DNA of 64,000 nucleotides from Thermoanaerobaculia bacterium (lineage in GTDB: Bacteria; Acidobacteriota; Thermoanaerobaculia; UBA5066): contig DATKLW010000082.1 in assembly GCA_035542215.1 (NCBI GenBank), positions 1,733 to 65,732 of the forward strand. Direction: 5' to 3'. Positions within the stretch are counted from its first letter, which is position 1. Each line of letters starts with the position of its first letter. Below are positions 1-64,000 of the stretch, one piece after another. The notes below the pieces were generated by a model. It saw only the letters and a list, made by a program, of their open reading frames with translations, was not told the origin of the DNA and did not search any database. The position numbers and the translations under genes are program-made.

Positions 1-211
1 CCTCGGCGACCTCGTCATAGACGTCCCGTACGCGGCGCGGCAGGCGAGGAAACGCGGCCACGGCCTCGACCGGGAGGTGCAGATCCTCCTCGCCCACGGC
101 GTCCTCCACCTCCTCGGATACGATCACGAGACGGACGACGGCACGATGTTCCGCTTCCAGAGACGCTTGGTCCTCGCCGCCTTCGGCGCGGGTCCGGACG
201 GCGTGCCGTGA
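1..211 (+). CDS. ybeY: Endoribonuclease YbeY, C-terminal part (5' end lies outside the window)
   Basis: In-frame translation ...GDLVIDVPYAARQARKRGHGLDREVQILLAHGVLHLLGYDHETDDG... carries the YbeY zinc motif H-G-x-L-H-L-x-G-Y-D-H. The stop TGA at 209-211 overlaps the GTG start of the next gene (GTGA). The ybeY-CNNM-era synteny is typical. Confidence 0.85.
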   Translation, partial: LGDLVIDVPYAARQARKRGHGLDREVQILLAHGVLHLLGYDHETDDGTMFRFQRRLVLAAFGAGPDGVP

Positions 212-1509
212 CCGGGTTCGCGGTCACGGCGGGCGTCGGCTTCGTCGTCGCCGCGCTCTTCGCGGGCGTCTTCGTCCTGTTCTCGGGCTTCGCGCAGTCC
301 CTCGAAAGCCTCTCGGTCCTCCGGCGAAAGGCCCTCCTCGAGGCCGACCCGGCCCGCTTCGGAACGCTCCTCGCGCCCGAGCACGTCCGCATCTCGCGCA
401 TCGCGGTGCGCCTGACGGCTCAGGGTGCCGTACTCGGCGGCCTCCTGTGCCTCGGCTCGGCGCTCGCGGCTCTCGGCGTCGGCGAGCCGTGGCTCCTCTC
501 GGCCGTCGTGATCCTCCTCGGCTGGATCGTGGCCGAGAGCCTCGTGATCCGCTGGGTCGCCCGCCGCGGCGGCGATGCGCTCCTCGCGGGGTTCTCGTGG
601 CTCATCCCGCTCGTGGACTTCCTCTCGGCGCCGCTCACGCCGCTCCTCTCGCGCCTCGTCGAGGTCGAAGACGACGCGCCCGAGGGGAGCGCGCCGGACC
701 CCGCGAAAGAGGAGGCCACGAAGGACGCGGAAGTTCGCGCTCTCCTCGACGTGGCCCGTGAGGAGGGCCTCCTCGAGAAGCACGAGGAGGAGCTCGTGAC
801 GCGCGCGGTGGACTTCAACGACCGAACCGTGGGCCAGGTCATGACGCCGCGTCCCGACATCGTTTACGCGCAGGCCGACGCCCCGCTCGACGAGATCGCC
901 GACCTCTTCGTGAAGACGAAGTTCACGCGCCTTCCGCTCGTCGAGGGCTCGATCGACAAGCCCGTCGGAATCGTCCACGTGAAGGACGTGTTTACGGTCC
1001 TCCGCCGGCCGGACCCGCCCGCGACGGCGCGCCCGCTCGCCCGGGAAGTCTTCTTCGCCCCGGAATCCCAGACGGTTGCGACGCTGCTCGCGGACTTCCG
1101 CCGCCGCCGGCATCCGCTCGCGATCGTCGTCGACGAGTACGGCGCCGTCACGGGCCTCGCGACGCTCGAGGATCTCGTCGAGGAGCTCGTCGGCGAAATC
1201 GCGGACGAGCACGAGGACGAGGCGCCGCCGGTCGTCGCGGCCGGCGACGGTTCGTGGTCCGTGGCGGGCCGCGTCCGGGTCTCCGAGATCGCGACGCTCT
1301 TCGACGTCGTCTTTCCGCCCGCCGAGTACGACACCGTCGCCGGCCTCGTCTCCGAGAAGCTCGGCCGGATCCCGAAGTCGGGCGAGGTCGCCCACGAGGC
1401 CGGACTCTCTTTCACGGTCGAGGAGGCCGACCGCCGGAGGATCCGCCGTCTGCGCGTCCGCCGCGAGGCGCCGCCTGCGCGCGACGACGGCGGCGCGGGG
1501 ACCGAATGA
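208..1509 (+). CDS. CNNM/TlyC-family membrane protein (DUF21 transmembrane region + CBS pair + CorC_HlyC C-terminal domain)
   Basis: 433-aa ORF. The N-terminus is hydrophobic with several helices. The central part has the motifs VMTPRPDIV, RLPLVEGSIDKPVGIVHVKD and HPLAIVVDEYGAVTGLATLEDLVEELVGEI, typical of the CBS pair and CorC_HlyC linker. It is translationally coupled on both sides. Confidence 0.85.
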   Translation: MTGFAVTAGVGFVVAALFAGVFVLFSGFAQSLESLSVLRRKALLEADPARFGTLLAPEHVRISRIAVRLTAQGAVLGGLLCLGSALAALGVGEPWLLSAVVILLGWIVAESLVIRWVARRGGDALLAGFSWLIPLVDFLSAPLTPLLSRLVEVEDDAPEGSAPDPAKEEATKDAEVRALLDVAREEGLLEKHEEELVTRAVDFNDRTVGQVMTPRPDIVYAQADAPLDEIADLFVKTKFTRLPLVEGSIDKPVGIVHVKDVFTVLRRPDPPATARPLAREVFFAPESQTVATLLADFRRRRHPLAIVVDEYGAVTGLATLEDLVEELVGEIADEHEDEAPPVVAAGDGSWSVAGRVRVSEIATLFDVVFPPAEYDTVAGLVSEKLGRIPKSGEVAHEAGLSFTVEEADRRRIRRLRVRREAPPARDDGGAGTE

Positions 1510-2396
1510 AGGCCGCGCGCTCCGGGACGGTCGCGGTCGTCGGGCGTCCGAACGCGGGCAAGTCGACGCTCGTGAACGCGCTCGTCGGGACGAAGGTCGC
1601 GATCGTGTCCGACAAGCCGCAGACGACGCGCCGCAACCTCCTCGGGATCCGCAACGACGACGAGGGGCAGATCGTCTTCGTGGACACACCGGGGCTCCAC
1701 AAGCCCCTTCACCGCCTGAACAAGACCATGGTCGCCGAGGCGCAGGACGCGCTCCGCGAGGAGGACGTGCGCCTTCTCGTCGTCGACGTGACGGTTCCGG
1801 CGGGGGCGGGCGACCGTTTCGTCCACGAGCTCCTCCGGGCCGCGCCCGCTCCGCGCATCGCGGTCCTGAACAAGATCGACCTCGTCGCGCGCAAGGAGAC
1901 GCTCCTGCCGCGCCTCGCTTCTCTCGGCGAGGCGGGAATCTTCGACGCGCTCGTCCCGGTTTCAGCCCGGACGGGCGAGGGCCTCGACGCGCTCCTCTCG
2001 GCGATTCGGAGCCACCTTGCCGCGGGGGACGCGCTCTTCCCGGCCGGCGTCGTCACGACGTCCGACGACGCGACACGGATCGCCGAGACGATCCGGGAGA
2101 AGTTTCTCGAGCGGACGCGCGAGGAGATCCCCTACGGCCTCGGCGTTCTCGTCGAGGAGGTCCGGCGCGAAGACGCGAAGAAGCTCACCGTCGTCCGGGC
2201 GACGATCGTCGTCGACCGCGACAGCCACAAGGGAATCGTCCTCGGCGCGGGCGGGCGGATGTTGAAGGAGGCGGGCACCGCGGCGCGCCTCGACCTCGAA
2301 AGATCGTTTGGTGGAAAATTCTTCCTCGATCTCGTCGTGGCCGCGCGGCCCGGGTGGCGCGAAGACCCCAGATTTCTCACCACTCTGACGAGCTGA
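1506..2396 (+). CDS. era: GTPase Era
   Basis: Start re-set to the ATG at 1506 (ATGA overlap with the upstream stop); the 84 codons upstream in the track ORF are Arg/Pro junk. G1 is GRPNAGKST, G3 is DTPG, G4 is NKID, and a C-terminal KH-like region (VVDRDSHKGIVLGAGG) is present. Confidence 0.93.
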   Translation: MKAARSGTVAVVGRPNAGKSTLVNALVGTKVAIVSDKPQTTRRNLLGIRNDDEGQIVFVDTPGLHKPLHRLNKTMVAEAQDALREEDVRLLVVDVTVPAGAGDRFVHELLRAAPAPRIAVLNKIDLVARKETLLPRLASLGEAGIFDALVPVSARTGEGLDALLSAIRSHLAAGDALFPAGVVTTSDDATRIAETIREKFLERTREEIPYGLGVLVEEVRREDAKKLTVVRATIVVDRDSHKGIVLGAGGRMLKEAGTAARLDLERSFGGKFFLDLVVAARPGWREDPRFLTTLTS

Positions 2397-2449
2397 GCGT
2401 TGACGCGGGGCAGCCCATGCCGTAAGACTCGGGGTGGAGGACTCGGATC

Positions 2450-2863
2450 CTGTCGACTCCGGAGAAAGACAAGGACAACAAGCGGCACGCGCCGCGGTTG
2501 CCGCTCGCGAAAGGCACGAGGGCCCAGATCAAATCGACGCTGCCCGTCGAGCTCGTGAATCTCTCCGCGACGGGCGTCCTGATGGAGCTGCCGTCGGCGC
2601 TTCGCCCAGGCTCGACGTGCGACCTCACGGCGACGCTCGCGGGGATCCCCTTCATCGCGCTCGTGCGCGTGACGCGCTGCCGCGCGGGCGGCTTCGCCGC
2701 GGACGACAAGGGCGCCCGCGTCCTCGTCTACCAGGCCGGGGGCGAATTCGTGGCCCTCGCGGCGGAGCAGAAGCTGAACCTCTCGCGCGCGATCGAGAAG
2801 ATCGGCGGCGCGAAGCTCGCGAGCCAGTCCTCGGCGTTCCTGAAGGCCGTCAAGCCCGCCTAG
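2450..2863 (+). CDS. PilZ-domain protein (predicted c-di-GMP receptor); the start is probably non-canonical
   Basis: Contains N-L-S-A-T-G (D/NxSxxG). An R-H-A-P-R (RxxxR) motif is encoded at 2483-2497, just upstream of the TTG at 2498 that the ORF track uses. The frame is open back to the TAA at 2423-2425. A GGAGGA Shine-Dalgarno at 2436-2441 precedes ATC 2447 and CTG 2450. Confidence 0.7.
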   Translation: MSTPEKDKDNKRHAPRLPLAKGTRAQIKSTLPVELVNLSATGVLMELPSALRPGSTCDLTATLAGIPFIALVRVTRCRAGGFAADDKGARVLVYQAGGEFVALAAEQKLNLSRAIEKIGGAKLASQSSAFLKAVKPA

Positions 2864-4482
2864 GACGTCAGGTCGCGCAGCGCGGCGCGCAGGACGTCTT
2901 CCATCCGGCGCGCGCGGTCGAGGGCGGACGCCGCGGCGGCGCGGGACTCCTCCGCGGCGGCCTGGGCCGCCTGGAGCCTCTCGGTCAGCGCCGAAACCTG
3001 CGCCGCGAGGGAAATCGCGGCTTCGCTCGCCGCGGCCTCGGCGCTCTCCCGCGCTGCGCGCTCTGCGGCAATGGCCCCGGCGAGTCCGCTCCTCTGATCT
3101 GCGGTTTCCGTCTTCAGGGCCGCGATCGCCGCGAGCGCCTCGTCCGCACGGGCAGCGGCCGCGGCGTTGGCGGTCCTCAGTTCCTCGAGCGTTTCCCCGA
3201 TTTTCAGGGCAGCGGAGTCGTGCGCTTCCTTCTCGGCGTCGAGCCTCTTCTCGAGGCTCGCCGTGAGCTGGCGGCGCTCTTCTCGCTCGGCTTCGAGGGC
3301 CCTCTCGATCGCTTTTTCGAGCGCCTCGACGCGGCGGGCCTCGGCCTTCGCGGCGTCGAGCGCCGCGTCGTCCCGCTTGAACGTGCCGGACCCCCGCCCG
3401 GCCGCGGCGCGCCGGGCTTCGGCGAGGACCGCGTTGAGCTTGTCGTCGAGAGGCGTCACGGGCGCCGTCGTCTCGGGGCGCGCGCTGCGTGGCCGCTCGC
3501 CCGACGTCGAAGACGCCATGAGGTCGGGAAGCGCGTCGGCTCTCGCGGCCGAAGCGGGCGGGACGGACGCCGCCGCGTCAGGCTGGGCCGCAGGCGAGGC
3601 ATTCCTCAGCGAGTCGTCGGACAGGTCGGCGAACGTCCCCTCGGCCGAGGGCGGGACCCATTCGGCAGGCTCCTCCTCGGACGCGGACCCGGCTCCCGCG
3701 CCGGCGATCGCGAGGACCGGCGCGGACGACGGAGATTCGTCGGGCTCCGGGGCCGGGGCCGAGATCGTGACCGCGGGCCCGGGCGCCCTGAACGGCTGCG
3801 TCGAGGCGCCGGGGCCGGAAGACGACCCGAGTGACGCCGAGCCGAGCGAGGTCTCGGCCGCCGGCAGGTCCGATTCGACCGGCGGCTTCCAGCCGCGCTG
3901 GAGGCGCCGGAGGAGGTCGACGAACGTGAGCTTGGACGCGAGTTTGAAGGTCTCGAGAACGCCCATTCCCTCGGAGGCGACCGCCTCGACGTACGGGTAC
4001 GACTGGAAGCCGAGCGACTCCTGGAGCGCCTCCACGGAAAGCGCGCTCGGAAGGTCGCGCTTGTTGTACTGGATGACGACGGGCAGGGACTCGAGGGGGA
4101 TCTTCTCGTCGCCGAGGTTCTCGCGCAGGTTCTGGAAGCTCTCGAGGTTGTGCGAGAGCATCGACCACTGCGAGTCCACGACGAAGACGAGGCCGTCCAC
4201 GCCGCGCAGGACGATGCGGCGCGTCTCGTTGTAGAAGACCTGTCCGGGAACGGTGCACACCTGGAAGCGGACCGTGTATCCCTTGATGTTCCCGAGCTCG
4301 ATCGGCAGCAAATCGAAATAAATCGTCCTGTCTTGCGCCGTCGAAAGCGACAGGAGCTTGCCGGCGCCGCGCTCGAGGCGCTGGTGGAGGATCTTGAGGT
4401 TGGTCGTTTTGCCGCAGAGCCCGGGCCCGTAGAAGACGATCTTGGCCGTCAACTCCTTCGTGGCGTGGTTGAAGAGCGCCAT
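2860..4482 (-). CDS. MglA-like Ras-superfamily GTPase with a ~345-aa C-terminal low-complexity and coiled-coil extension
   Basis: Start re-set to the ATG at 4482, with GGAGG 7 nt upstream. The N-terminus MALFNHATKELTAKIVFYGPGLCGKTTNL, TVPGQ (in place of DxxGQ) and NKRD closely match M. xanthus MglA as I recall it. After about residue 195 comes a Ser/Pro/Ala-rich linker, then an Ala/Glu/Arg-rich heptad-like region. The 182 codons upstream in the track ORF were rejected. Confidence 0.85.
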   Translation of the reverse strand: MALFNHATKELTAKIVFYGPGLCGKTTNLKILHQRLERGAGKLLSLSTAQDRTIYFDLLPIELGNIKGYTVRFQVCTVPGQVFYNETRRIVLRGVDGLVFVVDSQWSMLSHNLESFQNLRENLGDEKIPLESLPVVIQYNKRDLPSALSVEALQESLGFQSYPYVEAVASEGMGVLETFKLASKLTFVDLLRRLQRGWKPPVESDLPAAETSLGSASLGSSSGPGASTQPFRAPGPAVTISAPAPEPDESPSSAPVLAIAGAGAGSASEEEPAEWVPPSAEGTFADLSDDSLRNASPAAQPDAAASVPPASAARADALPDLMASSTSGERPRSARPETTAPVTPLDDKLNAVLAEARRAAAGRGSGTFKRDDAALDAAKAEARRVEALEKAIERALEAEREERRQLTASLEKRLDAEKEAHDSAALKIGETLEELRTANAAAAARADEALAAIAALKTETADQRSGLAGAIAAERAARESAEAAASEAAISLAAQVSALTERLQAAQAAAEESRAAAASALDRARRMEDVLRAALRDLTS

Positions 4483-4541
4483 GGTGCCTCCGGGACTCTT
4501 TGAGACGCCGTCCGAGTATACGCGCCGCGTATCCTCCGGGC

Positions 4542-5399
4542 ATGACGGTCGAGGCGCGCGCGCGGCGAATCGAGGGCGTCTACGCGGGCCTTTCGCTGCG
4601 GGGCGTGTCCGTGGCCGGGCGCGAGACGTGGTTCCACTTCCCGACGCTCGGGTTCGCGTTCGACCTCGGCCGGTCCCCGTGGGAGCTCGTCTCCGTCCCC
4701 CACGTCTTCCTCTCGCACGCCCACCTCGACCACGGCGCCGGTCTCGCCTACTGGTTCTCGCAGCGCCGGCTCCTGCGCCTTCCGGGAGGGACCGTCCACA
4801 CGCACCCGGCCGCCGTCGAAGCGTGGCGGAAGATCGTCGAGCTGCACGCGGCGCTCGAGGACGTGCGTTACGACGCGCGCGTCGAGCCGATGGCGCCTCG
4901 CTCGCGCGTCGCTCTGCGCCGCGACCTGTCGATGACGTGCTTCCCGGCCGACCATCGTGTCCCGACGCTCGCGTTCGTGGCCTCCGAGGAGCGCCACCGC
5001 CTCCTCCCCGAATACGAGGCGCGGACACGCGAGGAGATCAAAGCCCTCGCGGCGAGTGGGAAGAGCGTCGCCGGGCGCGTCTCGATTCCCCTCGTCGGAT
5101 ACTCCGGCGACACGGCGGGCGGGATCTTCGATACGGCGCCGCCGGATTTCTTCCGGGCGAAGGTGCTCCTCATCGAGTGCTCGTTCGTGGAGGAGCGCGA
5201 CAAGGGCCGCGCGGCGCCGTTCAAGCACCTCCACGTCGACGACATCGCCGAGCGCGCGGACCTGTTCGAGAACGAGGTCGTCCTCCTGACGCACGTGACG
5301 CTCCGGACGCCGCCCGACTCGATCCGCCGCCTCGTGAAACAGCGCCTCCCCGCGCGCCTCGCGGACCGGGCGCGGCCGTTCCTGCCGGATCAGGCCTGA
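4542..5399 (+). CDS. Metallo-beta-lactamase-fold hydrolase (RNase Z-like)
   Basis: Carries the H-A-H-L-D-H motif (HxHxDH) and later conserved His/Asp positions. Start chosen at ATG 4542; TTG 4500 remains possible. Confidence 0.75.
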   Translation: MTVEARARRIEGVYAGLSLRGVSVAGRETWFHFPTLGFAFDLGRSPWELVSVPHVFLSHAHLDHGAGLAYWFSQRRLLRLPGGTVHTHPAAVEAWRKIVELHAALEDVRYDARVEPMAPRSRVALRRDLSMTCFPADHRVPTLAFVASEERHRLLPEYEARTREEIKALAASGKSVAGRVSIPLVGYSGDTAGGIFDTAPPDFFRAKVLLIECSFVEERDKGRAAPFKHLHVDDIAERADLFENEVVLLTHVTLRTPPDSIRRLVKQRLPARLADRARPFLPDQA

Positions 5400-5899
5400 G
5401 GCGCGGGCGTGCCCGCGATGCGGCCGCGGCCCGCGGCCCATTCGCCGAGCGCCTGCCGCCACTCCCACGCGTGGCCGGGGGAGACGACGAACTCGACGAC
5501 CTCGCCCGACGTCGCGGTCACGCGGAGGACCTTGCTGCGGAAGAACCCTCTCTGCGCCTGTGTCCGGTCATCTGTTTCGAGTCGTTGTATTTCTTCGAAG
5601 GTGAATGTGCCCGGATCAGAGGAGAGCGCCTGCCACGCGAGACCCGACGGGGTCAGAGCGACGGTGCCGGGGATCAGCGCGCGTCCGCGCGTTGCGGGGG
5701 GCGCGCCGCGGGGGGCGCGGCGCGCCCCCACCCCCGCACGGGACGACACGACGAGGCACGGCGTTCCGATGCGAACCACGCCCCCTAACCCTTCTAGGAA
5801 AATGCGTCCTCTCCGCCTGGCAACGAGTCTCGTCGTGAGGACGAAGCCTCCGGTCGCGAGCAAAAAGAACCCGACTGCGCCCGCAATCCAGAGAGCCAT
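5390..5899 (-). CDS. Small membrane-anchored hypothetical protein with a PH/GRAM-like soluble domain
   Basis: The ATG at 5899 overlaps the TAA of the vWA gene by 1 nt. It has an N-terminal TM helix (MALWIAGAVGFFLLATGGFVL) followed by a ~110-aa beta-rich domain. No family was recognised with certainty. Confidence 0.55.
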   Translation of the reverse strand: MALWIAGAVGFFLLATGGFVLTTRLVARRRGRIFLEGLGGVVRIGTPCLVVSSRAGVGARRAPRGAPPATRGRALIPGTVALTPSGLAWQALSSDPGTFTFEEIQRLETDDRTQAQRGFFRSKVLRVTATSGEVVEFVVSPGHAWEWRQALGEWAAGRGRIAGTPAPQA

Positions 5900-7032
5900 T
5901 ACCGGAAGAGCTTCTTCCTGTTCCGGATGTAGTCCCGGAACACGAACGTCGCGAGATCGGTCGGGGAGGCGTAGTACGCCCGGCCGCGCGCGATCTTCGT
6001 CATCGTGTCGACGAAGTCCACGAGGGCCTCGTCGGTCGCGATCATGAACGTCGTGAGCTGGATGCCGTCGCGCCGGAGCTTCTCGGCTTCCTCGAGCGTG
6101 CGGTTCACGATCTTCAGGTCCAGCCCGAACGGGTTCTTGTAGAGCTTGCCGCCCTCGCGGATGCACGACGGCTTGCCGTCCGTGATCATGAAGATCTGCC
6201 GGTTGCGCGAGCGGCGGCGCATGAGGAGCTTGCGCGACAGGGCGAGGCCGTCTTTCGTGTTCGTGTGGAACGGCCCGACCTGCGCCCGGCTGAGCTCCTC
6301 GAGCGGCACGGAGCGCGCCTCGTCCCCGAAGAGGACGACGTCGATCGTGTCCTTCGGGTACTTCTGGAGAATGAGCTCCGTGAGCGCGAGCGCGACCTTC
6401 TTTGCGGGCGTGAAGCGGTCCTCGCCGTAGAGGATCATCGAGTGCGAGACGTCGATCGCGATCGCGGTCGCGCAGGCGCTCTGGTGCTCGACGTCGAAGA
6501 CCTCGAAGTCGGCGGGAAGGAGCGAGAGGTCGTCCGGGTCGCGGCGCGCCGCGTTCGCGACCGTCCGGATGCCGTCGAGGCGCGCGGGGTCGTCGCCGAA
6601 CTCGTACGGGCGCGTCTCGGGCAGCGGCTCGGTGCCGCCGCCGGAGCGCGGGATCGAGTGGAGCCCGGGCCCGGCCTTCTGCAGCGAGGAGAAGATCTCC
6701 TCCAGCGCGTTACGGCGGATCCGGCGCTCGCCCGGCCCCAGCAGCGCGAGGTTCCCCTCGCCGTCGCGCCCGACGATGCCCTGGCGCTCGAGCGCCTGCC
6801 GGAACGCCTCGAGGTCGACGTTCTTCCCGATGATCCCGCGGCGCTGCAGCTCCTGCATCCAGGCCATCGCCTCCTCCACGTCGCCCCCGAGGCGCGAGAC
6901 GAGGTCGAGGAAGAGCTTCAGGAGCTCTTCGTACGTCAGGAGGGACTGGAGGAGGTCGAGCGGCAGCTCTCCGTACCGGTAGTCCACGTCCCATGCTACG
7001 CCGGGACGGGGGACGGACTGGGGTATGGTCAC
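5899..7032 (-). CDS. von Willebrand factor A (vWA) domain protein, COG4867-like
   Basis: MIDAS motif D-V-S-H-S (AIDVSHSMIL), a later TDG motif (IFMITDGKPS), and a helical N-terminal domain. The GTG start at 7032 sits in a GTGA overlap with the upstream 96-codon ORF. Confidence 0.8.
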   Translation of the reverse strand: MTIPQSVPRPGVAWDVDYRYGELPLDLLQSLLTYEELLKLFLDLVSRLGGDVEEAMAWMQELQRRGIIGKNVDLEAFRQALERQGIVGRDGEGNLALLGPGERRIRRNALEEIFSSLQKAGPGLHSIPRSGGGTEPLPETRPYEFGDDPARLDGIRTVANAARRDPDDLSLLPADFEVFDVEHQSACATAIAIDVSHSMILYGEDRFTPAKKVALALTELILQKYPKDTIDVVLFGDEARSVPLEELSRAQVGPFHTNTKDGLALSRKLLMRRRSRNRQIFMITDGKPSCIREGGKLYKNPFGLDLKIVNRTLEEAEKLRRDGIQLTTFMIATDEALVDFVDTMTKIARGRAYYASPTDLATFVFRDYIRNRKKLFR

Positions 7033-7319
7033 TTCCCTTCATGGACCTCCCTGACGGCAGATCCGGAGCCCCTCCGGCCGTTGCGCTCCCGGGCGCCATG
7101 CGCGAGGACTGAGATCGCCGGGCCCGCGAGGACCACAGACTCCACATTGCGACCGGCCACGCGGGGTCCGAGGAAGCATTCCTCGAGTCGGGGGAGCGGG
7201 ACCTCGCGGACCTCGTCCTCGACGGGATCCACCTTCGGCCCGAAGCTTCGGCCCTCGAGATCGGCTGCGGCGTCGGCCGCCTGCTGGTCCCGCTCGCGAG
7301 GCGCGTCGCGCGCGTTCAC
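7029..7319 (-). CDS. Hypothetical acidic 96-aa protein, possibly translationally coupled to the vWA gene
   Basis: GTGA stop-start overlap with the vWA gene, and high third-position GC in this frame (17 of the first 19 codons). No recognisable family, so this could still be a GC artefact. Confidence 0.35.
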   Translation of the reverse strand: MNARDAPRERDQQAADAAADLEGRSFGPKVDPVEDEVREVPLPRLEECFLGPRVAGRNVESVVLAGPAISVLAHGARERNGRRGSGSAVREVHEGK

Positions 7320-7340
7320 GGCGTCGACATCTCGCCCGTC

Positions 7341-7625
7341 ATGATCGAGACGTCGTGCGCGTACGTCGCCTCCGCTTCGAACGTGTCGGCCCCGGGAGAG
7401 GCGGCCCGGGCCGTGGCCGTTCTCGAGGAGGCGCGCGCTCTCGACGACCGCGCCTTTGTCCGGCTCGCGTACCGTCGGATCCTCCTGCGCGAGGCGGACG
7501 CCGGCGGCGAGGAGTTCTACCTCGGCAAGATCGCCTCAGGCGAGCTCAGCCGCGCCGCGCTGCTGAGAGAGCTGTTCTGGAGCGACGAAGCCCGGGGCGT
7601 CGCCCCGCCCCCCGGCGCCGACTGA
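7341..7625 (+). CDS. DUF4214-like small protein
   Basis: FVRLAYRRILLREADAGGEEFYLGKIASGELSRAALLRELFWSDE matches the DUF4214 pattern (FV..lY...LgR..D..G...w...l..G..sR..l...f..S.E). That domain is often linked to glycosyltransferase loci. Confidence 0.6.
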   Translation: MIETSCAYVASASNVSAPGEAARAVAVLEEARALDDRAFVRLAYRRILLREADAGGEEFYLGKIASGELSRAALLRELFWSDEARGVAPPPGAD

Positions 7626-7628
7626 GCC

Positions 7629-10600
7629 TCAGGGCTTCCAGACGAACTTTTGCGGCCCGTAGTGGCGCTGGCGTCCGTCCTTCGACCGGAAAATGGCGAC
7701 GACCTCGTGCGGCCCCGCGTCCCCGGGACGGAATGCATACGTCGCTTCGTAACCGGCCCGCGCGCAATCGCCGAGCCCGGCGACGGCGGTGCAGACGTCC
7801 GGCCGCGGAATGCGCCGCGCCGCCGCCGGCGTGCGCGCTTCGCCATCGACGAGGATGGTGACGTCGAGATCCTCTCCCGGAATCCGCGCCCAGCCCTCGA
7901 CGCGAAGAGAGCCGTGACCGGTGGCGCCCTCAGCGGGAACGTCGACGGCGCCGGTGAGCGATCCGTCCTCCCGCCACGGCGCCCCGGAGGGAGACAGCCC
8001 GGCCGGCGGCGTCCACGGAAGCGGCTCGAGAGCGCGCGCCGAGGGCTCGTTCTTCGCGACGGCGAAGAGGTCGTTCTGGACGTCGCCGTCGAAGCGTTTC
8101 ACGAAGACGAGGCGGCCGGACGCGAGGGCGCGGTCGATCCACTCCCGGTGCGTCGTGCGCATCGCCGGGCTCAGCCACGAGCCGCGGACGAGGACGTACG
8201 ACGTCGGGATCTTCTCGAGGAGGTCGAGGAGATCGTCGGGGATCGGCGCCTTGCGCTCGTCCTCCTCGATCCGGCTGATGAGAGGCGACGAAAAGCCCGA
8301 GACCGCCGTCACGAGCGGCTTGCCGTGGTCGGCCGCGCGAAGCACGGCGCGGTAGTTCCCGTGCTCGTCGTCGCCGGACGGGAGCTCGACGAGGCCGCCG
8401 GCCATCGGCGTCTTCGCGAGGAAACGTGTCGCCTCGTCCGGGTCGGCCTCCCCGCGCACGAGGTCGAGCGGCGCGGCGCGGTCCTCGAGGAGTAGCGCGA
8501 CGCAGACGGCTGCGAACGCGGCGCCCGTGCGCGCGCCGGGCCGCCGGCGCTTCCAGCGAGCGGCGAGCTCCTGCACGGCGACGCCCGCGAGAATCGCGAG
8601 GCCGAGATACGCGATCGTCGCCCAGCGCGCGGGGACACGGATGCTCCGGAAGAGGAAGACGGCCTCGAAGAGGATGCGGTGAAACGGGAAGCGGACGCCG
8701 AGCGACCCGAAGAACCCCAGGAGAGCGAGAAGGAAGCCGACGACGATCGCGTCGGGACGGCGTACGAGGCGGAGACTCTCCGGGATGTTTCGCGCCCTTA
8801 CGAGCGGCAGGGCGGCGGGGTACGCGAGCCACCAGCGCAGCGCGAGCGCGGCCGTGAAGACGACGAGCGCCCGCGCGGGGTCCGTCGCCCGGAAGATCTC
8901 CCGGCCGTGATAACGCAGGTGGATTCCCGTCGGGCTCGCGGCGAAGATCGCGAGGAAGCCCGCGGCGATCGCAATGCCGTCCAGCCAGCGCAGGAGCCGG
9001 GGCGAAGGCGGAGAGCCAGCGGGCGCGGGGGCGTTGCCGCGCGGCGACGGCGAGAGGAGGAGCGCCGCGAGCGGGAGCGCGAGGAGGAGGAGGCCCGGGA
9101 AGAGCGAGCGCTCGCCGGGCGACGGGAACTGCGAGAACCCGCGCCAGAGCTGGTTGCGCGGGTCCGCGTTCATCCAGTCGTGGGGCTCCGCGGAGAAGTC
9201 GCGCGCCTCGTCGAGGCTGCGCGTGAAGCCGTAGAGCTTCGCGGCGCGCTGGTAGGGCAACAGGAACGGGAGGAGGGCGAGCGTCGCGACGCCGAGCGCG
9301 AGCGCCGCGCGCTTCCAGCCGGTCCTGTCCCGCTCCACGCCCGTGCGGAACGCGAGGACGAGCGCGACGGCCGCCAGCGGGACGAGCGTGAGGACGAGCC
9401 AGTGGACGACGGCGAGCCCGTTCAGGAAGAACGCCGCACCGAGCCACTTCGCGCGGCGCGCGCTGCGCTCGCGGAGGAAGAGGACGAGCGCCTCGAAGAG
9501 GATCGGGATCCAGCCCGCGAAGAGATAGTTCACGTGCGGCAGCTGTCCGAACCGGTACGGCACGAACGCGAACGCGATCCCCGTCACCCACGCGGCGCCC
9601 GTCGAGCCGGTCAGCGTGCGTCCGAGCCGGAATGCCCCGTACCCCGAGAACGCGAACCCGAGGAGCGTCAGGATGCCCTGAGCCGTGAGGGGACGGAGGC
9701 CCAGCGCGAAGAGCGGGAAGAGCGGGAGCGCGAGGCCGTAGTTATGCTCGCTGAACGCGAGCGAGAGCTTGTACGGGAAGTAGATGTTCCCGTCGAAGAG
9801 GTGGAGCGGCGCGTGGAACGTCTGGTGCCAGTCCCACCAGAGGATCCATGAGTTCAGGTACGGGTCGCCCGTGTCCGAACAGTAGTCCCGCAAGTGTCTC
9901 GCCCACGGCCACGTCATCGCGACCGTCAACGCGAGGAACGCAAGGAAGACGAGCGCCTCGCGCAGGAACGCGCGGGCCCGCGCGGACGGCTGCTCGGACA
10001 TCGCGGGGATTCTATCGGCGCCGCTCAGGAACGCGAGCGCCGCGGGCCGTGCCCGCAGCCCGGCGCGGAGCGCGAGCGCGACGAGGAGCCCGAGCGGACA
10101 GGCCAGCTGGAGGAGCAGCCGATTCCAAGTGGGGTGGACCTGCTCGGCCCCTCTCCAGGGCGTCAGGAGGAGTGCGCCGACGTAGAACGCGAGGCAGCCG
10201 CCGGCAGCGACGAGGAGCGGCGGGGCGACCCGGCGCCGGAGGCCGGAAGCGCCGGCGAGGAGCGTGACGCCGGCGGCGACCCAGAGGCCCGACCAGTCGT
10301 CCCACGAGACGGTCTCGATCGCCGCTGCACGCGGGAGGAGAGGAAGCCGCGCCGCCGCCTCGTGCGCGAGAGAGACGGTGCGAAGCTGGACCGTGTAATC
10401 CTCGTCCCAGCGCTGCGGCACCTTCGCCTTCCACGCGTGGAGCGCGAGCGCGGCGGCGAGGACCGCTCCGGCGGCGAGCGCGAGCGCCCGCAGCCTGCGT
10501 GTCCGGTCCGCCGGCCGGTCGAGGGCGGCGGCGAGGCCGCCTGCGACGAGCGCGACGGCGGCAAACGGGAGGCCTTCGTTCTTCGTGAGAACGGCTGCAG

Positions 10601-11435
10601 CGAGGAGGACGGCAGCCGCGGCGCCCTCGGACGCGCGCGGGCGTCCGAGGAGGAGGAGAAGGCCGGCGCCGAGGAACGCGCCGAGCGGGACGTCCGAGTA
10701 TGCCCCCGCCGCGCCGCCGGAATGCTCGAACGCGAGGTAAGGCGTCACGGCGAGCGCGAGCGCCGTCAGCGCGGCCGCGGCGGTCCCCGCGTGCCGCCGC
10801 GCGAGGTCGAAGAAGACGAGGAGGAGGGCCGGAAAGAACGCCGCGTAGAGCGGCTTGATCACGCGCGGATCGTCGCTCGAGTCGAACGTCTCCTGGACGG
10901 CGACTTGCGCGAGCGGCAGGAGGAGCGGGTACTGGGGATGGTCGACGAACGCGTCCGCGTCGAGGATCGCGCGCGGCGTCACGCTGCGGTCCGCGCGCAC
11001 CCAGCGGGCCGCGGCGCTCCACGTCATTTCGGCGTCCCATCCGAGCTCGCGGTGCGTCGCGGCGTCCAGGATGAGGCCGATGAACGCAGCCGCTGCGACC
11101 GCGAATGCGGCGCGGGCGGCGAGGCGGCCGGCGCGCGGCGGGCGGGGCGTCTCCACGGCCGCCTTGCCGCGCAGGACTCGCGAGAAAAGACCTGCGAGGA
11201 CGAGGAGGATGGCCGGCGCGAGGACCACGCCCCGGCGGATCCGGACGTCGAACACGATGCCGAGCAGGTAGACCATTCCCGGGACGGCCGCGACGCCGAG
11301 GAGATACGCCCACCCGAGCCGGGCGGCGAGCGGCCGTTGCCGCAGCGCGGGGAGGAGCTCGACGAGGCCGCGCCCGGCGGCGAGGAAGAGGACAACGCCG
11401 CCGAGAGCGGCGGCGACCGGCGCGCCGCCGCTCAC
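7629..11435 (-). CDS. Very large polytopic membrane protein: two fused GT-C-like (ArnT/PMT-like) membrane modules plus an extracytoplasmic region and a C-terminal beta-domain
   Basis: A continuous 1268-codon frame from the GTG at 11435 (GTGA overlap with the upstream gene). Residues ~1-480 and ~490-1000 are each multi-helix hydrophobic modules. The second begins MSEQPSARARAFLREALVFLAFLALTVAMTWPW...GDPYLNSWILWWDWH...YFPYKLSLAFSEHNYG. The last ~110 aa are paralogous to the C-terminus of the 11941-13710 product. Confidence 0.75.
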   Translation of the reverse strand: MSGGAPVAAALGGVVLFLAAGRGLVELLPALRQRPLAARLGWAYLLGVAAVPGMVYLLGIVFDVRIRRGVVLAPAILLVLAGLFSRVLRGKAAVETPRPPRAGRLAARAAFAVAAAAFIGLILDAATHRELGWDAEMTWSAAARWVRADRSVTPRAILDADAFVDHPQYPLLLPLAQVAVQETFDSSDDPRVIKPLYAAFFPALLLVFFDLARRHAGTAAAALTALALAVTPYLAFEHSGGAAGAYSDVPLGAFLGAGLLLLLGRPRASEGAAAAVLLAAAVLTKNEGLPFAAVALVAGGLAAALDRPADRTRRLRALALAAGAVLAAALALHAWKAKVPQRWDEDYTVQLRTVSLAHEAAARLPLLPRAAAIETVSWDDWSGLWVAAGVTLLAGASGLRRRVAPPLLVAAGGCLAFYVGALLLTPWRGAEQVHPTWNRLLLQLACPLGLLVALALRAGLRARPAALAFLSGADRIPAMSEQPSARARAFLREALVFLAFLALTVAMTWPWARHLRDYCSDTGDPYLNSWILWWDWHQTFHAPLHLFDGNIYFPYKLSLAFSEHNYGLALPLFPLFALGLRPLTAQGILTLLGFAFSGYGAFRLGRTLTGSTGAAWVTGIAFAFVPYRFGQLPHVNYLFAGWIPILFEALVLFLRERSARRAKWLGAAFFLNGLAVVHWLVLTLVPLAAVALVLAFRTGVERDRTGWKRAALALGVATLALLPFLLPYQRAAKLYGFTRSLDEARDFSAEPHDWMNADPRNQLWRGFSQFPSPGERSLFPGLLLLALPLAALLLSPSPRGNAPAPAGSPPSPRLLRWLDGIAIAAGFLAIFAASPTGIHLRYHGREIFRATDPARALVVFTAALALRWWLAYPAALPLVRARNIPESLRLVRRPDAIVVGFLLALLGFFGSLGVRFPFHRILFEAVFLFRSIRVPARWATIAYLGLAILAGVAVQELAARWKRRRPGARTGAAFAAVCVALLLEDRAAPLDLVRGEADPDEATRFLAKTPMAGGLVELPSGDDEHGNYRAVLRAADHGKPLVTAVSGFSSPLISRIEEDERKAPIPDDLLDLLEKIPTSYVLVRGSWLSPAMRTTHREWIDRALASGRLVFVKRFDGDVQNDLFAVAKNEPSARALEPLPWTPPAGLSPSGAPWREDGSLTGAVDVPAEGATGHGSLRVEGWARIPGEDLDVTILVDGEARTPAAARRIPRPDVCTAVAGLGDCARAGYEATYAFRPGDAGPHEVVAIFRSKDGRQRHYGPQKFVWKP

Positions 11436-11896
11436 GGGAGGGCCCCCCTTTCGGCGAGCACGCGCGTCTCGACGAGGTACGGCCACGGAGCGACGACGCT
11501 CGGAACCACGGTCCAACGCGGGAGAGATGCGAGCTTCTCCCGGGTGACGTTCGTCCGGAGGTCCTTCGCGTTCCCGCCGAAGACGGCGCGCCTCGGCGCG
11601 AGGTCGAATCGGACGATCTTGTTGGCGTCGCCCTCCAGGATCAGATACTCGGCGTCCTCCGGCAGGGCTGCGCGGATGCGGTCGATGGCCGCCGCGTACT
11701 CCGGGCCGCGAAATCTGGCGAGCGCCGCGCGCGCATCGTCCCGCGAGGCCTCCGGGAGGTCACGGACGCGCGCCCACGTCGCGAAAAGAGCCGAGGGGAC
11801 GGCGACCGCCAGGTACGCGAAGAGCGCGAGAAGGCCCGCGGCGGGCAGGGCGCGGCGCCATCCGGTGGAAAGGCGGATTCTCAAGGGCGGCCGCAT
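11432..11896 (-). CDS. Small membrane-anchored hypothetical protein (154 aa)
   Basis: ATG at 11896. TM anchor ALPAAGLLALFAYLAVAVPSALF followed by a ~120-aa soluble domain. The stop overlaps the start of the large GT-C-like gene (GTGA). It sits inside a longer spurious track ORF (11432-13237). Confidence 0.6.
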   Translation of the reverse strand: MRPPLRIRLSTGWRRALPAAGLLALFAYLAVAVPSALFATWARVRDLPEASRDDARAALARFRGPEYAAAIDRIRAALPEDAEYLILEGDANKIVRFDLAPRRAVFGGNAKDLRTNVTREKLASLPRWTVVPSVVAPWPYLVETRVLAERGALP

Positions 11897-11940
11897 GATA
11901 TCGGCGCGGGCGGCCTCGCGCTCGCTCTCGCGCCGCGGCG

Positions 11941-13710
11941 TCAGTTCCGCTTCCAGACGAACGACCGGGTCCCGTAGCGGCGGACGCGCCCGTCCGGAGC
12001 GCGGAAGACGGCGACGATCTCGTGGGGGCCGGAGTCGCCCGTTTGAAAGTCGAATCCGATCTCGTACCCGGCGCTGGAGCAGTCGCCCAGGGCGGGGATC
12101 GCGCGGCAGACGTCGGCCCGCTCGCGTCGACGGGAGAACACGGGCGTCCGCGCTTCGCCGTCGATGTAAACGGTGACCGCAAGGTCCGCCCCCGGGATGC
12201 GCCCCCATCCGGCGACGACGAGCCGGCCCCGGATCATGCGACCCTCCTCCGGCTGGTCGATCGAGCACCAGAGATCCTCCGCCATTCCAGGCGTCGACAC
12301 GGGGATCGCGTCGGCGACACGTAGCGGCCGCCCCCATGCCGCCGCGAGCTGGCCGTCCTTCCACCACCAGAGGGCGCGCGGCCCCACCCGGTCGAGGACG
12401 AGCGGGTCCCAGTCTCGGGCCCCCGGCGCGTACGCGAGGAGGAGCTGCGTGACGGCCGCGAACGCGGCGAGGGCGAGGAACGCGACGCGCATCGGCCTGC
12501 CGGCAATGAGGAGGAGCGGGAGCGCCGCGAGCGCGAGGAACGGCGCGGCCTCTGTCGTCAGGCGGGGACCGAGGCTCCAGCCGCCCCACCAGAGGATGTG
12601 CGAGGCCGCGAGACAGGCCGTGGCCGCCACGGCGGCGAGACCCGCGAGCGCCCACGCGAAGAGGCCGCCGGTGCTCTGTTTCCGGCGCGCGAGGCCGAGC
12701 GGCAGCAGAACGACCCACGGGCAGAAGACGAGGAGGCCGCGGCTCGGGCTCGCGAGGACGCCCTCGAGGCCGCCCGCGAAGTCGGCGTTGAACATCCGGC
12801 GCCCCGTGTTCATCGCGCCGTACGCGCCGAGCGGATGGCCGTAGAGCACGAGCTGCGCGCCGCAGACGGCGGCGAGCACGGCGGCGAGACCGGCCGCGAA
12901 CCTCGTGGCGGCGCGGCGGTCCGTCGCGAGGAGAGCGGCTCCGACCGCGGCGGCGCCGATGAGGGCCGTGGGCCGGCAGGCGAACGCGAGGCCGGCCGCC
13001 GCGCCCGCCCACGTGGGAAGCGGACGCGCCCGGAGCGCGAGGAAGAGCGCGAGCGCGAGGCAGAAGATCTCGCCCGTGAAGCTCCAGAGCGCCTGCGCGG
13101 CGTTCGCGGGGACGGGCGTCGCGAGGGCGAAGAGGGCGGCGGAGGCGAGGGCCGCGCCGTTTCCCCAGCGCCGGAACGCCGCCCAGAGGAGGGCCGCCGC
13201 GGCGACCGTGAGAAGCGCCGCTGCGTGCTTTTCCCACCGGTCCACGAGTGCCGGCGTCACGCGCCCGCCGCTCCCCGCGAGCGCGACCGCCGCGTGGGGG
13301 AGGACGAGGAACGCGGTTCCCGAAGGGAACCTGTTCAGGACGCGCTTTCCGGCGCGGACGGCCGCGTACGGGAGATTCGGCCGGTCGAACGGCGGCGTCT
13401 TCGAGAGGTCGAGCGTGCCGCGCGTCAGGATCACGGACGGCAGCGCCGAGATCGCGGCGTTGTCGCCCGAGGAAAGGACCGCGGCATTGCCCGCGTAAAG
13501 CGCGTAAAGCGGGAACGCGCCCGCGAGAAGGAGGTCGCCCGGCGTGAGCGTGCGGCGTCTCGCGCGGACGATGCCGTACGCGGCGAGCGGGACCGCGAGG
13601 ACGAGCGCCAGGAATCCCCCGGAGCGCGGCCAGCCCGGCGTGAGCGCGGGGACGAGCGGCAGCGCCGCCGCGAATGCGGCGAGGACCCCCGCGGTCCGGC
13701 GGAGGATCAC
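11941..13710 (-). CDS. GT-C-like polytopic membrane protein with a C-terminal beta-domain (589 aa)
   Basis: Only the 3' 589 codons of the 1489-codon track ORF look like protein. The GTG at 13710 gives VILRRTAGVLAAFAAALPLV..., followed by about 11-13 hydrophobic helices. The C-terminal ~110 aa (GWGRIPGADLAVTVYIDGEARTP...DVCRAIPALGDCSSAGYE...GPHEIVAVFRAPDG) are paralogous to the end of 7629-11435. Confidence 0.7.
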   Translation of the reverse strand: MILRRTAGVLAAFAAALPLVPALTPGWPRSGGFLALVLAVPLAAYGIVRARRRTLTPGDLLLAGAFPLYALYAGNAAVLSSGDNAAISALPSVILTRGTLDLSKTPPFDRPNLPYAAVRAGKRVLNRFPSGTAFLVLPHAAVALAGSGGRVTPALVDRWEKHAAALLTVAAAALLWAAFRRWGNGAALASAALFALATPVPANAAQALWSFTGEIFCLALALFLALRARPLPTWAGAAAGLAFACRPTALIGAAAVGAALLATDRRAATRFAAGLAAVLAAVCGAQLVLYGHPLGAYGAMNTGRRMFNADFAGGLEGVLASPSRGLLVFCPWVVLLPLGLARRKQSTGGLFAWALAGLAAVAATACLAASHILWWGGWSLGPRLTTEAAPFLALAALPLLLIAGRPMRVAFLALAAFAAVTQLLLAYAPGARDWDPLVLDRVGPRALWWWKDGQLAAAWGRPLRVADAIPVSTPGMAEDLWCSIDQPEEGRMIRGRLVVAGWGRIPGADLAVTVYIDGEARTPVFSRRRERADVCRAIPALGDCSSAGYEIGFDFQTGDSGPHEIVAVFRAPDGRVRRYGTRSFVWKRN

Positions 13711-13718
13711 GCCCGTTT

Positions 13719-15236
13719 TCAGCGGATCGCGGCCAGCTCGTAGAGGTAATCGACGTGGGAGCGCGCGGCGCCGTCGTAGCCCGCGACCTTCGGGTTCGTC
13801 GACTCGATGACGTAGTACTCGTCCGGTGCGTGGGCGCCGCTGCCGTGGCCGAGGCCGAAGTGCCCGGAGGGCAGCCTGAGCGGAGCGCCCGTGAAGACGT
13901 AGCCGGGGTACGACCCTGCGTTCCGCACCCAGAGGAGCGGGTCGTAACCGCCGCGCTTCAGGAGGGAGATCTGGGCGCGAATGAGCGGCGTGTCCGCGGA
14001 GGTCTCCGTCGGATCGTAGCCGCCCGAAACGTTGACCTCGATGTCGCCGAAGCCGCGCTTTGCGAGGTGCGCCTTGAGGGCCGCGATCGCGCCGTCGTAC
14101 GTCATGTCGGGGACGAGGCGCATGTCGAGCTTCGCGACGGCCCGATGCGGAAGCAGCGTCTTGCCTCCGGGTCCCGTGTAGCCGCCGACGAGCCCCTCGA
14201 TGTTGACGGTCGGCGAGAAGGAGAGGCGCTCGAGCGACGCGCGCCACGAGTCGTCGTGGGCCCAGCGCGCAGCGCCGAGCGTCCGTTTCGCCGTCGTTTC
14301 GTCGAGGCGTTTCGCGGCCGCGTCGAGCATCGCGGCCTGCGCCGCATTCGGCGGCTTCGCGGCCGCCGCGAACCCGTCGATCGCAGGGTCGCCGTCGGCG
14401 TTCACGAGCGTCGCGAGCGCCTGCACGAGATGGAACGCCGGGCTGTCGAGGCGCGCGCGATTTCCGGAGTGGACGTCCTTCGAGGGCCCGCGCCCCCACT
14501 TCTCCCCGCTCGACACGAGCTCGAGCTCGACGACGCCCTTGGCCCCGAGGGAGATCTCGACGGAGCCGTCGGGGTCCTGGCCCGCGCCGGGCATGAAGAC
14601 GCCCATCGTCTTCCCGAGCGCCGCGAGAACCTCGGGCTTCCGCACGACCTCGGTAACATGCGGCGAGCCGATCTCCTCCTCGCCCTCGGCGACGAGGACG
14701 AGGTTGACCGGCAGCTTCACGCCGGCGCCGCGGAACGCGTGGAGGGCGGCGAGAAACGCGGACTCCGGCCCCTTCTGGTTGACGGCGCCGCGGCCGACGA
14801 GGACCTTGCCGAAACCCGCCTTGCCGACGATCCGCGCCTCGAACGGCGGCGCGAGGGTCCACTCCGCCGGGTCGGCCTGCTTCACGTCGTACATGAAGTA
14901 GAGGCCGACGGTGCGCGGCGCTCCGGCGTCGTACGTCGCGAAGACGCCGGGCACGTTGGCCGTCGGCATGCGGACGGCGGTCTGGAACCCCGCGTCCTTC
15001 ACGAGCGAGATCATCTGGGCGACGCCCGTCTCCACGCCGCGGCCCTCCGCCGCGATCGTCGGGTTCCGCACCCAGTCCTGCAGGCGCGCGACGGCTTCGC
15101 CGTGCCGCTTCTCGATCTCGGCATAGACCTTCGCGCGGTCGTCCGCCGCGAAGGCGAAGCGGGGGAGGGTGGAGGCGGCGGTCACGGCGGCCGTGGCGGC
15201 GGCCGCGCCGAGCAGGTCGCGTCTGTTCATGGGCAT
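13719..15236 (-). CDS. M20-family metallopeptidase, Tat-exported
   Basis: Twin-arginine signal MPMNRRDLLGAAAATAAVTAAS...AFA. M20/ArgE/DapE-like body (EGEEEIGSPH, and GGYDP...HAPDEYY near the C-terminus). Confidence 0.85.
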   Translation of the reverse strand: MPMNRRDLLGAAAATAAVTAASTLPRFAFAADDRAKVYAEIEKRHGEAVARLQDWVRNPTIAAEGRGVETGVAQMISLVKDAGFQTAVRMPTANVPGVFATYDAGAPRTVGLYFMYDVKQADPAEWTLAPPFEARIVGKAGFGKVLVGRGAVNQKGPESAFLAALHAFRGAGVKLPVNLVLVAEGEEEIGSPHVTEVVRKPEVLAALGKTMGVFMPGAGQDPDGSVEISLGAKGVVELELVSSGEKWGRGPSKDVHSGNRARLDSPAFHLVQALATLVNADGDPAIDGFAAAAKPPNAAQAAMLDAAAKRLDETTAKRTLGAARWAHDDSWRASLERLSFSPTVNIEGLVGGYTGPGGKTLLPHRAVAKLDMRLVPDMTYDGAIAALKAHLAKRGFGDIEVNVSGGYDPTETSADTPLIRAQISLLKRGGYDPLLWVRNAGSYPGYVFTGAPLRLPSGHFGLGHGSGAHAPDEYYVIESTNPKVAGYDGAARSHVDYLYELAAIR

Positions 15237-15281
15237 GCGCGAAGTCTACCGCCGCCCCGGCAGACCTCGCGCCCGCTCGAG

Positions 15282-16466
15282 TCAGAACGCCAGGCGGTTT
15301 CCGGTCTCGAAGCGGGATCGCGCGCCGGGCGGGCGTGAGACGCCGGTTGCGAAGGCGCCGAGGAGGGTCTCCATCCCGTCCGGATGCGACGCCGGGCGCT
15401 CCTCGACGACGAGGTCGAGCGTGCGCTCCTCGCCCCGGTGCGAGAGCCTGAGGACGACGTGCGCTCCGACGCTGAGGTCCGCGAGCGCCCTGGCCGCCGC
15501 CGCCGGGGAGTCGACGCGCATCCCGTCGATCGAGCGGATGACGTCGCCGCCGACGAGAATCGGGTGGCCGGCGATCACGAGGTCGAGGTCGCCTCCCTTG
15601 AGACCCGCGCGGGCGGCCGGGCTCGACGGCTCGACGACCTCGACGAGCAGACCCTCGCCGAGCGGCTCCTTGAGGAGGTCGCGCATGTCGCGCGAGATGA
15701 ACGAGCCCTGCACGCCGAGCCAGGGCCGGACCACATGGCCCTTTTCGAGGAGGTCGGCGGAGACCGACTTGATGAGGCTCGCGGGGACGGCGAAGCCGAT
15801 GCTCTGGGCGTCCGGGAGGATCGCGGTCGTGATGCCCACGACGTCGCCGCAGACGTTCACGAGCGGGCCACCGGAGTTCCCCGGGTTGATCGCCGCGTCG
15901 GTCTGGATCAGCGGCTCCTTCGTGGACCACGTGGCTCCGGGGAGGACGCGGTTCACGGCCGAGACGATCCCGCGCGTGAGCGTCTGCTCGAGTCCGAACG
16001 GATTCCCGATCGCATAGACCTCGTCGCCGACGCGCACGGCATCGGAGTCGCCGAGACGGGCCACGGGGAGCGGCGGACCTGCGGGCGGCTGGATCCTCAG
16101 GAACGCGATGTCGAAGATCGCGTCTGCTCCGACGACCTGCGCCGGAATCGCCTGGCCGTCGTCGAGCGTGACGGTGATGAGCGGCTGTCCTCCCGCCACG
16201 ACGTGCGCGTTCGTCAGGACGAGGCCGTTCGCGTCCACGAGGACGCCGGACCCGGACCGCCGGTCGATCGGGCGCGAGGGATCGTAGGGATTGATCGCGG
16301 CGGCCGTGATCGAGACGACGGCCGGCGAGACCCGCTCGTAGAGCTGCGGCAGGGCGATCGCGCACGGCGCCGGCCCGGCGAGCGCGGGCCGGACGGCGAA
16401 GGCGAGACACACGAAGAGCGCGGAGAGGAGGTCCGGGCGTCGGCGCGGATCGGGCGCGATCGGCAT
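15282..16466 (-). CDS. HtrA/DegP-family serine protease (trypsin-like domain + PDZ)
   Basis: Catalytic triad context TNAHVV ... D ... GNSGGPLV, followed by a PDZ-like region (GLLVEVVEPSSPAARAGLKGGD). Has an N-terminal signal/anchor. Confidence 0.9.
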   Translation of the reverse strand: MPIAPDPRRRPDLLSALFVCLAFAVRPALAGPAPCAIALPQLYERVSPAVVSITAAAINPYDPSRPIDRRSGSGVLVDANGLVLTNAHVVAGGQPLITVTLDDGQAIPAQVVGADAIFDIAFLRIQPPAGPPLPVARLGDSDAVRVGDEVYAIGNPFGLEQTLTRGIVSAVNRVLPGATWSTKEPLIQTDAAINPGNSGGPLVNVCGDVVGITTAILPDAQSIGFAVPASLIKSVSADLLEKGHVVRPWLGVQGSFISRDMRDLLKEPLGEGLLVEVVEPSSPAARAGLKGGDLDLVIAGHPILVGGDVIRSIDGMRVDSPAAAARALADLSVGAHVVLRLSHRGEERTLDLVVEERPASHPDGMETLLGAFATGVSRPPGARSRFETGNRLAF

Positions 16467-16505
16467 CCCGGTAAGACGGCCGCGGAGACCGCGGGGATTA
16501 CGGCG

Positions 16506-17948
16506 TCAGCGCGGCGTTCCGCCTTCGAACCCGCCCCCGAGAGCCTTCACGAGGTTGACGCTCGCCACCATGCGGCGCGTGCGGAGGTCGACGGCCGTCC
16601 GCTCGTTCGAAAGGGCCACCGTCTGCGCCGTCACGACCTCGAGGTAAGTCGTGATGCCGCCCTGGTAGCGGTTCTCCGCGAGCTGAACGAGTCTCCCGGA
16701 GGCCGCGACGGCGGCCGCCTGTTGCCTCTCCTCGAGGGCGAGCAGCCGCAGGGCGGCGAGCTGGTCCTCGACCTCCTGGAAGGCCGTGAGGGCGGTCTCG
16801 CGGTAGGCGCCGACGGCGGCGTCGTACTCGGCGCGGCGCTGCTCGGTCACGCCGCGGCGGCGGCCGCCGTCGAAGAGCGTGCCGAGCGCCGCGGGGCCGA
16901 GGGACCAGATGAAGGCCGGGGCGGTGAAGAGCTTCGACAGCGTCGTGCTCACGAAACCCGCGGAGGCGTCGAGGGAGATCGTCGGGTAGTACGCGGCGAC
17001 CGCGACGCCGATGAGCGCGCTCGCGGCGGCCGCGCGGCGCTCGGCGGCGGCCACGTCGGGCCGGCGCTCGAGGAGCTCGGACGGCAGGAGGCCCGGGATC
17101 GCGGGCGGCGCGACGGAGATCTCCGCGGCCGGGATCGTGAGGTCGGCCGGCGCCTTGCCGACGAGGAAGGCGATCGCGTGCTCGGTCTGGGCGCGCGAGA
17201 TCGCCACGTCGATCGCCTGCGCGCGCGTCGTCTCGAGGAGCGTCTCGGCCTGCGCCACGTCCACGCCCGAGACGACACCCTGGTCGTGGCGGTTGACCGT
17301 GAGCTTGAGGGCTTCCGCCTGCGCGGCGACGTTCGTGGAGAGCAGGGCGATCTCCGCGTCGAAGCCGTGAAGCTGGAACCAGCTGGCCGCGAGCTCGGCT
17401 TCCATGGAGAGCTTCACGCTCTCGAGGTCGTTCTGCGCCGCGGCGACGCCCGCGCTGCTGGACTCCACGTTTCGTCGCACGCGGCCCCACACGTCCAGCT
17501 CCCACGACGCGTCGCCGGCGGCGGAGTACGTCGTCGCCGTCACGGGCACGGGGCCCGGCGCTCCGGCCTGGTTCGTGAGAACGCGCGCGCGCGTCGCGGC
17601 GGCGCTGGCCGACACGGTTGGCGTGAAGTCGGCGCGCGTCTGCCTCAGGATGGCGCGCGCGGCGCGGTACCGCGCCTCGGCCTGCGCGATGGTCGTGTTG
17701 GAGGTCGCGAGCTCGTCTTCGAGCAGATCGAGATCCGGGTCGCCGAAGATCTTCCACCAGGCGCCGCGCGGCAGGGCGTCGGCCGGGCGGGCGACCCTCC
17801 ATTCCGAGGCGTCGACCGGCGCCTCCTTGAAGGAGGAGGGCGCGACGGTCGCGGGCTTCACGTAGTCCGGCCCCACCGCGCAGCCCGACACGGCAAGGGC
17901 GAGGGCAAGGGCGAGGGCGCCGCGGAGCGAGTCAGATCGCTGGTTCAT
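16506..17948 (-). CDS. Outer-membrane efflux lipoprotein, NodT/OprM family
   Basis: Lipobox LAVSGC, the two OEP repeats, and a position at the end of an RND operon. It overlaps the 3' end of the preceding RND gene by 17 nt. Confidence 0.9.
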   Translation of the reverse strand: MNQRSDSLRGALALALALAVSGCAVGPDYVKPATVAPSSFKEAPVDASEWRVARPADALPRGAWWKIFGDPDLDLLEDELATSNTTIAQAEARYRAARAILRQTRADFTPTVSASAAATRARVLTNQAGAPGPVPVTATTYSAAGDASWELDVWGRVRRNVESSSAGVAAAQNDLESVKLSMEAELAASWFQLHGFDAEIALLSTNVAAQAEALKLTVNRHDQGVVSGVDVAQAETLLETTRAQAIDVAISRAQTEHAIAFLVGKAPADLTIPAAEISVAPPAIPGLLPSELLERRPDVAAAERRAAAASALIGVAVAAYYPTISLDASAGFVSTTLSKLFTAPAFIWSLGPAALGTLFDGGRRRGVTEQRRAEYDAAVGAYRETALTAFQEVEDQLAALRLLALEERQQAAAVAASGRLVQLAENRYQGGITTYLEVVTAQTVALSNERTAVDLRTRRMVASVNLVKALGGGFEGGTPR

Positions 17949-20900
17949 GCGAGAGGTCCGCTTTCCTGGTGCGCCCGCGGCGCCGGGACTCCCAGCGCAG
18001 CCTCAGGCGGTCGAGGTAGAGGTAGATGACGGGCGTCGTGAAGAGCGTGAGCATCTGGCTGAAGACGAGTCCGCCCACGATCGCGATGCCGAGCGGGCGG
18101 CGGAGCTCGGAGCCGACCCCGGACCCGAGTGCGAGCGGAAGGCCGCCGAGGAGCGCCGCCATCGTCGTCATCGTGATGGGGCGGAACCGGAGGATGCAGG
18201 CCTGGAAGATCGCGTCCTCGGGGCTCTTCTTGTCCTTGCGCTCGGCCTCGATCGCGAAGTCGATCATCAGGATCGCGTTCTTCTTGACGATGCCGATGAG
18301 AAGGATGATCCCGATGAGCGCGATCACGCTGAGATCCGTCCCCGTGAAGAGCAGGGCCACGAGAGCGCCCACGCCCGCGGACGGGAGCGTCGAGAGGATC
18401 GTGACGGGGTGGATGAGGCTTTCGTAGAGGACGCCGAGGACGATGTAGACGGTCAGGAGGGCCGCGAGAATGAGGATGGGCTCGTTCGCGAGCGATTCCT
18501 GGAAGGCCTTGGCCGTGCCCTGGTAACTCGGGCGGATCGCGGACGGGAGGCCGATCTCGCCCGTCGCCTTGTTGATCTCGTCCACGGCGTCCCCGAGGGC
18601 GACCCCCGGCGCGAGGTTGAACGACAGCGTCACGGCGGGGAACTGACCCTGGTGGTTGATCGCGAGCGGGGCCGTCGTGCGCTCGAAACGCGTGAAGGCG
18701 CTGAGCGGAACCTGCGTGCCGTCCCTCGCCTTGACCCAGATCGATCTCAGGCTCTCCGGGTCCTGCCAGTATTTCGGATCCACCTCCATGACGACGTGGT
18801 ACTGGTTGAGCGGCTGGTACATCGTGGAGACCTGGCGCTGGCCGAACGCGTCGTACAGGGCGTCGTCGATCTGCTGCGGCGTGATCCCGAGGCGCGACGC
18901 GGTGGCCCGGTCGATCGTGACGTCGGCCTGCAGGCCCTTCGTCTGCTGGTCGCTGTTGAGGTCGACGATTCCCTTGATGCTCTTGAGCTTCTCGAGGACC
19001 CTCGGAGCCCAGGTCTCGAGGTCCCGATGGTCGTCGGCCGAGAGCGTGTACTGGTACTGGGCGTTCGACGCGAAGCCGCCGATGCGGAGGTCCTGCACGG
19101 CCTGGAGGAACAGGCTGCCCCCGGCCACCGAGCCGAGCTTTCCCCTCAGGCGCCCGACGACCTGGTCGGCGCTGAGCTTCCTCTTGCGGAGGTCCTTCAG
19201 CGTGACGAACATGCGCCCGCCGTTCACCGTGCCCTGGCCGCCCGTGTAGGCCTGAACGTACTCGGTCGCGGGGTCCTTCATGACGACCTCGACGAACGCC
19301 GCGACGCGCCGCGACATCGCCTGAAAGGACGTGCTCTGGTCGCCGAGGATCGCGCCGGACAGGCGGCCGGTGTCCTGCTGGGGGAAGAACCCCTTCGGCA
19401 CCTTGACGAACAGGAGGACCGTCGCCGCCATCGTCGCGAGAGTGACCGCGAGCGTGAACGGCTGGTGGCGCAGGACCCAGCGCAAGGCGGTCTCGTAGAC
19501 GTCGAGGATCCACTTGAACGCCTTCTCGGACGCCGCGAACACGCGCCCGTGCTTCTCCTCGTTCTTTCCCTTGAGGAGCCAGGCGCACATCATCGGAGTC
19601 GTCGTGAGGGAGACGAGCATCGAGACGAAGATGGCGACCGAGAGCGTGACGGCGAACTCGCGGAAGAGGCGGCCCACGATGCCGCCCATCAGGAGGATCG
19701 GGATGAAAACGGCGATGAGGGACATGCTGATCGAGAAGACCGTGAAGCCGATCTCGCGGGCGCCCTCCAGAGCGGCCGCGAAGGGCGCCATGCCCGCCTC
19801 GACGTGACGCGTGATGTTCTCGATCACGACGATCGCGTCGTCCACGACGAAGCCGGTCGCGATCGTCATCGCCATGAGGGACAGGTTGTCGATGCTGTAG
19901 CCGAGGAGGTACATCGCGCCGAACGTCCCGACGAGAGAGACGGGCACGGCCACGCTCGGGATGATCGTCGAGCGCACGCTTCTCAGGAACGCGAAGACGA
20001 CGAGGATGACGAGCCCGATCGAGATCATGAGCGTGATCTGGACGTCCCTCACGGACGCACGGATCGTGCCGGTCCGGTCGAGCATGACGGACACCTTGAT
20101 CGTGGGCGGCACTTCGGCCTGGAGCTGCGGCATGAGGGCCGTGATGCGGTCGACCGTGTCGATGATGTTCGCGCCGGGCTGGCGAAACACGATGAGAAGG
20201 ACGGCCGGCTGGTTGTTCGCGATCCCGGTCGTCATGACGTTCTCGACGGAATCGGTCACGGTGGCGATGTCGGAGAGCCGGAGCGCCGCCCCGTTCCTGT
20301 AGGAGACGACGAGAGGCCGGTACTGGTCGGCCTTGAGGAGCTGATCGGTCGTCGCGATGGACCACAGGCGTCCGCCCATCCCGAGCTCGCCCTTCGGGCT
20401 GTTCGCGTTCGCGTTCGCGAGGAGGGTCCGCACGTCCTCGAGGCCGAGGCCCGTCCGGCTGAGGGCGGTCGGGTTCACGTCCACGCGCACGGCGGGGAGC
20501 GCGCCGCCGCCCGCGAACACCTGACCGACGCCCGGCACCTGAGCGAGCTTCTGCTGGAGGACCGACGACGCGAGGTCGTACATCTGGGAGCGCGGCGCGA
20601 TGTCGGACGTCAGGCCGATCAGCATGATCGGGGCGTCGGCGGGGTTCACCTTCCGGTAGCTCGGGTTGTTCGGGAGGTTCGTGGGTAGCTGGCCGCGGGC
20701 GGCGTTGATCGCGGCCTGGACGTCCCGCGCGGCGGCGTCGATGTTCCGCGAAAGGTCGAACTGGAGCACGATCGTCGTGGAGCCGAGGGAGCTCTGCGAC
20801 GTCATTTCGGTGATGCCCGCGATCCGCCCGAACTGCCTCTCGAGGGGCGTCGCGACGGACGACGCCATCGTGTCGGGGTTCGCGCCGGGCAGCGCCGCCG

Positions 20901-21042
20901 AGACCTGGATCGTGGGGAACTCCACCTGGGGAAGCGGCGCCACCGGGAGAAAGAAATAGGCGATGCCGCCGGCCAGCGCGAGCGCCACCGTGAGAAGGCT
21001 CGTCCCGATCGGCCTGCGGATGAACGGCGCGGAAAGGCTCAT
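17932..21042 (-). CDS. mdtC: RND multidrug efflux permease, MdtC-like
   Basis: 1036 aa. The N-terminus [49 protein letters not shown] is typical of MdtC/AcrB-family pumps. ATGA overlap with the upstream RND gene. Confidence 0.9.
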
Positions 21043-24000
21043 CGGCCCGCCGCCGGCGACGGCTCGGGCGCGCCCGCGCCCGCCGCCTCGTCCCTCCGCG
21101 GCCCGGTCTTCGCGAGCCGGGCGGCGAGCCGGTCGAAGTAGAGGTAGATGACCGGCGTCGTGTAGAGGGTGAGCATCTGGCTGAAGATGAGGCCGCCCAC
21201 GATCGCGATCCCGAGCGGCCGCCTGAGCTCGGCGCCCGTGCCGGTCCCGAGAGCGAGAGGCACTCCGGCCAGGAGCGCCGCCATCGTCGTCATGATGATG
21301 GGGCGGAACCTCTGCAGCGCGGCCTGGGTGATCGCGTCGAGAGGCGCCTTCTTGTCCTTGCGCTCGGCCTCGAGGGCGAAGTCGATCATCATGATCGCGT
21401 TCTTTTCCACGATCCCGATGAGAAGGACGATGCCGATGAGCGCGACGACCGTGAAGTCCAGCCGGCAGAGCATGAGCGAGAGCAGGGCTCCCACGCCCGC
21501 CGACGGGAGGGTCGAGAGGATCGTGACGGGGTGGATCGCGCTCTCATAGAGGACGCCGAGCAGGATGTAGACGGTCACGAGCGCGGCGAGGATGAGGATG
21601 GGGGTGTTCGTGAGCGAGGCGCCGAACGCCCGCGCCGTGCCCTCGAACTGGGCCTGGATGCTCCGGGGAAGCCCGAGCTCCGCCTGCGCCTTCTCGATGG
21701 CCTTCACGGCGGCCCCGAGGGAGGCGTCGGGCGCGAGGTTGAACGAGACCGTCGCCGCGGGGAACTGCCCCTGGTGGTTCACGGCGAGAGGGGCGTTGAC
21801 CGTCTCGACGGTGGCGAGCGCGCTCAGGGGGACCGAGCCTCCCGTGGACGAGCGCAGGTAGACGTTCTGGAGGTCCTCGGGCCTCACCTGCAGCTCGGGG
21901 CGGCCCTCGAGGACGACGCGGTATTGGTTGAGCTGCGTGAACATGGTCGAGACCTGGCGCTGGCCGAACGTGTCGTAGAGCGCGTCGTCGATCTGCTGCG
22001 GCGTGACGCCGAAGCGCGACGCCGAGTTCCGGTCGATCACGACCCGCGCCTGGACCCCCGAGGTCGAAAGGTCGCTCGCCACGTCGCGCAGCTGGGGGAG
22101 CGCTTTCAGCCTGTCGACGAAGCGCGGAACCCAGACGGCGAGCTCTGCGGCGTCGGAGTCCTCGAGGCTGTACTGGTACTGCGTCTTGCTGACCCGGTCC
22201 TCGACCGTGAGGTCCTGCACGGGCTGGAGGAAGAGCAGGATTCCCGGGACCTTGTTGAGCTCGGGCTGGAGCCGCCGGATCAGGTCGTCGGCGCCGATCT
22301 TCCGGTCTTCGAGGGGCTTGAGGTTGATCTGGATCCGCCCGCTGTTGGGCGTCATGTTGGTTCCGTCGACGCCGGTGAACGACGAGAGGCTCTCGACGGC
22401 CGGGTCCCTCAGGATGACGGCCGCGAGCTGTTGCTGCCGGGCGGCCATCGTCGAGAAGGAGACCGTCTGCGGCGCCTCGGAGATTCCGAGGATCACGCCC
22501 GTGTCCTGCACCGGAAAAAAGCCCTTCGGGATCACGACGTAGAGGAGGATCGTCGCCGCGAACGTGAGGATCGCAACGGCGAGCGTGGCGGGCTGGTGCC
22601 GGAGCACCCAGGCGAGCGTCCGCTCGTAGAAGTCGATGATGCGCTGGAAAACGCGCCCCGAGGACCGGTAGAACCGGCTCTGCTGGTCCTCGGGGACGTG
22701 ACGGAGGAGGCGCGCGCACATCATCGGCGTGAGCGTGAGCGAGACGGCCGCCGAGATGAGGATCGTGACCGAGAGCGTCACGGCGAACTCGCGGAACAGG
22801 CGTCCGACGATGTCGCCCATGAAGAGGAGCGGGATCAGGACCGCGATGAGGGACACGGTCAGCGACAGGATCGTGAAGCCGATCTGCTCGGAGCCCTTCA
22901 GGGCGGCCGCGAGCGGCTTTTCTCCCTGTTCGATGTAGCGCGAGATGTTCTCGATCATGACGATCGCGTCGTCCACGACGAACCCCGTCGAGATCGTGAG
23001 CGCCATGAGGGTGAGGTTGTTCAGGCTGTAGCCGAGGGCGTACATCGCGGCAAACGTCCCCATGAGGGAGAGCGGGACCGCGACGCTCGGGATGACCGTG
23101 GCCGGAATGCTCCTCAGGAAGATGAAGATGACCATGACGACGAGCGCGATCACGAGCATGAGCTCGAACTCGACGTCCGCGACGGACGCCCGGATCGTCG
23201 TCGTGCGGTCCGTGAGGATGCGGACGTCGATCGCGGCCGGCAGGCTGGCCTTGAGCTGCGGGAGGAGGGTCTTCACACGGTCGACGACCGCGATGATGTT
23301 CGCGCCGGGCTGGCGCTGGATGTTCAGGATGACGGCCGGCGTCTCGTTCATCCACGCGGCCTGCTTGACGTTCTCGGCGCTGTCGACGACGAGCGCGACG
23401 TCGGAGAGACGAACCGGTGCGCCCTTCCGGTAGGCGATCACGAGGGGCAGGTAGTCGGCGCTCGCGAGGAGCTGGTCGTTCGCGCCGATCGTGTAGGACT
23501 GGCTCTTGCCGTCGAAGCTCCCCTTGGCCTGGTTGACGTTCGCGTTCGCGAGCGCCGCGCGGACGTCCTCCATCGTGAGGCCATAGGACGAAAGCGCGGT
23601 CGGATTGACCTGGACGCGCACGGCAGGCTTCTGGCCGCCGCTGATCGAGACGAGGCCGATGCCGGGGAGCTGCGAGATCTTCTGCGCGAGCCGCGTGTCG
23701 GCGATGTCCTCCACCTGGGAGAGCGCCATCGTCTTCGAGGTGAGGGCCAGCGTGAGGATCGGCGCGTCGGCCGGATTCGTTTTGCTGTAGATCGGAGGGT
23801 TCGGGAGGTCCTTCGGGAGATAGGTTCCCGCCGCGTTGATCGCGGCCTGGACCTGCTGCTCGGCGACGTCGATGTTCAGTTCGAGCGTGAACTGGAGGGT
23901 GATGACCGACGCGCCCTGCGAGCTCGTCGAGGTCATCTGGTTGAGGCCCGGCACCTGGCCGAACTGCCTCTCGAGAGGCGCGGTGACCGAGGAGGCCATG

Positions 24001-24173
24001 ACGTCCGGGCTCGCGCCGGGATAGAACGTCAGCACCTGGATCGTCGGGTAGTCGACCTGCGGGAGCGCCGACACGGGGAGCTGATGGAAGCCGACGACGC
24101 CGATCAGCAGGAGTCCCGCCATCAGGAGGGACGTCGCGACCGGCCGCTCGATGAAGGGTCGGGAGGGGTTCAT
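21039..24173 (-). CDS. mdtB: RND multidrug efflux permease, MdtB-like
   Basis: Start re-set to the ATG at 24173 ([47 protein letters not shown]). The 395 upstream codons of the track ORF overlap the MFP gene out of frame and were rejected. Confidence 0.9.
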
Positions 24174-25429
24174 CGACCCGTCGAGGTCCCCGCGGGGGCC
24201 GGCGCCGCGGGCGCGGGGGTGGCCGCCGTGCCGGGAGCGCCGGGCCTCGCCGTCTCCACCCTGGAGCCCGCCTGCAGCCGGTCCACGCCCTCGGTCACGA
24301 CGACCTCGCCCGCGGCGAGCCCTTTCGAGATCGCGGTCGCGTCGCCTTCCGTGAGCCGGACTTCGACCGGGCGCACGTCGACGGTCTGGTCTTCCTTGAC
24401 GACGAACGCGAAGTTGCCCTGCGTCCCGCGCTGGATCGCGGCGTTGGGGACGAGGACGACGCCCTTGAGCGTGTCGATGAGGAGCCGCGGATTCACGAAC
24501 TGGTTCGGGAAGAGCGAGTCGTCGGCGTTCGCGAAGATCGCCTTGAGCTTCAGCGTGCCCGTCGTCGTGTCGATCTGGTTGTCGAGCGTCGCGAGCTCGC
24601 CGGTCGCGAGCTTGTGCTTGAGGTCGCGGTCGAACGCCTCCACCGGGAGCTTCACGCCCTGGCGCACCTTCGCGCGCACGACGTTGACCTGAGCCTCCGG
24701 GAGCGTGAAGACGACCGCGATGGGCTGCACCTGCGTGATCACGACGAGCCCGTTCGGGTCCGAGGCGTGAATCATGTTCCCCGCGTCGACGAGGCGCAGC
24801 CCGACGCGGCCGCCGATCGGCGCCGTGATGCGCGTGTAAACGAGGTTGAGCCTCGCGGCGTCGACCAGTCCCTGATCCGTCTTGAGGACGCCTTCGTCCT
24901 GCGCGACGGTCGCGGCCTGCGTGTCGAGCTGCTGCTTCGGGATGGAGTCCTGTGTCGCGAGAACCCGGTAGCGCTCGAGGTCCAGTCTCGCGTTCTGCAG
25001 CGTGGCCGCGTCCTTCGCGAGCTGGCCCAGGGCCTGGTCGAGCTGCACCTGGAAGGGGCGCGGATCGATCTCGGCCAGGAGCTCGCCCTTGCCGACGATC
25101 TGCCCCTCCCGGAACGCGACGGTCGCGAGCTCGCCGTCCACCCGGCTCCGCACCGTGACGGTGTTCAGGGCCGTCACGGTTCCGAGTCCCGTCAAATAGA
25201 CAGGAAGGTCTCCGATGCGGGCGGCCGCGGTCACGACCGACACCGCGCGGGGGCGCGCCTTCGCGTCGGCCTCGTTTCTCTGACGCTTGCGCCGCGCCCC
25301 GACGATCAGGATGGCCGCGATGACGATCAGTACGACCGCCCCGACGATCCAGGGCCACCGGCGGTGGCCTTCCAGGAGGGGCCCGCCGCCGGGCGTCCCG
25401 GTTCGAGGCGCTTCAGAAGACGTGTTCAA
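24170..25429 (-). CDS. mdtA: RND periplasmic adaptor (membrane fusion protein), MdtA-like
   Basis: HlyD/MFP body ([39 protein letters not shown]...). The start is proposed at the TTG at 25429 with GGAGAG 5 nt upstream; the upstream part of the track ORF is Arg/Pro-rich junk. Confidence 0.85.
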
Positions 25430-25591
25430 GACTGCTCTCCTTCGCCGCTCCCGCCGTGCAACCGGCGGACCGGCCGGCGATTCTCGGCGAAGCCAGGGCG
25501 GCCGGGGAGAGCATGAACGTGCGCTCCTGCGGGTCGGGTTCGCGGCTTCCCCGCGGTAAACCGCGCGGGATCGAGCCGCGTCTTCGCGGGT

Positions 25592-25837
25592 GTGCACGCC
25601 TCGAGCGACGAAACGATCCCCGTACGCGCCCCCCGGAAGGGACTCTGGATCCTCGTCGCCGTGGCGGCGGTTCTCGCCGGCGCAGGGTTTCTCTGGTGGC
25701 GGGCGAGGAGCCGGAGGCCGCATTACGTCACGGCGGCGGTGACGCGCGGCGCGGTCCAGCGCAGCGTCAGCATGACGGGCGCGCTGAACCCGCTCGTCAC
25801 GGTGCAGGTCTATTCTCCATGGCCGCCAGCCCGATGA
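25592..25837 (+). pseudogene. N-terminal remnant (~70 aa) of a MacA/HlyD-type periplasmic adaptor gene
   Basis: An 81-codon ORF encodes a TM anchor (GLWILVAVAAVLAGAGFLWW) and then HYVTAAVTRGAVQRSVSMTGALNPLVTVQV, the canonical start of MFP barrel-sandwich proteins. It then diverges and stops after 11 more codons, overlapping the start of the next gene. Confidence 0.4.
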
Positions 25838-27366
25838 GTCCGAGCGAGGTCCCGATTCGCGGCCTGCCTCTCCAATGGCGTCTCGGGCTTTCGACGTCCG
25901 TGATCGTCACGCTGGTTCTGGGCTCCCTGACGTTCTTCTTCCAGAGGAGCGAGGTCGCGCGGTCTCGCGAGCGCCGGGAGGGCGTTCTGGCCGAGGCGGC
26001 GGCGCCTCTCGCCTCGGACATCGAGGCGGCGCCAGACGTCTCGGCGTTGCGCGAGCGCCTCGGAAGCTTCGAGGATGCGCACGCGCGGCGCGGAGACCGG
26101 CATCTCCGCGCATTTCTTCGGGACGCGGACGGCCGTCCTGCCGTGGGACGCTCGGACGACGTTCCGCGAGAGCCTCCCCCCGGGTCCTTCCGCGCCCGGC
26201 TCGAGGTCGTCACGAGCCTTCTCCGCGGCGGCCGCGGCACGCTGGAGGTCTGGCAGGACGGCCAGGAGTTCGAGCAGACGGTCGAACGCCGCTGGAGGTT
26301 CTGGATCCTCAGCATCGCGGCCGCCATTGCGTCTCTTCTCGTCTCGCTCTTTGTCGCCTACCACCTCCTCATCGAGAGGCCGCTCCGCCGGCTGGTCGAC
26401 GGCGTGGGCCAGATGGAGAAGGGCTACTGGAGCGGCCTCGAGATCCCGCGCGGCGCGTGGGAGCTGCGCTGGCTCGCTCACCGGTTCCGCAACCTCGGGA
26501 CGCAGCTCGAGGAGACCGTCAGGCGCCTCGTCGAGGCGGAACGGCGCGCGGGACCCGAGCAGCCGGTCCCCCGCATCGTCGCGGATGGCGACCCGGCGGC
26601 GGCGGCGGGCGGCGACGCCCCGCCGGCGCCCGTGGGCGGCGCCCACGTCCGAAGGCGGCTGCTGCGGCGCACTCTCGCGTCGCGTTGCCGCTTCCTCGAA
26701 TCGCAGGACCCGAAGGACGCCGGAGCGAGGGCCGCGGCGAAAGTGTCGTGGGAACGCGACGTCGCAGAGGCCGACCGGCTCGGTGACGACGGTCTGAAGA
26801 CCCGGCTCGAGGACGCCGCCCTGAGGATCCTCGAGCCCGCCGCGTTCGAGGAGATCAGGCGGCGGCTATCGACGCTGCCCGCGACGAACCGGACCTGGCT
26901 GAGGAAGCGTGAGACGGAGATCCGGAAAGCCCTCGCGGATGGACACGTCCGCCACAGGGCCCTCCGCTACCGCGTAAAGAACCCGGCGGGCATCTGGCGC
27001 AAGAGTCATGCGAAGGGCCTCGCTCTCGACCAGGTCCAGGACGTGGTGGCCTTCCGGATTGTCGTGAAGGACGAGCACGACTGTTACCTCGCCCTGAAGG
27101 CGATTCACGCCCGGTTCGAGCCGCTGCTCCTCAGGTTCAAGGACTACATCGCTCATCCCAAGGAGAACGGCTACCGGAGCCTCCACACCTGCATCAAGGC
27201 TCAAGACGGGATCGTGTTCGAGGTCCAGATCCGGACCCTCGACATGCATCTTCAGGCCGAGGCCGCGCACTGGCGCTACAAGGCGGGTGACGGCTTGCCA
27301 GGCGGCGGCCCCGGGGGTGCTGCCGAAGGGAACTCGGCACGCGATGTGCGTGCGCCCGCCCTTTGA
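25819..27366 (+). CDS. Membrane-bound HAMP-domain protein with a C-terminal RelA/SpoT-type (p)ppGpp synthetase domain (small alarmone synthetase-like); no HD hydrolase domain
   Basis: Start re-set to the ATG at 25819. TM1 is ~aa 21-41, followed by a ~118-aa charged loop, TM2 at ~aa 160-184 and a HAMP-like segment (IERPLRRLVDGVGQMEKGYW...RFRNLGTQLEETVRRLVEAE). Residues ~380-488 are YRVKNPAGIWRK...DVVAFRIVV...FKDYIAHPKENGYRSLHTCI...FEVQIRTLDMHLQAEAAHWRYK, the RelA_SpoT synthetase signature. Confidence 0.8.
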   Translation: MAASPMSPSEVPIRGLPLQWRLGLSTSVIVTLVLGSLTFFFQRSEVARSRERREGVLAEAAAPLASDIEAAPDVSALRERLGSFEDAHARRGDRHLRAFLRDADGRPAVGRSDDVPREPPPGSFRARLEVVTSLLRGGRGTLEVWQDGQEFEQTVERRWRFWILSIAAAIASLLVSLFVAYHLLIERPLRRLVDGVGQMEKGYWSGLEIPRGAWELRWLAHRFRNLGTQLEETVRRLVEAERRAGPEQPVPRIVADGDPAAAAGGDAPPAPVGGAHVRRRLLRRTLASRCRFLESQDPKDAGARAAAKVSWERDVAEADRLGDDGLKTRLEDAALRILEPAAFEEIRRRLSTLPATNRTWLRKRETEIRKALADGHVRHRALRYRVKNPAGIWRKSHAKGLALDQVQDVVAFRIVVKDEHDCYLALKAIHARFEPLLLRFKDYIAHPKENGYRSLHTCIKAQDGIVFEVQIRTLDMHLQAEAAHWRYKAGDGLPGGGPGGAAEGNSARDVRAPAL

Positions 27367-27412
27367 CGTCTGCAGGGGACAACGTGTCTCATTGCATGGT
27401 GGGGGAATCAGG

Positions 27413-27811
27413 ATGATGAAATTACGCCTTCTGTGGATCGCGGCGGGGGCGGCGATGCTCGCCGCCGGCGCTCCGGCCCAAGGTGCCGATCCGGGCGACG
27501 GGGCCCCGGCCGGGCAGACGCCGCCCGCCCAGCGGATCGCGATCGATCCACGGACGGGCATGCTCGCGGCCGCTCCTCCGGCGGCGTCGACGGCGGCCCC
27601 GAGCCCGGCCGTGCGCAGCGCCCCGCTTGTGGGCGTCCGGCTCCAGAGCGGAGCGACGAGGGTGGACCTGAAGGGCCGCTACCGGATGGCCGTGGTCGCG
27701 CACGTCGACGCCGCCGGATCGATCACGACGAGCTGCGAGCCGGCGGGCGAGCCGTCCGCGAAACAGGATTCCACCGGGGGGCACACGGTCGAGGCGCAGC
27801 ATGAGAAGTGA
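27413..27811 (+). CDS. Small secreted hypothetical protein (132 aa)
   Basis: The ATG at 27413 gives the signal peptide MMKLRLLWIAAGAAMLAAGAPAQG. Pro/Ala-rich middle and a short beta-rich C-terminus with one Cys. It overlaps the downstream metalloprotease gene by 11 nt. Confidence 0.6.
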   Translation: MMKLRLLWIAAGAAMLAAGAPAQGADPGDGAPAGQTPPAQRIAIDPRTGMLAAAPPAASTAAPSPAVRSAPLVGVRLQSGATRVDLKGRYRMAVVAHVDAAGSITTSCEPAGEPSAKQDSTGGHTVEAQHEK

Positions 27812-29468
27812 GCGTCTCGCGGCCGTCTTTCTTGCGCTCCTCCTCGGCGCCGTTCCGGCACTCGGACAGGCGACGTTCCAGGTCGTCAACGGAGACGCGG
27901 CCGGCGTCGGCCTGAACGACCCGACGCCCGTGTCGCCGGTCGGCGGCAACACGGCGACGACGCTCGGCGGACAGCGGATGGCCGCTCTGCAGTACGGGCT
28001 CTCGCTCTGGTCGAGCCGCGTCAACAGCTCTCTTCCCATCCGGGTGCAAGCCTCCTTCTCGACGGACGGCTCGCTCACCTGCAGCGCCACCCAGGCGGTC
28101 CTCGCCTCCACCGGCCCACAGGAGGTCGTGCGCGACGACCCGACGTTCCCTCAGCAGGGAGTCTGGTACTCGGGCGCGCTTGCCAACGAGCTCTCCGGCC
28201 AGGTCCAGACCACGATGCCGGAGATCGAAACGAGGTTCAACGGCAAGGTCGGCACGTCCGCGTGCCCGTTTCCGGGATCCTGGTATCTCGGCTTCGACGG
28301 CGCCGCCGGCTCCGGCCAGATCGACTTCGTCGCGATCGTGAGCCACGAGATCGCGCACGGCCTCGGGTTCCTGACGTTCGTCGACCGGACCGGCGCCGAG
28401 CTCGCGGACGACACGGGGCCGTTTCCCGACGCCTTCGAGGAGCGGCTCTTCGATCTCTCGTCCGGTCTCGCGTGGCCCGCGATGACGGACGCGCAGCGCG
28501 CCTCGTCCTCGCTCAATACGGGGAACCTCGTCTGGACCGGACCGCAGGTCGAGGCGAAATCGGGTCTCTTCTCGGCCGGCGTTGCGGCGGGGGGCCGGAT
28601 GAAGATGTACGCCCCGGCCACGTATACGAACGGCTCTTCGGTCTCGCACTGGGATTCGTCCCTCAGCCCGTACGAAGCGCTCGAGCCGTTCTACAGGTCC
28701 GGAGTCCACACCCTCATCATCACGGGCCAGGCGCTCGCCGACACCGGCTGGACCCTCGCCGGGTCGGCGCCGTCGACGTCGTGGATCCTGCCTTCCTCCG
28801 TGCACGCGCCCGGAATCGGCGGAGCCTTCTACACGACGACGCTCACGGTCGCGAACACGGGCACGACGTCCGCCGCCGTGACGCTCAAGTTCCTCGGCCA
28901 CGACCAGGACGGCACGAACGGCCCGACCGCGACGCAGACGCTTCTCCCGGGTGCGTCCGTGACGTACCCGGACGTCCTCGCGGAACTGTTCGGCGCCCCG
29001 AGCGGGGCCTACGGCGCGATCCTGATCACGGCTCAGACGACGTCCCTGAACGTCGTCGCCGAGAACTCCACGCCGAATCCGGGCGGCGCCGGCACGTTCG
29101 GACAGAGCGTGCCCGCGCTCGCGGCCGCCGACCTCGTCACGAACAGCTCGGGCCGGACGATCGTGGCCGTCACGGACGACGCGAACTTCCGCACGAACCT
29201 CGTCCTCGCGAACGCGACCTCGACTCCCGTCACGGTGTCCCTCGCGCTCCTCGATGCGGGCGGAGCGACCCTCGGCACGTCGAGCGCGTCTCTCCTGCCT
29301 TTCGAGATGACGCAGATCGGCGCCGTCGGCCGGACGATCGCGGGAGGTTCGAACGTCACGAACGCGACGCTCGTCCTCACGACGGCGACGTCCGGCGGCT
29401 CCTTCGCCGCCTACGCGAGCGTCATCGACAACGGCACGAACGACCCGCGGACGCTGCTCGCGCGCTGA
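27801..29468 (+). CDS. Secreted zinc-metalloprotease-like protein with a C-terminal beta-rich domain
   Basis: Signal peptide (AVFLALLLGAVPALGQA), an HEIAHGLGF zinc-binding-type motif and a downstream SVSHWD motif. A ~230-aa Thr/Ala/Asn-rich, predicted beta-sandwich region follows. Confidence 0.7.
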   Translation: MRSERLAAVFLALLLGAVPALGQATFQVVNGDAAGVGLNDPTPVSPVGGNTATTLGGQRMAALQYGLSLWSSRVNSSLPIRVQASFSTDGSLTCSATQAVLASTGPQEVVRDDPTFPQQGVWYSGALANELSGQVQTTMPEIETRFNGKVGTSACPFPGSWYLGFDGAAGSGQIDFVAIVSHEIAHGLGFLTFVDRTGAELADDTGPFPDAFEERLFDLSSGLAWPAMTDAQRASSSLNTGNLVWTGPQVEAKSGLFSAGVAAGGRMKMYAPATYTNGSSVSHWDSSLSPYEALEPFYRSGVHTLIITGQALADTGWTLAGSAPSTSWILPSSVHAPGIGGAFYTTTLTVANTGTTSAAVTLKFLGHDQDGTNGPTATQTLLPGASVTYPDVLAELFGAPSGAYGAILITAQTTSLNVVAENSTPNPGGAGTFGQSVPALAAADLVTNSSGRTIVAVTDDANFRTNLVLANATSTPVTVSLALLDAGGATLGTSSASLLPFEMTQIGAVGRTIAGGSNVTNATLVLTTATSGGSFAAYASVIDNGTNDPRTLLAR

Positions 29469-29483
29469 GAGGCCCTCTCCGCA

Positions 29484-31049
29484 TCACCCGCGGCTGCGCA
29501 TCAGGTTGAACTTCGCGAGCTCGGCGTACGTGAGCGTCGAGTCGAGGTCCTCGCGCGCGATCCGGAGGTTCTGGACGAGGCCCTCGAGGACGAGCTCCAT
29601 GAGGAACGCGCGCTCGTAGTGGTCGCGCGGCTTCGCGTGCTTGAGGACGAAGTCGGCGAGGCCCGCGACGGACTCGAGCGTCTTGAGGTGCTCGGAGAAC
29701 GGCGTCTGGTCGGAGAGGACGATCTTCTTCCCGTCCGCGAACCACGCCGCGATCGCGTCGTACGGGCCCGGCGGGGGCGCCGGGGCGCGCCGCCCTTCGG
29801 CCCGCTCGAGCGCGGTCGGGCCGCCACCCTCGTCCTCGTCGAGGTCGGCGCGCGGCCGGCGGGGGCGCTCGGCGCGGCCACGCGGCCCCTCCACCGGCGG
29901 GAACTGCGCCTCGAACAGGTTCTTGACGGCGTCGCCGATGAGCTTCTTGGCGACGATCTCGGCGCCCTGCTGCTCGCCCTCGAAGACCATCTCGACCTTG
30001 CCCGTGATCGCGGGAAGCGTCGCGAAGAGGTCCACGAGGCGCGGCGCGACGACGCTCTCGCCCGTCCGGAGAGCCCGCCGCTCGAGGTTCGAGATGAGGA
30101 GCTCGCGCGCGGCGATCGGGAGGCGGGCCGAGACGCCCGAGGACTGGTCGACGAGCTCGCTCTTCCGCGCGACGAAGGCGATCTCCTCGACGAGGAGCTT
30201 CACCTCTTCGCCGAGCAGGACCGTGACGCCGTGGAGCGTCCGGTCCGTCCACGCCTCCTGGTCCGTGATCGCGGACGCGGTCTTCGGGTCCTGCGGATAG
30301 TGCGTGAGGATCTGAGAGGCGATGCGGTCCTTGAGCGGCGTGATGATGTTCCCGCGGTTCGTGTAGTCCTCGGGGTTCGCGCTGAACACCATGAGGACGT
30401 CGAGCGGGATGCGCAGCGGGAAGCCGCGGATCTGAAGGTCGCGCTCCTCGAGGATGTTCAGGAGGCCGACCTGGATGCGCGGCTGCAGGTCCGGCAGCTC
30501 GTTGATCGCGAAGATGCCGCGGTTCGTGCGCGGGACGATCCCGTAGTGGATGACGTCCTCGTCCGCGAACGTCTTCTTGAGCGTCGCGGCCTTCACGGGG
30601 TCGACGTCGCCGATGAGGTCCGCGATCGTGACGTCCGGCGTCGCGAGCTTCTCGCGGTAGCGCGCGTCGCGGGGGAGCCATGCGACGGGGAGGTCGTCCC
30701 CGGACGAGGCCGCCATCCGCCGCCCGTACGCCGTGAACGGCGCGAACGGCGACTCGTTCAGCTCGGAGCCCGCGATCACGGGGATCTCCTCGTCGAGGAG
30801 GTTCACGAGGGCGCGCAGGATGCGCGTCTTCGCCTGGCCGCGCAGGCCGAGGAGGATGACGTCGTGCTTCGCGAGGATCGCATTCTGGAGCGCCGGGATC
30901 ACGGTCTTCTCGTACCCGAGGATCCCGGGAAAGACGTTCTCGCCCGCCTTCAGCTTCGCGATCAGGTTGTCGCGGATCTCGTCCTTGACCGTCTTCGGTC
31001 CGTAGCCGGCCGCGACGAGCTCTCCGAGGGTCGTGGGGCGATCGGTCAT
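29484..31049 (-). CDS. AAA+ ATPase, Mg-chelatase ChlI/BchI-like (COG1239-type)
   Basis: 521 aa. Walker A is LLGLRGQAKTR, with a Walker B/sensor region GIFAINELPDLQPRIQVGLLNILEERD, followed by an acidic linker and a helical C-terminal domain. Confidence 0.75.
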   Translation of the reverse strand: MTDRPTTLGELVAAGYGPKTVKDEIRDNLIAKLKAGENVFPGILGYEKTVIPALQNAILAKHDVILLGLRGQAKTRILRALVNLLDEEIPVIAGSELNESPFAPFTAYGRRMAASSGDDLPVAWLPRDARYREKLATPDVTIADLIGDVDPVKAATLKKTFADEDVIHYGIVPRTNRGIFAINELPDLQPRIQVGLLNILEERDLQIRGFPLRIPLDVLMVFSANPEDYTNRGNIITPLKDRIASQILTHYPQDPKTASAITDQEAWTDRTLHGVTVLLGEEVKLLVEEIAFVARKSELVDQSSGVSARLPIAARELLISNLERRALRTGESVVAPRLVDLFATLPAITGKVEMVFEGEQQGAEIVAKKLIGDAVKNLFEAQFPPVEGPRGRAERPRRPRADLDEDEGGGPTALERAEGRRAPAPPPGPYDAIAAWFADGKKIVLSDQTPFSEHLKTLESVAGLADFVLKHAKPRDHYERAFLMELVLEGLVQNLRIAREDLDSTLTYAELAKFNLMRSRG

Positions 31050-31116
31050 GAAACTCCCTTGCTGGAGCTTACGGGATTCGGGCTGACCGGACCGGTCAGT
31101 GCTGGTTGCGGCCCAG

Positions 31117-31635
31117 TCACCCGGCCTGGAAGTCGCGCACGAGGTCGCCCGGCGGCACGACGGGGACGTGCGCGAGCGAGCGTCCGGCCGCGAGGCGCGA
31201 CCCGAGCGCCTCCATCTTCGCCTTCGACCAGCCCGCGAAGATTTCTTCGATCATGCCGTCGGGAGAAATGAGGACCAGGTGAGGAACCGCCTCCACTTGA
31301 AAGGCGTTCGAGGCCGCGAATCCGGGCTCCGGATCCATGACGAGATCGAACGTCGCCTTGCCCCATTCTTCGAAGAACCTCCGACTCTCTTCGATTCCGT
31401 TCTGCGAGACGCCGACGACGCGCACCGCGGTCCCGCCGTAAGCGGCGTGCAGGCGCTGGAGGTACGGCCACGTGAGGCGGCAGGTCGGACAGCTCGTCTT
31501 GAAGAACGCGAGGAGGAGCGGCAGGCCGTTGGCGGCTTCGAGGAGGCCGGCCGTCGTGGCCGTCCCGCCTTCGAGAGACGCGAAGACGGCGGCGGGAGCG
31601 GGGCTTCCGGGAGCGGGCGCGGAGGCGACACCCAT
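31117..31635 (-). CDS. Thioredoxin-fold protein (TlpA/AhpC-TSA-like) with a CPTC active site
   Basis: LLLAFFKTSCPTCRLTWPYL... followed by a conserved VVGVS and AVPHLVLISPDG (cis-Pro region). No obvious signal peptide. Confidence 0.75.
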   Translation of the reverse strand: MGVASAPAPGSPAPAAVFASLEGGTATTAGLLEAANGLPLLLAFFKTSCPTCRLTWPYLQRLHAAYGGTAVRVVGVSQNGIEESRRFFEEWGKATFDLVMDPEPGFAASNAFQVEAVPHLVLISPDGMIEEIFAGWSKAKMEALGSRLAAGRSLAHVPVVPPGDLVRDFQAG

Positions 31636-31655
31636 GCCAGAGTGTAAACCGGGCC

Positions 31656-32078
31656 TCAGTTGCCGGTGACGGGCGCGGGCTCTCCGCCCCCCGCCGGCGT
31701 GGCGGCGGCCGGCGCCGCCTCGGCGACGCGGAAGGAGATTGCCCGGGCGCCCTCGGCCATCGCGAGATAGCGCACCGTCACATGGTCCTTCGCCTTCAGG
31801 TTCTCGAGCGGAACCGTCTTTTTTCCCCGCGTGACCGGGACCTCGGGCGCGACGCCGACAGCGACGGTCTGCCGCGCGGGCGGCTGCCCCTTCATCCGCG
31901 TGGTCTTGACGGACTCGCGGATCAGGACGAGGCGCGTCGCGAGATCGACCCAGACGATCTCGCCCACGATCGTGTGCGACTCACCGGCGGGGACCGCCGA
32001 CACGGCCGGCTCCGCGCCTGCCGGGGTCGCGATGGGGGCCTCGGCGAGGATGAGCAGAAAGAGGACGATACCCGACAC
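31656..32078 (-). CDS. Small secreted hypothetical protein
   Basis: Hydrophobic N-terminus (SGIVLFLLILAEAPIATPAGA) then a ~100-aa beta-rich domain. The start is uncertain. GTG 32078 is preferred because the 39 upstream codons of the track ORF have visibly lower third-position GC. Confidence 0.5.
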   Translation of the reverse strand: MSGIVLFLLILAEAPIATPAGAEPAVSAVPAGESHTIVGEIVWVDLATRLVLIRESVKTTRMKGQPPARQTVAVGVAPEVPVTRGKKTVPLENLKAKDHVTVRYLAMAEGARAISFRVAEAAPAAATPAGGGEPAPVTGN

Positions 32079-32090
32079 GCCCCTGGACGC

Positions 32091-32106
32091 TGCATGACAC
32101 GTGCCG
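32091..32106 (-). promoter_or_regulatory. Candidate sigma-54 (-24/-12) promoter
   Basis: The minus strand reads CGGCAC-GTGTC-ATGCA, against the consensus TGGCAC-N5-TTGCA. It lies directly downstream of an NtrC-family activator gene and upstream of the 31656-32078 ORF. Confidence 0.4.
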
Positions 32107-32228
32107 GGCCGGAGAGAGACCCGGGGAGGACGGATTCCGGCCCGTTTGGCCTTCGGGAGGGTCGTCCGGGACGCGGGAAGGCGTCCGGGATGCACGATTC
32201 GGGGCGTCCGGCCTCCCCGGATCAGGTC

Positions 32229-33620
32229 TCAGCCGGGCTTCTTGAGGCCGAACTTTTCGAGCCGGTATTGCAGCGTCCGGTACGTCAGCCCGAGCAGGCG
32301 CGCGGCCTTCGCGATGACCCAGCCGGACTTCTCCATGGCCTGGACGATGAGCTGCCGTTCGAACTCCTCGATGTCGATCCCGTCGGCGGGGATGTCGAAC
32401 CCGTACGGGCGCGCCGCCGGCGCCGTGTTGAGCCGGACCTCGGACGGAAGATCCGCGGGCGTCACGATGTTCCCCTCGCAGAGGAGGACCGCGCGCTCGA
32501 CCACGCTCTCGAGCTGGCGCACGTTGCCGGGCCAGCCGTGCCTCGCGAGGAGCTCCATCGCCTCGGGCGACACGCTCGTCACGGAGGTCCCGTGCGAGGC
32601 GTTCGCTTTCTCGAGGAAACGGAGCACGAGGGCGCGGACGTCCGACGAGCGTTCGCGCAGCGGGGGCAGCTCGACCGGGATCACGTTCAGGCGGTAGAAG
32701 AGGTCCTCGCGGAACTGGCCCGCCTTCATCATCGCCGTGAGGTCGCGGTTCGTCGCGGCGACGACGCGCACGTCGACGGGGATCGTCTCGTTCCCGCCGA
32801 CGCGCTTGACTTCCTTTTCCTGCAGCGCGCGCAGGATCTTGCCCTGAAGGGGAAGCGTGAGGTCCCCGATCTCGTCGAGGAACAGCGTCGAGCCGCTCGC
32901 CGCCTCGAAAAGGCCGATCTTGCGCGAGTCGGCGCCCGTGAAGGAGCCCCTTTCGTGTCCGAAGAGCTCGCTCTCGAGCAGGTTCTCGGGGATCGCGGCG
33001 CAGTTCAGCGCCAGGAAGGGCCGTGCAGACCGGTTCGACCGCGAGTGAACCGCGCGTGCGACGAGCTCCTTGCCCGTGCCGGACTCGCCGTGGATGAGGA
33101 CGGTCGAGTTCGTTGGCGCGATTTTCTCGACGAGGCGGAAGAGGTCGCGCATCGCGGCGCTTTCCCCGACGATCGCCTCGAGGCCGTCGCTCTTGAGGCG
33201 CCGTTCGAGACGCAGCGTCTTTTCCGCGAGCCGGAACGCCTCGAGGGCGCGCTCGACCCGGAAGAGGAGCTCGTCGGCGACGACGGGTTTGGACATGTAA
33301 TCGAACGCGCCGAGGTGGTGGGCCTCGCGCGCGCGCTCGACGGAGCCGTGGGCCGTGACGAGGATGACCTTCGGAGGGAGCGGGTTGTCCGCGGAGGAGC
33401 TCAGGCTCTTCACGACGTCCATTCCCGTGAGGCCCGGCATCTTGAGATCCGTCAGGACGACCTCGGGCCGGATCTCCGCGGCTTTCGCGAGCGCCTCGCG
33501 GCCGTCCGCCGCGGCCGCGACGCGGTAACCCTCGTCCTCGAGGATGACGGTCAGCGACTCGCGCTGGTGCTTTTCGTCGTCGACGACGAGGAGCGTCGCT
33601 TTCGGTTCCTTCGAGGTCAC
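32229..33620 (-). CDS. Sigma-54-dependent response regulator (NtrC family: REC + AAA+ + HTH)
   Basis: REC domain ([10 protein letters not shown]...DLKMPG), Walker [15 protein letters not shown] (a GAFTGA variant) and a C-terminal Fis-type HTH ([22 protein letters not shown]). Confidence 0.92.
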
Positions 33621-33636
33621 GGGGTGGAGATTACCC

Positions 33637-35085
33637 TCAGGCGGCCACGGGGAGCGAGATGCGGAAGACGGCGCCCGGCCTTCCGTCCGTCCGGTTCTCT
33701 CCGGTCACGCGCCCGCCGTGCTCCTCGGCGATCCGTTTGACCATCGCGAGTCCGAGGCCGACGCCGCCCTCTTTCTTCGAGAAGTAGGGATCGAAAAGGC
33801 GCGGGAGGTCGCTCTCGTCGAGGCCCGGGCCCTCGTCCGTGACGGTCAGAACGAGGCGGCGGCCGGCGTCCTCGGGGCCGTTCTCGGGCGCGACGCAGAC
33901 GGAGAGCGTCCCGCCGTGGCGCTCCATGGCCTGGATCCCGTTCTGGACGAGGTTCCAGACGGACGACTTCAGGAGATTCCCGTCCGCCGTCACGTTCGGC
34001 CGGGCGGACGGGAGCTGCACGTCGAACTTCACGCGTGCGCGCTCGGCGGTTTCCGCGAGGTCCGCGAGGGTGCGCGCGACGATGGCCGCGAGGTCCGTCG
34101 GTGCGAGCGTGAGCTGGAGGGGCCGGCCGTACGCGAGGAAGTTGTTGATGAGCGACGCGAGGCGGGTGATCTCCTGGCGGAGGGCCTCGATCCGGCCGCC
34201 GTATTCGGCGACGGCGGCGGGGTCGGCCGGCGCGTGCCGGCGTTTCAGGACGTCGAGGCCGAGCGAAAGCGCGTTGAGCGGGTTCTTGATCTCGTGCGCG
34301 AGCCCCGAGGCGAGGTGGCCGATCTCCGCGCGCTTCTCGGCGGCCGCAAGGCGCAGCTCGAGCTCCTGCCGTTCCCGGAGCTTCTCCGTCATCCGGTTGA
34401 ACGTCGAGGCGAGCCGGCCGATCTCGTCGTCGCGGTCGACCGGGACCGTGACGTCGAGCCGCCCCTCGGCGACTCTCGCCGCGCCGTCCGCGAGGTCGTC
34501 GAGGGGGCGCGTCGCGTTGCGCGTGATCACGAGCATGACGGCGAGGCCGAGCGCGAAGACGCCGAGGAGGGCGAAGAGGCGCCTCCGGAAGTTGTCCTCG
34601 AGCTGGGCGCGGATGTTCTCGAGGTTGTACGCGATCTCGACGTGGCCGCGCAGCCGGCCTTCGACGACGATCGGGACCGTGAGGTTCCGGTTCGTGGGTC
34701 CCGACCCGATCACACCGGAGATCACGATGTCCTTCGGCCCGTCCTTGCGCGCGCGGCGCCGCGCGGACGGCGTCGGCTCGAAGAGAGGCTTGCCGTTCTC
34801 GTCCGTCACCTTGATGTCCCTCAGGCCCCGCGCGCCGAGGGCGGCCGTGTAGTCCTCGAGGACCTTCGGGTCCTTCCAGCCCTCCGGACCGATCTGCGTC
34901 TGGCCGACCTCGATCGCCTTCGCGATCGCCTGGTACGACGCGTCGGCCTCGTCGAGGGTCTCGTTGCGCGTCTGGAAATACACGAGCGTCTGCGCGACCG
35001 CGGCGAGGACGAGGATCCCCGCCCACGTGAGGCCCAGCCGGGTCGAGAGCCGCAGGCCGCCGAAGCCTTCGGGTGCCGCCATCAT
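33637..35085 (-). CDS. Sensor histidine kinase (periplasmic sensor + HAMP + HisKA + HATPase_c)
   Basis: Start re-set to the ATG at 35085 (MMAAPEG...), which overlaps the LysE stop (ATGA). Two TM helices, HAMP (RPLDDLADGAARVAEGRLDV), H-box HEIKNPLNAL, and N/G boxes (NLVQNGIQAM, DEGPGL, GVGLGLA). Confidence 0.9.
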   Translation of the reverse strand: MMAAPEGFGGLRLSTRLGLTWAGILVLAAVAQTLVYFQTRNETLDEADASYQAIAKAIEVGQTQIGPEGWKDPKVLEDYTAALGARGLRDIKVTDENGKPLFEPTPSARRRARKDGPKDIVISGVIGSGPTNRNLTVPIVVEGRLRGHVEIAYNLENIRAQLEDNFRRRLFALLGVFALGLAVMLVITRNATRPLDDLADGAARVAEGRLDVTVPVDRDDEIGRLASTFNRMTEKLRERQELELRLAAAEKRAEIGHLASGLAHEIKNPLNALSLGLDVLKRRHAPADPAAVAEYGGRIEALRQEITRLASLINNFLAYGRPLQLTLAPTDLAAIVARTLADLAETAERARVKFDVQLPSARPNVTADGNLLKSSVWNLVQNGIQAMERHGGTLSVCVAPENGPEDAGRRLVLTVTDEGPGLDESDLPRLFDPYFSKKEGGVGLGLAMVKRIAEEHGGRVTGENRTDGRPGAVFRISLPVAA

Positions 35086-35750
35086 TTCACCGCGAACGAG
35101 CGCCACGTGAAGAAAACCCCGAACGCGACGAGGAGAACGCCCGCGAGGATCGTGGAGCGGGACACCCATGCGCCCGCCCGGACCTTCCAGTGGTTCACGA
35201 GCTCGATGAGGGTCGTGAACCACGCGAAGACGCCGATGCCGACGCCGAGCGCGAAGCCGAGCGCCGAGGGCATGGACGGCACGTAGAGGCGGTGGCCGAC
35301 GAGAAAGGAGATCAGGATCGTCCAGTTCACGAAGATCGCCGGGTTCGCGGCGCCCTGCAGGAGGCCCGTCAGGACCGGCAGGCGGAAGCGGCCGGGCGGC
35401 GCGGCGGGCGCGGAGACCTCGCCGGAGACCGGCGCCTCCGCGAGCGCGAGCCGGTCGCGGCGGCGGTCCACGACGAGGAGCTTCAGGCCGTAGCCGACGA
35501 GAAAGACCGAAAGAGTCGCGCGGACCCAGACGTTCGTCACGACTTTCTCGAGGATCCAGCCGAGGCCGAGGCCGATGAGGAGGCAGACGAGCGCGTCGAT
35601 CGCCGAGCCGCCGGCCGCGACGCGGTACGCCTCGCGATGCCGTCCCAGCAGGCTCTTGCGCAGGCACGTCACGTTCAGCGGACCCGGAGGGATGGCTCCG
35701 AAGAACCCCGCGAGGAACCCGATCAGGAGCGCAAGCGGAAACTCCGCCAC
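35082..35750 (-). CDS. LysE-family amino-acid exporter
   Basis: The GTG at 35750 gives VAEFPLALLIGFLAGFFGAIPPGPLN, the typical LysE N-terminus. About six hydrophobic helices. The upstream part of the track ORF was rejected. Confidence 0.75.
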   Translation of the reverse strand: MAEFPLALLIGFLAGFFGAIPPGPLNVTCLRKSLLGRHREAYRVAAGGSAIDALVCLLIGLGLGWILEKVVTNVWVRATLSVFLVGYGLKLLVVDRRRDRLALAEAPVSGEVSAPAAPPGRFRLPVLTGLLQGAANPAIFVNWTILISFLVGHRLYVPSMPSALGFALGVGIGVFAWFTTLIELVNHWKVRAGAWVSRSTILAGVLLVAFGVFFTWRSFAVK

Positions 35751-36355
35751 GGGGCGGTATCGTCTCACGGCGATTGCGGCGCCCGGCGTCGAGGCGTACA
35801 TTGGCGCCGTGAGACGGCTTCTCGCTGCGTCGTTCCTCGCGGTCCTCCTCGCCGGGCTGTCCGGCGCCGCGCAGGATCCGATCGAGTTCGAACCGAAGGT
35901 CGGCGCGAGCAACACGCGCATCACGATCCGGGGGAACGTGCCCGAGGGAGCGCAGGTCCTGATCGGCGGCAGGCCCGTGAGCCTCGTCGAGGAGGCGAGG
36001 GGGATCTACAGCTTCCTGGTCCCGCCCTCGGTGACGGGGACGGCGTTCATCGAGATCTCGAAGGGCGGCAAGGCCGTCGCGAAGAGCGCCGTGCCCTTCG
36101 TCGTGTCCGGCCCCTCGGTGGCGATCGTTCCGAAGCTCGTCGGCCTCAAGGAAGCGATCGACGTCTTCGGCTACTCGGACCCGAAGCCGGAGGGCGGCGG
36201 CAAGCCGGAGCCGAAGGCGCGCCCGATTCTGAAGTTCGACGAGGACGAGGTCCTGACGATCGGCGAGCCCGCGCCGTTGCGGCTCGGGCCGGCCGTCGAC
36301 CTCGGCGATCTCTCGACCGCCGGCAAGACCGGGATGAGCGGGACCGGCCTCCTGA

Positions 36356-38976
<2,621 letters not shown>

Positions 38977-38982
38977 GGCGTC

Positions 38983-39011
38983 AAGGTAGGGGACTGCGGG
39001 AGCCTTGTCAA
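38983..39011 (-). promoter_or_regulatory. Candidate sigma-70 promoter of the metY leader
   Basis: The minus strand reads TTGACA (39011-39006), a 17-nt spacer, then TACCTT (38988-38983). Confidence 0.4.
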
Positions 39012-39048
39012 GCGCCCGAAATGCCGACACGTGATTTTCACAACGTCG

Positions 39049-39076
39049 AAAAAGAAAAAAGGCCCCTCGAGGGGCC
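39049..39076 (-). terminator. Rho-independent terminator of the RRM-protein gene
   Basis: The minus strand reads GGCCCCTCGAGGGGCC followed by TTTTTTCTTTTT, 37 nt downstream of the stop at 39113. Confidence 0.8.
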
Positions 39077-39112
39077 TGAAAGTCCTTCAACAGGAAAACG
39101 GAAGGGCGAGGC

Positions 39113-39424
39113 TCAGTAGCGCTCGCGGCCGTAGCCGCCGCCGCCACCGCCGCCGTAGCCGCGGCCGGCGCCGCCGCTGCGCGGCTCCTGCGGACGCGCC
39201 TCGTTAACGCGCAGCGAGCGGCCGTCGAGCTCCTGCCCGTTGAGCCCGCTCATGGCCTTCTGCGCGTCCCCGTCGGCCATCTCGACGAAGCCGAAGCCCT
39301 TCGACTGGCCCGTCTCGCGGTCCGAGATGACGCGGGCCGACTCGACGGCCCCGTAAGCCTCGAACGTGGAGCGGAGGATGTTGTCGTTGACGGAATAGGG
39401 GAGGTTTCCAACGTAGAGCTTCAT
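39113..39424 (-). CDS. RRM-type RNA-binding protein with a Gly/Arg-rich tail
   Basis: The ATG at 39424 gives MKLYVGNLPYSV (RNP2) and KGFGFVEM (RNP1). The tail is RSGGAGRGYGGGGGGGYGRERY. The upstream 43 codons of the track ORF were rejected. Confidence 0.9.
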   Translation of the reverse strand: MKLYVGNLPYSVNDNILRSTFEAYGAVESARVISDRETGQSKGFGFVEMADGDAQKAMSGLNGQELDGRSLRVNEARPQEPRSGGAGRGYGGGGGGGYGRERY

Positions 39425-39659
39425 GAGAACGAGTCCTATTCTTATTTTCCGTTCGGATACGGTGATGCGGACCGCGTGAGCGGCCAGCGGTGGGGAAGAT
39501 GGTGGAGAGGTTTCGGCGGCGGCGGATCCTTGCTGGTGCTCTTCGGTCCCCACCGCCGGTCAGGACTGGGGGACGAACGCGAATATGACAGCATCGGCCG
39601 AATCGAAAGTCAAATCGATCGCCCGTTCCGAAAGGCGCTCCCTTGGATAGGATCGGTGA

Positions 39660-41684
39660 ATGATCGCCTCCACCCTCTTCGCCATGGCCCTCTCCGCGTC
39701 CTCCGTCTCCCAGGCCAAAACCGAGCTCCTCGGAATGCACGGGGAGCCCCAGCGCTCCCGAATCGAGCGCGGGGTCGACCAGGCGGCGTCCCTCTGGCGC
39801 GCCTCGGACGGGGACGGGGCCGCCTTCGTCGCGTTCGCGAAGGAAAACTTCGCGTCCGACCCGGGCGTCCTCGACGGCCTCCTCCTGCGCTTCGAGGAGA
39901 ACCTCGAGTCCCTCGACGGGCACATGCACGAGATCGGCCGCGACCTCTCGCGGCGGACCGTCATCGAGATGGGTCCGATCCTCCCGGTCGACCGCCTGTT
40001 CGGCGCGTGGGAGCCCGCTGCGCACGCGGGCGAGGACCTCTTCGAGCAGAAGATCGCCTTCGTCGCGCTCCTGAACTTCCCGCTCTCGACGCTCGAGGAG
40101 CGCCTCGAGAAGGGCGACGCGTGGACGCGGCGGCAATGGGCGGAGGCGCGCCTCGCGCGCCGGTTCGAAACGCGCGTCCCGGCGGACGTCGCGCAGGGAA
40201 TCGCGAAGGCTTACGCGGACGCCGAGCTCTACATCGCCGAGTACAACGTCTGGATGCACCACGTCGTGGACGCGAAGGGGACGCGCCTCTGGCCTAAGGG
40301 GCTCAAGCTCCTCTCGCACTGGAACCTCCGCGACGAGATCAAGGCGAATTACGCGTCGAAGGACGGGCTCCAGAGGCAGCGCGTCCTCGCGAAGGTCATG
40401 GACCGCATCGTGACCCAGACGATCCCCGCCTCCGCCGTCGACAACCCCGCGGTCGACTGGGACCCGTTCACGAACGCGGTCACGGCCGCGCCGGCGTCCG
40501 AGGTGGAAGCCGGCGGCCGGCCGAAGCCCGCGGCGGCGGAGCGCGAGCCCGACACGCGGTACGAACGCCTCCTCGAGTGCTACCGCGCGGCGCGCGCCGC
40601 GGACCCGTATTCACCCTCGGAGCCCACGCTCATGCGCCGCCGGTTCGACGTGGACCGCGAGGTTCCCGAGGCGCGCGTGGAGGCGCTGTTCACGGAGATC
40701 CTTTCGTCGCCCCTGATCCCGCGCATCGCGTCCGTGATCGAAAAGCGCCTCGGCCGCAGGCTCGAGCCGTTCGACGTCTGGTACGACGGGTTCCGGCCGC
40801 GCGCGCAGCATCCCGAACCCGAGCTCGACGCGCTGACGAGGGCGAAGTACCCGACGGCGGAGGCGTACAAGGCCGACCTGCCGCGTCTCTTCGAGGGCCT
40901 CGGCTTCACGAGGGACAAGGCGCGCTGGCTCGCGGACAGGATCGTCGTCGACCCGTCGCGCGGCTCGGGTCACGCGCTCGGCGCGGAGATGAAAGGGGAC
41001 TTCCCGCATCTCCGGACCCGCGTCGAGCCCGGCGGCATGGACTACAAGGGCTACAACATCGCCGTCCACGAGATGGGCCACAACGTCGAGCAGCTCTTCT
41101 CGCTGTACGAGGTCGACCACTGGCTCCTCGCGGGCGTCCCGAACAACGCCTTCACCGAGGCGCTCGCGTTCGTCTTCCAGGCGCGGGACCTCCAGCTCCT
41201 CGGCCTGCCCGGACCGGGCGCCGAGGCGAAGAACCTCAAGGCGCTGAACGAGCTCTGGCAGACGTGGGAGATCGCGGGCCCCGCGCTCGTCGACATGCGC
41301 GTGTGGCACTGGATGTACGACCACCCCGACGCGACGCCCGCGGCGCTGAAAAACGCGACCGTCGGCATCTCGCGCGACGTCTGGAACCGGTATTACGCGC
41401 CGGTCCTCGGCGGGAAGGACGCGACGCTGCCCGGCATCTACTCGCACATGGTCGGCTACTTCCTCTATCTGCCCGATTACGTCCTCGGCCACCTCATCGC
41501 GAACCAGGTCGAGGAGCGCTTCGAGAAATCGGGCCGCCCCCTCGGCGAGGAGTTCGAGCGCGTCGCGAGGTACGGCTCCGTGTCGCCCGATCTCTGGATG
41601 AAGAACGCGACCGGCGCGCCCCTCTCGGCCAGGCCGATGTTCCGGGCGGCCGAGGCGGCCCTCGAAGCCGAGGGAAAGAAGTAG
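39660..41684 (+). CDS. Secreted HEXXH zinc metallopeptidase (gluzincin-like, M3-like fold suspected)
   Basis: Signal peptide MIASTLFAMALSASSVSQA. HEMGH motif with a downstream Glu candidate (NAFTEALAF). Large helical protein of 674 aa. Family assignment is tentative. Confidence 0.65.
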   Translation: MIASTLFAMALSASSVSQAKTELLGMHGEPQRSRIERGVDQAASLWRASDGDGAAFVAFAKENFASDPGVLDGLLLRFEENLESLDGHMHEIGRDLSRRTVIEMGPILPVDRLFGAWEPAAHAGEDLFEQKIAFVALLNFPLSTLEERLEKGDAWTRRQWAEARLARRFETRVPADVAQGIAKAYADAELYIAEYNVWMHHVVDAKGTRLWPKGLKLLSHWNLRDEIKANYASKDGLQRQRVLAKVMDRIVTQTIPASAVDNPAVDWDPFTNAVTAAPASEVEAGGRPKPAAAEREPDTRYERLLECYRAARAADPYSPSEPTLMRRRFDVDREVPEARVEALFTEILSSPLIPRIASVIEKRLGRRLEPFDVWYDGFRPRAQHPEPELDALTRAKYPTAEAYKADLPRLFEGLGFTRDKARWLADRIVVDPSRGSGHALGAEMKGDFPHLRTRVEPGGMDYKGYNIAVHEMGHNVEQLFSLYEVDHWLLAGVPNNAFTEALAFVFQARDLQLLGLPGPGAEAKNLKALNELWQTWEIAGPALVDMRVWHWMYDHPDATPAALKNATVGISRDVWNRYYAPVLGGKDATLPGIYSHMVGYFLYLPDYVLGHLIANQVEERFEKSGRPLGEEFERVARYGSVSPDLWMKNATGAPLSARPMFRAAEAALEAEGKK

Positions 41685-41692
41685 CGCGGCCG

Positions 41693-41720
41693 GGAACTTT
41701 CCGCGCCGGCCGGGGTCCAA
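41693..41720 (+). promoter_or_regulatory. Candidate ECF-type (RpoE-like) autoregulated promoter
   Basis: GGAACTT (41693-41699), a 16-nt spacer, then TCCAA (41716-41720), about 20 nt upstream of the ECF sigma ATG, which itself is preceded by GGAGAGGG. Confidence 0.45.
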
Positions 41721-41739
41721 CCGGGCAGGAGAGGGTGGC

Positions 41740-42396
41740 ATGCCGGCGCGGATCCTCGCTTTCGACGGCTCCCGGGGGGACGACGCGGGTGCGAGAATCG
41801 ACCCCGTGAGCGCAACCGTCCACGCGAGCGAGCGGGACTGGCCCGGCGACGAGCGGGCCCTCAGCCGGTTCCTGGCCGGGGACGTCCTGGGGTTCGAGCA
41901 GATCGTGCGCCACTACTCGGGGATGGTCTTCTCGCTCGCGGCGCGGCTCGTCGGGCCCGCCGAGGCCGAGGACGTCGTGCAGGAGACGTTCCTCAGGGCC
42001 TGGCACTCTCTCTCGCGCTTCCGCGGGGAATCCAGCCTCAAGACGTGGCTTTACGCGATCGCCTTGAACCGGGCGCGCGCCCGGCACGGGACGCTCTCGC
42101 GCCTCAAGGCCGTCTTCACGCCCGGAAAGACGCGCGACGACGAGGTCTTCGCATCGCTCGACGGCGCGGCCGATCCGGCGCTCTCGCCCGAGGAGAACGC
42201 CGTCGTCACCGAACGCCGCCGCCGGCTCCGCGAGGCCATCCGCGCACTTTCCGACGAGTTCCGCACGGCGGTCGTCCTGCGCGACCTCGAGGGGCTCTCG
42301 TACGAGGAAGTCGCCGAAGTGCTCGGCATCCCGGTCGGAACCGTGCGGAGCCGCCTCGCGCGGGGGCGCGCCCTGCTGAAGGAGAAACTCTCGTGA
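41740..42396 (+). CDS. ECF (group IV) sigma-70 family factor
   Basis: Region 2 (FEQIVRHYSGMVFSLAARLVGPAEAEDVVQETFLRAW, SLKTWLYAIALN) and region 4 (VVLRDLEGLSYEEVAEVLGIPVGTVRSRLARGR). Confidence 0.88.
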   Translation: MPARILAFDGSRGDDAGARIDPVSATVHASERDWPGDERALSRFLAGDVLGFEQIVRHYSGMVFSLAARLVGPAEAEDVVQETFLRAWHSLSRFRGESSLKTWLYAIALNRARARHGTLSRLKAVFTPGKTRDDEVFASLDGAADPALSPEENAVVTERRRRLREAIRALSDEFRTAVVLRDLEGLSYEEVAEVLGIPVGTVRSRLARGRALLKEKLS

Positions 42397-43478
42397 GCGC
42401 CCGCCCCGACGTCCCGCGTCTCGCCGAGGAGGATCTCGACCTCCTCATTTCGCGCTCCCTCGACGGCGATCTCTCGCCGGAGGAGGAGCGACAGCTCGAA
42501 CGACTCGTTGCCGTCGACCCCGAGGCCGGCCGGCGGAAGGCGGAGCTCGCCGCCCTCGTCGCGGACATGAAGGCTCTCCCCGAGCCCGCGACGCCTTTCG
42601 CGCTCGCGACCCGCGTGAACGCGAACGTCGAGGAGCGCGGCGGCCGGGCCGGCTCGCTCGGCGGGCGCGCGGGCTTTTTCCCGGCGCCCGGATTCGCGAA
42701 GGTCGCGCTCGTCATCCTCGGGATCGTCGGCGTCTCGATCGCCGTCCTCCGCCCTGCGCCGAAGCGCATGGCGGAGGGCCCCGTCGACGTCCTCCTCTAC
42801 AGTCCGGCCCCTCCCGCCTCCCCGGCTCCCCAGGCCCTGATCGCCGAGGCGAAGCCCGCGCACGCACGCGAACAGAATGCGCGCCGGCAGGAGACGGACG
42901 CGCTCGCGAAGGAAGAAAAGAACGAGAAGAGCGCCGCGAAAAGGACTTCGGAGAAGAAGGCCCTCGGCAGGCTCGACGAGGTTCCCGGCGGCGCGGACCG
43001 CGAGGCCGCAGTTTCGTCCGCGGCTTCGAAAGTCGTCGCCGATTCCGCGATGAAGTCCAAGGCCGACACCGACGACGGCGCGGTCGCCGGTGGCGCTCCT
43101 CTCCAGGCGCCCGCGAGGATCGCGGCTGCCGCTCCGGCCGCCGCAGGGGCGCGCGCGATGTCGGCGCCCGCGGCCGCCTCGCGCGGCTGGACCGTCTCGG
43201 TCCGCGGCGACGCGGCGCGCGAGTGGGCGCTGCGCCGCGCTCCGGACCGCGCGCCCGCGCCCGGCCAGAAGACCGTCTATGCCGTCGTGCTCGATGTGAA
43301 CGGACGGGTCGCGTCCGCGCGGCCGGTCGGCGGCTTCGCCGTCGACGCGGGCCTCGACACCTTCGTGCGCGGCATGGTGTTCGAGCCGCTCCCTCAGCCG
43401 GGGGGCGCGCCGCGCGACCGCGAGGACGCGCCCGCGGCCCCGGCGGCGGAATTCGAGATCGAGCTCTCGCCGCGCTGA
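42393..43478 (+). CDS. Anti-sigma factor candidate (single-pass membrane protein with a TonB-C-like C-terminal domain)
   Basis: The GTG at 42393 is in a GTGA overlap with the sigma gene. The cytoplasmic helical N-terminus has no zinc-finger Cys/His. One TM helix (FAKVALVILGIVGVSIAVL), then a Lys/Glu/Ala-rich linker. The C-terminal VYAVVLDVNGRVASARPVGG...LDTFVRGMVFEPLP resembles TonB_C. Confidence 0.7.
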   Translation: MSARPDVPRLAEEDLDLLISRSLDGDLSPEEERQLERLVAVDPEAGRRKAELAALVADMKALPEPATPFALATRVNANVEERGGRAGSLGGRAGFFPAPGFAKVALVILGIVGVSIAVLRPAPKRMAEGPVDVLLYSPAPPASPAPQALIAEAKPAHAREQNARRQETDALAKEEKNEKSAAKRTSEKKALGRLDEVPGGADREAAVSSAASKVVADSAMKSKADTDDGAVAGGAPLQAPARIAAAAPAAAGARAMSAPAAASRGWTVSVRGDAAREWALRRAPDRAPAPGQKTVYAVVLDVNGRVASARPVGGFAVDAGLDTFVRGMVFEPLPQPGGAPRDREDAPAAPAAEFEIELSPR

Positions 43479-43496
43479 GCTCCGTGGGCCGCGTTC

Positions 43497-43525
43497 TTGA
43501 CGCCCGGAACACCGCCGCCTACACT
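43497..43525 (+). promoter_or_regulatory. Candidate sigma-70 promoter of tRNA-Thr
   Basis: TTGACG (43497-43502), a 17-nt spacer, then TACACT (43520-43525), about 21 nt upstream of the mature tRNA 5' end. Confidence 0.5.
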
Positions 43526-43546
43526 CCCCGTCCCTTCGGAAAGCGA

Positions 43547-43622
<76 letters not shown>

Positions 43623-43651
43623 GCCTTTCTTCCCACGAGTCGACTCCGCGA

Positions 43652-44470
43652 TCAGTCCGCGATCCGGCGTTTCGCGACGTGAATCGCGTCCACGGGCCGC
43701 TTCCACACGCTTCGGCGCGCCTCTCCGTCGAGCCACGATTCCGCAGGGGCCGGTCTCCCGAACCGGAACCCCTGCGCGAACGGGATCCCGAGTTCCGCGA
43801 TCGTGCGTTCGTCCTCCGGGGTCTCGACGCCCTCGGCGATGACGCGGGCGCCCAGTCGGCGGGAGAGGTCCTGCAGACCCAGGAGAATCCCGGCCATCCG
43901 GGGGTTCCGGTGGACGTTCTTCACGAAGGACCGGTCCACCTTGATCCACTCGGGCGCGAGGTGGAGGAGGTGGTGGAGCCAGGGGTAGCGTGCGCCGACG
44001 TCGTCGAGGGCGAGCCGGATCCCCCGCCGGCGAAACGGAACGAGGCTCTTCGCGATCGCCCGCGCGTGCTCCCCGTCCAGCGACTCGGAGATCTCGAGGA
44101 TCACGCCCGCGGGGTCCACCTCGAGAGCGTCCATGAGCGAAAAGAGCGCGTCCCCGTCGAGCGACATCGTCCCGGCCTGGATGTTGATGAAGAGCTGGGA
44201 ACCTCTCGGGAGCGCCCGGCCGGAGCGCAGCGCCGAGTCGACGCACGCGAGGTCGAGCTGTCTCAGCACCCCGTCCTCGAGGGCGTGGCCGCGCCCGAAG
44301 AGCGTCTCGGGCATCGACAGCGCCGTGCCGCGCGGCCCGCGGAGGAGCGCCTCGAATCCGAGCTTCCTGCCGCTCGAGAGCTCGACGATGGGCTGGAAAG
44401 CCATGGACAGGAATCCGCGCGCGAGGAGAGACGCCACCTCGTCGCCGGCAGGCGCCGGACGGGCCTTCAT
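43652..44470 (-). CDS. Stand-alone EAL-domain c-di-GMP phosphodiesterase (last gene of the che-like operon)
   Basis: The ATG at 44470 is in an ATGA overlap with the cheB stop. The motifs EALLR, QLFINI, EISES, DDVG, IKVDRSF, EGVET and QGFRFGRP are all present, so it looks catalytically competent. No REC, GGDEF or sensor domain. Confidence 0.88.
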   Translation of the reverse strand: MKARPAPAGDEVASLLARGFLSMAFQPIVELSSGRKLGFEALLRGPRGTALSMPETLFGRGHALEDGVLRQLDLACVDSALRSGRALPRGSQLFINIQAGTMSLDGDALFSLMDALEVDPAGVILEISESLDGEHARAIAKSLVPFRRRGIRLALDDVGARYPWLHHLLHLAPEWIKVDRSFVKNVHRNPRMAGILLGLQDLSRRLGARVIAEGVETPEDERTIAELGIPFAQGFRFGRPAPAESWLDGEARRSVWKRPVDAIHVAKRRIAD

Positions 44471-45552
44471 CGCACCGCACGCTCGGCGCGCGCGGCCCGG
44501 AGAATCGCTCCGGCGATGCGCGAGAGCGGTTGGACCTCGCAGACCGCGCCGCGCGCGATCGCGGCCCCCGGCATTCCGAAGACGACGCAGGACGCTTCGT
44601 CCTGCGCGATCGTGTGGGCGCCGGCGAGCTTCATCTCGAGAAGGCCGTCGGCGCCGTCGGTCCCCATGCCGGTCAGGATGGCGCCGACCGCGTTGACGCC
44701 GGCGGCCTGCGCCGTCGACCAGAACAGGACGTCGGCGCTCGGGCGGTGGCGGGACACGAGCGGACCGTTCGTCACTTCCACGGAGTAGCGGGTGCCCGTC
44801 CGCCGGAGCCGCGTGTGCCGGTTGCCCGGCGCGACGAGGGCGCGCCCTTCGCGGACCGGGTCGCCGTTCTCTGCTTCCTTCACCTCGATCGTGCAGACCT
44901 CGTTCAGGCGCCGGGCGAATGCGGCCGTGAAGACCTCGGGCATGTGCTGGACGATCACGAGTCCCGGGGCGTCCGGCGAAAGCTCCTTGAGGAGCTGGCC
45001 GAGGGCCTCGGTCCCACCCGTCGACGCGGCGACGACGACGACGCGATCCGTCGAGACCGTCGGCGGCGCGCCGTGCGCGGGAAACGCCACCTTCGCGCTG
45101 ACGCTCGGCTCGGGCGGGCGCGCCGCCGGGCCGCGCCGGCGCACGCGCGCCCGCGCCGCGGCCCGGACGGAGTCCGCGAGGAGGGTCGCCGATTCCTCGA
45201 GGAAGCCCTGGACGCCGAGGCGCGGCTTCGTGACGATCTCGATCGCGCCCTCCTCGAGCGCCCGCAGCGCCGCTTCCGTCCCGGGGCCGGTCAGCGCCGA
45301 GCACACGACGACGGGGATCGGGTCGGAGCTCATGACGCTGCGAAGGAACGTGAGCCCGTCCATCCGCGGCATCTCGAGGTCGAGGAGGATCACGTCGGGC
45401 CGCGCCTTCTTGATCCGCTCGAACGCGATGATCGGGTCGGCCGCGATGTCGACGACGTGTCCCTCGCGGGCGAGCATTCCGCCGAGGACCTCGCGCACGA
45501 GCGCCGAGTCGTCCACCACGAGAACGCGGAGGGGCGGGGGCGGCGCGCTCAA
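44467..45552 (-). CDS. cheB: Chemotaxis response regulator protein-glutamate methylesterase
   Basis: REC domain (RVLVVDDSALVRE...DLEMPRMDG) plus a methylesterase domain (AASTGGTEAL, VQHMP, LTGMGTDGA). The start is proposed at the TTG at 45552 (TTGA overlap with the cheR stop). Confidence 0.9.
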   Translation of the reverse strand: MSAPPPPLRVLVVDDSALVREVLGGMLAREGHVVDIAADPIIAFERIKKARPDVILLDLEMPRMDGLTFLRSVMSSDPIPVVVCSALTGPGTEAALRALEEGAIEIVTKPRLGVQGFLEESATLLADSVRAAARARVRRRGPAARPPEPSVSAKVAFPAHGAPPTVSTDRVVVVAASTGGTEALGQLLKELSPDAPGLVIVQHMPEVFTAAFARRLNEVCTIEVKEAENGDPVREGRALVAPGNRHTRLRRTGTRYSVEVTNGPLVSRHRPSADVLFWSTAQAAGVNAVGAILTGMGTDGADGLLEMKLAGAHTIAQDEASCVVFGMPGAAIARGAVCEVQPLSRIAGAILRAARAERAVR

Positions 45553-46430
45553 CGCCCGGCCCCGCTCCGGCTTCCGCGGGGGAGCGCTTCGCCGTTCGTG
45601 TACGCCGATGGCATCAGCGGGCGCACGCGGTCCGTGATCCCGTTCAGGGTCTCCGCGTGGCCGACGAAGAAGAAGCCGCCGGGCGCGAGCCGGTCGAGGA
45701 GCCGGGAGACGGCGCGCCGCTTGCCGTCGGCGTCGAAGTAGATCAGGACGTTCCGGCAGAGGATCGCGTCGAAGGGTCCGTCCGGCGGCCAGTTGTCGCC
45801 CGCGAGGTTGATGCGCTCGAACCGGACGAGCGCCCGGAGCTCGGGACCGGCCTTCATCTTCCCGTCCTCGGGACCGGTTCCGCGAAGCATGTAGGCCTTC
45901 AGGAGGTCCGGCGGGATCTCGCGGGACCGCTCGAGGGGCCAGACGCCCGCGCGCGCGCGGGCGAGCGCTTTGGTCGAGAGGTCCGTCGCCAGGATCTCGA
46001 GATCCCACGTCTTCGGTAAGTACGAGGCCAGGAGCATCGCCAGCGAGAACGGCTCCTCTCCCGTCGAGCAGCCGGCGCTCCAGATCCGCACCCGGTGCGG
46101 CCGTCTTCTTCGCGACCCTTCTTCGAGCCAGGCCGGGAGGACGCGCTCCTTCAGGAACTCGAACTGCCCGGGCTCCCGGAAGAACCGGGTCTCGTTCGTC
46201 GCGATCGCGTCGAGCATGAGGACCCGCTCGTCCGCGCTCGCCTCGACGCGACCCAGGTACTCCTCGAACGAGTCCAGCCCGAGCTCGCGCAGGCGGCGGC
46301 CCAGCCGCCCGACCAGAAGCGCCCTCTTGGTTTCGGAGAGGTTGATCCCCGATTCACGGAGGATCATGGCCTGGAATCCGCGGAAGACGCGGGGCGTCAC
46401 CTGTTCGAGGCCTGGCGACGTTCCCCGCAT
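45549..46430 (-). CDS. cheR: Chemotaxis protein methyltransferase
   Basis: The ATG at 46430 gives a CheR N-terminal helical domain, TRFFRE and the SAM-binding motif IWSAGCSTGEEP. Confidence 0.9.
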   Translation of the reverse strand: MRGTSPGLEQVTPRVFRGFQAMILRESGINLSETKRALLVGRLGRRLRELGLDSFEEYLGRVEASADERVLMLDAIATNETRFFREPGQFEFLKERVLPAWLEEGSRRRRPHRVRIWSAGCSTGEEPFSLAMLLASYLPKTWDLEILATDLSTKALARARAGVWPLERSREIPPDLLKAYMLRGTGPEDGKMKAGPELRALVRFERINLAGDNWPPDGPFDAILCRNVLIYFDADGKRRAVSRLLDRLAPGGFFFVGHAETLNGITDRVRPLMPSAYTNGEALPRGSRSGAGR

Positions 46431-46437
46431 CTTCGGC

Positions 46438-48111
46438 TCAGAAGCGCCTGAAGTGACGGTCCGACTCGGCCGCATGGGATCCGACAGCGCGCTTCGTGAC
46501 GACGACGGCGGGCTGCGAGACGACCGCCCGCGCCGGAAGGGTCCGCGCCGCGTGCGTCCCTGAGACGCTCCGCGGCTCCGGCCGGGCCTGCAGCTCCGGG
46601 GCGCCCGTGCGGAAGAACGCAAGGACCTGCTGGAGGCCCTCCGCCTGGGTCGCCATCTCTTCGGCGGTCGCGGCGAACTCTTCCGCCGCGGCCGCGTTGC
46701 GCTGCGTGACCTGGTCGACCTGGTTCATGGCGCGGTTGACCTGCGTGACGCCCGACGCCTGCTCCCGGGACGCGGCGGCGACCTCCTGGACGAGCTCGGT
46801 CGTCTTGCGGATCGCGGGAACGAGCGCGCCGAGGGACTGGCTCGCGCGCTCGGCGACCGTCACGCTCGACCCGCTCAGCGTGCTGATGTCCCGGGCGGCG
46901 GTCTGGCTGCGCTCGGCGAGCTTGCGCACCTCGGCCGCCACGACCGCGAAGCCGCGGCCGTGGTCGCCGGCGCGCGCCGCCTCGATCGCGGCGTTGAGGG
47001 CGAGGAGGTTCGTCTGGTAGGCGATGTCCTCGACGAACGAGATCTTCTCCGCGATCGACCTCATCGCTCCGAGCGTTTCGGAGACGGCCTTCTCGCTCGC
47101 TTCGCCCTCGCGCGCGCCCTGCACCGCCATCTCCTCCATGCGCCGGCTGTTCTCGGCGTTCTGCGTGATCGACGCGCTCATCTCCTGGAGCGAGGCGGAG
47201 GTCTCCTGGATCGAGGAGGCCTGTTCTCCGGCGCCGCTCGAGAGCTGCTCCGATCCGGATGCGAGCTGGCGGGACGCCGCGGCCGACTGGGTCGTCGAAC
47301 GCTGGACCTGGACGAGGACTCCCTCGAACGTCTCGAGCATCTCGTTCAGCGACGCCCCCATTTCTCCGATCTCGTCCCTGCCGTGCGAGGCGATGCGCGC
47401 GGAGAGGTCTCCGCCCGCCGCGCGCCGGGCTTGCGTCGTGACGTCGACGAGCGGGCCGACCACACGCGCGGCGAAGACGAAGCCCGAGGCGACGCCGATG
47501 GCGACGAGAGCGAGGATCACGAGGATCGTCAGGATCGTCGTGCGGCTCGATGTCGCCCGGATCCGCTCGGCGAACGCCTCGGCGTTCTTCTGCCGGACCC
47601 CGGCGAGCTTCCCGAGGATCGCCCGCGCCTTCTCGAACTTCCGCTCGCCCTCGCTCATGGACAGCTCGATCGCGTCCTTCCGGGCGTCCGCGGACTCCTC
47701 CCCGAGGAGCCGGACGGCCTCGAGGGAGGACTTCTCCCAGTCCCCGTAGAGCGCCTCGAATTCGGGCCGGAGGGCCTTCTCGTCGTCGCTCGAGGGAACT
47801 GTCTTGTACTTCTCCCATGCCGCCCTCGCCAGGGTGAGCCGCAACCCGTGCTCCTTGCGCGCCCGCGCGGCTTCGTCGGACGCCTGCCTGACGAGCATGA
47901 GGCTGCGCTCTTCGACGCGCGCACGCTCCATGTCCCGGTCGATCTCCGCGATCGACGCGAGGGCGGGAAGGTCCTCACGGGTCGCGACCTGGAACGCCGA
48001 GGCCGCCCAGCGGAAATTTCCGAGGTTCCAGACGCACGCACCGGCGCCGATGAGGCTCCCGAGGAAGAACGCGCCGATGAATTTCGAGCGCAGCCTGATG
48101 TTTCGGGTCAT
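46438..48111 (-). CDS. Methyl-accepting chemotaxis protein (four-helix-bundle-like periplasmic domain + HAMP + MA domain)
   Basis: Two TM helices, HAMP, and the invariant hairpin [42 protein letters not shown]. Confidence 0.92.
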
Positions 48112-48132
48112 GGGGTCTCCTTCGCGGACCTC

Positions 48133-48702
48133 TTACTTGCCGATTGCCTTCTCGAGCCGTGTCAGGTTGACGCCCACGACGAGGACGCCGATCGGCTTGC
48201 CGAACGAGAGCACCGGGGCCGAAATCTGGATGTCATACGTGTCCGTGTCCGAGTCGAGCTCGGGCGGGCCCTGCCAGGGCATCCCGGTCCTGAAGGGGAG
48301 GTCGAACCGGGGCTGGCCCGCGTAGAAATAGTTCTCGGTCTTCTCGGTCATGGCGATCTGGTCCCCCCGCGTCCCACAGACGAAGGCGCGAACGTAGATC
48401 CCGTTCGAGCTTTCGAGCCTTCGGGCGAGGACCTTCCCGGCGTCGTTGGTCATGTAGGTCCGGAGGAGGTCGTCGCTCCGTCGAACCGTCTTCCATTTCT
48501 CGTTGTCCATGCCGCTGAGGGGCCCCATCTGGTTCTTCCAGATGACGGTCTTCACGAGGAGCGGGTCGGCGGCCCAGGCCTTGATCTGGACGATGTGACG
48601 GTCGAGCTCCTTCTGGAGCGCCGCGGTCATCTCGAACGTTGCGAGCGCCCGCCACGCGAGGACGCTCGCGAGCACGACGGCGAGGGTTGCGAGTTTTCTC
48701 AT
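48133..48702 (-). CDS. Secreted stand-alone Cache/PDC-like sensor-domain protein (paralog 2, 189 aa)
   Basis: The ATG at 48702 gives the signal peptide MRKLATLAVVLASVLA. The motifs WAADPLLVK, GMDNEKWKTVRR, YVRAF, TEKTENYFYAGQPRFDLPF and GKPIGVLVVGVNL resemble periplasmic Cache/PDC modules of receptors. No TM helix or output domain. Confidence 0.6.
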   Translation of the reverse strand: MRKLATLAVVLASVLAWRALATFEMTAALQKELDRHIVQIKAWAADPLLVKTVIWKNQMGPLSGMDNEKWKTVRRSDDLLRTYMTNDAGKVLARRLESSNGIYVRAFVCGTRGDQIAMTEKTENYFYAGQPRFDLPFRTGMPWQGPPELDSDTDTYDIQISAPVLSFGKPIGVLVVGVNLTRLEKAIGK

Positions 48703-48722
48703 GCTTGTCTCCCTTGTCTGCC

Positions 48723-49295
48723 TCACGGCTTCGAGCTCGGGTTCGAGAGCTTCGAAAGGTTCACGCCGACCACGAGGACGCCGACGGGCTTTCCGCGCGA
48801 GAGAACGGGCACCGCGATCTGGACGCCGTGAATTTCGGTCACTGTGTCGAGCTCGGGCTTTCCTTGCCACGTCTTGCCGGTCGTGAACGGAACGTCGAAC
48901 TTGGCCTGCCCCGCGTGGAGATAGCTGATCGTCTTCTCGGTGAAGGCCGCCTTCTCGCCCCGTGCGCCGTTCAGGAACGCCCTCAGGTAGAGGCCGTCCG
49001 ATTCCGAGATCTTCCGGCCGAGGAATTTCGCGGCCCCGTTCTGGGAGAGGTCCTTCACGACGTCGTCGGTCCGCCTCACGGACTTCCACTTCTCGTTGTC
49101 CATCCCCGCGATGGGGCCCTTCTCGTTCCGGTCGAGGACGGCCTTCACGACGATCGGGCTCGCGGCCCAGCCCTTCAGAACCTCGGTCTTCTGGGCCAGG
49201 ACTTTCTCGAGGTCCGGCGTGATGTCGACGGCACCGAGGGAACCTGCGAGGCCGATCACGAGGAGAGCCAGCGGCATTCTGAGGGTGGGTGTCAT
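48723..49295 (-). CDS. Secreted stand-alone Cache/PDC-like sensor-domain protein (paralog 1, 190 aa)
   Basis: The ATG at 49295 gives the signal peptide MTPTLRMPLALLVIGLAGSLGA. About half of the aligned residues are identical, by eye, to the adjacent paralog (GMDNEKWKSVRR, YLRAF, TEKTISYLHAGQAKFDVPF, GKPVGVLVVGVNL). Confidence 0.6.
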   Translation of the reverse strand: MTPTLRMPLALLVIGLAGSLGAVDITPDLEKVLAQKTEVLKGWAASPIVVKAVLDRNEKGPIAGMDNEKWKSVRRTDDVVKDLSQNGAAKFLGRKISESDGLYLRAFLNGARGEKAAFTEKTISYLHAGQAKFDVPFTTGKTWQGKPELDTVTEIHGVQIAVPVLSRGKPVGVLVVGVNLSKLSNPSSKP

Positions 49296-49324
49296 CTCGA
49301 TCTCCTTTTCCTTTCGCCCTTCTC

Positions 49325-49873
49325 TCACTGGCCGGCGGCCGAGTCGGCTCCGGCGGAGGCGCCGTCGGAAGGGGGGGCGACGGACGCGACCCTCAGGAGC
49401 TCGGCGGCCGAAAGCACGCGGTCGATGTCGAGGAGAAGCACGAACCGGTCCGTGAGGCGCCCGATGCCGAGCAGGTAATCGACGCGCACCGCCGTCCCGA
49501 ATGCGGGCGCCGGCTCGATGTCTCCGGGCAGGACGTCCAGGACCTGGCTCACCGAGTCCGCCATGACGCCCATGACGACCCGCTCGCCCTCGAGGTCGGT
49601 CTCGACGACGACGATGCAGGTCCGGCGCGTGACGGCGCTCGGAGGGAGGCCGAACTTGACCGCGAGGTCGATGACGGGGACGACGCTTCCGCGGAGGTTC
49701 ATGACGCCGCGGACCCACGGCGGCGTCGCCGGGACCCGCGTGACAGCGTCGTATTCGATGATCTCCTTGACGCGGAGAATCCCGATCGCACACTCGTTCC
49801 CGGCGATGAAGAAGCCGAGGTACTGAGCCGAGGCCGTTGGTCCGAGGGTCTCTTCCATCTTCGTTTTCCCCAC
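49325..49873 (-). CDS. cheW: Chemotaxis coupling protein CheW
   Basis: CheW domain: YLGFFIAGNECAIGILRVKEII...PWVRGVMNLRGSVVPVIDL...LLLDIDRVL. Confidence 0.9.
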   Translation of the reverse strand: MGKTKMEETLGPTASAQYLGFFIAGNECAIGILRVKEIIEYDAVTRVPATPPWVRGVMNLRGSVVPVIDLAVKFGLPPSAVTRRTCIVVVETDLEGERVVMGVMADSVSQVLDVLPGDIEPAPAFGTAVRVDYLLGIGRLTDRFVLLLDIDRVLSAAELLRVASVAPPSDGASAGADSAAGQ

Positions 49874-49875
49874 GG

Positions 49876-51510
49876 TCAGGCCCCGCCTGCCGGCGCGGCG
49901 AAGGCCGCCATCTCACCCGACGCACCGAGCGCGGGGCGCCCGGGCACAGCCGCCTCCTGGCGGAGCGGAATTCTCGTCGCATCGACCGGGTGCCGCGCGC
50001 GTCCGGCGTCGGCTTTCCCGGCCCGGAAGAAGGACATGAGCTCCTGGAGCGCCTCGGCCTGGGCCGCCATCTCCTCCGCCGTCGAGGCGAGCTCCTCGGA
50101 CGCCGCCGCGTTGCGCTGCGTGACGTCATCCATCTGCGTCATCGTCCGGTTCATCTGGGAGACGCCCGACGCCTGCTCGGCCGTGGCGGCCGCGACCTCC
50201 TGGACGAGATCGGCGGTCTTCCGGATCGCGGGAACGAGCGCGGAGATGAGCTGGCCCGAGCGCTCGGCGACCCGGACGCTCGAGGATGCGACCTCGGAGA
50301 TCTCCCTGGCGGCTTGCTGACTTCTCTCGGCGAGCTTGCGGACCTCGGTCGCGACGACCGCGAAGCCCCTGCCGTGCTCGCCCGCGCGCGCGGCCTCGAT
50401 CGCGGCGTTGAGCGCGAGGAGGTTCGTCTGATAGGCGATCTCCTCGATGATCACGATCCTCTCCGCAATCGTCTTCATCGCGCGGACGGTCTCCGAGACC
50501 ACGCGGCCGCTCTCCTCGCCCTCCTCGGCTCCACGGCGCGCCATCCGCTCCATCTCGCGGCCGTTCTCGCGGTTCTGGCTGATCGACGCGCTCATCTGCT
50601 CGAGGGACGCCGTCGTCTCCTCGACCGAGGCCGCCTGCTCGCTCGACGACTCCGAGAGCGACTGGCACGACGCGGACACCTGTTGCGCGGCCTGGGCGAC
50701 GGCGCGGGCCCCCTCGTCGACCTGCCCGAGGACACGCCTCAGGGTCTGGGCCATGTCCTGCATCGCCGCGTCGAGCTGGCCTGTCTCGTCGCGGTGGATG
50801 GCGACGTCCTCTCCCCCGAGGTCGCCCCGCGCGATCCGCTCGGCGCGGGCGACGGCCGCCTTCAACGGCACGGCGATGCTCCGTGCGACGGCCCAGCCGA
50901 TCCCCACTGCGAGAAGGGCCGCAAAGACGATGAAGACGGTCATGACCTGGCGGGCGGCACGGACCTTTTGAGCCGCCTCCTCCGTGGCCTGGACGAGGCC
51001 TTCGTTCTGCGCCGCGAGAAACCGGTACCAGGCGGCGCGGTACTCCAGGAGCTTCGGGACCATGACGTCGTGGGCGACCGCCACGGCGGCGTCGCGCTTG
51101 CCGCTTTCGAGGAGACTTCTCGCGTGGGCCCGGCTCTCGAGGTACGGGCTGCGCAGCGCCTTGACCTCGGCGAAAAGCGCCCGGTCGTGGTCGGACGCGA
51201 GGAGGGGCTCGATTTTCGCGAGCCCGGCCCCGATCAGGTTGCTGTTCTCCTGGTTCTGCGCGAGGAGCGCCTGTTCGGGCTGCCCTCCCGAAACGAGGAA
51301 AAGCTGCATCGTGATCCGCGCGTTGTCGACCGAGCGCTCGAGGACCTCGTTCGTGAGCGTCACGAGCGCGAACCGCTCGCGCGTGACCGTCCGGAGGTTC
51401 GTGTCCAGCCGCGTCGTCGTCCTCAAGCCGAACCAGCCGATCGTGAGGGCGAAGACGATGACGATCCCAAACCCGGCGAGGAGCCTTTGCCCGATGCGGA
51501 ACGATCTCAC
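49876..51510 (-). CDS. Methyl-accepting chemotaxis protein (4HB-like sensor + HAMP + MA domain)
   Basis: Start re-set to the GTG at 51510, with a GGAGGG Shine-Dalgarno 6 nt upstream. Two TM helices, HAMP, and the hairpin [42 protein letters not shown]. The 263 upstream codons of the track ORF overlap cheA out of frame. Confidence 0.9.
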
Positions 51511-51512
51511 GC

Positions 51513-53219
51513 TTACCCTCCAATTGCGGCGAGGGTCCCGTGCGGGTCGGCCGTGTCGGGAGCCCGCTCGTTCAGGACCTGCTTGAGAAGCTTCGAAACG
51601 TCGAGGATCAGCGCTGCGCGCCCGTCCCCGAGGATGGCGCTTCCCGCGACGGCCACGACGCCGCGGAAGAGCGCCCCGAGAGGCTTGATGACGACCTGGT
51701 GCCCGCCGAGGAGCGCGTCCACGACGAACCCGGCCTGGCCCGACTCGCTCCGGACCACGACGACGTTCTCGCGCGCGGAGGGCGGCCCGTCGATGTCGAA
51801 ATGCTCGCGGAGTCTCAGCCATGGAAGCGGAACGCCGCGGAGGCCCATGAGGCCCGAGAGGCCCGCTCCGCGGGCGTCCGCCGGGAGATCGAGGCACTCG
51901 ACGACGGAGTCCATCGGGAGGACGAACGACTCGCCCGCCGCGCGGACCACGAAGCCGTCGATGAGGGCGAGCGTGAGCGGCAGGCGGATCCGAAACGTCG
52001 TCCCGCGGCCCGGCTCGCTCTGCACCTCGATGGAGCCCCGAAGCGCCTCGACGTCGCGGAGGACGACGTCCATCCCGACGCCGCGGCCCGACAGTTCCGT
52101 GATGCCGGCGGCCGTCGAGACGCCGGGCGCGAAGACGAGCTCGAAGGCTTCGGATCCACGCGGCTCGTCGGTCCCGACGAGCCCCAGCGCGCGGGCGCGC
52201 TCGACAAGGAGCCGGCGGTTGATGCCGGCGCCGTCGTCGGAGAGCTCGATCACGATCGCGCCCGCGTCGTGGTACGCGCGGATCCGGAGCGTGCCCCACG
52301 GCGTCTTGCCGGCGGCTGTCCTCACGTCCGGCGCCTCGATCCCGTGGTCGACCGCGTTCCGCACCATGTGGGTGAGGGGGTCGCGGATCTTCTCGATGAC
52401 GCGCATGTCGAGCTCGATCTCGCCGCCGTCGATCGAAAGCCGGACCTGCTTGCCGAGCGCCCGAGACACGTCGCGCACCGTGCGCGCAAACTGGTGAAGC
52501 GTCGGGCCGATCGGGATCATGCGGATGCGCGTGACGAGCTCCTGGAGGTCCGCCTCGAGCGTGTCGGCCTCGCGGTGGATCTCGAGGGCCTTGCCGGCCT
52601 CGGGCGTCCCGCCGTGTTCGAGGTGCTGCCGCAGCCGGCCCCGCAAGACCGCGATCTCCCCGACGAGGTCGAGCATCTGGTCGAGCTTCTCGACGTCGAC
52701 GCGCAGCGTGCGCGTGGGGAGGTTCAGGTCGGGAACCTCGTTCGCGCGGTCCGCCGCGCGGCGGCGCGGGTGCACGACGGCCGCGGCGCGGGTCGCGCCC
52801 GGCGCGTCCTGCTCCCGCGCGCTGGACACGCGCGCGAGGAGCGCGCGATGGGACGGCTGCATCTCGTCGAGCCCGCTCGCGGCGTCGGCGAGGAGTTGGC
52901 GGAGTGCGTCGACGGACTCGAGGAGGAGCGTCACGAGCTCCGGCGTGACGGCCAGGCTCCGGTTGCGGACGCGCTCGAGGAGGTCCTCGAGGATGTGAGT
53001 GAACTCGGTGAGGGCGCTGAAGCCGAGGGTGGCCGAGTTTCCCTTCAGGGTGTGCGCGGCACGGAAGATCGCCTGAAGGAGCTCGTCGTCGCCCGGGTGC
53101 TCCTCGAGCGCCACGAGCGCCTCCTCCATCTGGACGAGGCGCTCCTCGGCTTCCGCCAGGAACACTCCCAGAAGGGCCTTGCGGTCGAACTCGGAGCCGG
53201 ACGCGTCGCTCGTCGTCAC
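51513..53219 (-). CDS. cheA: Chemotaxis histidine kinase CheA (Hpt, dimerisation, HATPase and CheW-like domains; no fused REC)
   Basis: The GTG at 53219 is in a GTGA overlap with the cheD stop. Hpt motif [17 protein letters not shown] box [14 protein letters not shown]1 DDGAGI, G2 [10 protein letters not shown], and a C-terminal CheW-like P5 domain. Confidence 0.9.
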
Positions 53220-53743
53220 AGCGTCTTCACCGAGACGTCTCCCGACGCGGTCCGGAAGACGATCTTGCGGCCTCGCGTCCCGCCGACCTCGCTCTGGACG
53301 ACGGGGATTCCCGCTTCCTCGAGGAACTCGAGCGCGACGGCGACGTTCTGCGCGCCGATCGGGACCCGGTCGCCCGCCGGCTCGAACTGCGATGCGCCGC
53401 CGAAAACGCGCGCGGTCAGGTTCCGGCGCTCGCAGCCGAGCGTGAGGATTCTCTCGAGGAGGATCTCCATCGCGCTGCGCCCGAAGCGGCCCGCGGAGCT
53501 CTCGTCGCGCGTCCGGTGGGGGAGCAGGAAATGGTTCAGGCCGCCGTGCCGGGTCGCGCCGTCCCAGAAGCACACGCAGACGCACGAGCCGAGGACTGTC
53601 GAGACGGCGAGCGCATCGGCCGTCACGAGCAGCTCGCCCGGATAGAGATACACGCTGGGGACCCCCTGGTCCTCCCGGCCCGCCGGGCGCTCGTTCCGCG
53701 CGAGGGCGCGTGCGAGAGGCGTGGGGACGCGGGAGTCCGCCAT
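53216..53743 (-). CDS. cheD: Chemoreceptor glutamine deamidase CheD
   Basis: The ATG at 53743 gives [10 protein letters not shown]...[13 protein letters not shown]...GGLNHFLLP...[11 protein letters not shown], the CheD signature. It overlaps the upstream stop by 1 nt. Confidence 0.85.
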
Positions 53744-54501
53744 CAGTGCTTTCTGCCAGCGGACGTGCCGGAAAGCAGGGCCGACGAGGCGAGGGCGGTG
53801 CCGGCCTCGGCCGCGAGAAGGTTCAGGAGGTCGTGGTCGATGGGCTCGAGCCGCCCGGCCTTCTGCGGGAGAAGGTTGAACAGCGTGATGACGAAGGCGA
53901 CCGAGTCGCGGAATTTCACGGGGAAGCATGCGGTGATGCCTTCGCCGTCGACGCCCGGCGCAACGGGCAGGTAGGGCTGTCCGGTCAGCGCCGTGCGGCC
54001 GATGGAGCCCTCTCCGAGGGCGATCTCGGCGGCGCCGAGCGCCTCGGCGCCCTTCGAGGCCGCCAGCGTGAGCCTGCCGTCCTTGACCTCGAAAACGGCG
54101 ACCTGTTCGCAGCCGACGAGGAACTCGATGATGTCGATGATGACGGCGAGGATCTCCTCGCGCTGGAGCGAAGAGTGGAGGCGCACGCTTGCGACGTAGA
54201 GGTTGGCGAGCGCCGTGTTCTGCTGCTCGACGAGGACGTACTCCTCGACGTAGCGCCGGTTTTCCGCGGCGATCTCCGCGAGCTTCCGCTCGAGCTTGAC
54301 CTCCTCGAGCTTGTGCCGGTCGATCGTCTCGCGGTTTGTGAGGAGCTCTTCCTCCAGCCGCGCTTTGTCGAGCTGGAGGGTCGCGGACGCGACGCGGAGC
54401 TTCTCGTTCTCGCCCAGCAGATCCTGGACGTAACGGTGGGTGTCCGCCTGGACGCGCCGGACGTAGGCCTCGAGCGAATCGCGTTCTCCGGTCGGCGCCA
54501 T
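53743..54501 (-). CDS. Coiled-coil + GAF-like domain protein (paralog B, 252 aa)
   Basis: The ATG at 54501 lies 1 nt after the cheY stop. The N-terminal ~110 aa are heptad-rich (LRVASATLQLDKARLEEELL...LERKLAEIAAENRRY) and end in ALANLYVAS. The C-terminal ~130 aa are GAF-like (ILAVIIDIIEFLVGCEQVAVFEV...GSIGRTALTGQPY...LLNLLAAEAGTAL). Confidence 0.65.
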   Translation of the reverse strand: MAPTGERDSLEAYVRRVQADTHRYVQDLLGENEKLRVASATLQLDKARLEEELLTNRETIDRHKLEEVKLERKLAEIAAENRRYVEEYVLVEQQNTALANLYVASVRLHSSLQREEILAVIIDIIEFLVGCEQVAVFEVKDGRLTLAASKGAEALGAAEIALGEGSIGRTALTGQPYLPVAPGVDGEGITACFPVKFRDSVAFVITLFNLLPQKAGRLEPIDHDLLNLLAAEAGTALASSALLSGTSAGRKH

Positions 54502-54502
54502 C

Positions 54503-54874
54503 TCAGTCCCCCAGCACATTGCGGACTTTGGTCAGGAGCTCGAGCCCGTTGACCGGCTTCGTGACGTAGTCGGCGGCGCCGGCCGTGAAGCCGCTCTCGA
54601 CGCTCTCGCCCTCGCCGCGGGTCGTGACCATGATCACGGGAATCGCCTTCGTCTCGTCTCGCCCCTTGAGCGCCGCGCAGGCTTCGAAGCCGTTCATCTT
54701 CGGCATGACGACGTCGAGAAGGACGAGGTCGGGCCGCTCGCGGACAGCGGCCTCGACGCCCTGCTGCCCGTCCTTGGCGACGAGGAGCTCGTAGTTCGCC
54801 TTGCTCAGGATCATCTTGGCCATCATCAAGCTCGTCTCCGAGTCGTCGACGAGCAGGATCCGTTTCCGCGCCAT
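54503..54874 (-). CDS. cheY: Single-domain CheY-like response regulator
   Basis: The ATG at 54874 has AAGGAGG upstream. Sequence MARKRILLVDDSETSLMM...DLVLLDVVMPKMNG...PVIMVTT...DYVTKP. Confidence 0.88.
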   Translation of the reverse strand: MARKRILLVDDSETSLMMAKMILSKANYELLVAKDGQQGVEAAVRERPDLVLLDVVMPKMNGFEACAALKGRDETKAIPVIMVTTRGEGESVESGFTAGAADYVTKPVNGLELLTKVRNVLGD

Positions 54875-54932
54875 GGGGGTGGCCTCCTTGTCTCTCTGGT
54901 CTCTGGGGTTCTCGGTCGGGGTCATCACGCGC

Positions 54933-55724
54933 TCAGCTCTTCACGAGGTCGAGGAACTTCTGCACCGTCTTCAGCTTGCGATCCACGGAGACGTAGCACT
55001 GCGAGGAGACGAGGGCGACCGCCGCCTGCTCCCCGACGAGGTCGAACAGCTTGCGGTCCAGCTCGGAGAAGCTCTTCTTGTGCGAAAGCAGCGCGTAGAT
55101 CGTGAGGACGCCGACGAGGCGGTCGCTCAGGAACAGGGGCGTGCAGCAGATCGGGCCTCGCGCCGCGGGGGCGGTCCCGTTCGTCTCGGCGAACACGGTC
55201 TGGCGCCGCGCGACGGCGTCGCGCTCGAGGCCGTGGGTCAGGGCCGCGAGATGGGTGATGTTCGGGGGAAGGTCGCCTTCCCGGGCCGCAATCACGAAGT
55301 CGTTCCGCACGTCGTCGACGAGATAGACGACGAACTCGCCGGCTCCGATCAGGTTGATCGCGATGTCCGCGATTGCGCGGACGACGGCGGCGGGGTCGAG
55401 CGTCACGTGGAGCTGGAAGGTCGCGGCGTAGAGGTTTGCAAGGCTGGTGGCGTGCTCCTCGAGGTCGGCGTACCGTCGCGCGAGGTCGAGGTTCTCCTCC
55501 GCGAGCGAGAGGGCTTCGCGGCTCAGCCGCTCGTGCTCGCCCTTCTCGACCTCGACGTCCTTCTCGAGCATCGACTCGGCCATCGCGATGTCGGACTCGA
55601 GGCTCTGGACCCGGCCCCGGAGGCGCTCGTTCTCGCGCATGAGGTCGTCGCGGAGCTCGCGGCTCCGCTCGGCCAGCTCGTGGAAGAGCCCCCGGACCGC
55701 CTCGGCACGATCGGGCGCCGTCAT
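54933..55724 (-). CDS. Coiled-coil + GAF-like domain protein (paralog A, 263 aa)
   Basis: The ATG at 55724 is in an ATGA overlap with the upstream gene. Same architecture as 53743-54501: a coiled coil ending in SLANLYAAT, then a GAF-like region (VVRAIADIAINLIGAGEFVVYLV...LFDLVGEQAAVAL). Confidence 0.65.
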   Translation of the reverse strand: MTAPDRAEAVRGLFHELAERSRELRDDLMRENERLRGRVQSLESDIAMAESMLEKDVEVEKGEHERLSREALSLAEENLDLARRYADLEEHATSLANLYAATFQLHVTLDPAAVVRAIADIAINLIGAGEFVVYLVDDVRNDFVIAAREGDLPPNITHLAALTHGLERDAVARRQTVFAETNGTAPAARGPICCTPLFLSDRLVGVLTIYALLSHKKSFSELDRKLFDLVGEQAAVALVSSQCYVSVDRKLKTVQKFLDLVKS

Positions 55725-56953
55725 CGCGGCCTCTTGAGGAGGGCCGAGCGATCCGCGGCGGCACGCTTGGCGAGCTCGCGCAGCGCGGCGTTCTCGAGCG
55801 TCACGGAGACCTGGCGCGCGAGCGCGATGAGAGCCCTCGCGTCCGGAGCGCCCGAGAGCGCCGAGCGGCAGAAGAGGATCAGCGAAACGTCGCCGAGGAC
55901 GAAAAGCGGGACGGCGAGGACGACGCGCGCTCCGGAGGCGGCCGAGGGGCCGACGGGCTCGAGGCCACCCGAGGAGTTCCGGGCCACGAAGCCGACGTAG
56001 GGCCGGCGGCTCATCGCGATCGTCTCGAAGAGGGGGCACTCGCCCGCCGCGAAGAAGGTCTTCGCTTCGCTCGGGCGCCCCTCGGACCAGGCGAACGCCT
56101 CGCCGAACTGGCCGAGAACGCGGAACCCGTCTTTTGCACGGAGCACGAGGCCGCCGTCCGCGTAGAGCTCCGCGGCGTACCGGAGAAGCAGGAGGCCGAT
56201 CTCGCCGCGGCTCGTCGCGACGAAGAGCTCCTCGCTGATCGAAAGATACGAGGCGGCAGTTCGGGCGCCGAGCGTGTCCTCCGCCTCGGGAAGAGCGGGT
56301 GCGCCCTCGTCGAACCAGCGGATGATCTTCTCGGCGTCTTCCTCGACCTCGCGGGCGTGCGCGCCGGGCTCGTCGATGGCCGCGGGCGGATTCCCGGCGC
56401 CCGCTCCGCTCCGGTTCCGGCGGTCCTGCAGCAGGCTCGCCTCGAGGAGGAGGTGGCGCGGCTCGACGCCCTTCTCATGGACGAGGTCGAGCGCGAGCTG
56501 CGACGTCCCGTGCGGAAGCGCGAGAGCGCCGACGCGGAATTCGAAGTCCGTGTTCGTCCAGGCCGTAAGCCGCTCGATCGTCTCGGCCATCTGCGCCTTG
56601 ACGACTTCCTCGATCCGGGCCCGGCGGACGTACGAGAGCTCGACGAGCGCGTCGCCGAGCCGCATCCCCGGGCACTGGGCGAGGTACTGGAGCGCTTCTC
56701 TCACGTCGTTCTGCGTGAGGTCGCCGCTCTCGATGAGCCGGTCCCCGAGCGACTGGTAGGACTCCGTGCAGGTCGTCTGGATGATGGCGCCGCCGCGGAA
56801 CGCGATGAGTGCTTTCTGTCCGTCTCCGCGGTGCAGGAGGAGCGCGCCCGTCTTCGAGCTGACCTGGAGGACCTGGATGATGTCCGCCAGCGGGACGTCT
56901 TCGAGCCTTCCCGCGAAGGCGTTCTCGGAGGCCTCGACCTCGACGACCGTCAT
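55721..56953 (-). CDS. PATAN (DUF4388) domain protein with tandem T2SSE_N/MshEN-like motifs and a C-terminal GAF-like domain
   Basis: The ATG at 56953 is in an ATGA overlap with the upstream REC gene. GRLEDVPLADIIQVLQVSSKTGALLLHRGDGQKALIAFRGGAII matches the DUF4388/PATAN pattern. This is followed by SLGDRLIESGDLTQNDVREALQYL and RLGDALVELSYVRRARIEEVVKAQ. The C-terminal ~170 aa are GAF-like. Confidence 0.7.
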   Translation of the reverse strand: MTVVEVEASENAFAGRLEDVPLADIIQVLQVSSKTGALLLHRGDGQKALIAFRGGAIIQTTCTESYQSLGDRLIESGDLTQNDVREALQYLAQCPGMRLGDALVELSYVRRARIEEVVKAQMAETIERLTAWTNTDFEFRVGALALPHGTSQLALDLVHEKGVEPRHLLLEASLLQDRRNRSGAGAGNPPAAIDEPGAHAREVEEDAEKIIRWFDEGAPALPEAEDTLGARTAASYLSISEELFVATSRGEIGLLLLRYAAELYADGGLVLRAKDGFRVLGQFGEAFAWSEGRPSEAKTFFAAGECPLFETIAMSRRPYVGFVARNSSGGLEPVGPSAASGARVVLAVPLFVLGDVSLILFCRSALSGAPDARALIALARQVSVTLENAALRELAKRAAADRSALLKRPR

Positions 56954-57330
56954 GGCCGGGCCTCTCCGGCCAGCGCGAGCCGGAGGCGCTCGAGCGACAC
57001 GGGCTTCTCGAAGTAGAACGTCGCCCCGAGCCGCAATGCTTTCTCCATGACCGTGGGGTTTCCGAAGCCCGTCAGGACGATGACGGGGCATTTCGGGCGG
57101 AGACGCCTGCAGGCGGACAGGACCTCGAGGCCGAGCGTCCTCTCGTCCCCGCCCAGGTGAAGGTCCGTGATGATCGCGCGATACTCGCGCCGCGCGAGGA
57201 CCGCGAGGGCTGCGCGGGCGGAATCGGCCGTGTCGACGCGGAAATCCATCTGCTCGAGTGCTCGGCTGAGCATGAAGAGAACCGAGGGGCTGTCATCGAC
57301 GATGAGAACTCGAGGGGCTTCGCGCCGCAC
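56950..57330 (-). CDS. Single-domain response-regulator receiver (first gene of the che-like operon)
   Basis: RVLIVDDSPSVLFML...AIITDLHLGG...VIVLTGFG...YFEKP. Start preferred at the GTG at 57330, with GGAG 5 nt upstream. The track start (TTG 57369) is possible. Confidence 0.85.
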   Translation of the reverse strand: MRREAPRVLIVDDSPSVLFMLSRALEQMDFRVDTADSARAALAVLARREYRAIITDLHLGGDERTLGLEVLSACRRLRPKCPVIVLTGFGNPTVMEKALRLGATFYFEKPVSLERLRLALAGEARP

Positions 57331-57409
57331 CGCGACTCCAGCCCGACGATTCGTTGCTGATATCCCCAATGAAGGCCTTCCTCCGCGGACTTGATCCGCC
57401 CGGAGTCAG

Positions 57410-57425
57410 TGCACGGCCCGCGCCA
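57410..57425 (-). promoter_or_regulatory. Candidate sigma-54 (-24/-12) promoter of the che-like operon
   Basis: The minus strand reads TGGCGC-GGGCC-GTGCA, against the consensus TGGCAC-N5-TTGCA. It lies in the 224-bp gap between the NtrC-family gene and the first operon gene, about 70-80 nt upstream of the start codon. Confidence 0.5.
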
Positions 57426-57593
57426 GATTTCCCCCTGCGATCGGGCTTCCTTACAAGTCGATCAAAGCCAATGCTTTGGCGGAGAATTCAACGCCGCTCG
57501 GGCGGGGACGATGTGTGTCGGGGAGCAGGTGGACGATGTCGGAATTTCCGGCACGTCGCGAAATCCGGCAGGCGTTTGCCCGTCGGCGCGGCG

Positions 57594-58948
<1,355 letters not shown>

Positions 58949-58952
<4 letters not shown>

Positions 58953-61246
58953 GGGCAGGCCCGCACGGGCAGCTCGAGGGCGAACACGGCGCCGCCCCCC
59001 GGATGCGATTCGGCCCGCAGCGACCCGCCGTGGTCGAGCGCGATGCGCCGGGAGATCGCGAGGCCCATGCCCGCGCTCTCGCGCCGCGTCGAGAAGAACG
59101 GCTCGAAGATCCGCTCGGTCAGGTCGCTCGCGATCGGAGGCCCTTCGTTGTGGAACCGGAGGACGACGCGATCGCCGGCGGTGTTCCGCGTCGCCGAGAT
59201 CGAGACCCGCCCGCCCGGCGGCGAGTACGAGATCGCGTTCTGGATCAGGTTCAGGAGGACCTGGTGGATCTGGTCCTCGTCGACGAAGACGTCCGGAAGG
59301 CCCTCTTCGAACGCCGTCGTGATCCGCAGCGACTTCTCCGCGGCGAGGCCGCGGTTCAGCGTGGCGGCGGCCTCGATGAGCCCGGCCACCGCGAAGGGGC
59401 CGGGCTGGAGGGGCCGCCTCGAGGCGAGGAGCTGAAGTTGCCGCACGAGGCGGTCCATCCGAAGGACGTCTCCGTGGATGACCTCGAACGTCCGCCGCTG
59501 CTCCGCGTCGAGCGCGAGCTCCTCCATGAGGAGCTGGATCCCGCTGCTGATCGCAAAGAGGGGGTTCTTGACTTCGTGCGCGATGTTCGCCGCGATCTCG
59601 CCGATGGCCGCGAGCGTCTGCTGCTCCTGCAGCCGCTTCTGCTGGGCGAGGAGATCCGTGATGTCCCGCTCGATGCAGACGAAGCTCGTGAGGTTCCCGA
59701 AGGCGTCGCGGACGGGCGTGATCACGGCATCGGCCTCGTAGTGAGTCCCGTCCCTCTTCCGGTTCGTGAAGCGGCCGCGCCATGTCGCGCCCGAGAGGAT
59801 CGTGCGCCAGAGCGTCTCGTAGTGCGCGGCGTCGTGCACCCCGCTGCGGAGAAGCCGCGGGTTCGCTCCGATCGCGGACTCGCGGTCGTAGCCGGTCATC
59901 GCCGTGAACGCCGCGTTCACGTACTGGATCGTCCCGCCCGTGTCCGTGATCACGACGGACTGGGCGACCTGCTCCACGGCCGCCGCGAGCCGCCGGATCT
60001 CGGACTCGACGCGCCGCTGATCCGTCTCGTCCTGGAGCGTCCCGAAGATCCGCACGACCCGGCCGGAAACGTCGAAAACGGCGCTCGCGTGCGCGTGGAT
60101 GTGCCGAATCTCGCCGTCGTTCGGCCGCACGATCCGGTAGAGGAGGTCCGGCGTGAGGACTCCGGCGACGGACCGCTCCATCTCCTGCCGCACGCGCTCG
60201 CGGTCGTCCGCGTGGACGAGGGAGAGCCAGCTCGCGGCGTCGTGGGGAAACCCCGGCGGGACGCCGAACATCTCGTCCACGGTGGACGAGACCGAGAAGG
60301 TGTCGGAGGCCGGGTGGTACGAATACCAGCCGAGCTTCGCGACGCGCTGCGCCTCCGCGAGCCGGTTTTCGCTCGCCTTGAGCGCCGTCTCGCGGACACG
60401 CACCGCCTCCTCCGCCGACTTCTGCTCCGTGATGTCGACGCAGGTGCCGGCCATCCGGAACGGCTTCCCGGCGGCGTCGCGCTCGGCGCTTCCGACGTCG
60501 TGCCACCAGGCGTACCCGCCGTCCGCGCGCCGGATCCGGTACGCGACGTCGTAGGGGACTCCCCTCGAAAGATGGGCGTCGAGCGAGGCCGTCACGGCCC
60601 CGACGTCGTCGGCGTGGACGAGCGCCGCCCAGCCCTCGACGGTCCGTGGGAATCCGCCGGGGGCGAAACCGAGCATCGCGTCGACGAAGGCGGTCCACTC
60701 GATGTCCCCGGACACGAGGTCCCATTCCCAGAGCGCCACGCGCCCGGCGGTCGCCGCGCGGTCGAGCTGCTCCTTTTCTCGGCGCATCGCGGTCTCGGCC
60801 CTGAGGCTCTCCCGCAGCGCGGCTTTCGTGACGTCGCGGACGACCGCGAGCCGCGCGGGGCGCCCCCGGTACGTGCAGTTCCGGCCCCGGGCCTCGACGA
60901 GGACGATCGACCCGTCCTTGCGGACCGCGTGGTGCTCGTAGAGATCCTCGTCGCCCGTCGTCTCCCGCTCGCGGACGAGATCCTGGTGCACCGGGGCGAC
61001 GAAGGTCATCAGGGGCGCCCCGATGAGCTCCTCGCGCGTGTAACCGAGCATCGAAGCGAGACGCGCGTTGGCCTCGACGACGACCTCGTCCTGCGTCAGG
61101 CCGACGCCGTCGAAGGTCGTCTCAGCGAGGAGCTCGAACCAGGCTGCGGAGGCGCGAGGAGCGCTCTCGTCCGCCGGGACCGGACGCACGCCGGCCCCCG
61201 ACCTGCGCCCGCGAGCGCTGGAGACCCTGGTCATGGCCAAGGGCAT
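58949..61246 (-). CDS. Cytoplasmic multi-PAS sensor histidine kinase (about four PAS/PAC units + HisKA + HATPase_c)
   Basis: No TM helices. Repeated PAS/PAC signatures (e.g. WEWDLVSGDIEWT, YRIRRADGGYAWW, YRIVRPNDGEIRHI, TNRKRDGTHYEAD), H-box HEVKNPLFAI, N box NLIQNAISYS, G box AGMGLAI. Confidence 0.9.
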
Positions 61247-61329
61247 CTTACGATGCGCGTCCGCGGCCAGCCGTCGGCGCGGAAATCGAGTGCTTCCCTC
61301 GGGCTTACTCAGAGGACGACCGGGCCGCC

Positions 61330-62307
61330 CTACGGCTCGCTGACGACCTTCCAGGACGGATCGGGATCGTATTCCGTGATCGCCGCGGCCAGCTCACCGG
61401 TCCCCTCGCCGAGGTTCTTCTCGTACACGCGGCCCTGCTGATTGACGATGAACGTCATGACCCCCGAGCTTCCCCATTTGTCGGGGTACGCGATCAGGGC
61501 GAAGCCGGCGATCATGTTGCCGTTGATCACGTAGCCGAACTTCCCGCCCGGCGCGTGGGCTCCCTGGGCCTTGAGGATCCTGAAGAAGTACCCGTGGTAG
61601 GGCGATCTTTTCTTCGCCTCGCCGCTCCTGGCCGCGCCCGGCGTATAGCCTTCGGCCCTCTCCTGCGCGATGAGGCTTCCGAACGGACTCGGCGTCCCCC
61701 CCTCGGGAACCTCCCAGAACAGCCCGTCCCGCGTTCCGGGGGTGCTGATGAAGTGCTGCGCGTAGACGGCGAGCCCGTCGCGGGAGGTATCCCGCGCCTG
61801 GGTGAAGTACTCCCATTGCGCCACCGCGTAAGCGCGGCAGGTCATGACCGCGGAGAGTTCGTTCCGGCCGATCTTCCGGTTGAGGAGCTCGTCGAGGCCC
61901 GCCGCGGTATCGAAGCGCCATTTCCGGCCGTCCCGGACGATCGGGATCGGCGACTGCCAGCGCTCCTCGCCGACGACAAGGACGTACTTCGCGTCGCCGA
62001 CCTTCTCGAGAGCCGCACCCTTCGCGAGCCGTTCGCCGAACCCCTTGAGCGCGGTGGCGTCCGCGACGGCGTCTCCCGTCAGGAGCTTTTCGCGCTCCGG
62101 TCCGTAAATCGCCGCCATCTTCTCCTGGTCCGCGGACTTCACGGCTTCGATCAGCGCCTGCACGGCGTCTTGCGGGGTGGCGAAGGACTTCTGCTTCGGC
62201 GCCTTCGCGTCCGCGGCCGACAGCGCGCTTGCGCACAGGGCACACGCCAGGACGAGCGGGGCGAGGGCGGCCGTTGCGCCACCCGGGATCCTGTTTTCGT
62301 GGTTCAT
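61330..62307 (-). CDS. DUF2950-family secreted protein
   Basis: Signal peptide, then the characteristic C-terminal YHGYFFRILKAQGAHAPGGKFGYVINGNMIAGFALIAYPDKWGSSGVMTFIVNQQGRVYEKNLG. Confidence 0.8.
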   Translation of the reverse strand: MNHENRIPGGATAALAPLVLACALCASALSAADAKAPKQKSFATPQDAVQALIEAVKSADQEKMAAIYGPEREKLLTGDAVADATALKGFGERLAKGAALEKVGDAKYVLVVGEERWQSPIPIVRDGRKWRFDTAAGLDELLNRKIGRNELSAVMTCRAYAVAQWEYFTQARDTSRDGLAVYAQHFISTPGTRDGLFWEVPEGGTPSPFGSLIAQERAEGYTPGAARSGEAKKRSPYHGYFFRILKAQGAHAPGGKFGYVINGNMIAGFALIAYPDKWGSSGVMTFIVNQQGRVYEKNLGEGTGELAAAITEYDPDPSWKVVSEP

Positions 62308-63386
62308 CGGCGCTTCCCTCCCGCAGGCTGGGCTGGCATGGACGGGCGCGGAGGCTGCGCCAGCGCGCGGCTGGCCTGCCCCCGCTGGCTCACCGAGTGC
62401 GTGTCGAATCCGTGAGCGGGTCCGAACGCGGACGTATCCGGCACGTGGACCTGTGAAGCGTGCCCGCGATACTCGTTGAGCTTCGGGTCGTTCGTGTTGA
62501 AGTTCCGGTCCAGGATCTTGTTCTGGACCGCCGCGCGGTCCCGCGAAGGCGGCGGGCTGCCTCCGCCTCGGGCCGTCCGGAAATTGTCGAAGGTCGCGCC
62601 GCGGTGCACGTCATCGAAGCGGCTGAGCGCGCGGTAGTTCACGCTCCGCTGGACGACGTGCTTGTCGACCCGGACGTTTCGAAAGCTGTTGTTGACGTAA
62701 ACGTTGTCGACGTGGACGTAGGGCCGGCTGCGCTCCATCCACCCGTGACCCCGCTCCCAGCCGTGGTAGTAGACGCGATGCCCGCGCCAGTCGAGGTCGT
62801 AGTTGAGCCACGCCCCGATGAGGAAGCGGCTGCGGAAGAACAGCGGCCCGCGGGAGAAGAAGACGACCGCCGGGTCGTATGTCGGCACGTAGAGGTACTG
62901 CGGCTGGGCGGGCCAGAGCTCGATCCCGCCGTCGGCGTCGACGACCTCCATCTCGGGGCTCGTGACGAGGTTGCCCTCCGCCCGCGCCTGCGCGCGGAGG
63001 CGCTGCACCGACGCCATGACGTCCGTCGACTGGCTGACGTAGGCCTGGCCGAGCGCCTCGGTCCAGTCCAGCTTGTCCGCCATCATCTCCAGAACTTCCG
63101 CGTAATGGGCGACCGCCTTGACGCTGACGTCCCAGGGCTCGCCGTCGACGTCGAGCGCGTTGGGGTCGCTGCGGAGGAACCGCGCCGCCTGATCGATCTC
63201 GTCCGGAAACGTCGCGGCCACCAGGACCTGCGCGAGCAGGGGATCCGGATAGAGGGCGACCGGGGCGAGCAGGTTGTCGAGCTGCTCCGGCGAGAAGGGC
63301 TCGGTGCCCGCGTCGTCCTGGGCCGGGAGAGGCCGGGCCAGAACCAGCATCGAAAGTGCGAGCGAAACGGCGAGGTTCCTTCGCAT
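62304..63386 (-). CDS. DUF3300-family secreted protein
   Basis: Signal peptide, then LDNLLAPVALYPDPLLAQVLVAATFPDEI, the hallmark DUF3300 N-terminus. ATGA-coupled to the DUF2950 gene, which is the usual pairing. Confidence 0.8.
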   Translation of the reverse strand: MRRNLAVSLALSMLVLARPLPAQDDAGTEPFSPEQLDNLLAPVALYPDPLLAQVLVAATFPDEIDQAARFLRSDPNALDVDGEPWDVSVKAVAHYAEVLEMMADKLDWTEALGQAYVSQSTDVMASVQRLRAQARAEGNLVTSPEMEVVDADGGIELWPAQPQYLYVPTYDPAVVFFSRGPLFFRSRFLIGAWLNYDLDWRGHRVYYHGWERGHGWMERSRPYVHVDNVYVNNSFRNVRVDKHVVQRSVNYRALSRFDDVHRGATFDNFRTARGGGSPPPSRDRAAVQNKILDRNFNTNDPKLNEYRGHASQVHVPDTSAFGPAHGFDTHSVSQRGQASRALAQPPRPSMPAQPAGGKRR

Positions 63387-63435
63387 GGCGGGCGCGCCCC
63401 CTTGACACGCGGGTCCTACATGCTAGCGCAGCGGA

Positions 63436-63651
63436 TCACTGCCGGGATGCGGCCGCGGCCGTGTTCGGATGCAAGACGAGCTTCTGCACGCGCCAGGAGT
63501 TGACCGCGACGCCGGCGGCCTCTCCCAGGTTCATGTCGGGCGGGAGCTTGAGGGCGTTCGGCACCGATTCGAATGGAATCTCGGGAGGTGCCTGCTGGGC
63601 CGCCGCGAATGAGTGGAACAGGATCGGGATGACGATCCACAACCGTCTCAT
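63436..63651 (-). pseudogene. 71-codon N-terminal fragment resembling secreted NHL-repeat/beta-propeller proteins
   Basis: The ATG at 63651 has GGAGG upstream. A signal peptide MRRLWIVIPILFHSFAAAQQ is followed by IPFESVPNALKLPPDMNLGEAAGVAVNS, the usual lead-in to the first NHL blade. The frame then diverges and stops after 19 more codons, and only 50 nt remain before the next gene. Confidence 0.35.
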
Positions 63652-63825
63652 GTCGCCTCCTGGACCGGGCTCGTCTCGCTTCTTCCGGACGCAAGGATAC
63701 AGCGGCTCACCGCCGCGCCGCGGGAGGAAGGGGGGTGTAGATTGCCGCGAAAGTTGGATGCGTCCAGCTCCCGCTCCACGCGGCGGATCCCGAAATTTCC
63801 TGGAGCGGGAAGAGAGGAAACGCAC

Positions 63826-64000
63826 ATGGAGGAGCGTGGATGGAGCGTGGAGCTGGGCGGCAAACGGCTCGAGCTCCCGCCGATGCCGCAGTTGCCGCGG
63901 TTCCCGCGAGGCGGGGCTCCCCTCATCCTGGGCGTCGCGGCGGCCCTGCTCGGGCTCGTGACGGGGTACTACCAGGTCGAACCGGACGAGGTGGCCGTCG
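63826..64000 (+). CDS. SPFH/HflK-like membrane protein, N-terminal part (continues beyond the window)
   Basis: The ATG at 63826 opens a frame that stays open to the window edge: MEERGWSVELGGKRLELPPMPQLPRFPRGGAPLILGVAAALLGLVTGYYQVEPDEVAV. A TM helix followed by Y.V.PDE.(A/G)V is typical of HflK/band-7 proteins. Confidence 0.45.
   Translation, partial: MEERGWSVELGGKRLELPPMPQLPRFPRGGAPLILGVAAALLGLVTGYYQVEPDEVAV

Follow-up and report, generated by a model that had tools for sequence, protein, structure and literature searches.

The DNA analysed here, referred to as the window, is a 64-kb stretch (64,000 nucleotides) from a Thermoanaerobaculia acidobacterium. It contains a Che-like chemosensory operon, all features of which lie on the minus strand, and in which a gene for a single-domain receiver (REC1) precedes a gene for a 410-aa protein with a PATAN and a GAF domain, to which we gave the name PATAN-X. 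The features of the locus, in window positions, are the following:

57594–61246, minus strand: PAS histidine kinase (58949–61246) and NtrC-type sigma-54 activator (57594–58952), directly upstream of the operon
57410–57425, minus strand: candidate sigma-54-type promoter TGGCGCgggccGTGCA, upstream of the first operon gene; sole match in the window, where 0.11 are expected
56950–57369, minus strand: REC1, single-domain receiver, 139 aa counted from TTG; Pfam Response_reg, 1.5e-22
55721–56953, minus strand: PATAN-X, PATAN-GAF protein of 410 aa; Pfam DUF4388, 4.8e-19
56768–56914, minus strand: first half of the PATAN core of PATAN-X, aa 14–62; one helix and three strands by Pfam profile alignment and AlphaFold models
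56591–56752, minus strand: alpha-clip of PATAN-X, aa 68–121; two 24-residue MshEN_N-type repeats with a 6-residue spacer by NCBIfam NF053729, PDB profile and Foldseek
56402–56590, minus strand: second half of the PATAN core, aa 122–184; the long helix goes on and a strand rejoins the sheet (Pfam to aa 177; models)
56282–56395, minus strand: low-confidence linker of PATAN-X, aa 187–224; pLDDT <50, variable in the family alignment
55736–56281, minus strand: divergent GAF-fold domain of PATAN-X, aa 225–406; no Pfam match, Foldseek top 50 all GAF
54933–55724, minus strand: ccGAF1, coiled-coil and GAF protein; Pfam GAF_2, 9e-11
54503–54928, minus strand: REC2, CheY-like receiver; Pfam Response_reg, 1.2e-26; probable start ATG 54874, giving 123 aa as in orthologues
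53743–54519, minus strand: ccGAF2, paralogue of ccGAF1 (BLASTP 30% identity, E=4e-20); weak Pfam GAF_2
53216–53743, minus strand: CheD; Pfam CheD, 1.2e-26
51513–53219, minus strand: CheA, with Hpt, dimerisation, ATPase and CheW domains
49876–51510, minus strand: first MCP, four-helix-bundle sensor
49325–49873, minus strand: CheW; Pfam CheW, 4.2e-36
48133–49277, minus strand: two small PDC/Cache-like paralogues (48723–49277 and 48133–48675) with N-terminal hydrophobic segments; weak, sub-cut-off Pfam MCP-like_PDC_1
46438–48111, minus strand: second MCP, operon member
45549–46400, minus strand: CheR, operon member
44467–45552, minus strand: CheB, operon member
43652–44470, minus strand: stand-alone EAL protein, last gene of the operon; Pfam EAL, 4.6e-39
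2863–4482: MglA homologue, aa 1–191 matching residues 1–192 of MglA (6h17) with E=1.5e-60

As an earlier note on this DNA had read it, the receiver gene and the PATAN gene are joined through an ATGA overlap, in which the TGA of REC1 is shared with the ATG of PATAN-X at 56953; a second ATGA overlap, at 55721–55724, joins PATAN-X to the next gene, ccGAF1. An alternative start of REC1 is the GTG at 57330 (13 codons downstream, 126 aa), which is used in the NCBI record of a 99%-identical protein. Reading of the REC1 sequence found D25/D26, D69, T100 and K122 all present. More than 120 full-length orthologues of PATAN-X were found, all in Acidobacteriota, and the range of the family is Thermoanaerobaculia and Holophagales only.

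Between clades, the genes of the set stay alike and merely change their order, the two small PDC/Cache-like proteins are conserved in related loci, and the Holophagales version of the operon includes a HEAT-repeat gene. The EAL protein has the residues EALxR, N, E, DD, K, EGVE and Q in place, again by reading of its sequence. The suggestion that an EAL gene at the end of the operon makes functional sense of the PATAN gene held in part: the gene is there, but the link is confined to the window and its closest clade, including locus L004, and the majority clades have no EAL gene in the operon. The MglA-like GTPase reported elsewhere in the window was recovered as such and carries approximately 350 extra C-terminal residues.

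Elements equivalent to the candidate promoter, TGGCACatcctGTGCC and TGGCACgctgtGTGCC, lie at the corresponding place in L004 and L006; a search of the comparison loci for the exact sigma-54 pattern returned an intragenic match only, and the conserved variant was seen by reading the intergenic regions. Moreover, the PAS kinase/NtrC pair is kept upstream of the operon in both type A and type B loci. A sigma-54 promoter controlled by this neighbouring pair probably drives the operon.

PATAN-X is a PATAN protein: it matches Pfam DUF4388/PATAN (PF14332) with 69 bits against a cut-off of 25, over profile positions 1–119 of 122, and PF14332 is annotated on 62 of 62 orthologues. Its two repeats, SLGDRLIESGDLTQNDVREALQYL and RLGDALVELSYVRRARIEEVVKAQ, are separated by the spacer AQCPGM and occupy exactly the positions, with the 6-aa gap, that had been given for them. 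By contrast, their placement after the PATAN domain had to be revised. The Pfam match is one unbroken stretch from aa 14 to aa 177 that spreads 164 residues over 119 profile positions, and the predicted models have four helices in aa 69–130 followed by a strand (135–141) and a further helix (165–184). Since the match is unbroken and a strand follows the four helices, the repeats sit within the PATAN domain, as the insertion termed the alpha-clip. This insertion was described in 2006 and likened to the N-termini of T2SS/T4P (pilus/secretion) ATPases (Makarova 2006, cited in bioRxiv 10.1101/2021.06.11.447907).

Of the top 143 PATAN representatives, drawn from a superfamily of 9626 clusters, 136 have an alpha-clip with this repeat pattern, and a spacer of 6–7 residues is typical of them. 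BLASTP of PATAN-X against a PATAN protein without the insertion (P0174) aligned the first 28 residues only, so that the case for an insertion is made by the Pfam alignment and the models. Foldseek, run with the model of the N-terminal part to find structures related to the PATAN core, gave nothing meaningful besides MshE on the alpha-clip; its weak MreB/actin and Lsm matches, with probabilities <0.2, were disregarded. In total, we conclude that PATAN-X is an ordinary member of the large PATAN family carrying the usual helical insert, and that the MshE-like repeats arrived with the PATAN domain and are no special acquisition of this gene.

The likeness of these repeats to the c-di-GMP-binding motif of MshE, which the earlier note had recognised, was borne out by three methods. 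First, the NCBIfam model NF053729 (c-di-GMP_motif, MshE-related) matches aa 69–121 over model positions 2–53 of 53 with E=9.1e-10, and therefore the likeness is not due to chance. Second, a family profile matches MshE (5htl, E=2e-4) and PilF (6f8l, E=5.5e-5) in the PDB, both in register. Third, the top Foldseek match of the alpha-clip, as a predicted model and not an experimental structure, is 5htl_B, and the predicted bundle superposes on this c-di-GMP-bound structure over 58 columns with an rmsd of 1.0–1.5 Å and 28% identity. The homology between the alpha-clip repeats and the N-terminal c-di-GMP-binding bundle of MshE is, as judged from sequence and predicted fold, real. In a sample of 91 diverse PATAN sequences used for family-wide scans, NF053729 was matched by 64, many of them scoring far above PATAN-X and some reaching E=9e-23.

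T2SSE_N (PF05157), the profile named in the earlier note for this region, had no match at E<=10 on the repeat region of PATAN-X and none in the 91 PATAN proteins; yet it is unsuited to the question. The Wang 2016 supplement states that PF05157 omits the first three helices of MshEN_N, the c-di-GMP-binding helices, and the miss was therefore expected. A Pfam search at E<=10 with the repeat region and with the last 219 aa of the protein gave DUF4388 as the only match, with neither T2SSE_N nor GAF among the results.

The MshEN motif had been quoted correctly, as judged from the published description (PMC5013675). Compared with the strict motif, repeat 2 deviates at four positions (S at 10, Y at 11, I at 17 and V at 21) and not mainly by the one Gly-to-Ser change that had been noticed; compared with the published relaxed motif, it satisfies all 11 constrained positions. 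Repeat 1 mismatches the relaxed motif at positions 1 (S), 11 (D) and 24 (L). The Gly at position 3 and the hydrophobic contact residues at positions 2, 17 and 21 are conserved in the family in both repeats (L69, G70, V84 and L88; L99, G100, I114 and V118).

These comparisons bear on whether the alpha-clip might be a working c-di-GMP site, PATAN-X being a receptor that would read the level set by the EAL phosphodiesterase of the operon, a reading that we regard as possible but doubtful. It draws on the profile and structural matches, on the intact catalytic residues of the EAL protein, and on the retention of MshE L10, G11, L25, L29, L39, G40, L54 and L58 as the eight residues just listed, in that order; MshE mutants at L10, G11, L25, G40, L54 and L58 have an affinity lowered >10-fold or binding abolished. 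On the other side, repeat 1 has S, T or P and never Arg at position 1, and M, L or R and never Gln at position 24, in 62 of 62 orthologues. In MshE, however, changes of Arg9 and Gln32 cost <5-fold, and in motif 1 of the verified binders PA14_29490, NfrB and Bd2402, position 1 is P or F and position 24 is K (Wang 2016 supplement).

Against a receptor also stand the D at hydrophobic position 11 of repeat 1, the S in place of the turn Gly of repeat 2, and the spacer, which has 6 residues including a PGM invariant in the family instead of the 5 of MshEN_N. Moreover, the NF053729 score of PATAN-X (38.2 bits) lies at the cut-off of 38, a score attained by no more than 11 of the 62 orthologues. Since the helix bundle itself is built by the conserved hydrophobic residues, these would be conserved even without a ligand. 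Most clades do without an EAL gene in the operon, and the 64-kb window contains no GGDEF gene. Specialists count only three MshEN proteins in Synechocystis and one in Nostoc, whereas Synechocystis encodes several PatA-type PATAN regulators, so that alpha-clips are evidently not accepted as receptors. Four such Synechocystis regulators are named in the preprint (bioRxiv 10.1101/2021.06.11.447907). Our literature search, which combined PATAN or DUF4388 with MshEN or c-di-GMP, found no paper proposing or testing binding.

The proposition that the alpha-clip would be a genuine c-di-GMP site in a Che-output protein that reads EAL-set levels, and that PATAN would form a superfamily-wide receptor class, is rather unlikely. 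If it were true, the PATAN superfamily, which comprises thousands of clusters and to which the PatA/PixG-type regulators of phototaxis and heterocyst patterning belong, would be a large, so far uncounted class of c-di-GMP receptors.

The C-terminal part of PATAN-X (aa ~225–406) was described as GAF-like, which is correct for the fold and finds no counterpart in sequence profiles: at E<=10 it matches nothing in Pfam, including PF01590, PF13185 and PF13492, whereas Foldseek gives nothing but GAF domains among the top 50 PDB matches (best E=9e-6; TM normalised to target 0.56–0.66). The AlphaFold model of PATAN-X has a pLDDT of 81.5. These predicted structures support a GAF fold that is divergent in sequence. 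Its constant neighbour is a ccGAF homologue, which adjoins PATAN-X in 35 of 35 species-level loci surveyed. A recent paralogous relationship between the C-terminal GAF and ccGAF was considered and dropped, because BLASTP shows no similarity between the two.

The fold, with the cAMP-bound GAF domain 5w10 as best structural match, together with approximately 30 C-terminal residues, including GFRVLGQFG, that are invariant across 62 orthologues down to 42% identity, could be taken to mean that PATAN-X is chiefly a small-molecule sensor, in which the GAF would bind a ligand, e.g. a cyclic nucleotide, and the signal would enter the Che pathway via PATAN. However, because the domain matches no GAF family by sequence, ligand-binding residues are not transferable to it, the constant neighbour is itself a GAF protein, which fits pairing equally well, and many GAF domains mediate dimerisation only. 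We consider a primary role as ligand sensor improbable.

Very improbable is the interpretation that the REC1 and PATAN genes are the two halves of a split and reordered PatA-type regulator that re-associate to act like PatA, for which the ATGA coupling, the complete phospho-acceptor set of REC1 (a sequence reading) and an identical layout in L007, L008, L009 and L011, the closest relatives, can be cited, but against which the wider comparison speaks. The REC-PATAN arrangement occurs in only 4 of 35 species-level loci, and in most loci no receiver gene precedes the PATAN gene; in the sister clade, the slot is held by a 198-aa PATAN-only paralogue, also with a 4-nt overlap (no stand-alone PATAN paralogue was found in the window). 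PF14332 was absent from all 78 REC1 homologues retrieved by a search that was word-based and not exhaustive. The approximately 34 REC1 orthologues are stand-alone, none being PATAN-fused; past these, the homologues have <=46% identity and are generic stand-alone receivers. Moreover, NCBIfam places REC1 nearest to ActR/NtrX/NtrC-type receivers, and PATAN-X has a C-terminal GAF of its own where the receiver would be. The split, order-inverted PatA module of the earlier note is thus not upheld: the layout is a local gene-order variant, and the receiver gene was added upstream locally, in one clade.

Altogether, we favour, with slightly better than even confidence, the explanation that PATAN-X is an output or adaptor component of the sigma-54-controlled Che-like chemosensory pathway of this Thermoanaerobaculia acidobacterium. 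It builds on the domains observed in PATAN-X, the gene content of the operon and the conserved pairing with a ccGAF gene. PATAN-X would be made together with its ccGAF partner and the single-domain receivers of the Che operon; CheA would phosphorylate the small receivers; and these, with the GAF proteins, would alter binding by the PATAN/alpha-clip surface. By analogy with cyanobacterial PixG and PixE, PATAN-X might target a polarity factor or the motor of a pilus, which is a guess since the window contains no pilus genes. The Synechocystis PATAN regulators lie in Che-like operons and bind PilB1 and PilC (bioRxiv 10.1101/2021.06.11.447907; PMC12288463). PATAN-X and ccGAF may pair GAF to GAF, a proposal drawn from adjacency only because of the lack of BLASTP similarity noted above; alternatively, the highly conserved GAF of PATAN-X could bind a small ligand. 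Binding of c-di-GMP by the alpha-clip may also occur and would be compatible with the adaptor account.

Viewed as such an adaptor, PATAN-X resembles the PATAN domain with alpha-clip as defined by Makarova, Koonin, Haselkorn & Galperin (2006; PF14332) in its clear Pfam match, in its four-helix, two-repeat insertion, which follows the third strand and precedes the long helix, and in its location in a chemotaxis-like operon with an MglA homologue in the same genome region. It differs in that its C-terminal partner is a sequence-divergent GAF and not a receiver, in that its family always adjoins a coiled-coil GAF gene, and in that its family has lost the position-24 Gln of repeat 1, which 81 of 136 other PATAN proteins possess. 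The PatA-type (PATAN-REC) regulators PixG, PixE, LsiR and PatA of cyanobacterial Tax systems, pathway outputs binding PilB1 and PilC, are likely functional analogues, with a PATAN protein and a CheY-like receiver in a Che-like operon in both cases. There, however, the receiver is C-terminal in one polypeptide, whereas the receiver of PATAN-X is a separate upstream gene that is clade-specific and has no link to PATAN-fused receivers, and no pilus genes are nearby.

With the MshEN_N bundle (Vibrio cholerae MshE 5HTL; Bd2402, NfrB, PilF), PATAN-X shares a tandem pair of helix-turn-helix repeats of 24 residues, in both of which the Leu-Gly and distal hydrophobic positions are kept, and a predicted fold within approximately 1 Å; by contrast, its bundle is embedded in another domain, has the longer spacer and a repeat 1 without Arg and Gln, and comes without the MshEN_C/T2SSE_N1 subdomain and without an ATPase. 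Finally, Myxococcus xanthus-type alternative Che systems have non-flagellar outputs, with a HEAT-repeat partner in Che7 and an NtrC-like regulator in Che3. These systems resemble the present one in a Che core with unusual outputs, an adjacent sigma-54 activator and, in the Holophagales operon, a HEAT-repeat gene; the outputs here, known from sequence, are instead PATAN-GAF and ccGAF proteins.

For PATAN-X itself, the result is mostly a clean-up, in that the repeats are a standard insertion of a known domain. However, a well-defined acidobacterial family that combines PATAN with a cryptic GAF, and whose genes invariably have a coiled-coil GAF gene as partner within a Che operon, is a candidate chemosensory output module from a phylum whose signalling has hardly been studied by experiment. 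Moreover, although a curated model of the c-di-GMP motif recognises the majority of PATAN domains, specialists do not count PATAN proteins as receptors; the answer on c-di-GMP binding by PATAN also bears on cyanobacterial phototaxis and heterocyst patterning.

The 410-aa protein encoded at 55721-56953 on the minus strand (the PATAN-GAF protein) matched Pfam DUF4388/PATAN (PF14332) with E=4.8e-19 in one unbroken stretch from residues 14 to 177, covering profile positions 1-119 of 122. The earlier note had placed two 24-residue repeats behind the PATAN domain. Their coordinates, 56591-56752, are exact; however, because the match is unbroken and because the second repeat and the next helix, when the repeat region was searched alone, aligned to PATAN profile positions 47-86, the repeats lie within PATAN and are not a module after it. 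They are the known alpha-clip of PATAN. An AlphaFold prediction that used 62 orthologues (pLDDT 81.5) has a helix and three strands at residues 13-62 and four helices at 69-130; residues 135-141 are a strand that goes back into the sheet, 165-184 a helix, 187-224 a disordered linker and 225-406 an alpha/beta domain. The latter had no Pfam match at E<=10; the GAF-like C terminus proposed earlier is correct as to fold, as the best 50 Foldseek matches in the PDB were all GAF domains (best E=9e-6).

The G+C content of the window is ~70%, and third-position G+C together with Pfam scans placed the genes in question in one long, tightly packed row:

58949-61246, minus strand, PAS histidine kinase (third-position G+C/Pfam)
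57594-58952, minus strand, NtrC-type sigma-54 activator (third-position G+C/Pfam)
220 nt, gap between the NtrC-type activator and REC1
56950-57369, minus strand, REC1, single-domain receiver (all receiver residues present, from the sequence)
55721-56953, minus strand, PATAN-GAF gene (Pfam DUF4388/PATAN)
54933-55724, minus strand, ccGAF1, coiled-coil GAF protein
54503-54928, minus strand, REC2, single-domain receiver
53743-54519, minus strand, ccGAF2, second coiled-coil GAF protein
53743 down to 49325, minus strand, CheD, CheA, an MCP and CheW, in that order
within 48133-49277, minus strand, two small PDC/Cache-like proteins
48111 down to 44467, minus strand, second MCP, CheR and CheB, in that order
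43652-44470, minus strand, stand-alone EAL protein

A tRNA-Thr lies beyond the EAL gene on the opposite strand. The ATGA overlap between REC1 and the PATAN-GAF gene was confirmed, and a second ATGA overlap joins the latter to ccGAF1. The two ccGAF proteins are 30% identical to each other and matched no NCBIfam model, while Pfam recognises their GAF domains only; they seem to be an uncharacterised Che-operon protein family. The two small paralogous proteins between CheW and the second MCP (48133-48675 and 48723-49277, minus strand), which are kept in related loci, have N-terminal hydrophobic segments and weak PDC/Cache-like matches, and could act as separate periplasmic ligand-binding partners for the four-helix-bundle MCPs.

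The sole sigma-54-type element in the window, TGGCGCgggccGTGCA (57410-57425, minus strand; 0.11 expected), lies directly downstream of the PAS-kinase/NtrC-activator pair. With counterparts at the same position in the related loci L004 (9483-9498) and L006 (5616-5631), the -24/-12 pattern TGGC(A/G)C-N5-GTGC(A/C) is conserved in three genomes ahead of the gene that opens the che-like operon. The element fits control by the adjoining pair and, given its position and conservation, the whole chemosensory operon looks sigma-54 dependent.

Full-length orthologues of the PATAN-GAF protein form >120 clusters (42-92% identity, the nearest at 92%), all from metagenome-assembled genomes of Acidobacteriota (Thermoanaerobaculia and Holophagales). 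In 35 species-level loci, genes were labelled by BLAST against the proteins of the window and annotated examples were checked, giving these layouts:

Type A, 4 loci (L007, L008, L009, L011): REC1, PATAN-GAF, ccGAF1, REC2, ccGAF2, CheD, CheA and so on, as in the window
Type B, 4-5 loci: as type A, except that a PATAN-only paralogue of 198 aa takes the place of REC1; it is 60% identical to the N-terminal domain and also has a 4-nt overlap
Type C, about 23 loci: CheR, CheB, ccGAF1, PATAN-GAF, at the operon end
Type D, 2-3 loci: ccGAF1, PATAN-GAF, REC, without che genes

A ccGAF gene adjoins the PATAN-GAF gene in 35/35 loci, often with overlap. The 198-aa stand-alone paralogue is found in L006 (5643-6239), L010, L012, L013 and L014, and in some of these loci a further full-length PATAN-GAF gene precedes the PAS kinase gene; together, these genes point to active duplication in the region. 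In a Holophagales version of the operon (L001), a 675-aa HEAT-repeat protein (5138-7165) lies between MCP and CheR and resembles the HEAT-repeat partner in Che7 of M. xanthus.

Stand-alone orthologues of REC1 number about 34; beyond these, matches were generic receivers at <=46% identity, and none of its 78 matches in a word-based search contained a PATAN domain. The pair had been read as a split, order-inverted PatA: the receiver-first coupling is real and is a clade-specific gene-order variant, but no sign of fission of a PatA-type gene was found. The EAL gene is present in both type-A loci that are long enough (the window and L004) and absent from the examined loci of types C and D, where neither a GGDEF nor an HD-GYP gene was found within 10 kb.

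Elsewhere in the window, the MglA-like GTPase was confirmed (2863-4482, minus strand), with residues 1-191 matching M. xanthus MglA end to end (E=1.5e-60); its C-terminal extension of ~350 residues, which has no Pfam match, makes for an unusual MglA architecture. It adjoins a 121-aa ORF on the opposite strand (2498-2863, plus), their stop-codon ends overlapping. This ORF matched PilZ weakly (E=0.0032; 18.2 bits, below the cut-off of 22.5), contains the stretch NLSATG, which is similar to the (D/N)xSxxG motif of PilZ, and may encode a degenerate c-di-GMP receptor beside a polarity GTPase. The segment 7629-13710 (minus strand) has strong positive AT skew (0.21-0.25) and GC skew, probably because its 1268-aa product reads as a Leu/Ala-rich polytopic membrane protein; none of its large ORFs (1268, 154 and 589 aa) matched Pfam. 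Finally, 17932-25429 (minus) and 25900-27366 (plus) carry two tandem AcrB-type RND pump genes with a membrane-fusion protein and an outer-membrane factor, near a 488-aa protein with a C-terminal RelA/SpoT synthetase domain and 350 N-terminal residues without a match.

The most likely role of the PATAN-GAF protein is within the Che-like pathway, probably as an output that works with the ccGAF proteins and the small receivers. In Synechocystis, the PATAN domains of PixG and PixE bind PilB1 and PilC (PMC12288463; bioRxiv 10.1101/2021.06.11.447907); by analogy, the PATAN/alpha-clip surface would likely be the effector face. No pilus genes were found in the 64-kb window.

The likeness of the alpha-clip to the N termini of T2SS and T4P ATPases is attributed to Makarova 2006 in a passage of bioRxiv 10.1101/2021.06.11.447907, and the resemblance seen here was thus in print ten years before the MshE N terminus was shown to bind c-di-GMP. 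When a profile of the 62 orthologues was run against every PDB sequence, the only matches were N termini of pilus and secretion ATPases, namely PilF of T. thermophilus (E=5.5e-5) and MshE of V. cholerae (5HTL; E=2e-4), with residues 68-124 in register on MshE 8-63. Moreover, 5HTL was the best PDB match of a separate predicted model of residues 8-186 (pTM 0.79), superposing over 58 columns at 1.0-1.5 Å with 28% identity, while the PATAN core of this model had no credible PDB match. The MshE-related c-di-GMP motif model NCBIfam NF053729 matched residues 69-121 at model positions 2-53 of 53 (38.2 bits; curated cut-off 38). PF05157 (T2SSE_N) did not match the protein, which is not evidence against homology, since this Pfam model leaves out the first three helices of MshEN_N. 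In total, homology of this alpha-clip to the MshE N terminus is well supported.

The earlier note went further and suggested that the protein could be a c-di-GMP receptor. In MshE, the most damaging mutations affect the Gly at position 3 and hydrophobic contacts (>10-fold affinity loss or binding abolished), and these positions are kept in both repeats across the orthologue family. Moreover, changes of Arg9 or Gln32 in MshE cost <5-fold in affinity, and in motif 1 of proven binders P or F occurs at position 1, or K at position 24. By contrast, position 1 of repeat 1 is S, T or P and its position 24 is M, L or R in 62/62 orthologues; in the window protein, hydrophobic position 11 is occupied by Asp and Ser replaces the turn glycine in repeat 2; the spacer has six residues, with Pro-Gly-Met invariant; and an E-value equivalent to the NCBIfam cut-off was attained by just 11/62 orthologues. 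Furthermore, the conserved hydrophobic residues double as bundle core, and their conservation is therefore expected even without a ligand. Altogether, this alpha-clip may bind c-di-GMP, but binding is less likely than not. The original observation stands with one topological correction, and its interpretation is partly supported.

Scored against 1.84 billion representative proteins, the N-terminal-domain profile matched 9626 clusters at E<=1e-3, of which 2521 reached E<=1e-10, and 136 of the 143 best of the 9626 have the complete domain with the two-repeat insertion. In these 136, position 1 of repeat 1 is T (34), S (24), R (20) or N (20) and position 24 is Q in 81; repeat 2 has R in 95, G in 128 and Q in 121; and the spacer has six residues in 61, seven in 48 and five in only 10. 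Given this distribution, Ser at position 1 and a six-residue spacer are normal for PATAN; of these departures, only loss of the repeat-1 Gln is particular to the family of the window protein. In a subset of 91 PATAN proteins, all with DUF4388, 18 with a receiver, 2 with a Pfam-detectable GAF and none with T2SSE_N, NF053729 matched 64 at E<=1e-9 (best 9e-23). The window protein is a weak example of this widespread pattern.

Several PatA-type PATAN regulators are encoded by Synechocystis. Four are named in bioRxiv 10.1101/2021.06.11.447907, while the census of the MshEN paper gives Synechocystis 3 MshEN proteins and Nostoc 1, as does a 2025 paper; PATAN insertions are thus evidently not counted as receptors. 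In the literature on PATAN/DUF4388 with MshEN or c-di-GMP, we found no paper testing or proposing binding by a PATAN domain. The most interesting outcome is general and not local: a c-di-GMP motif model fits most PATAN domains.
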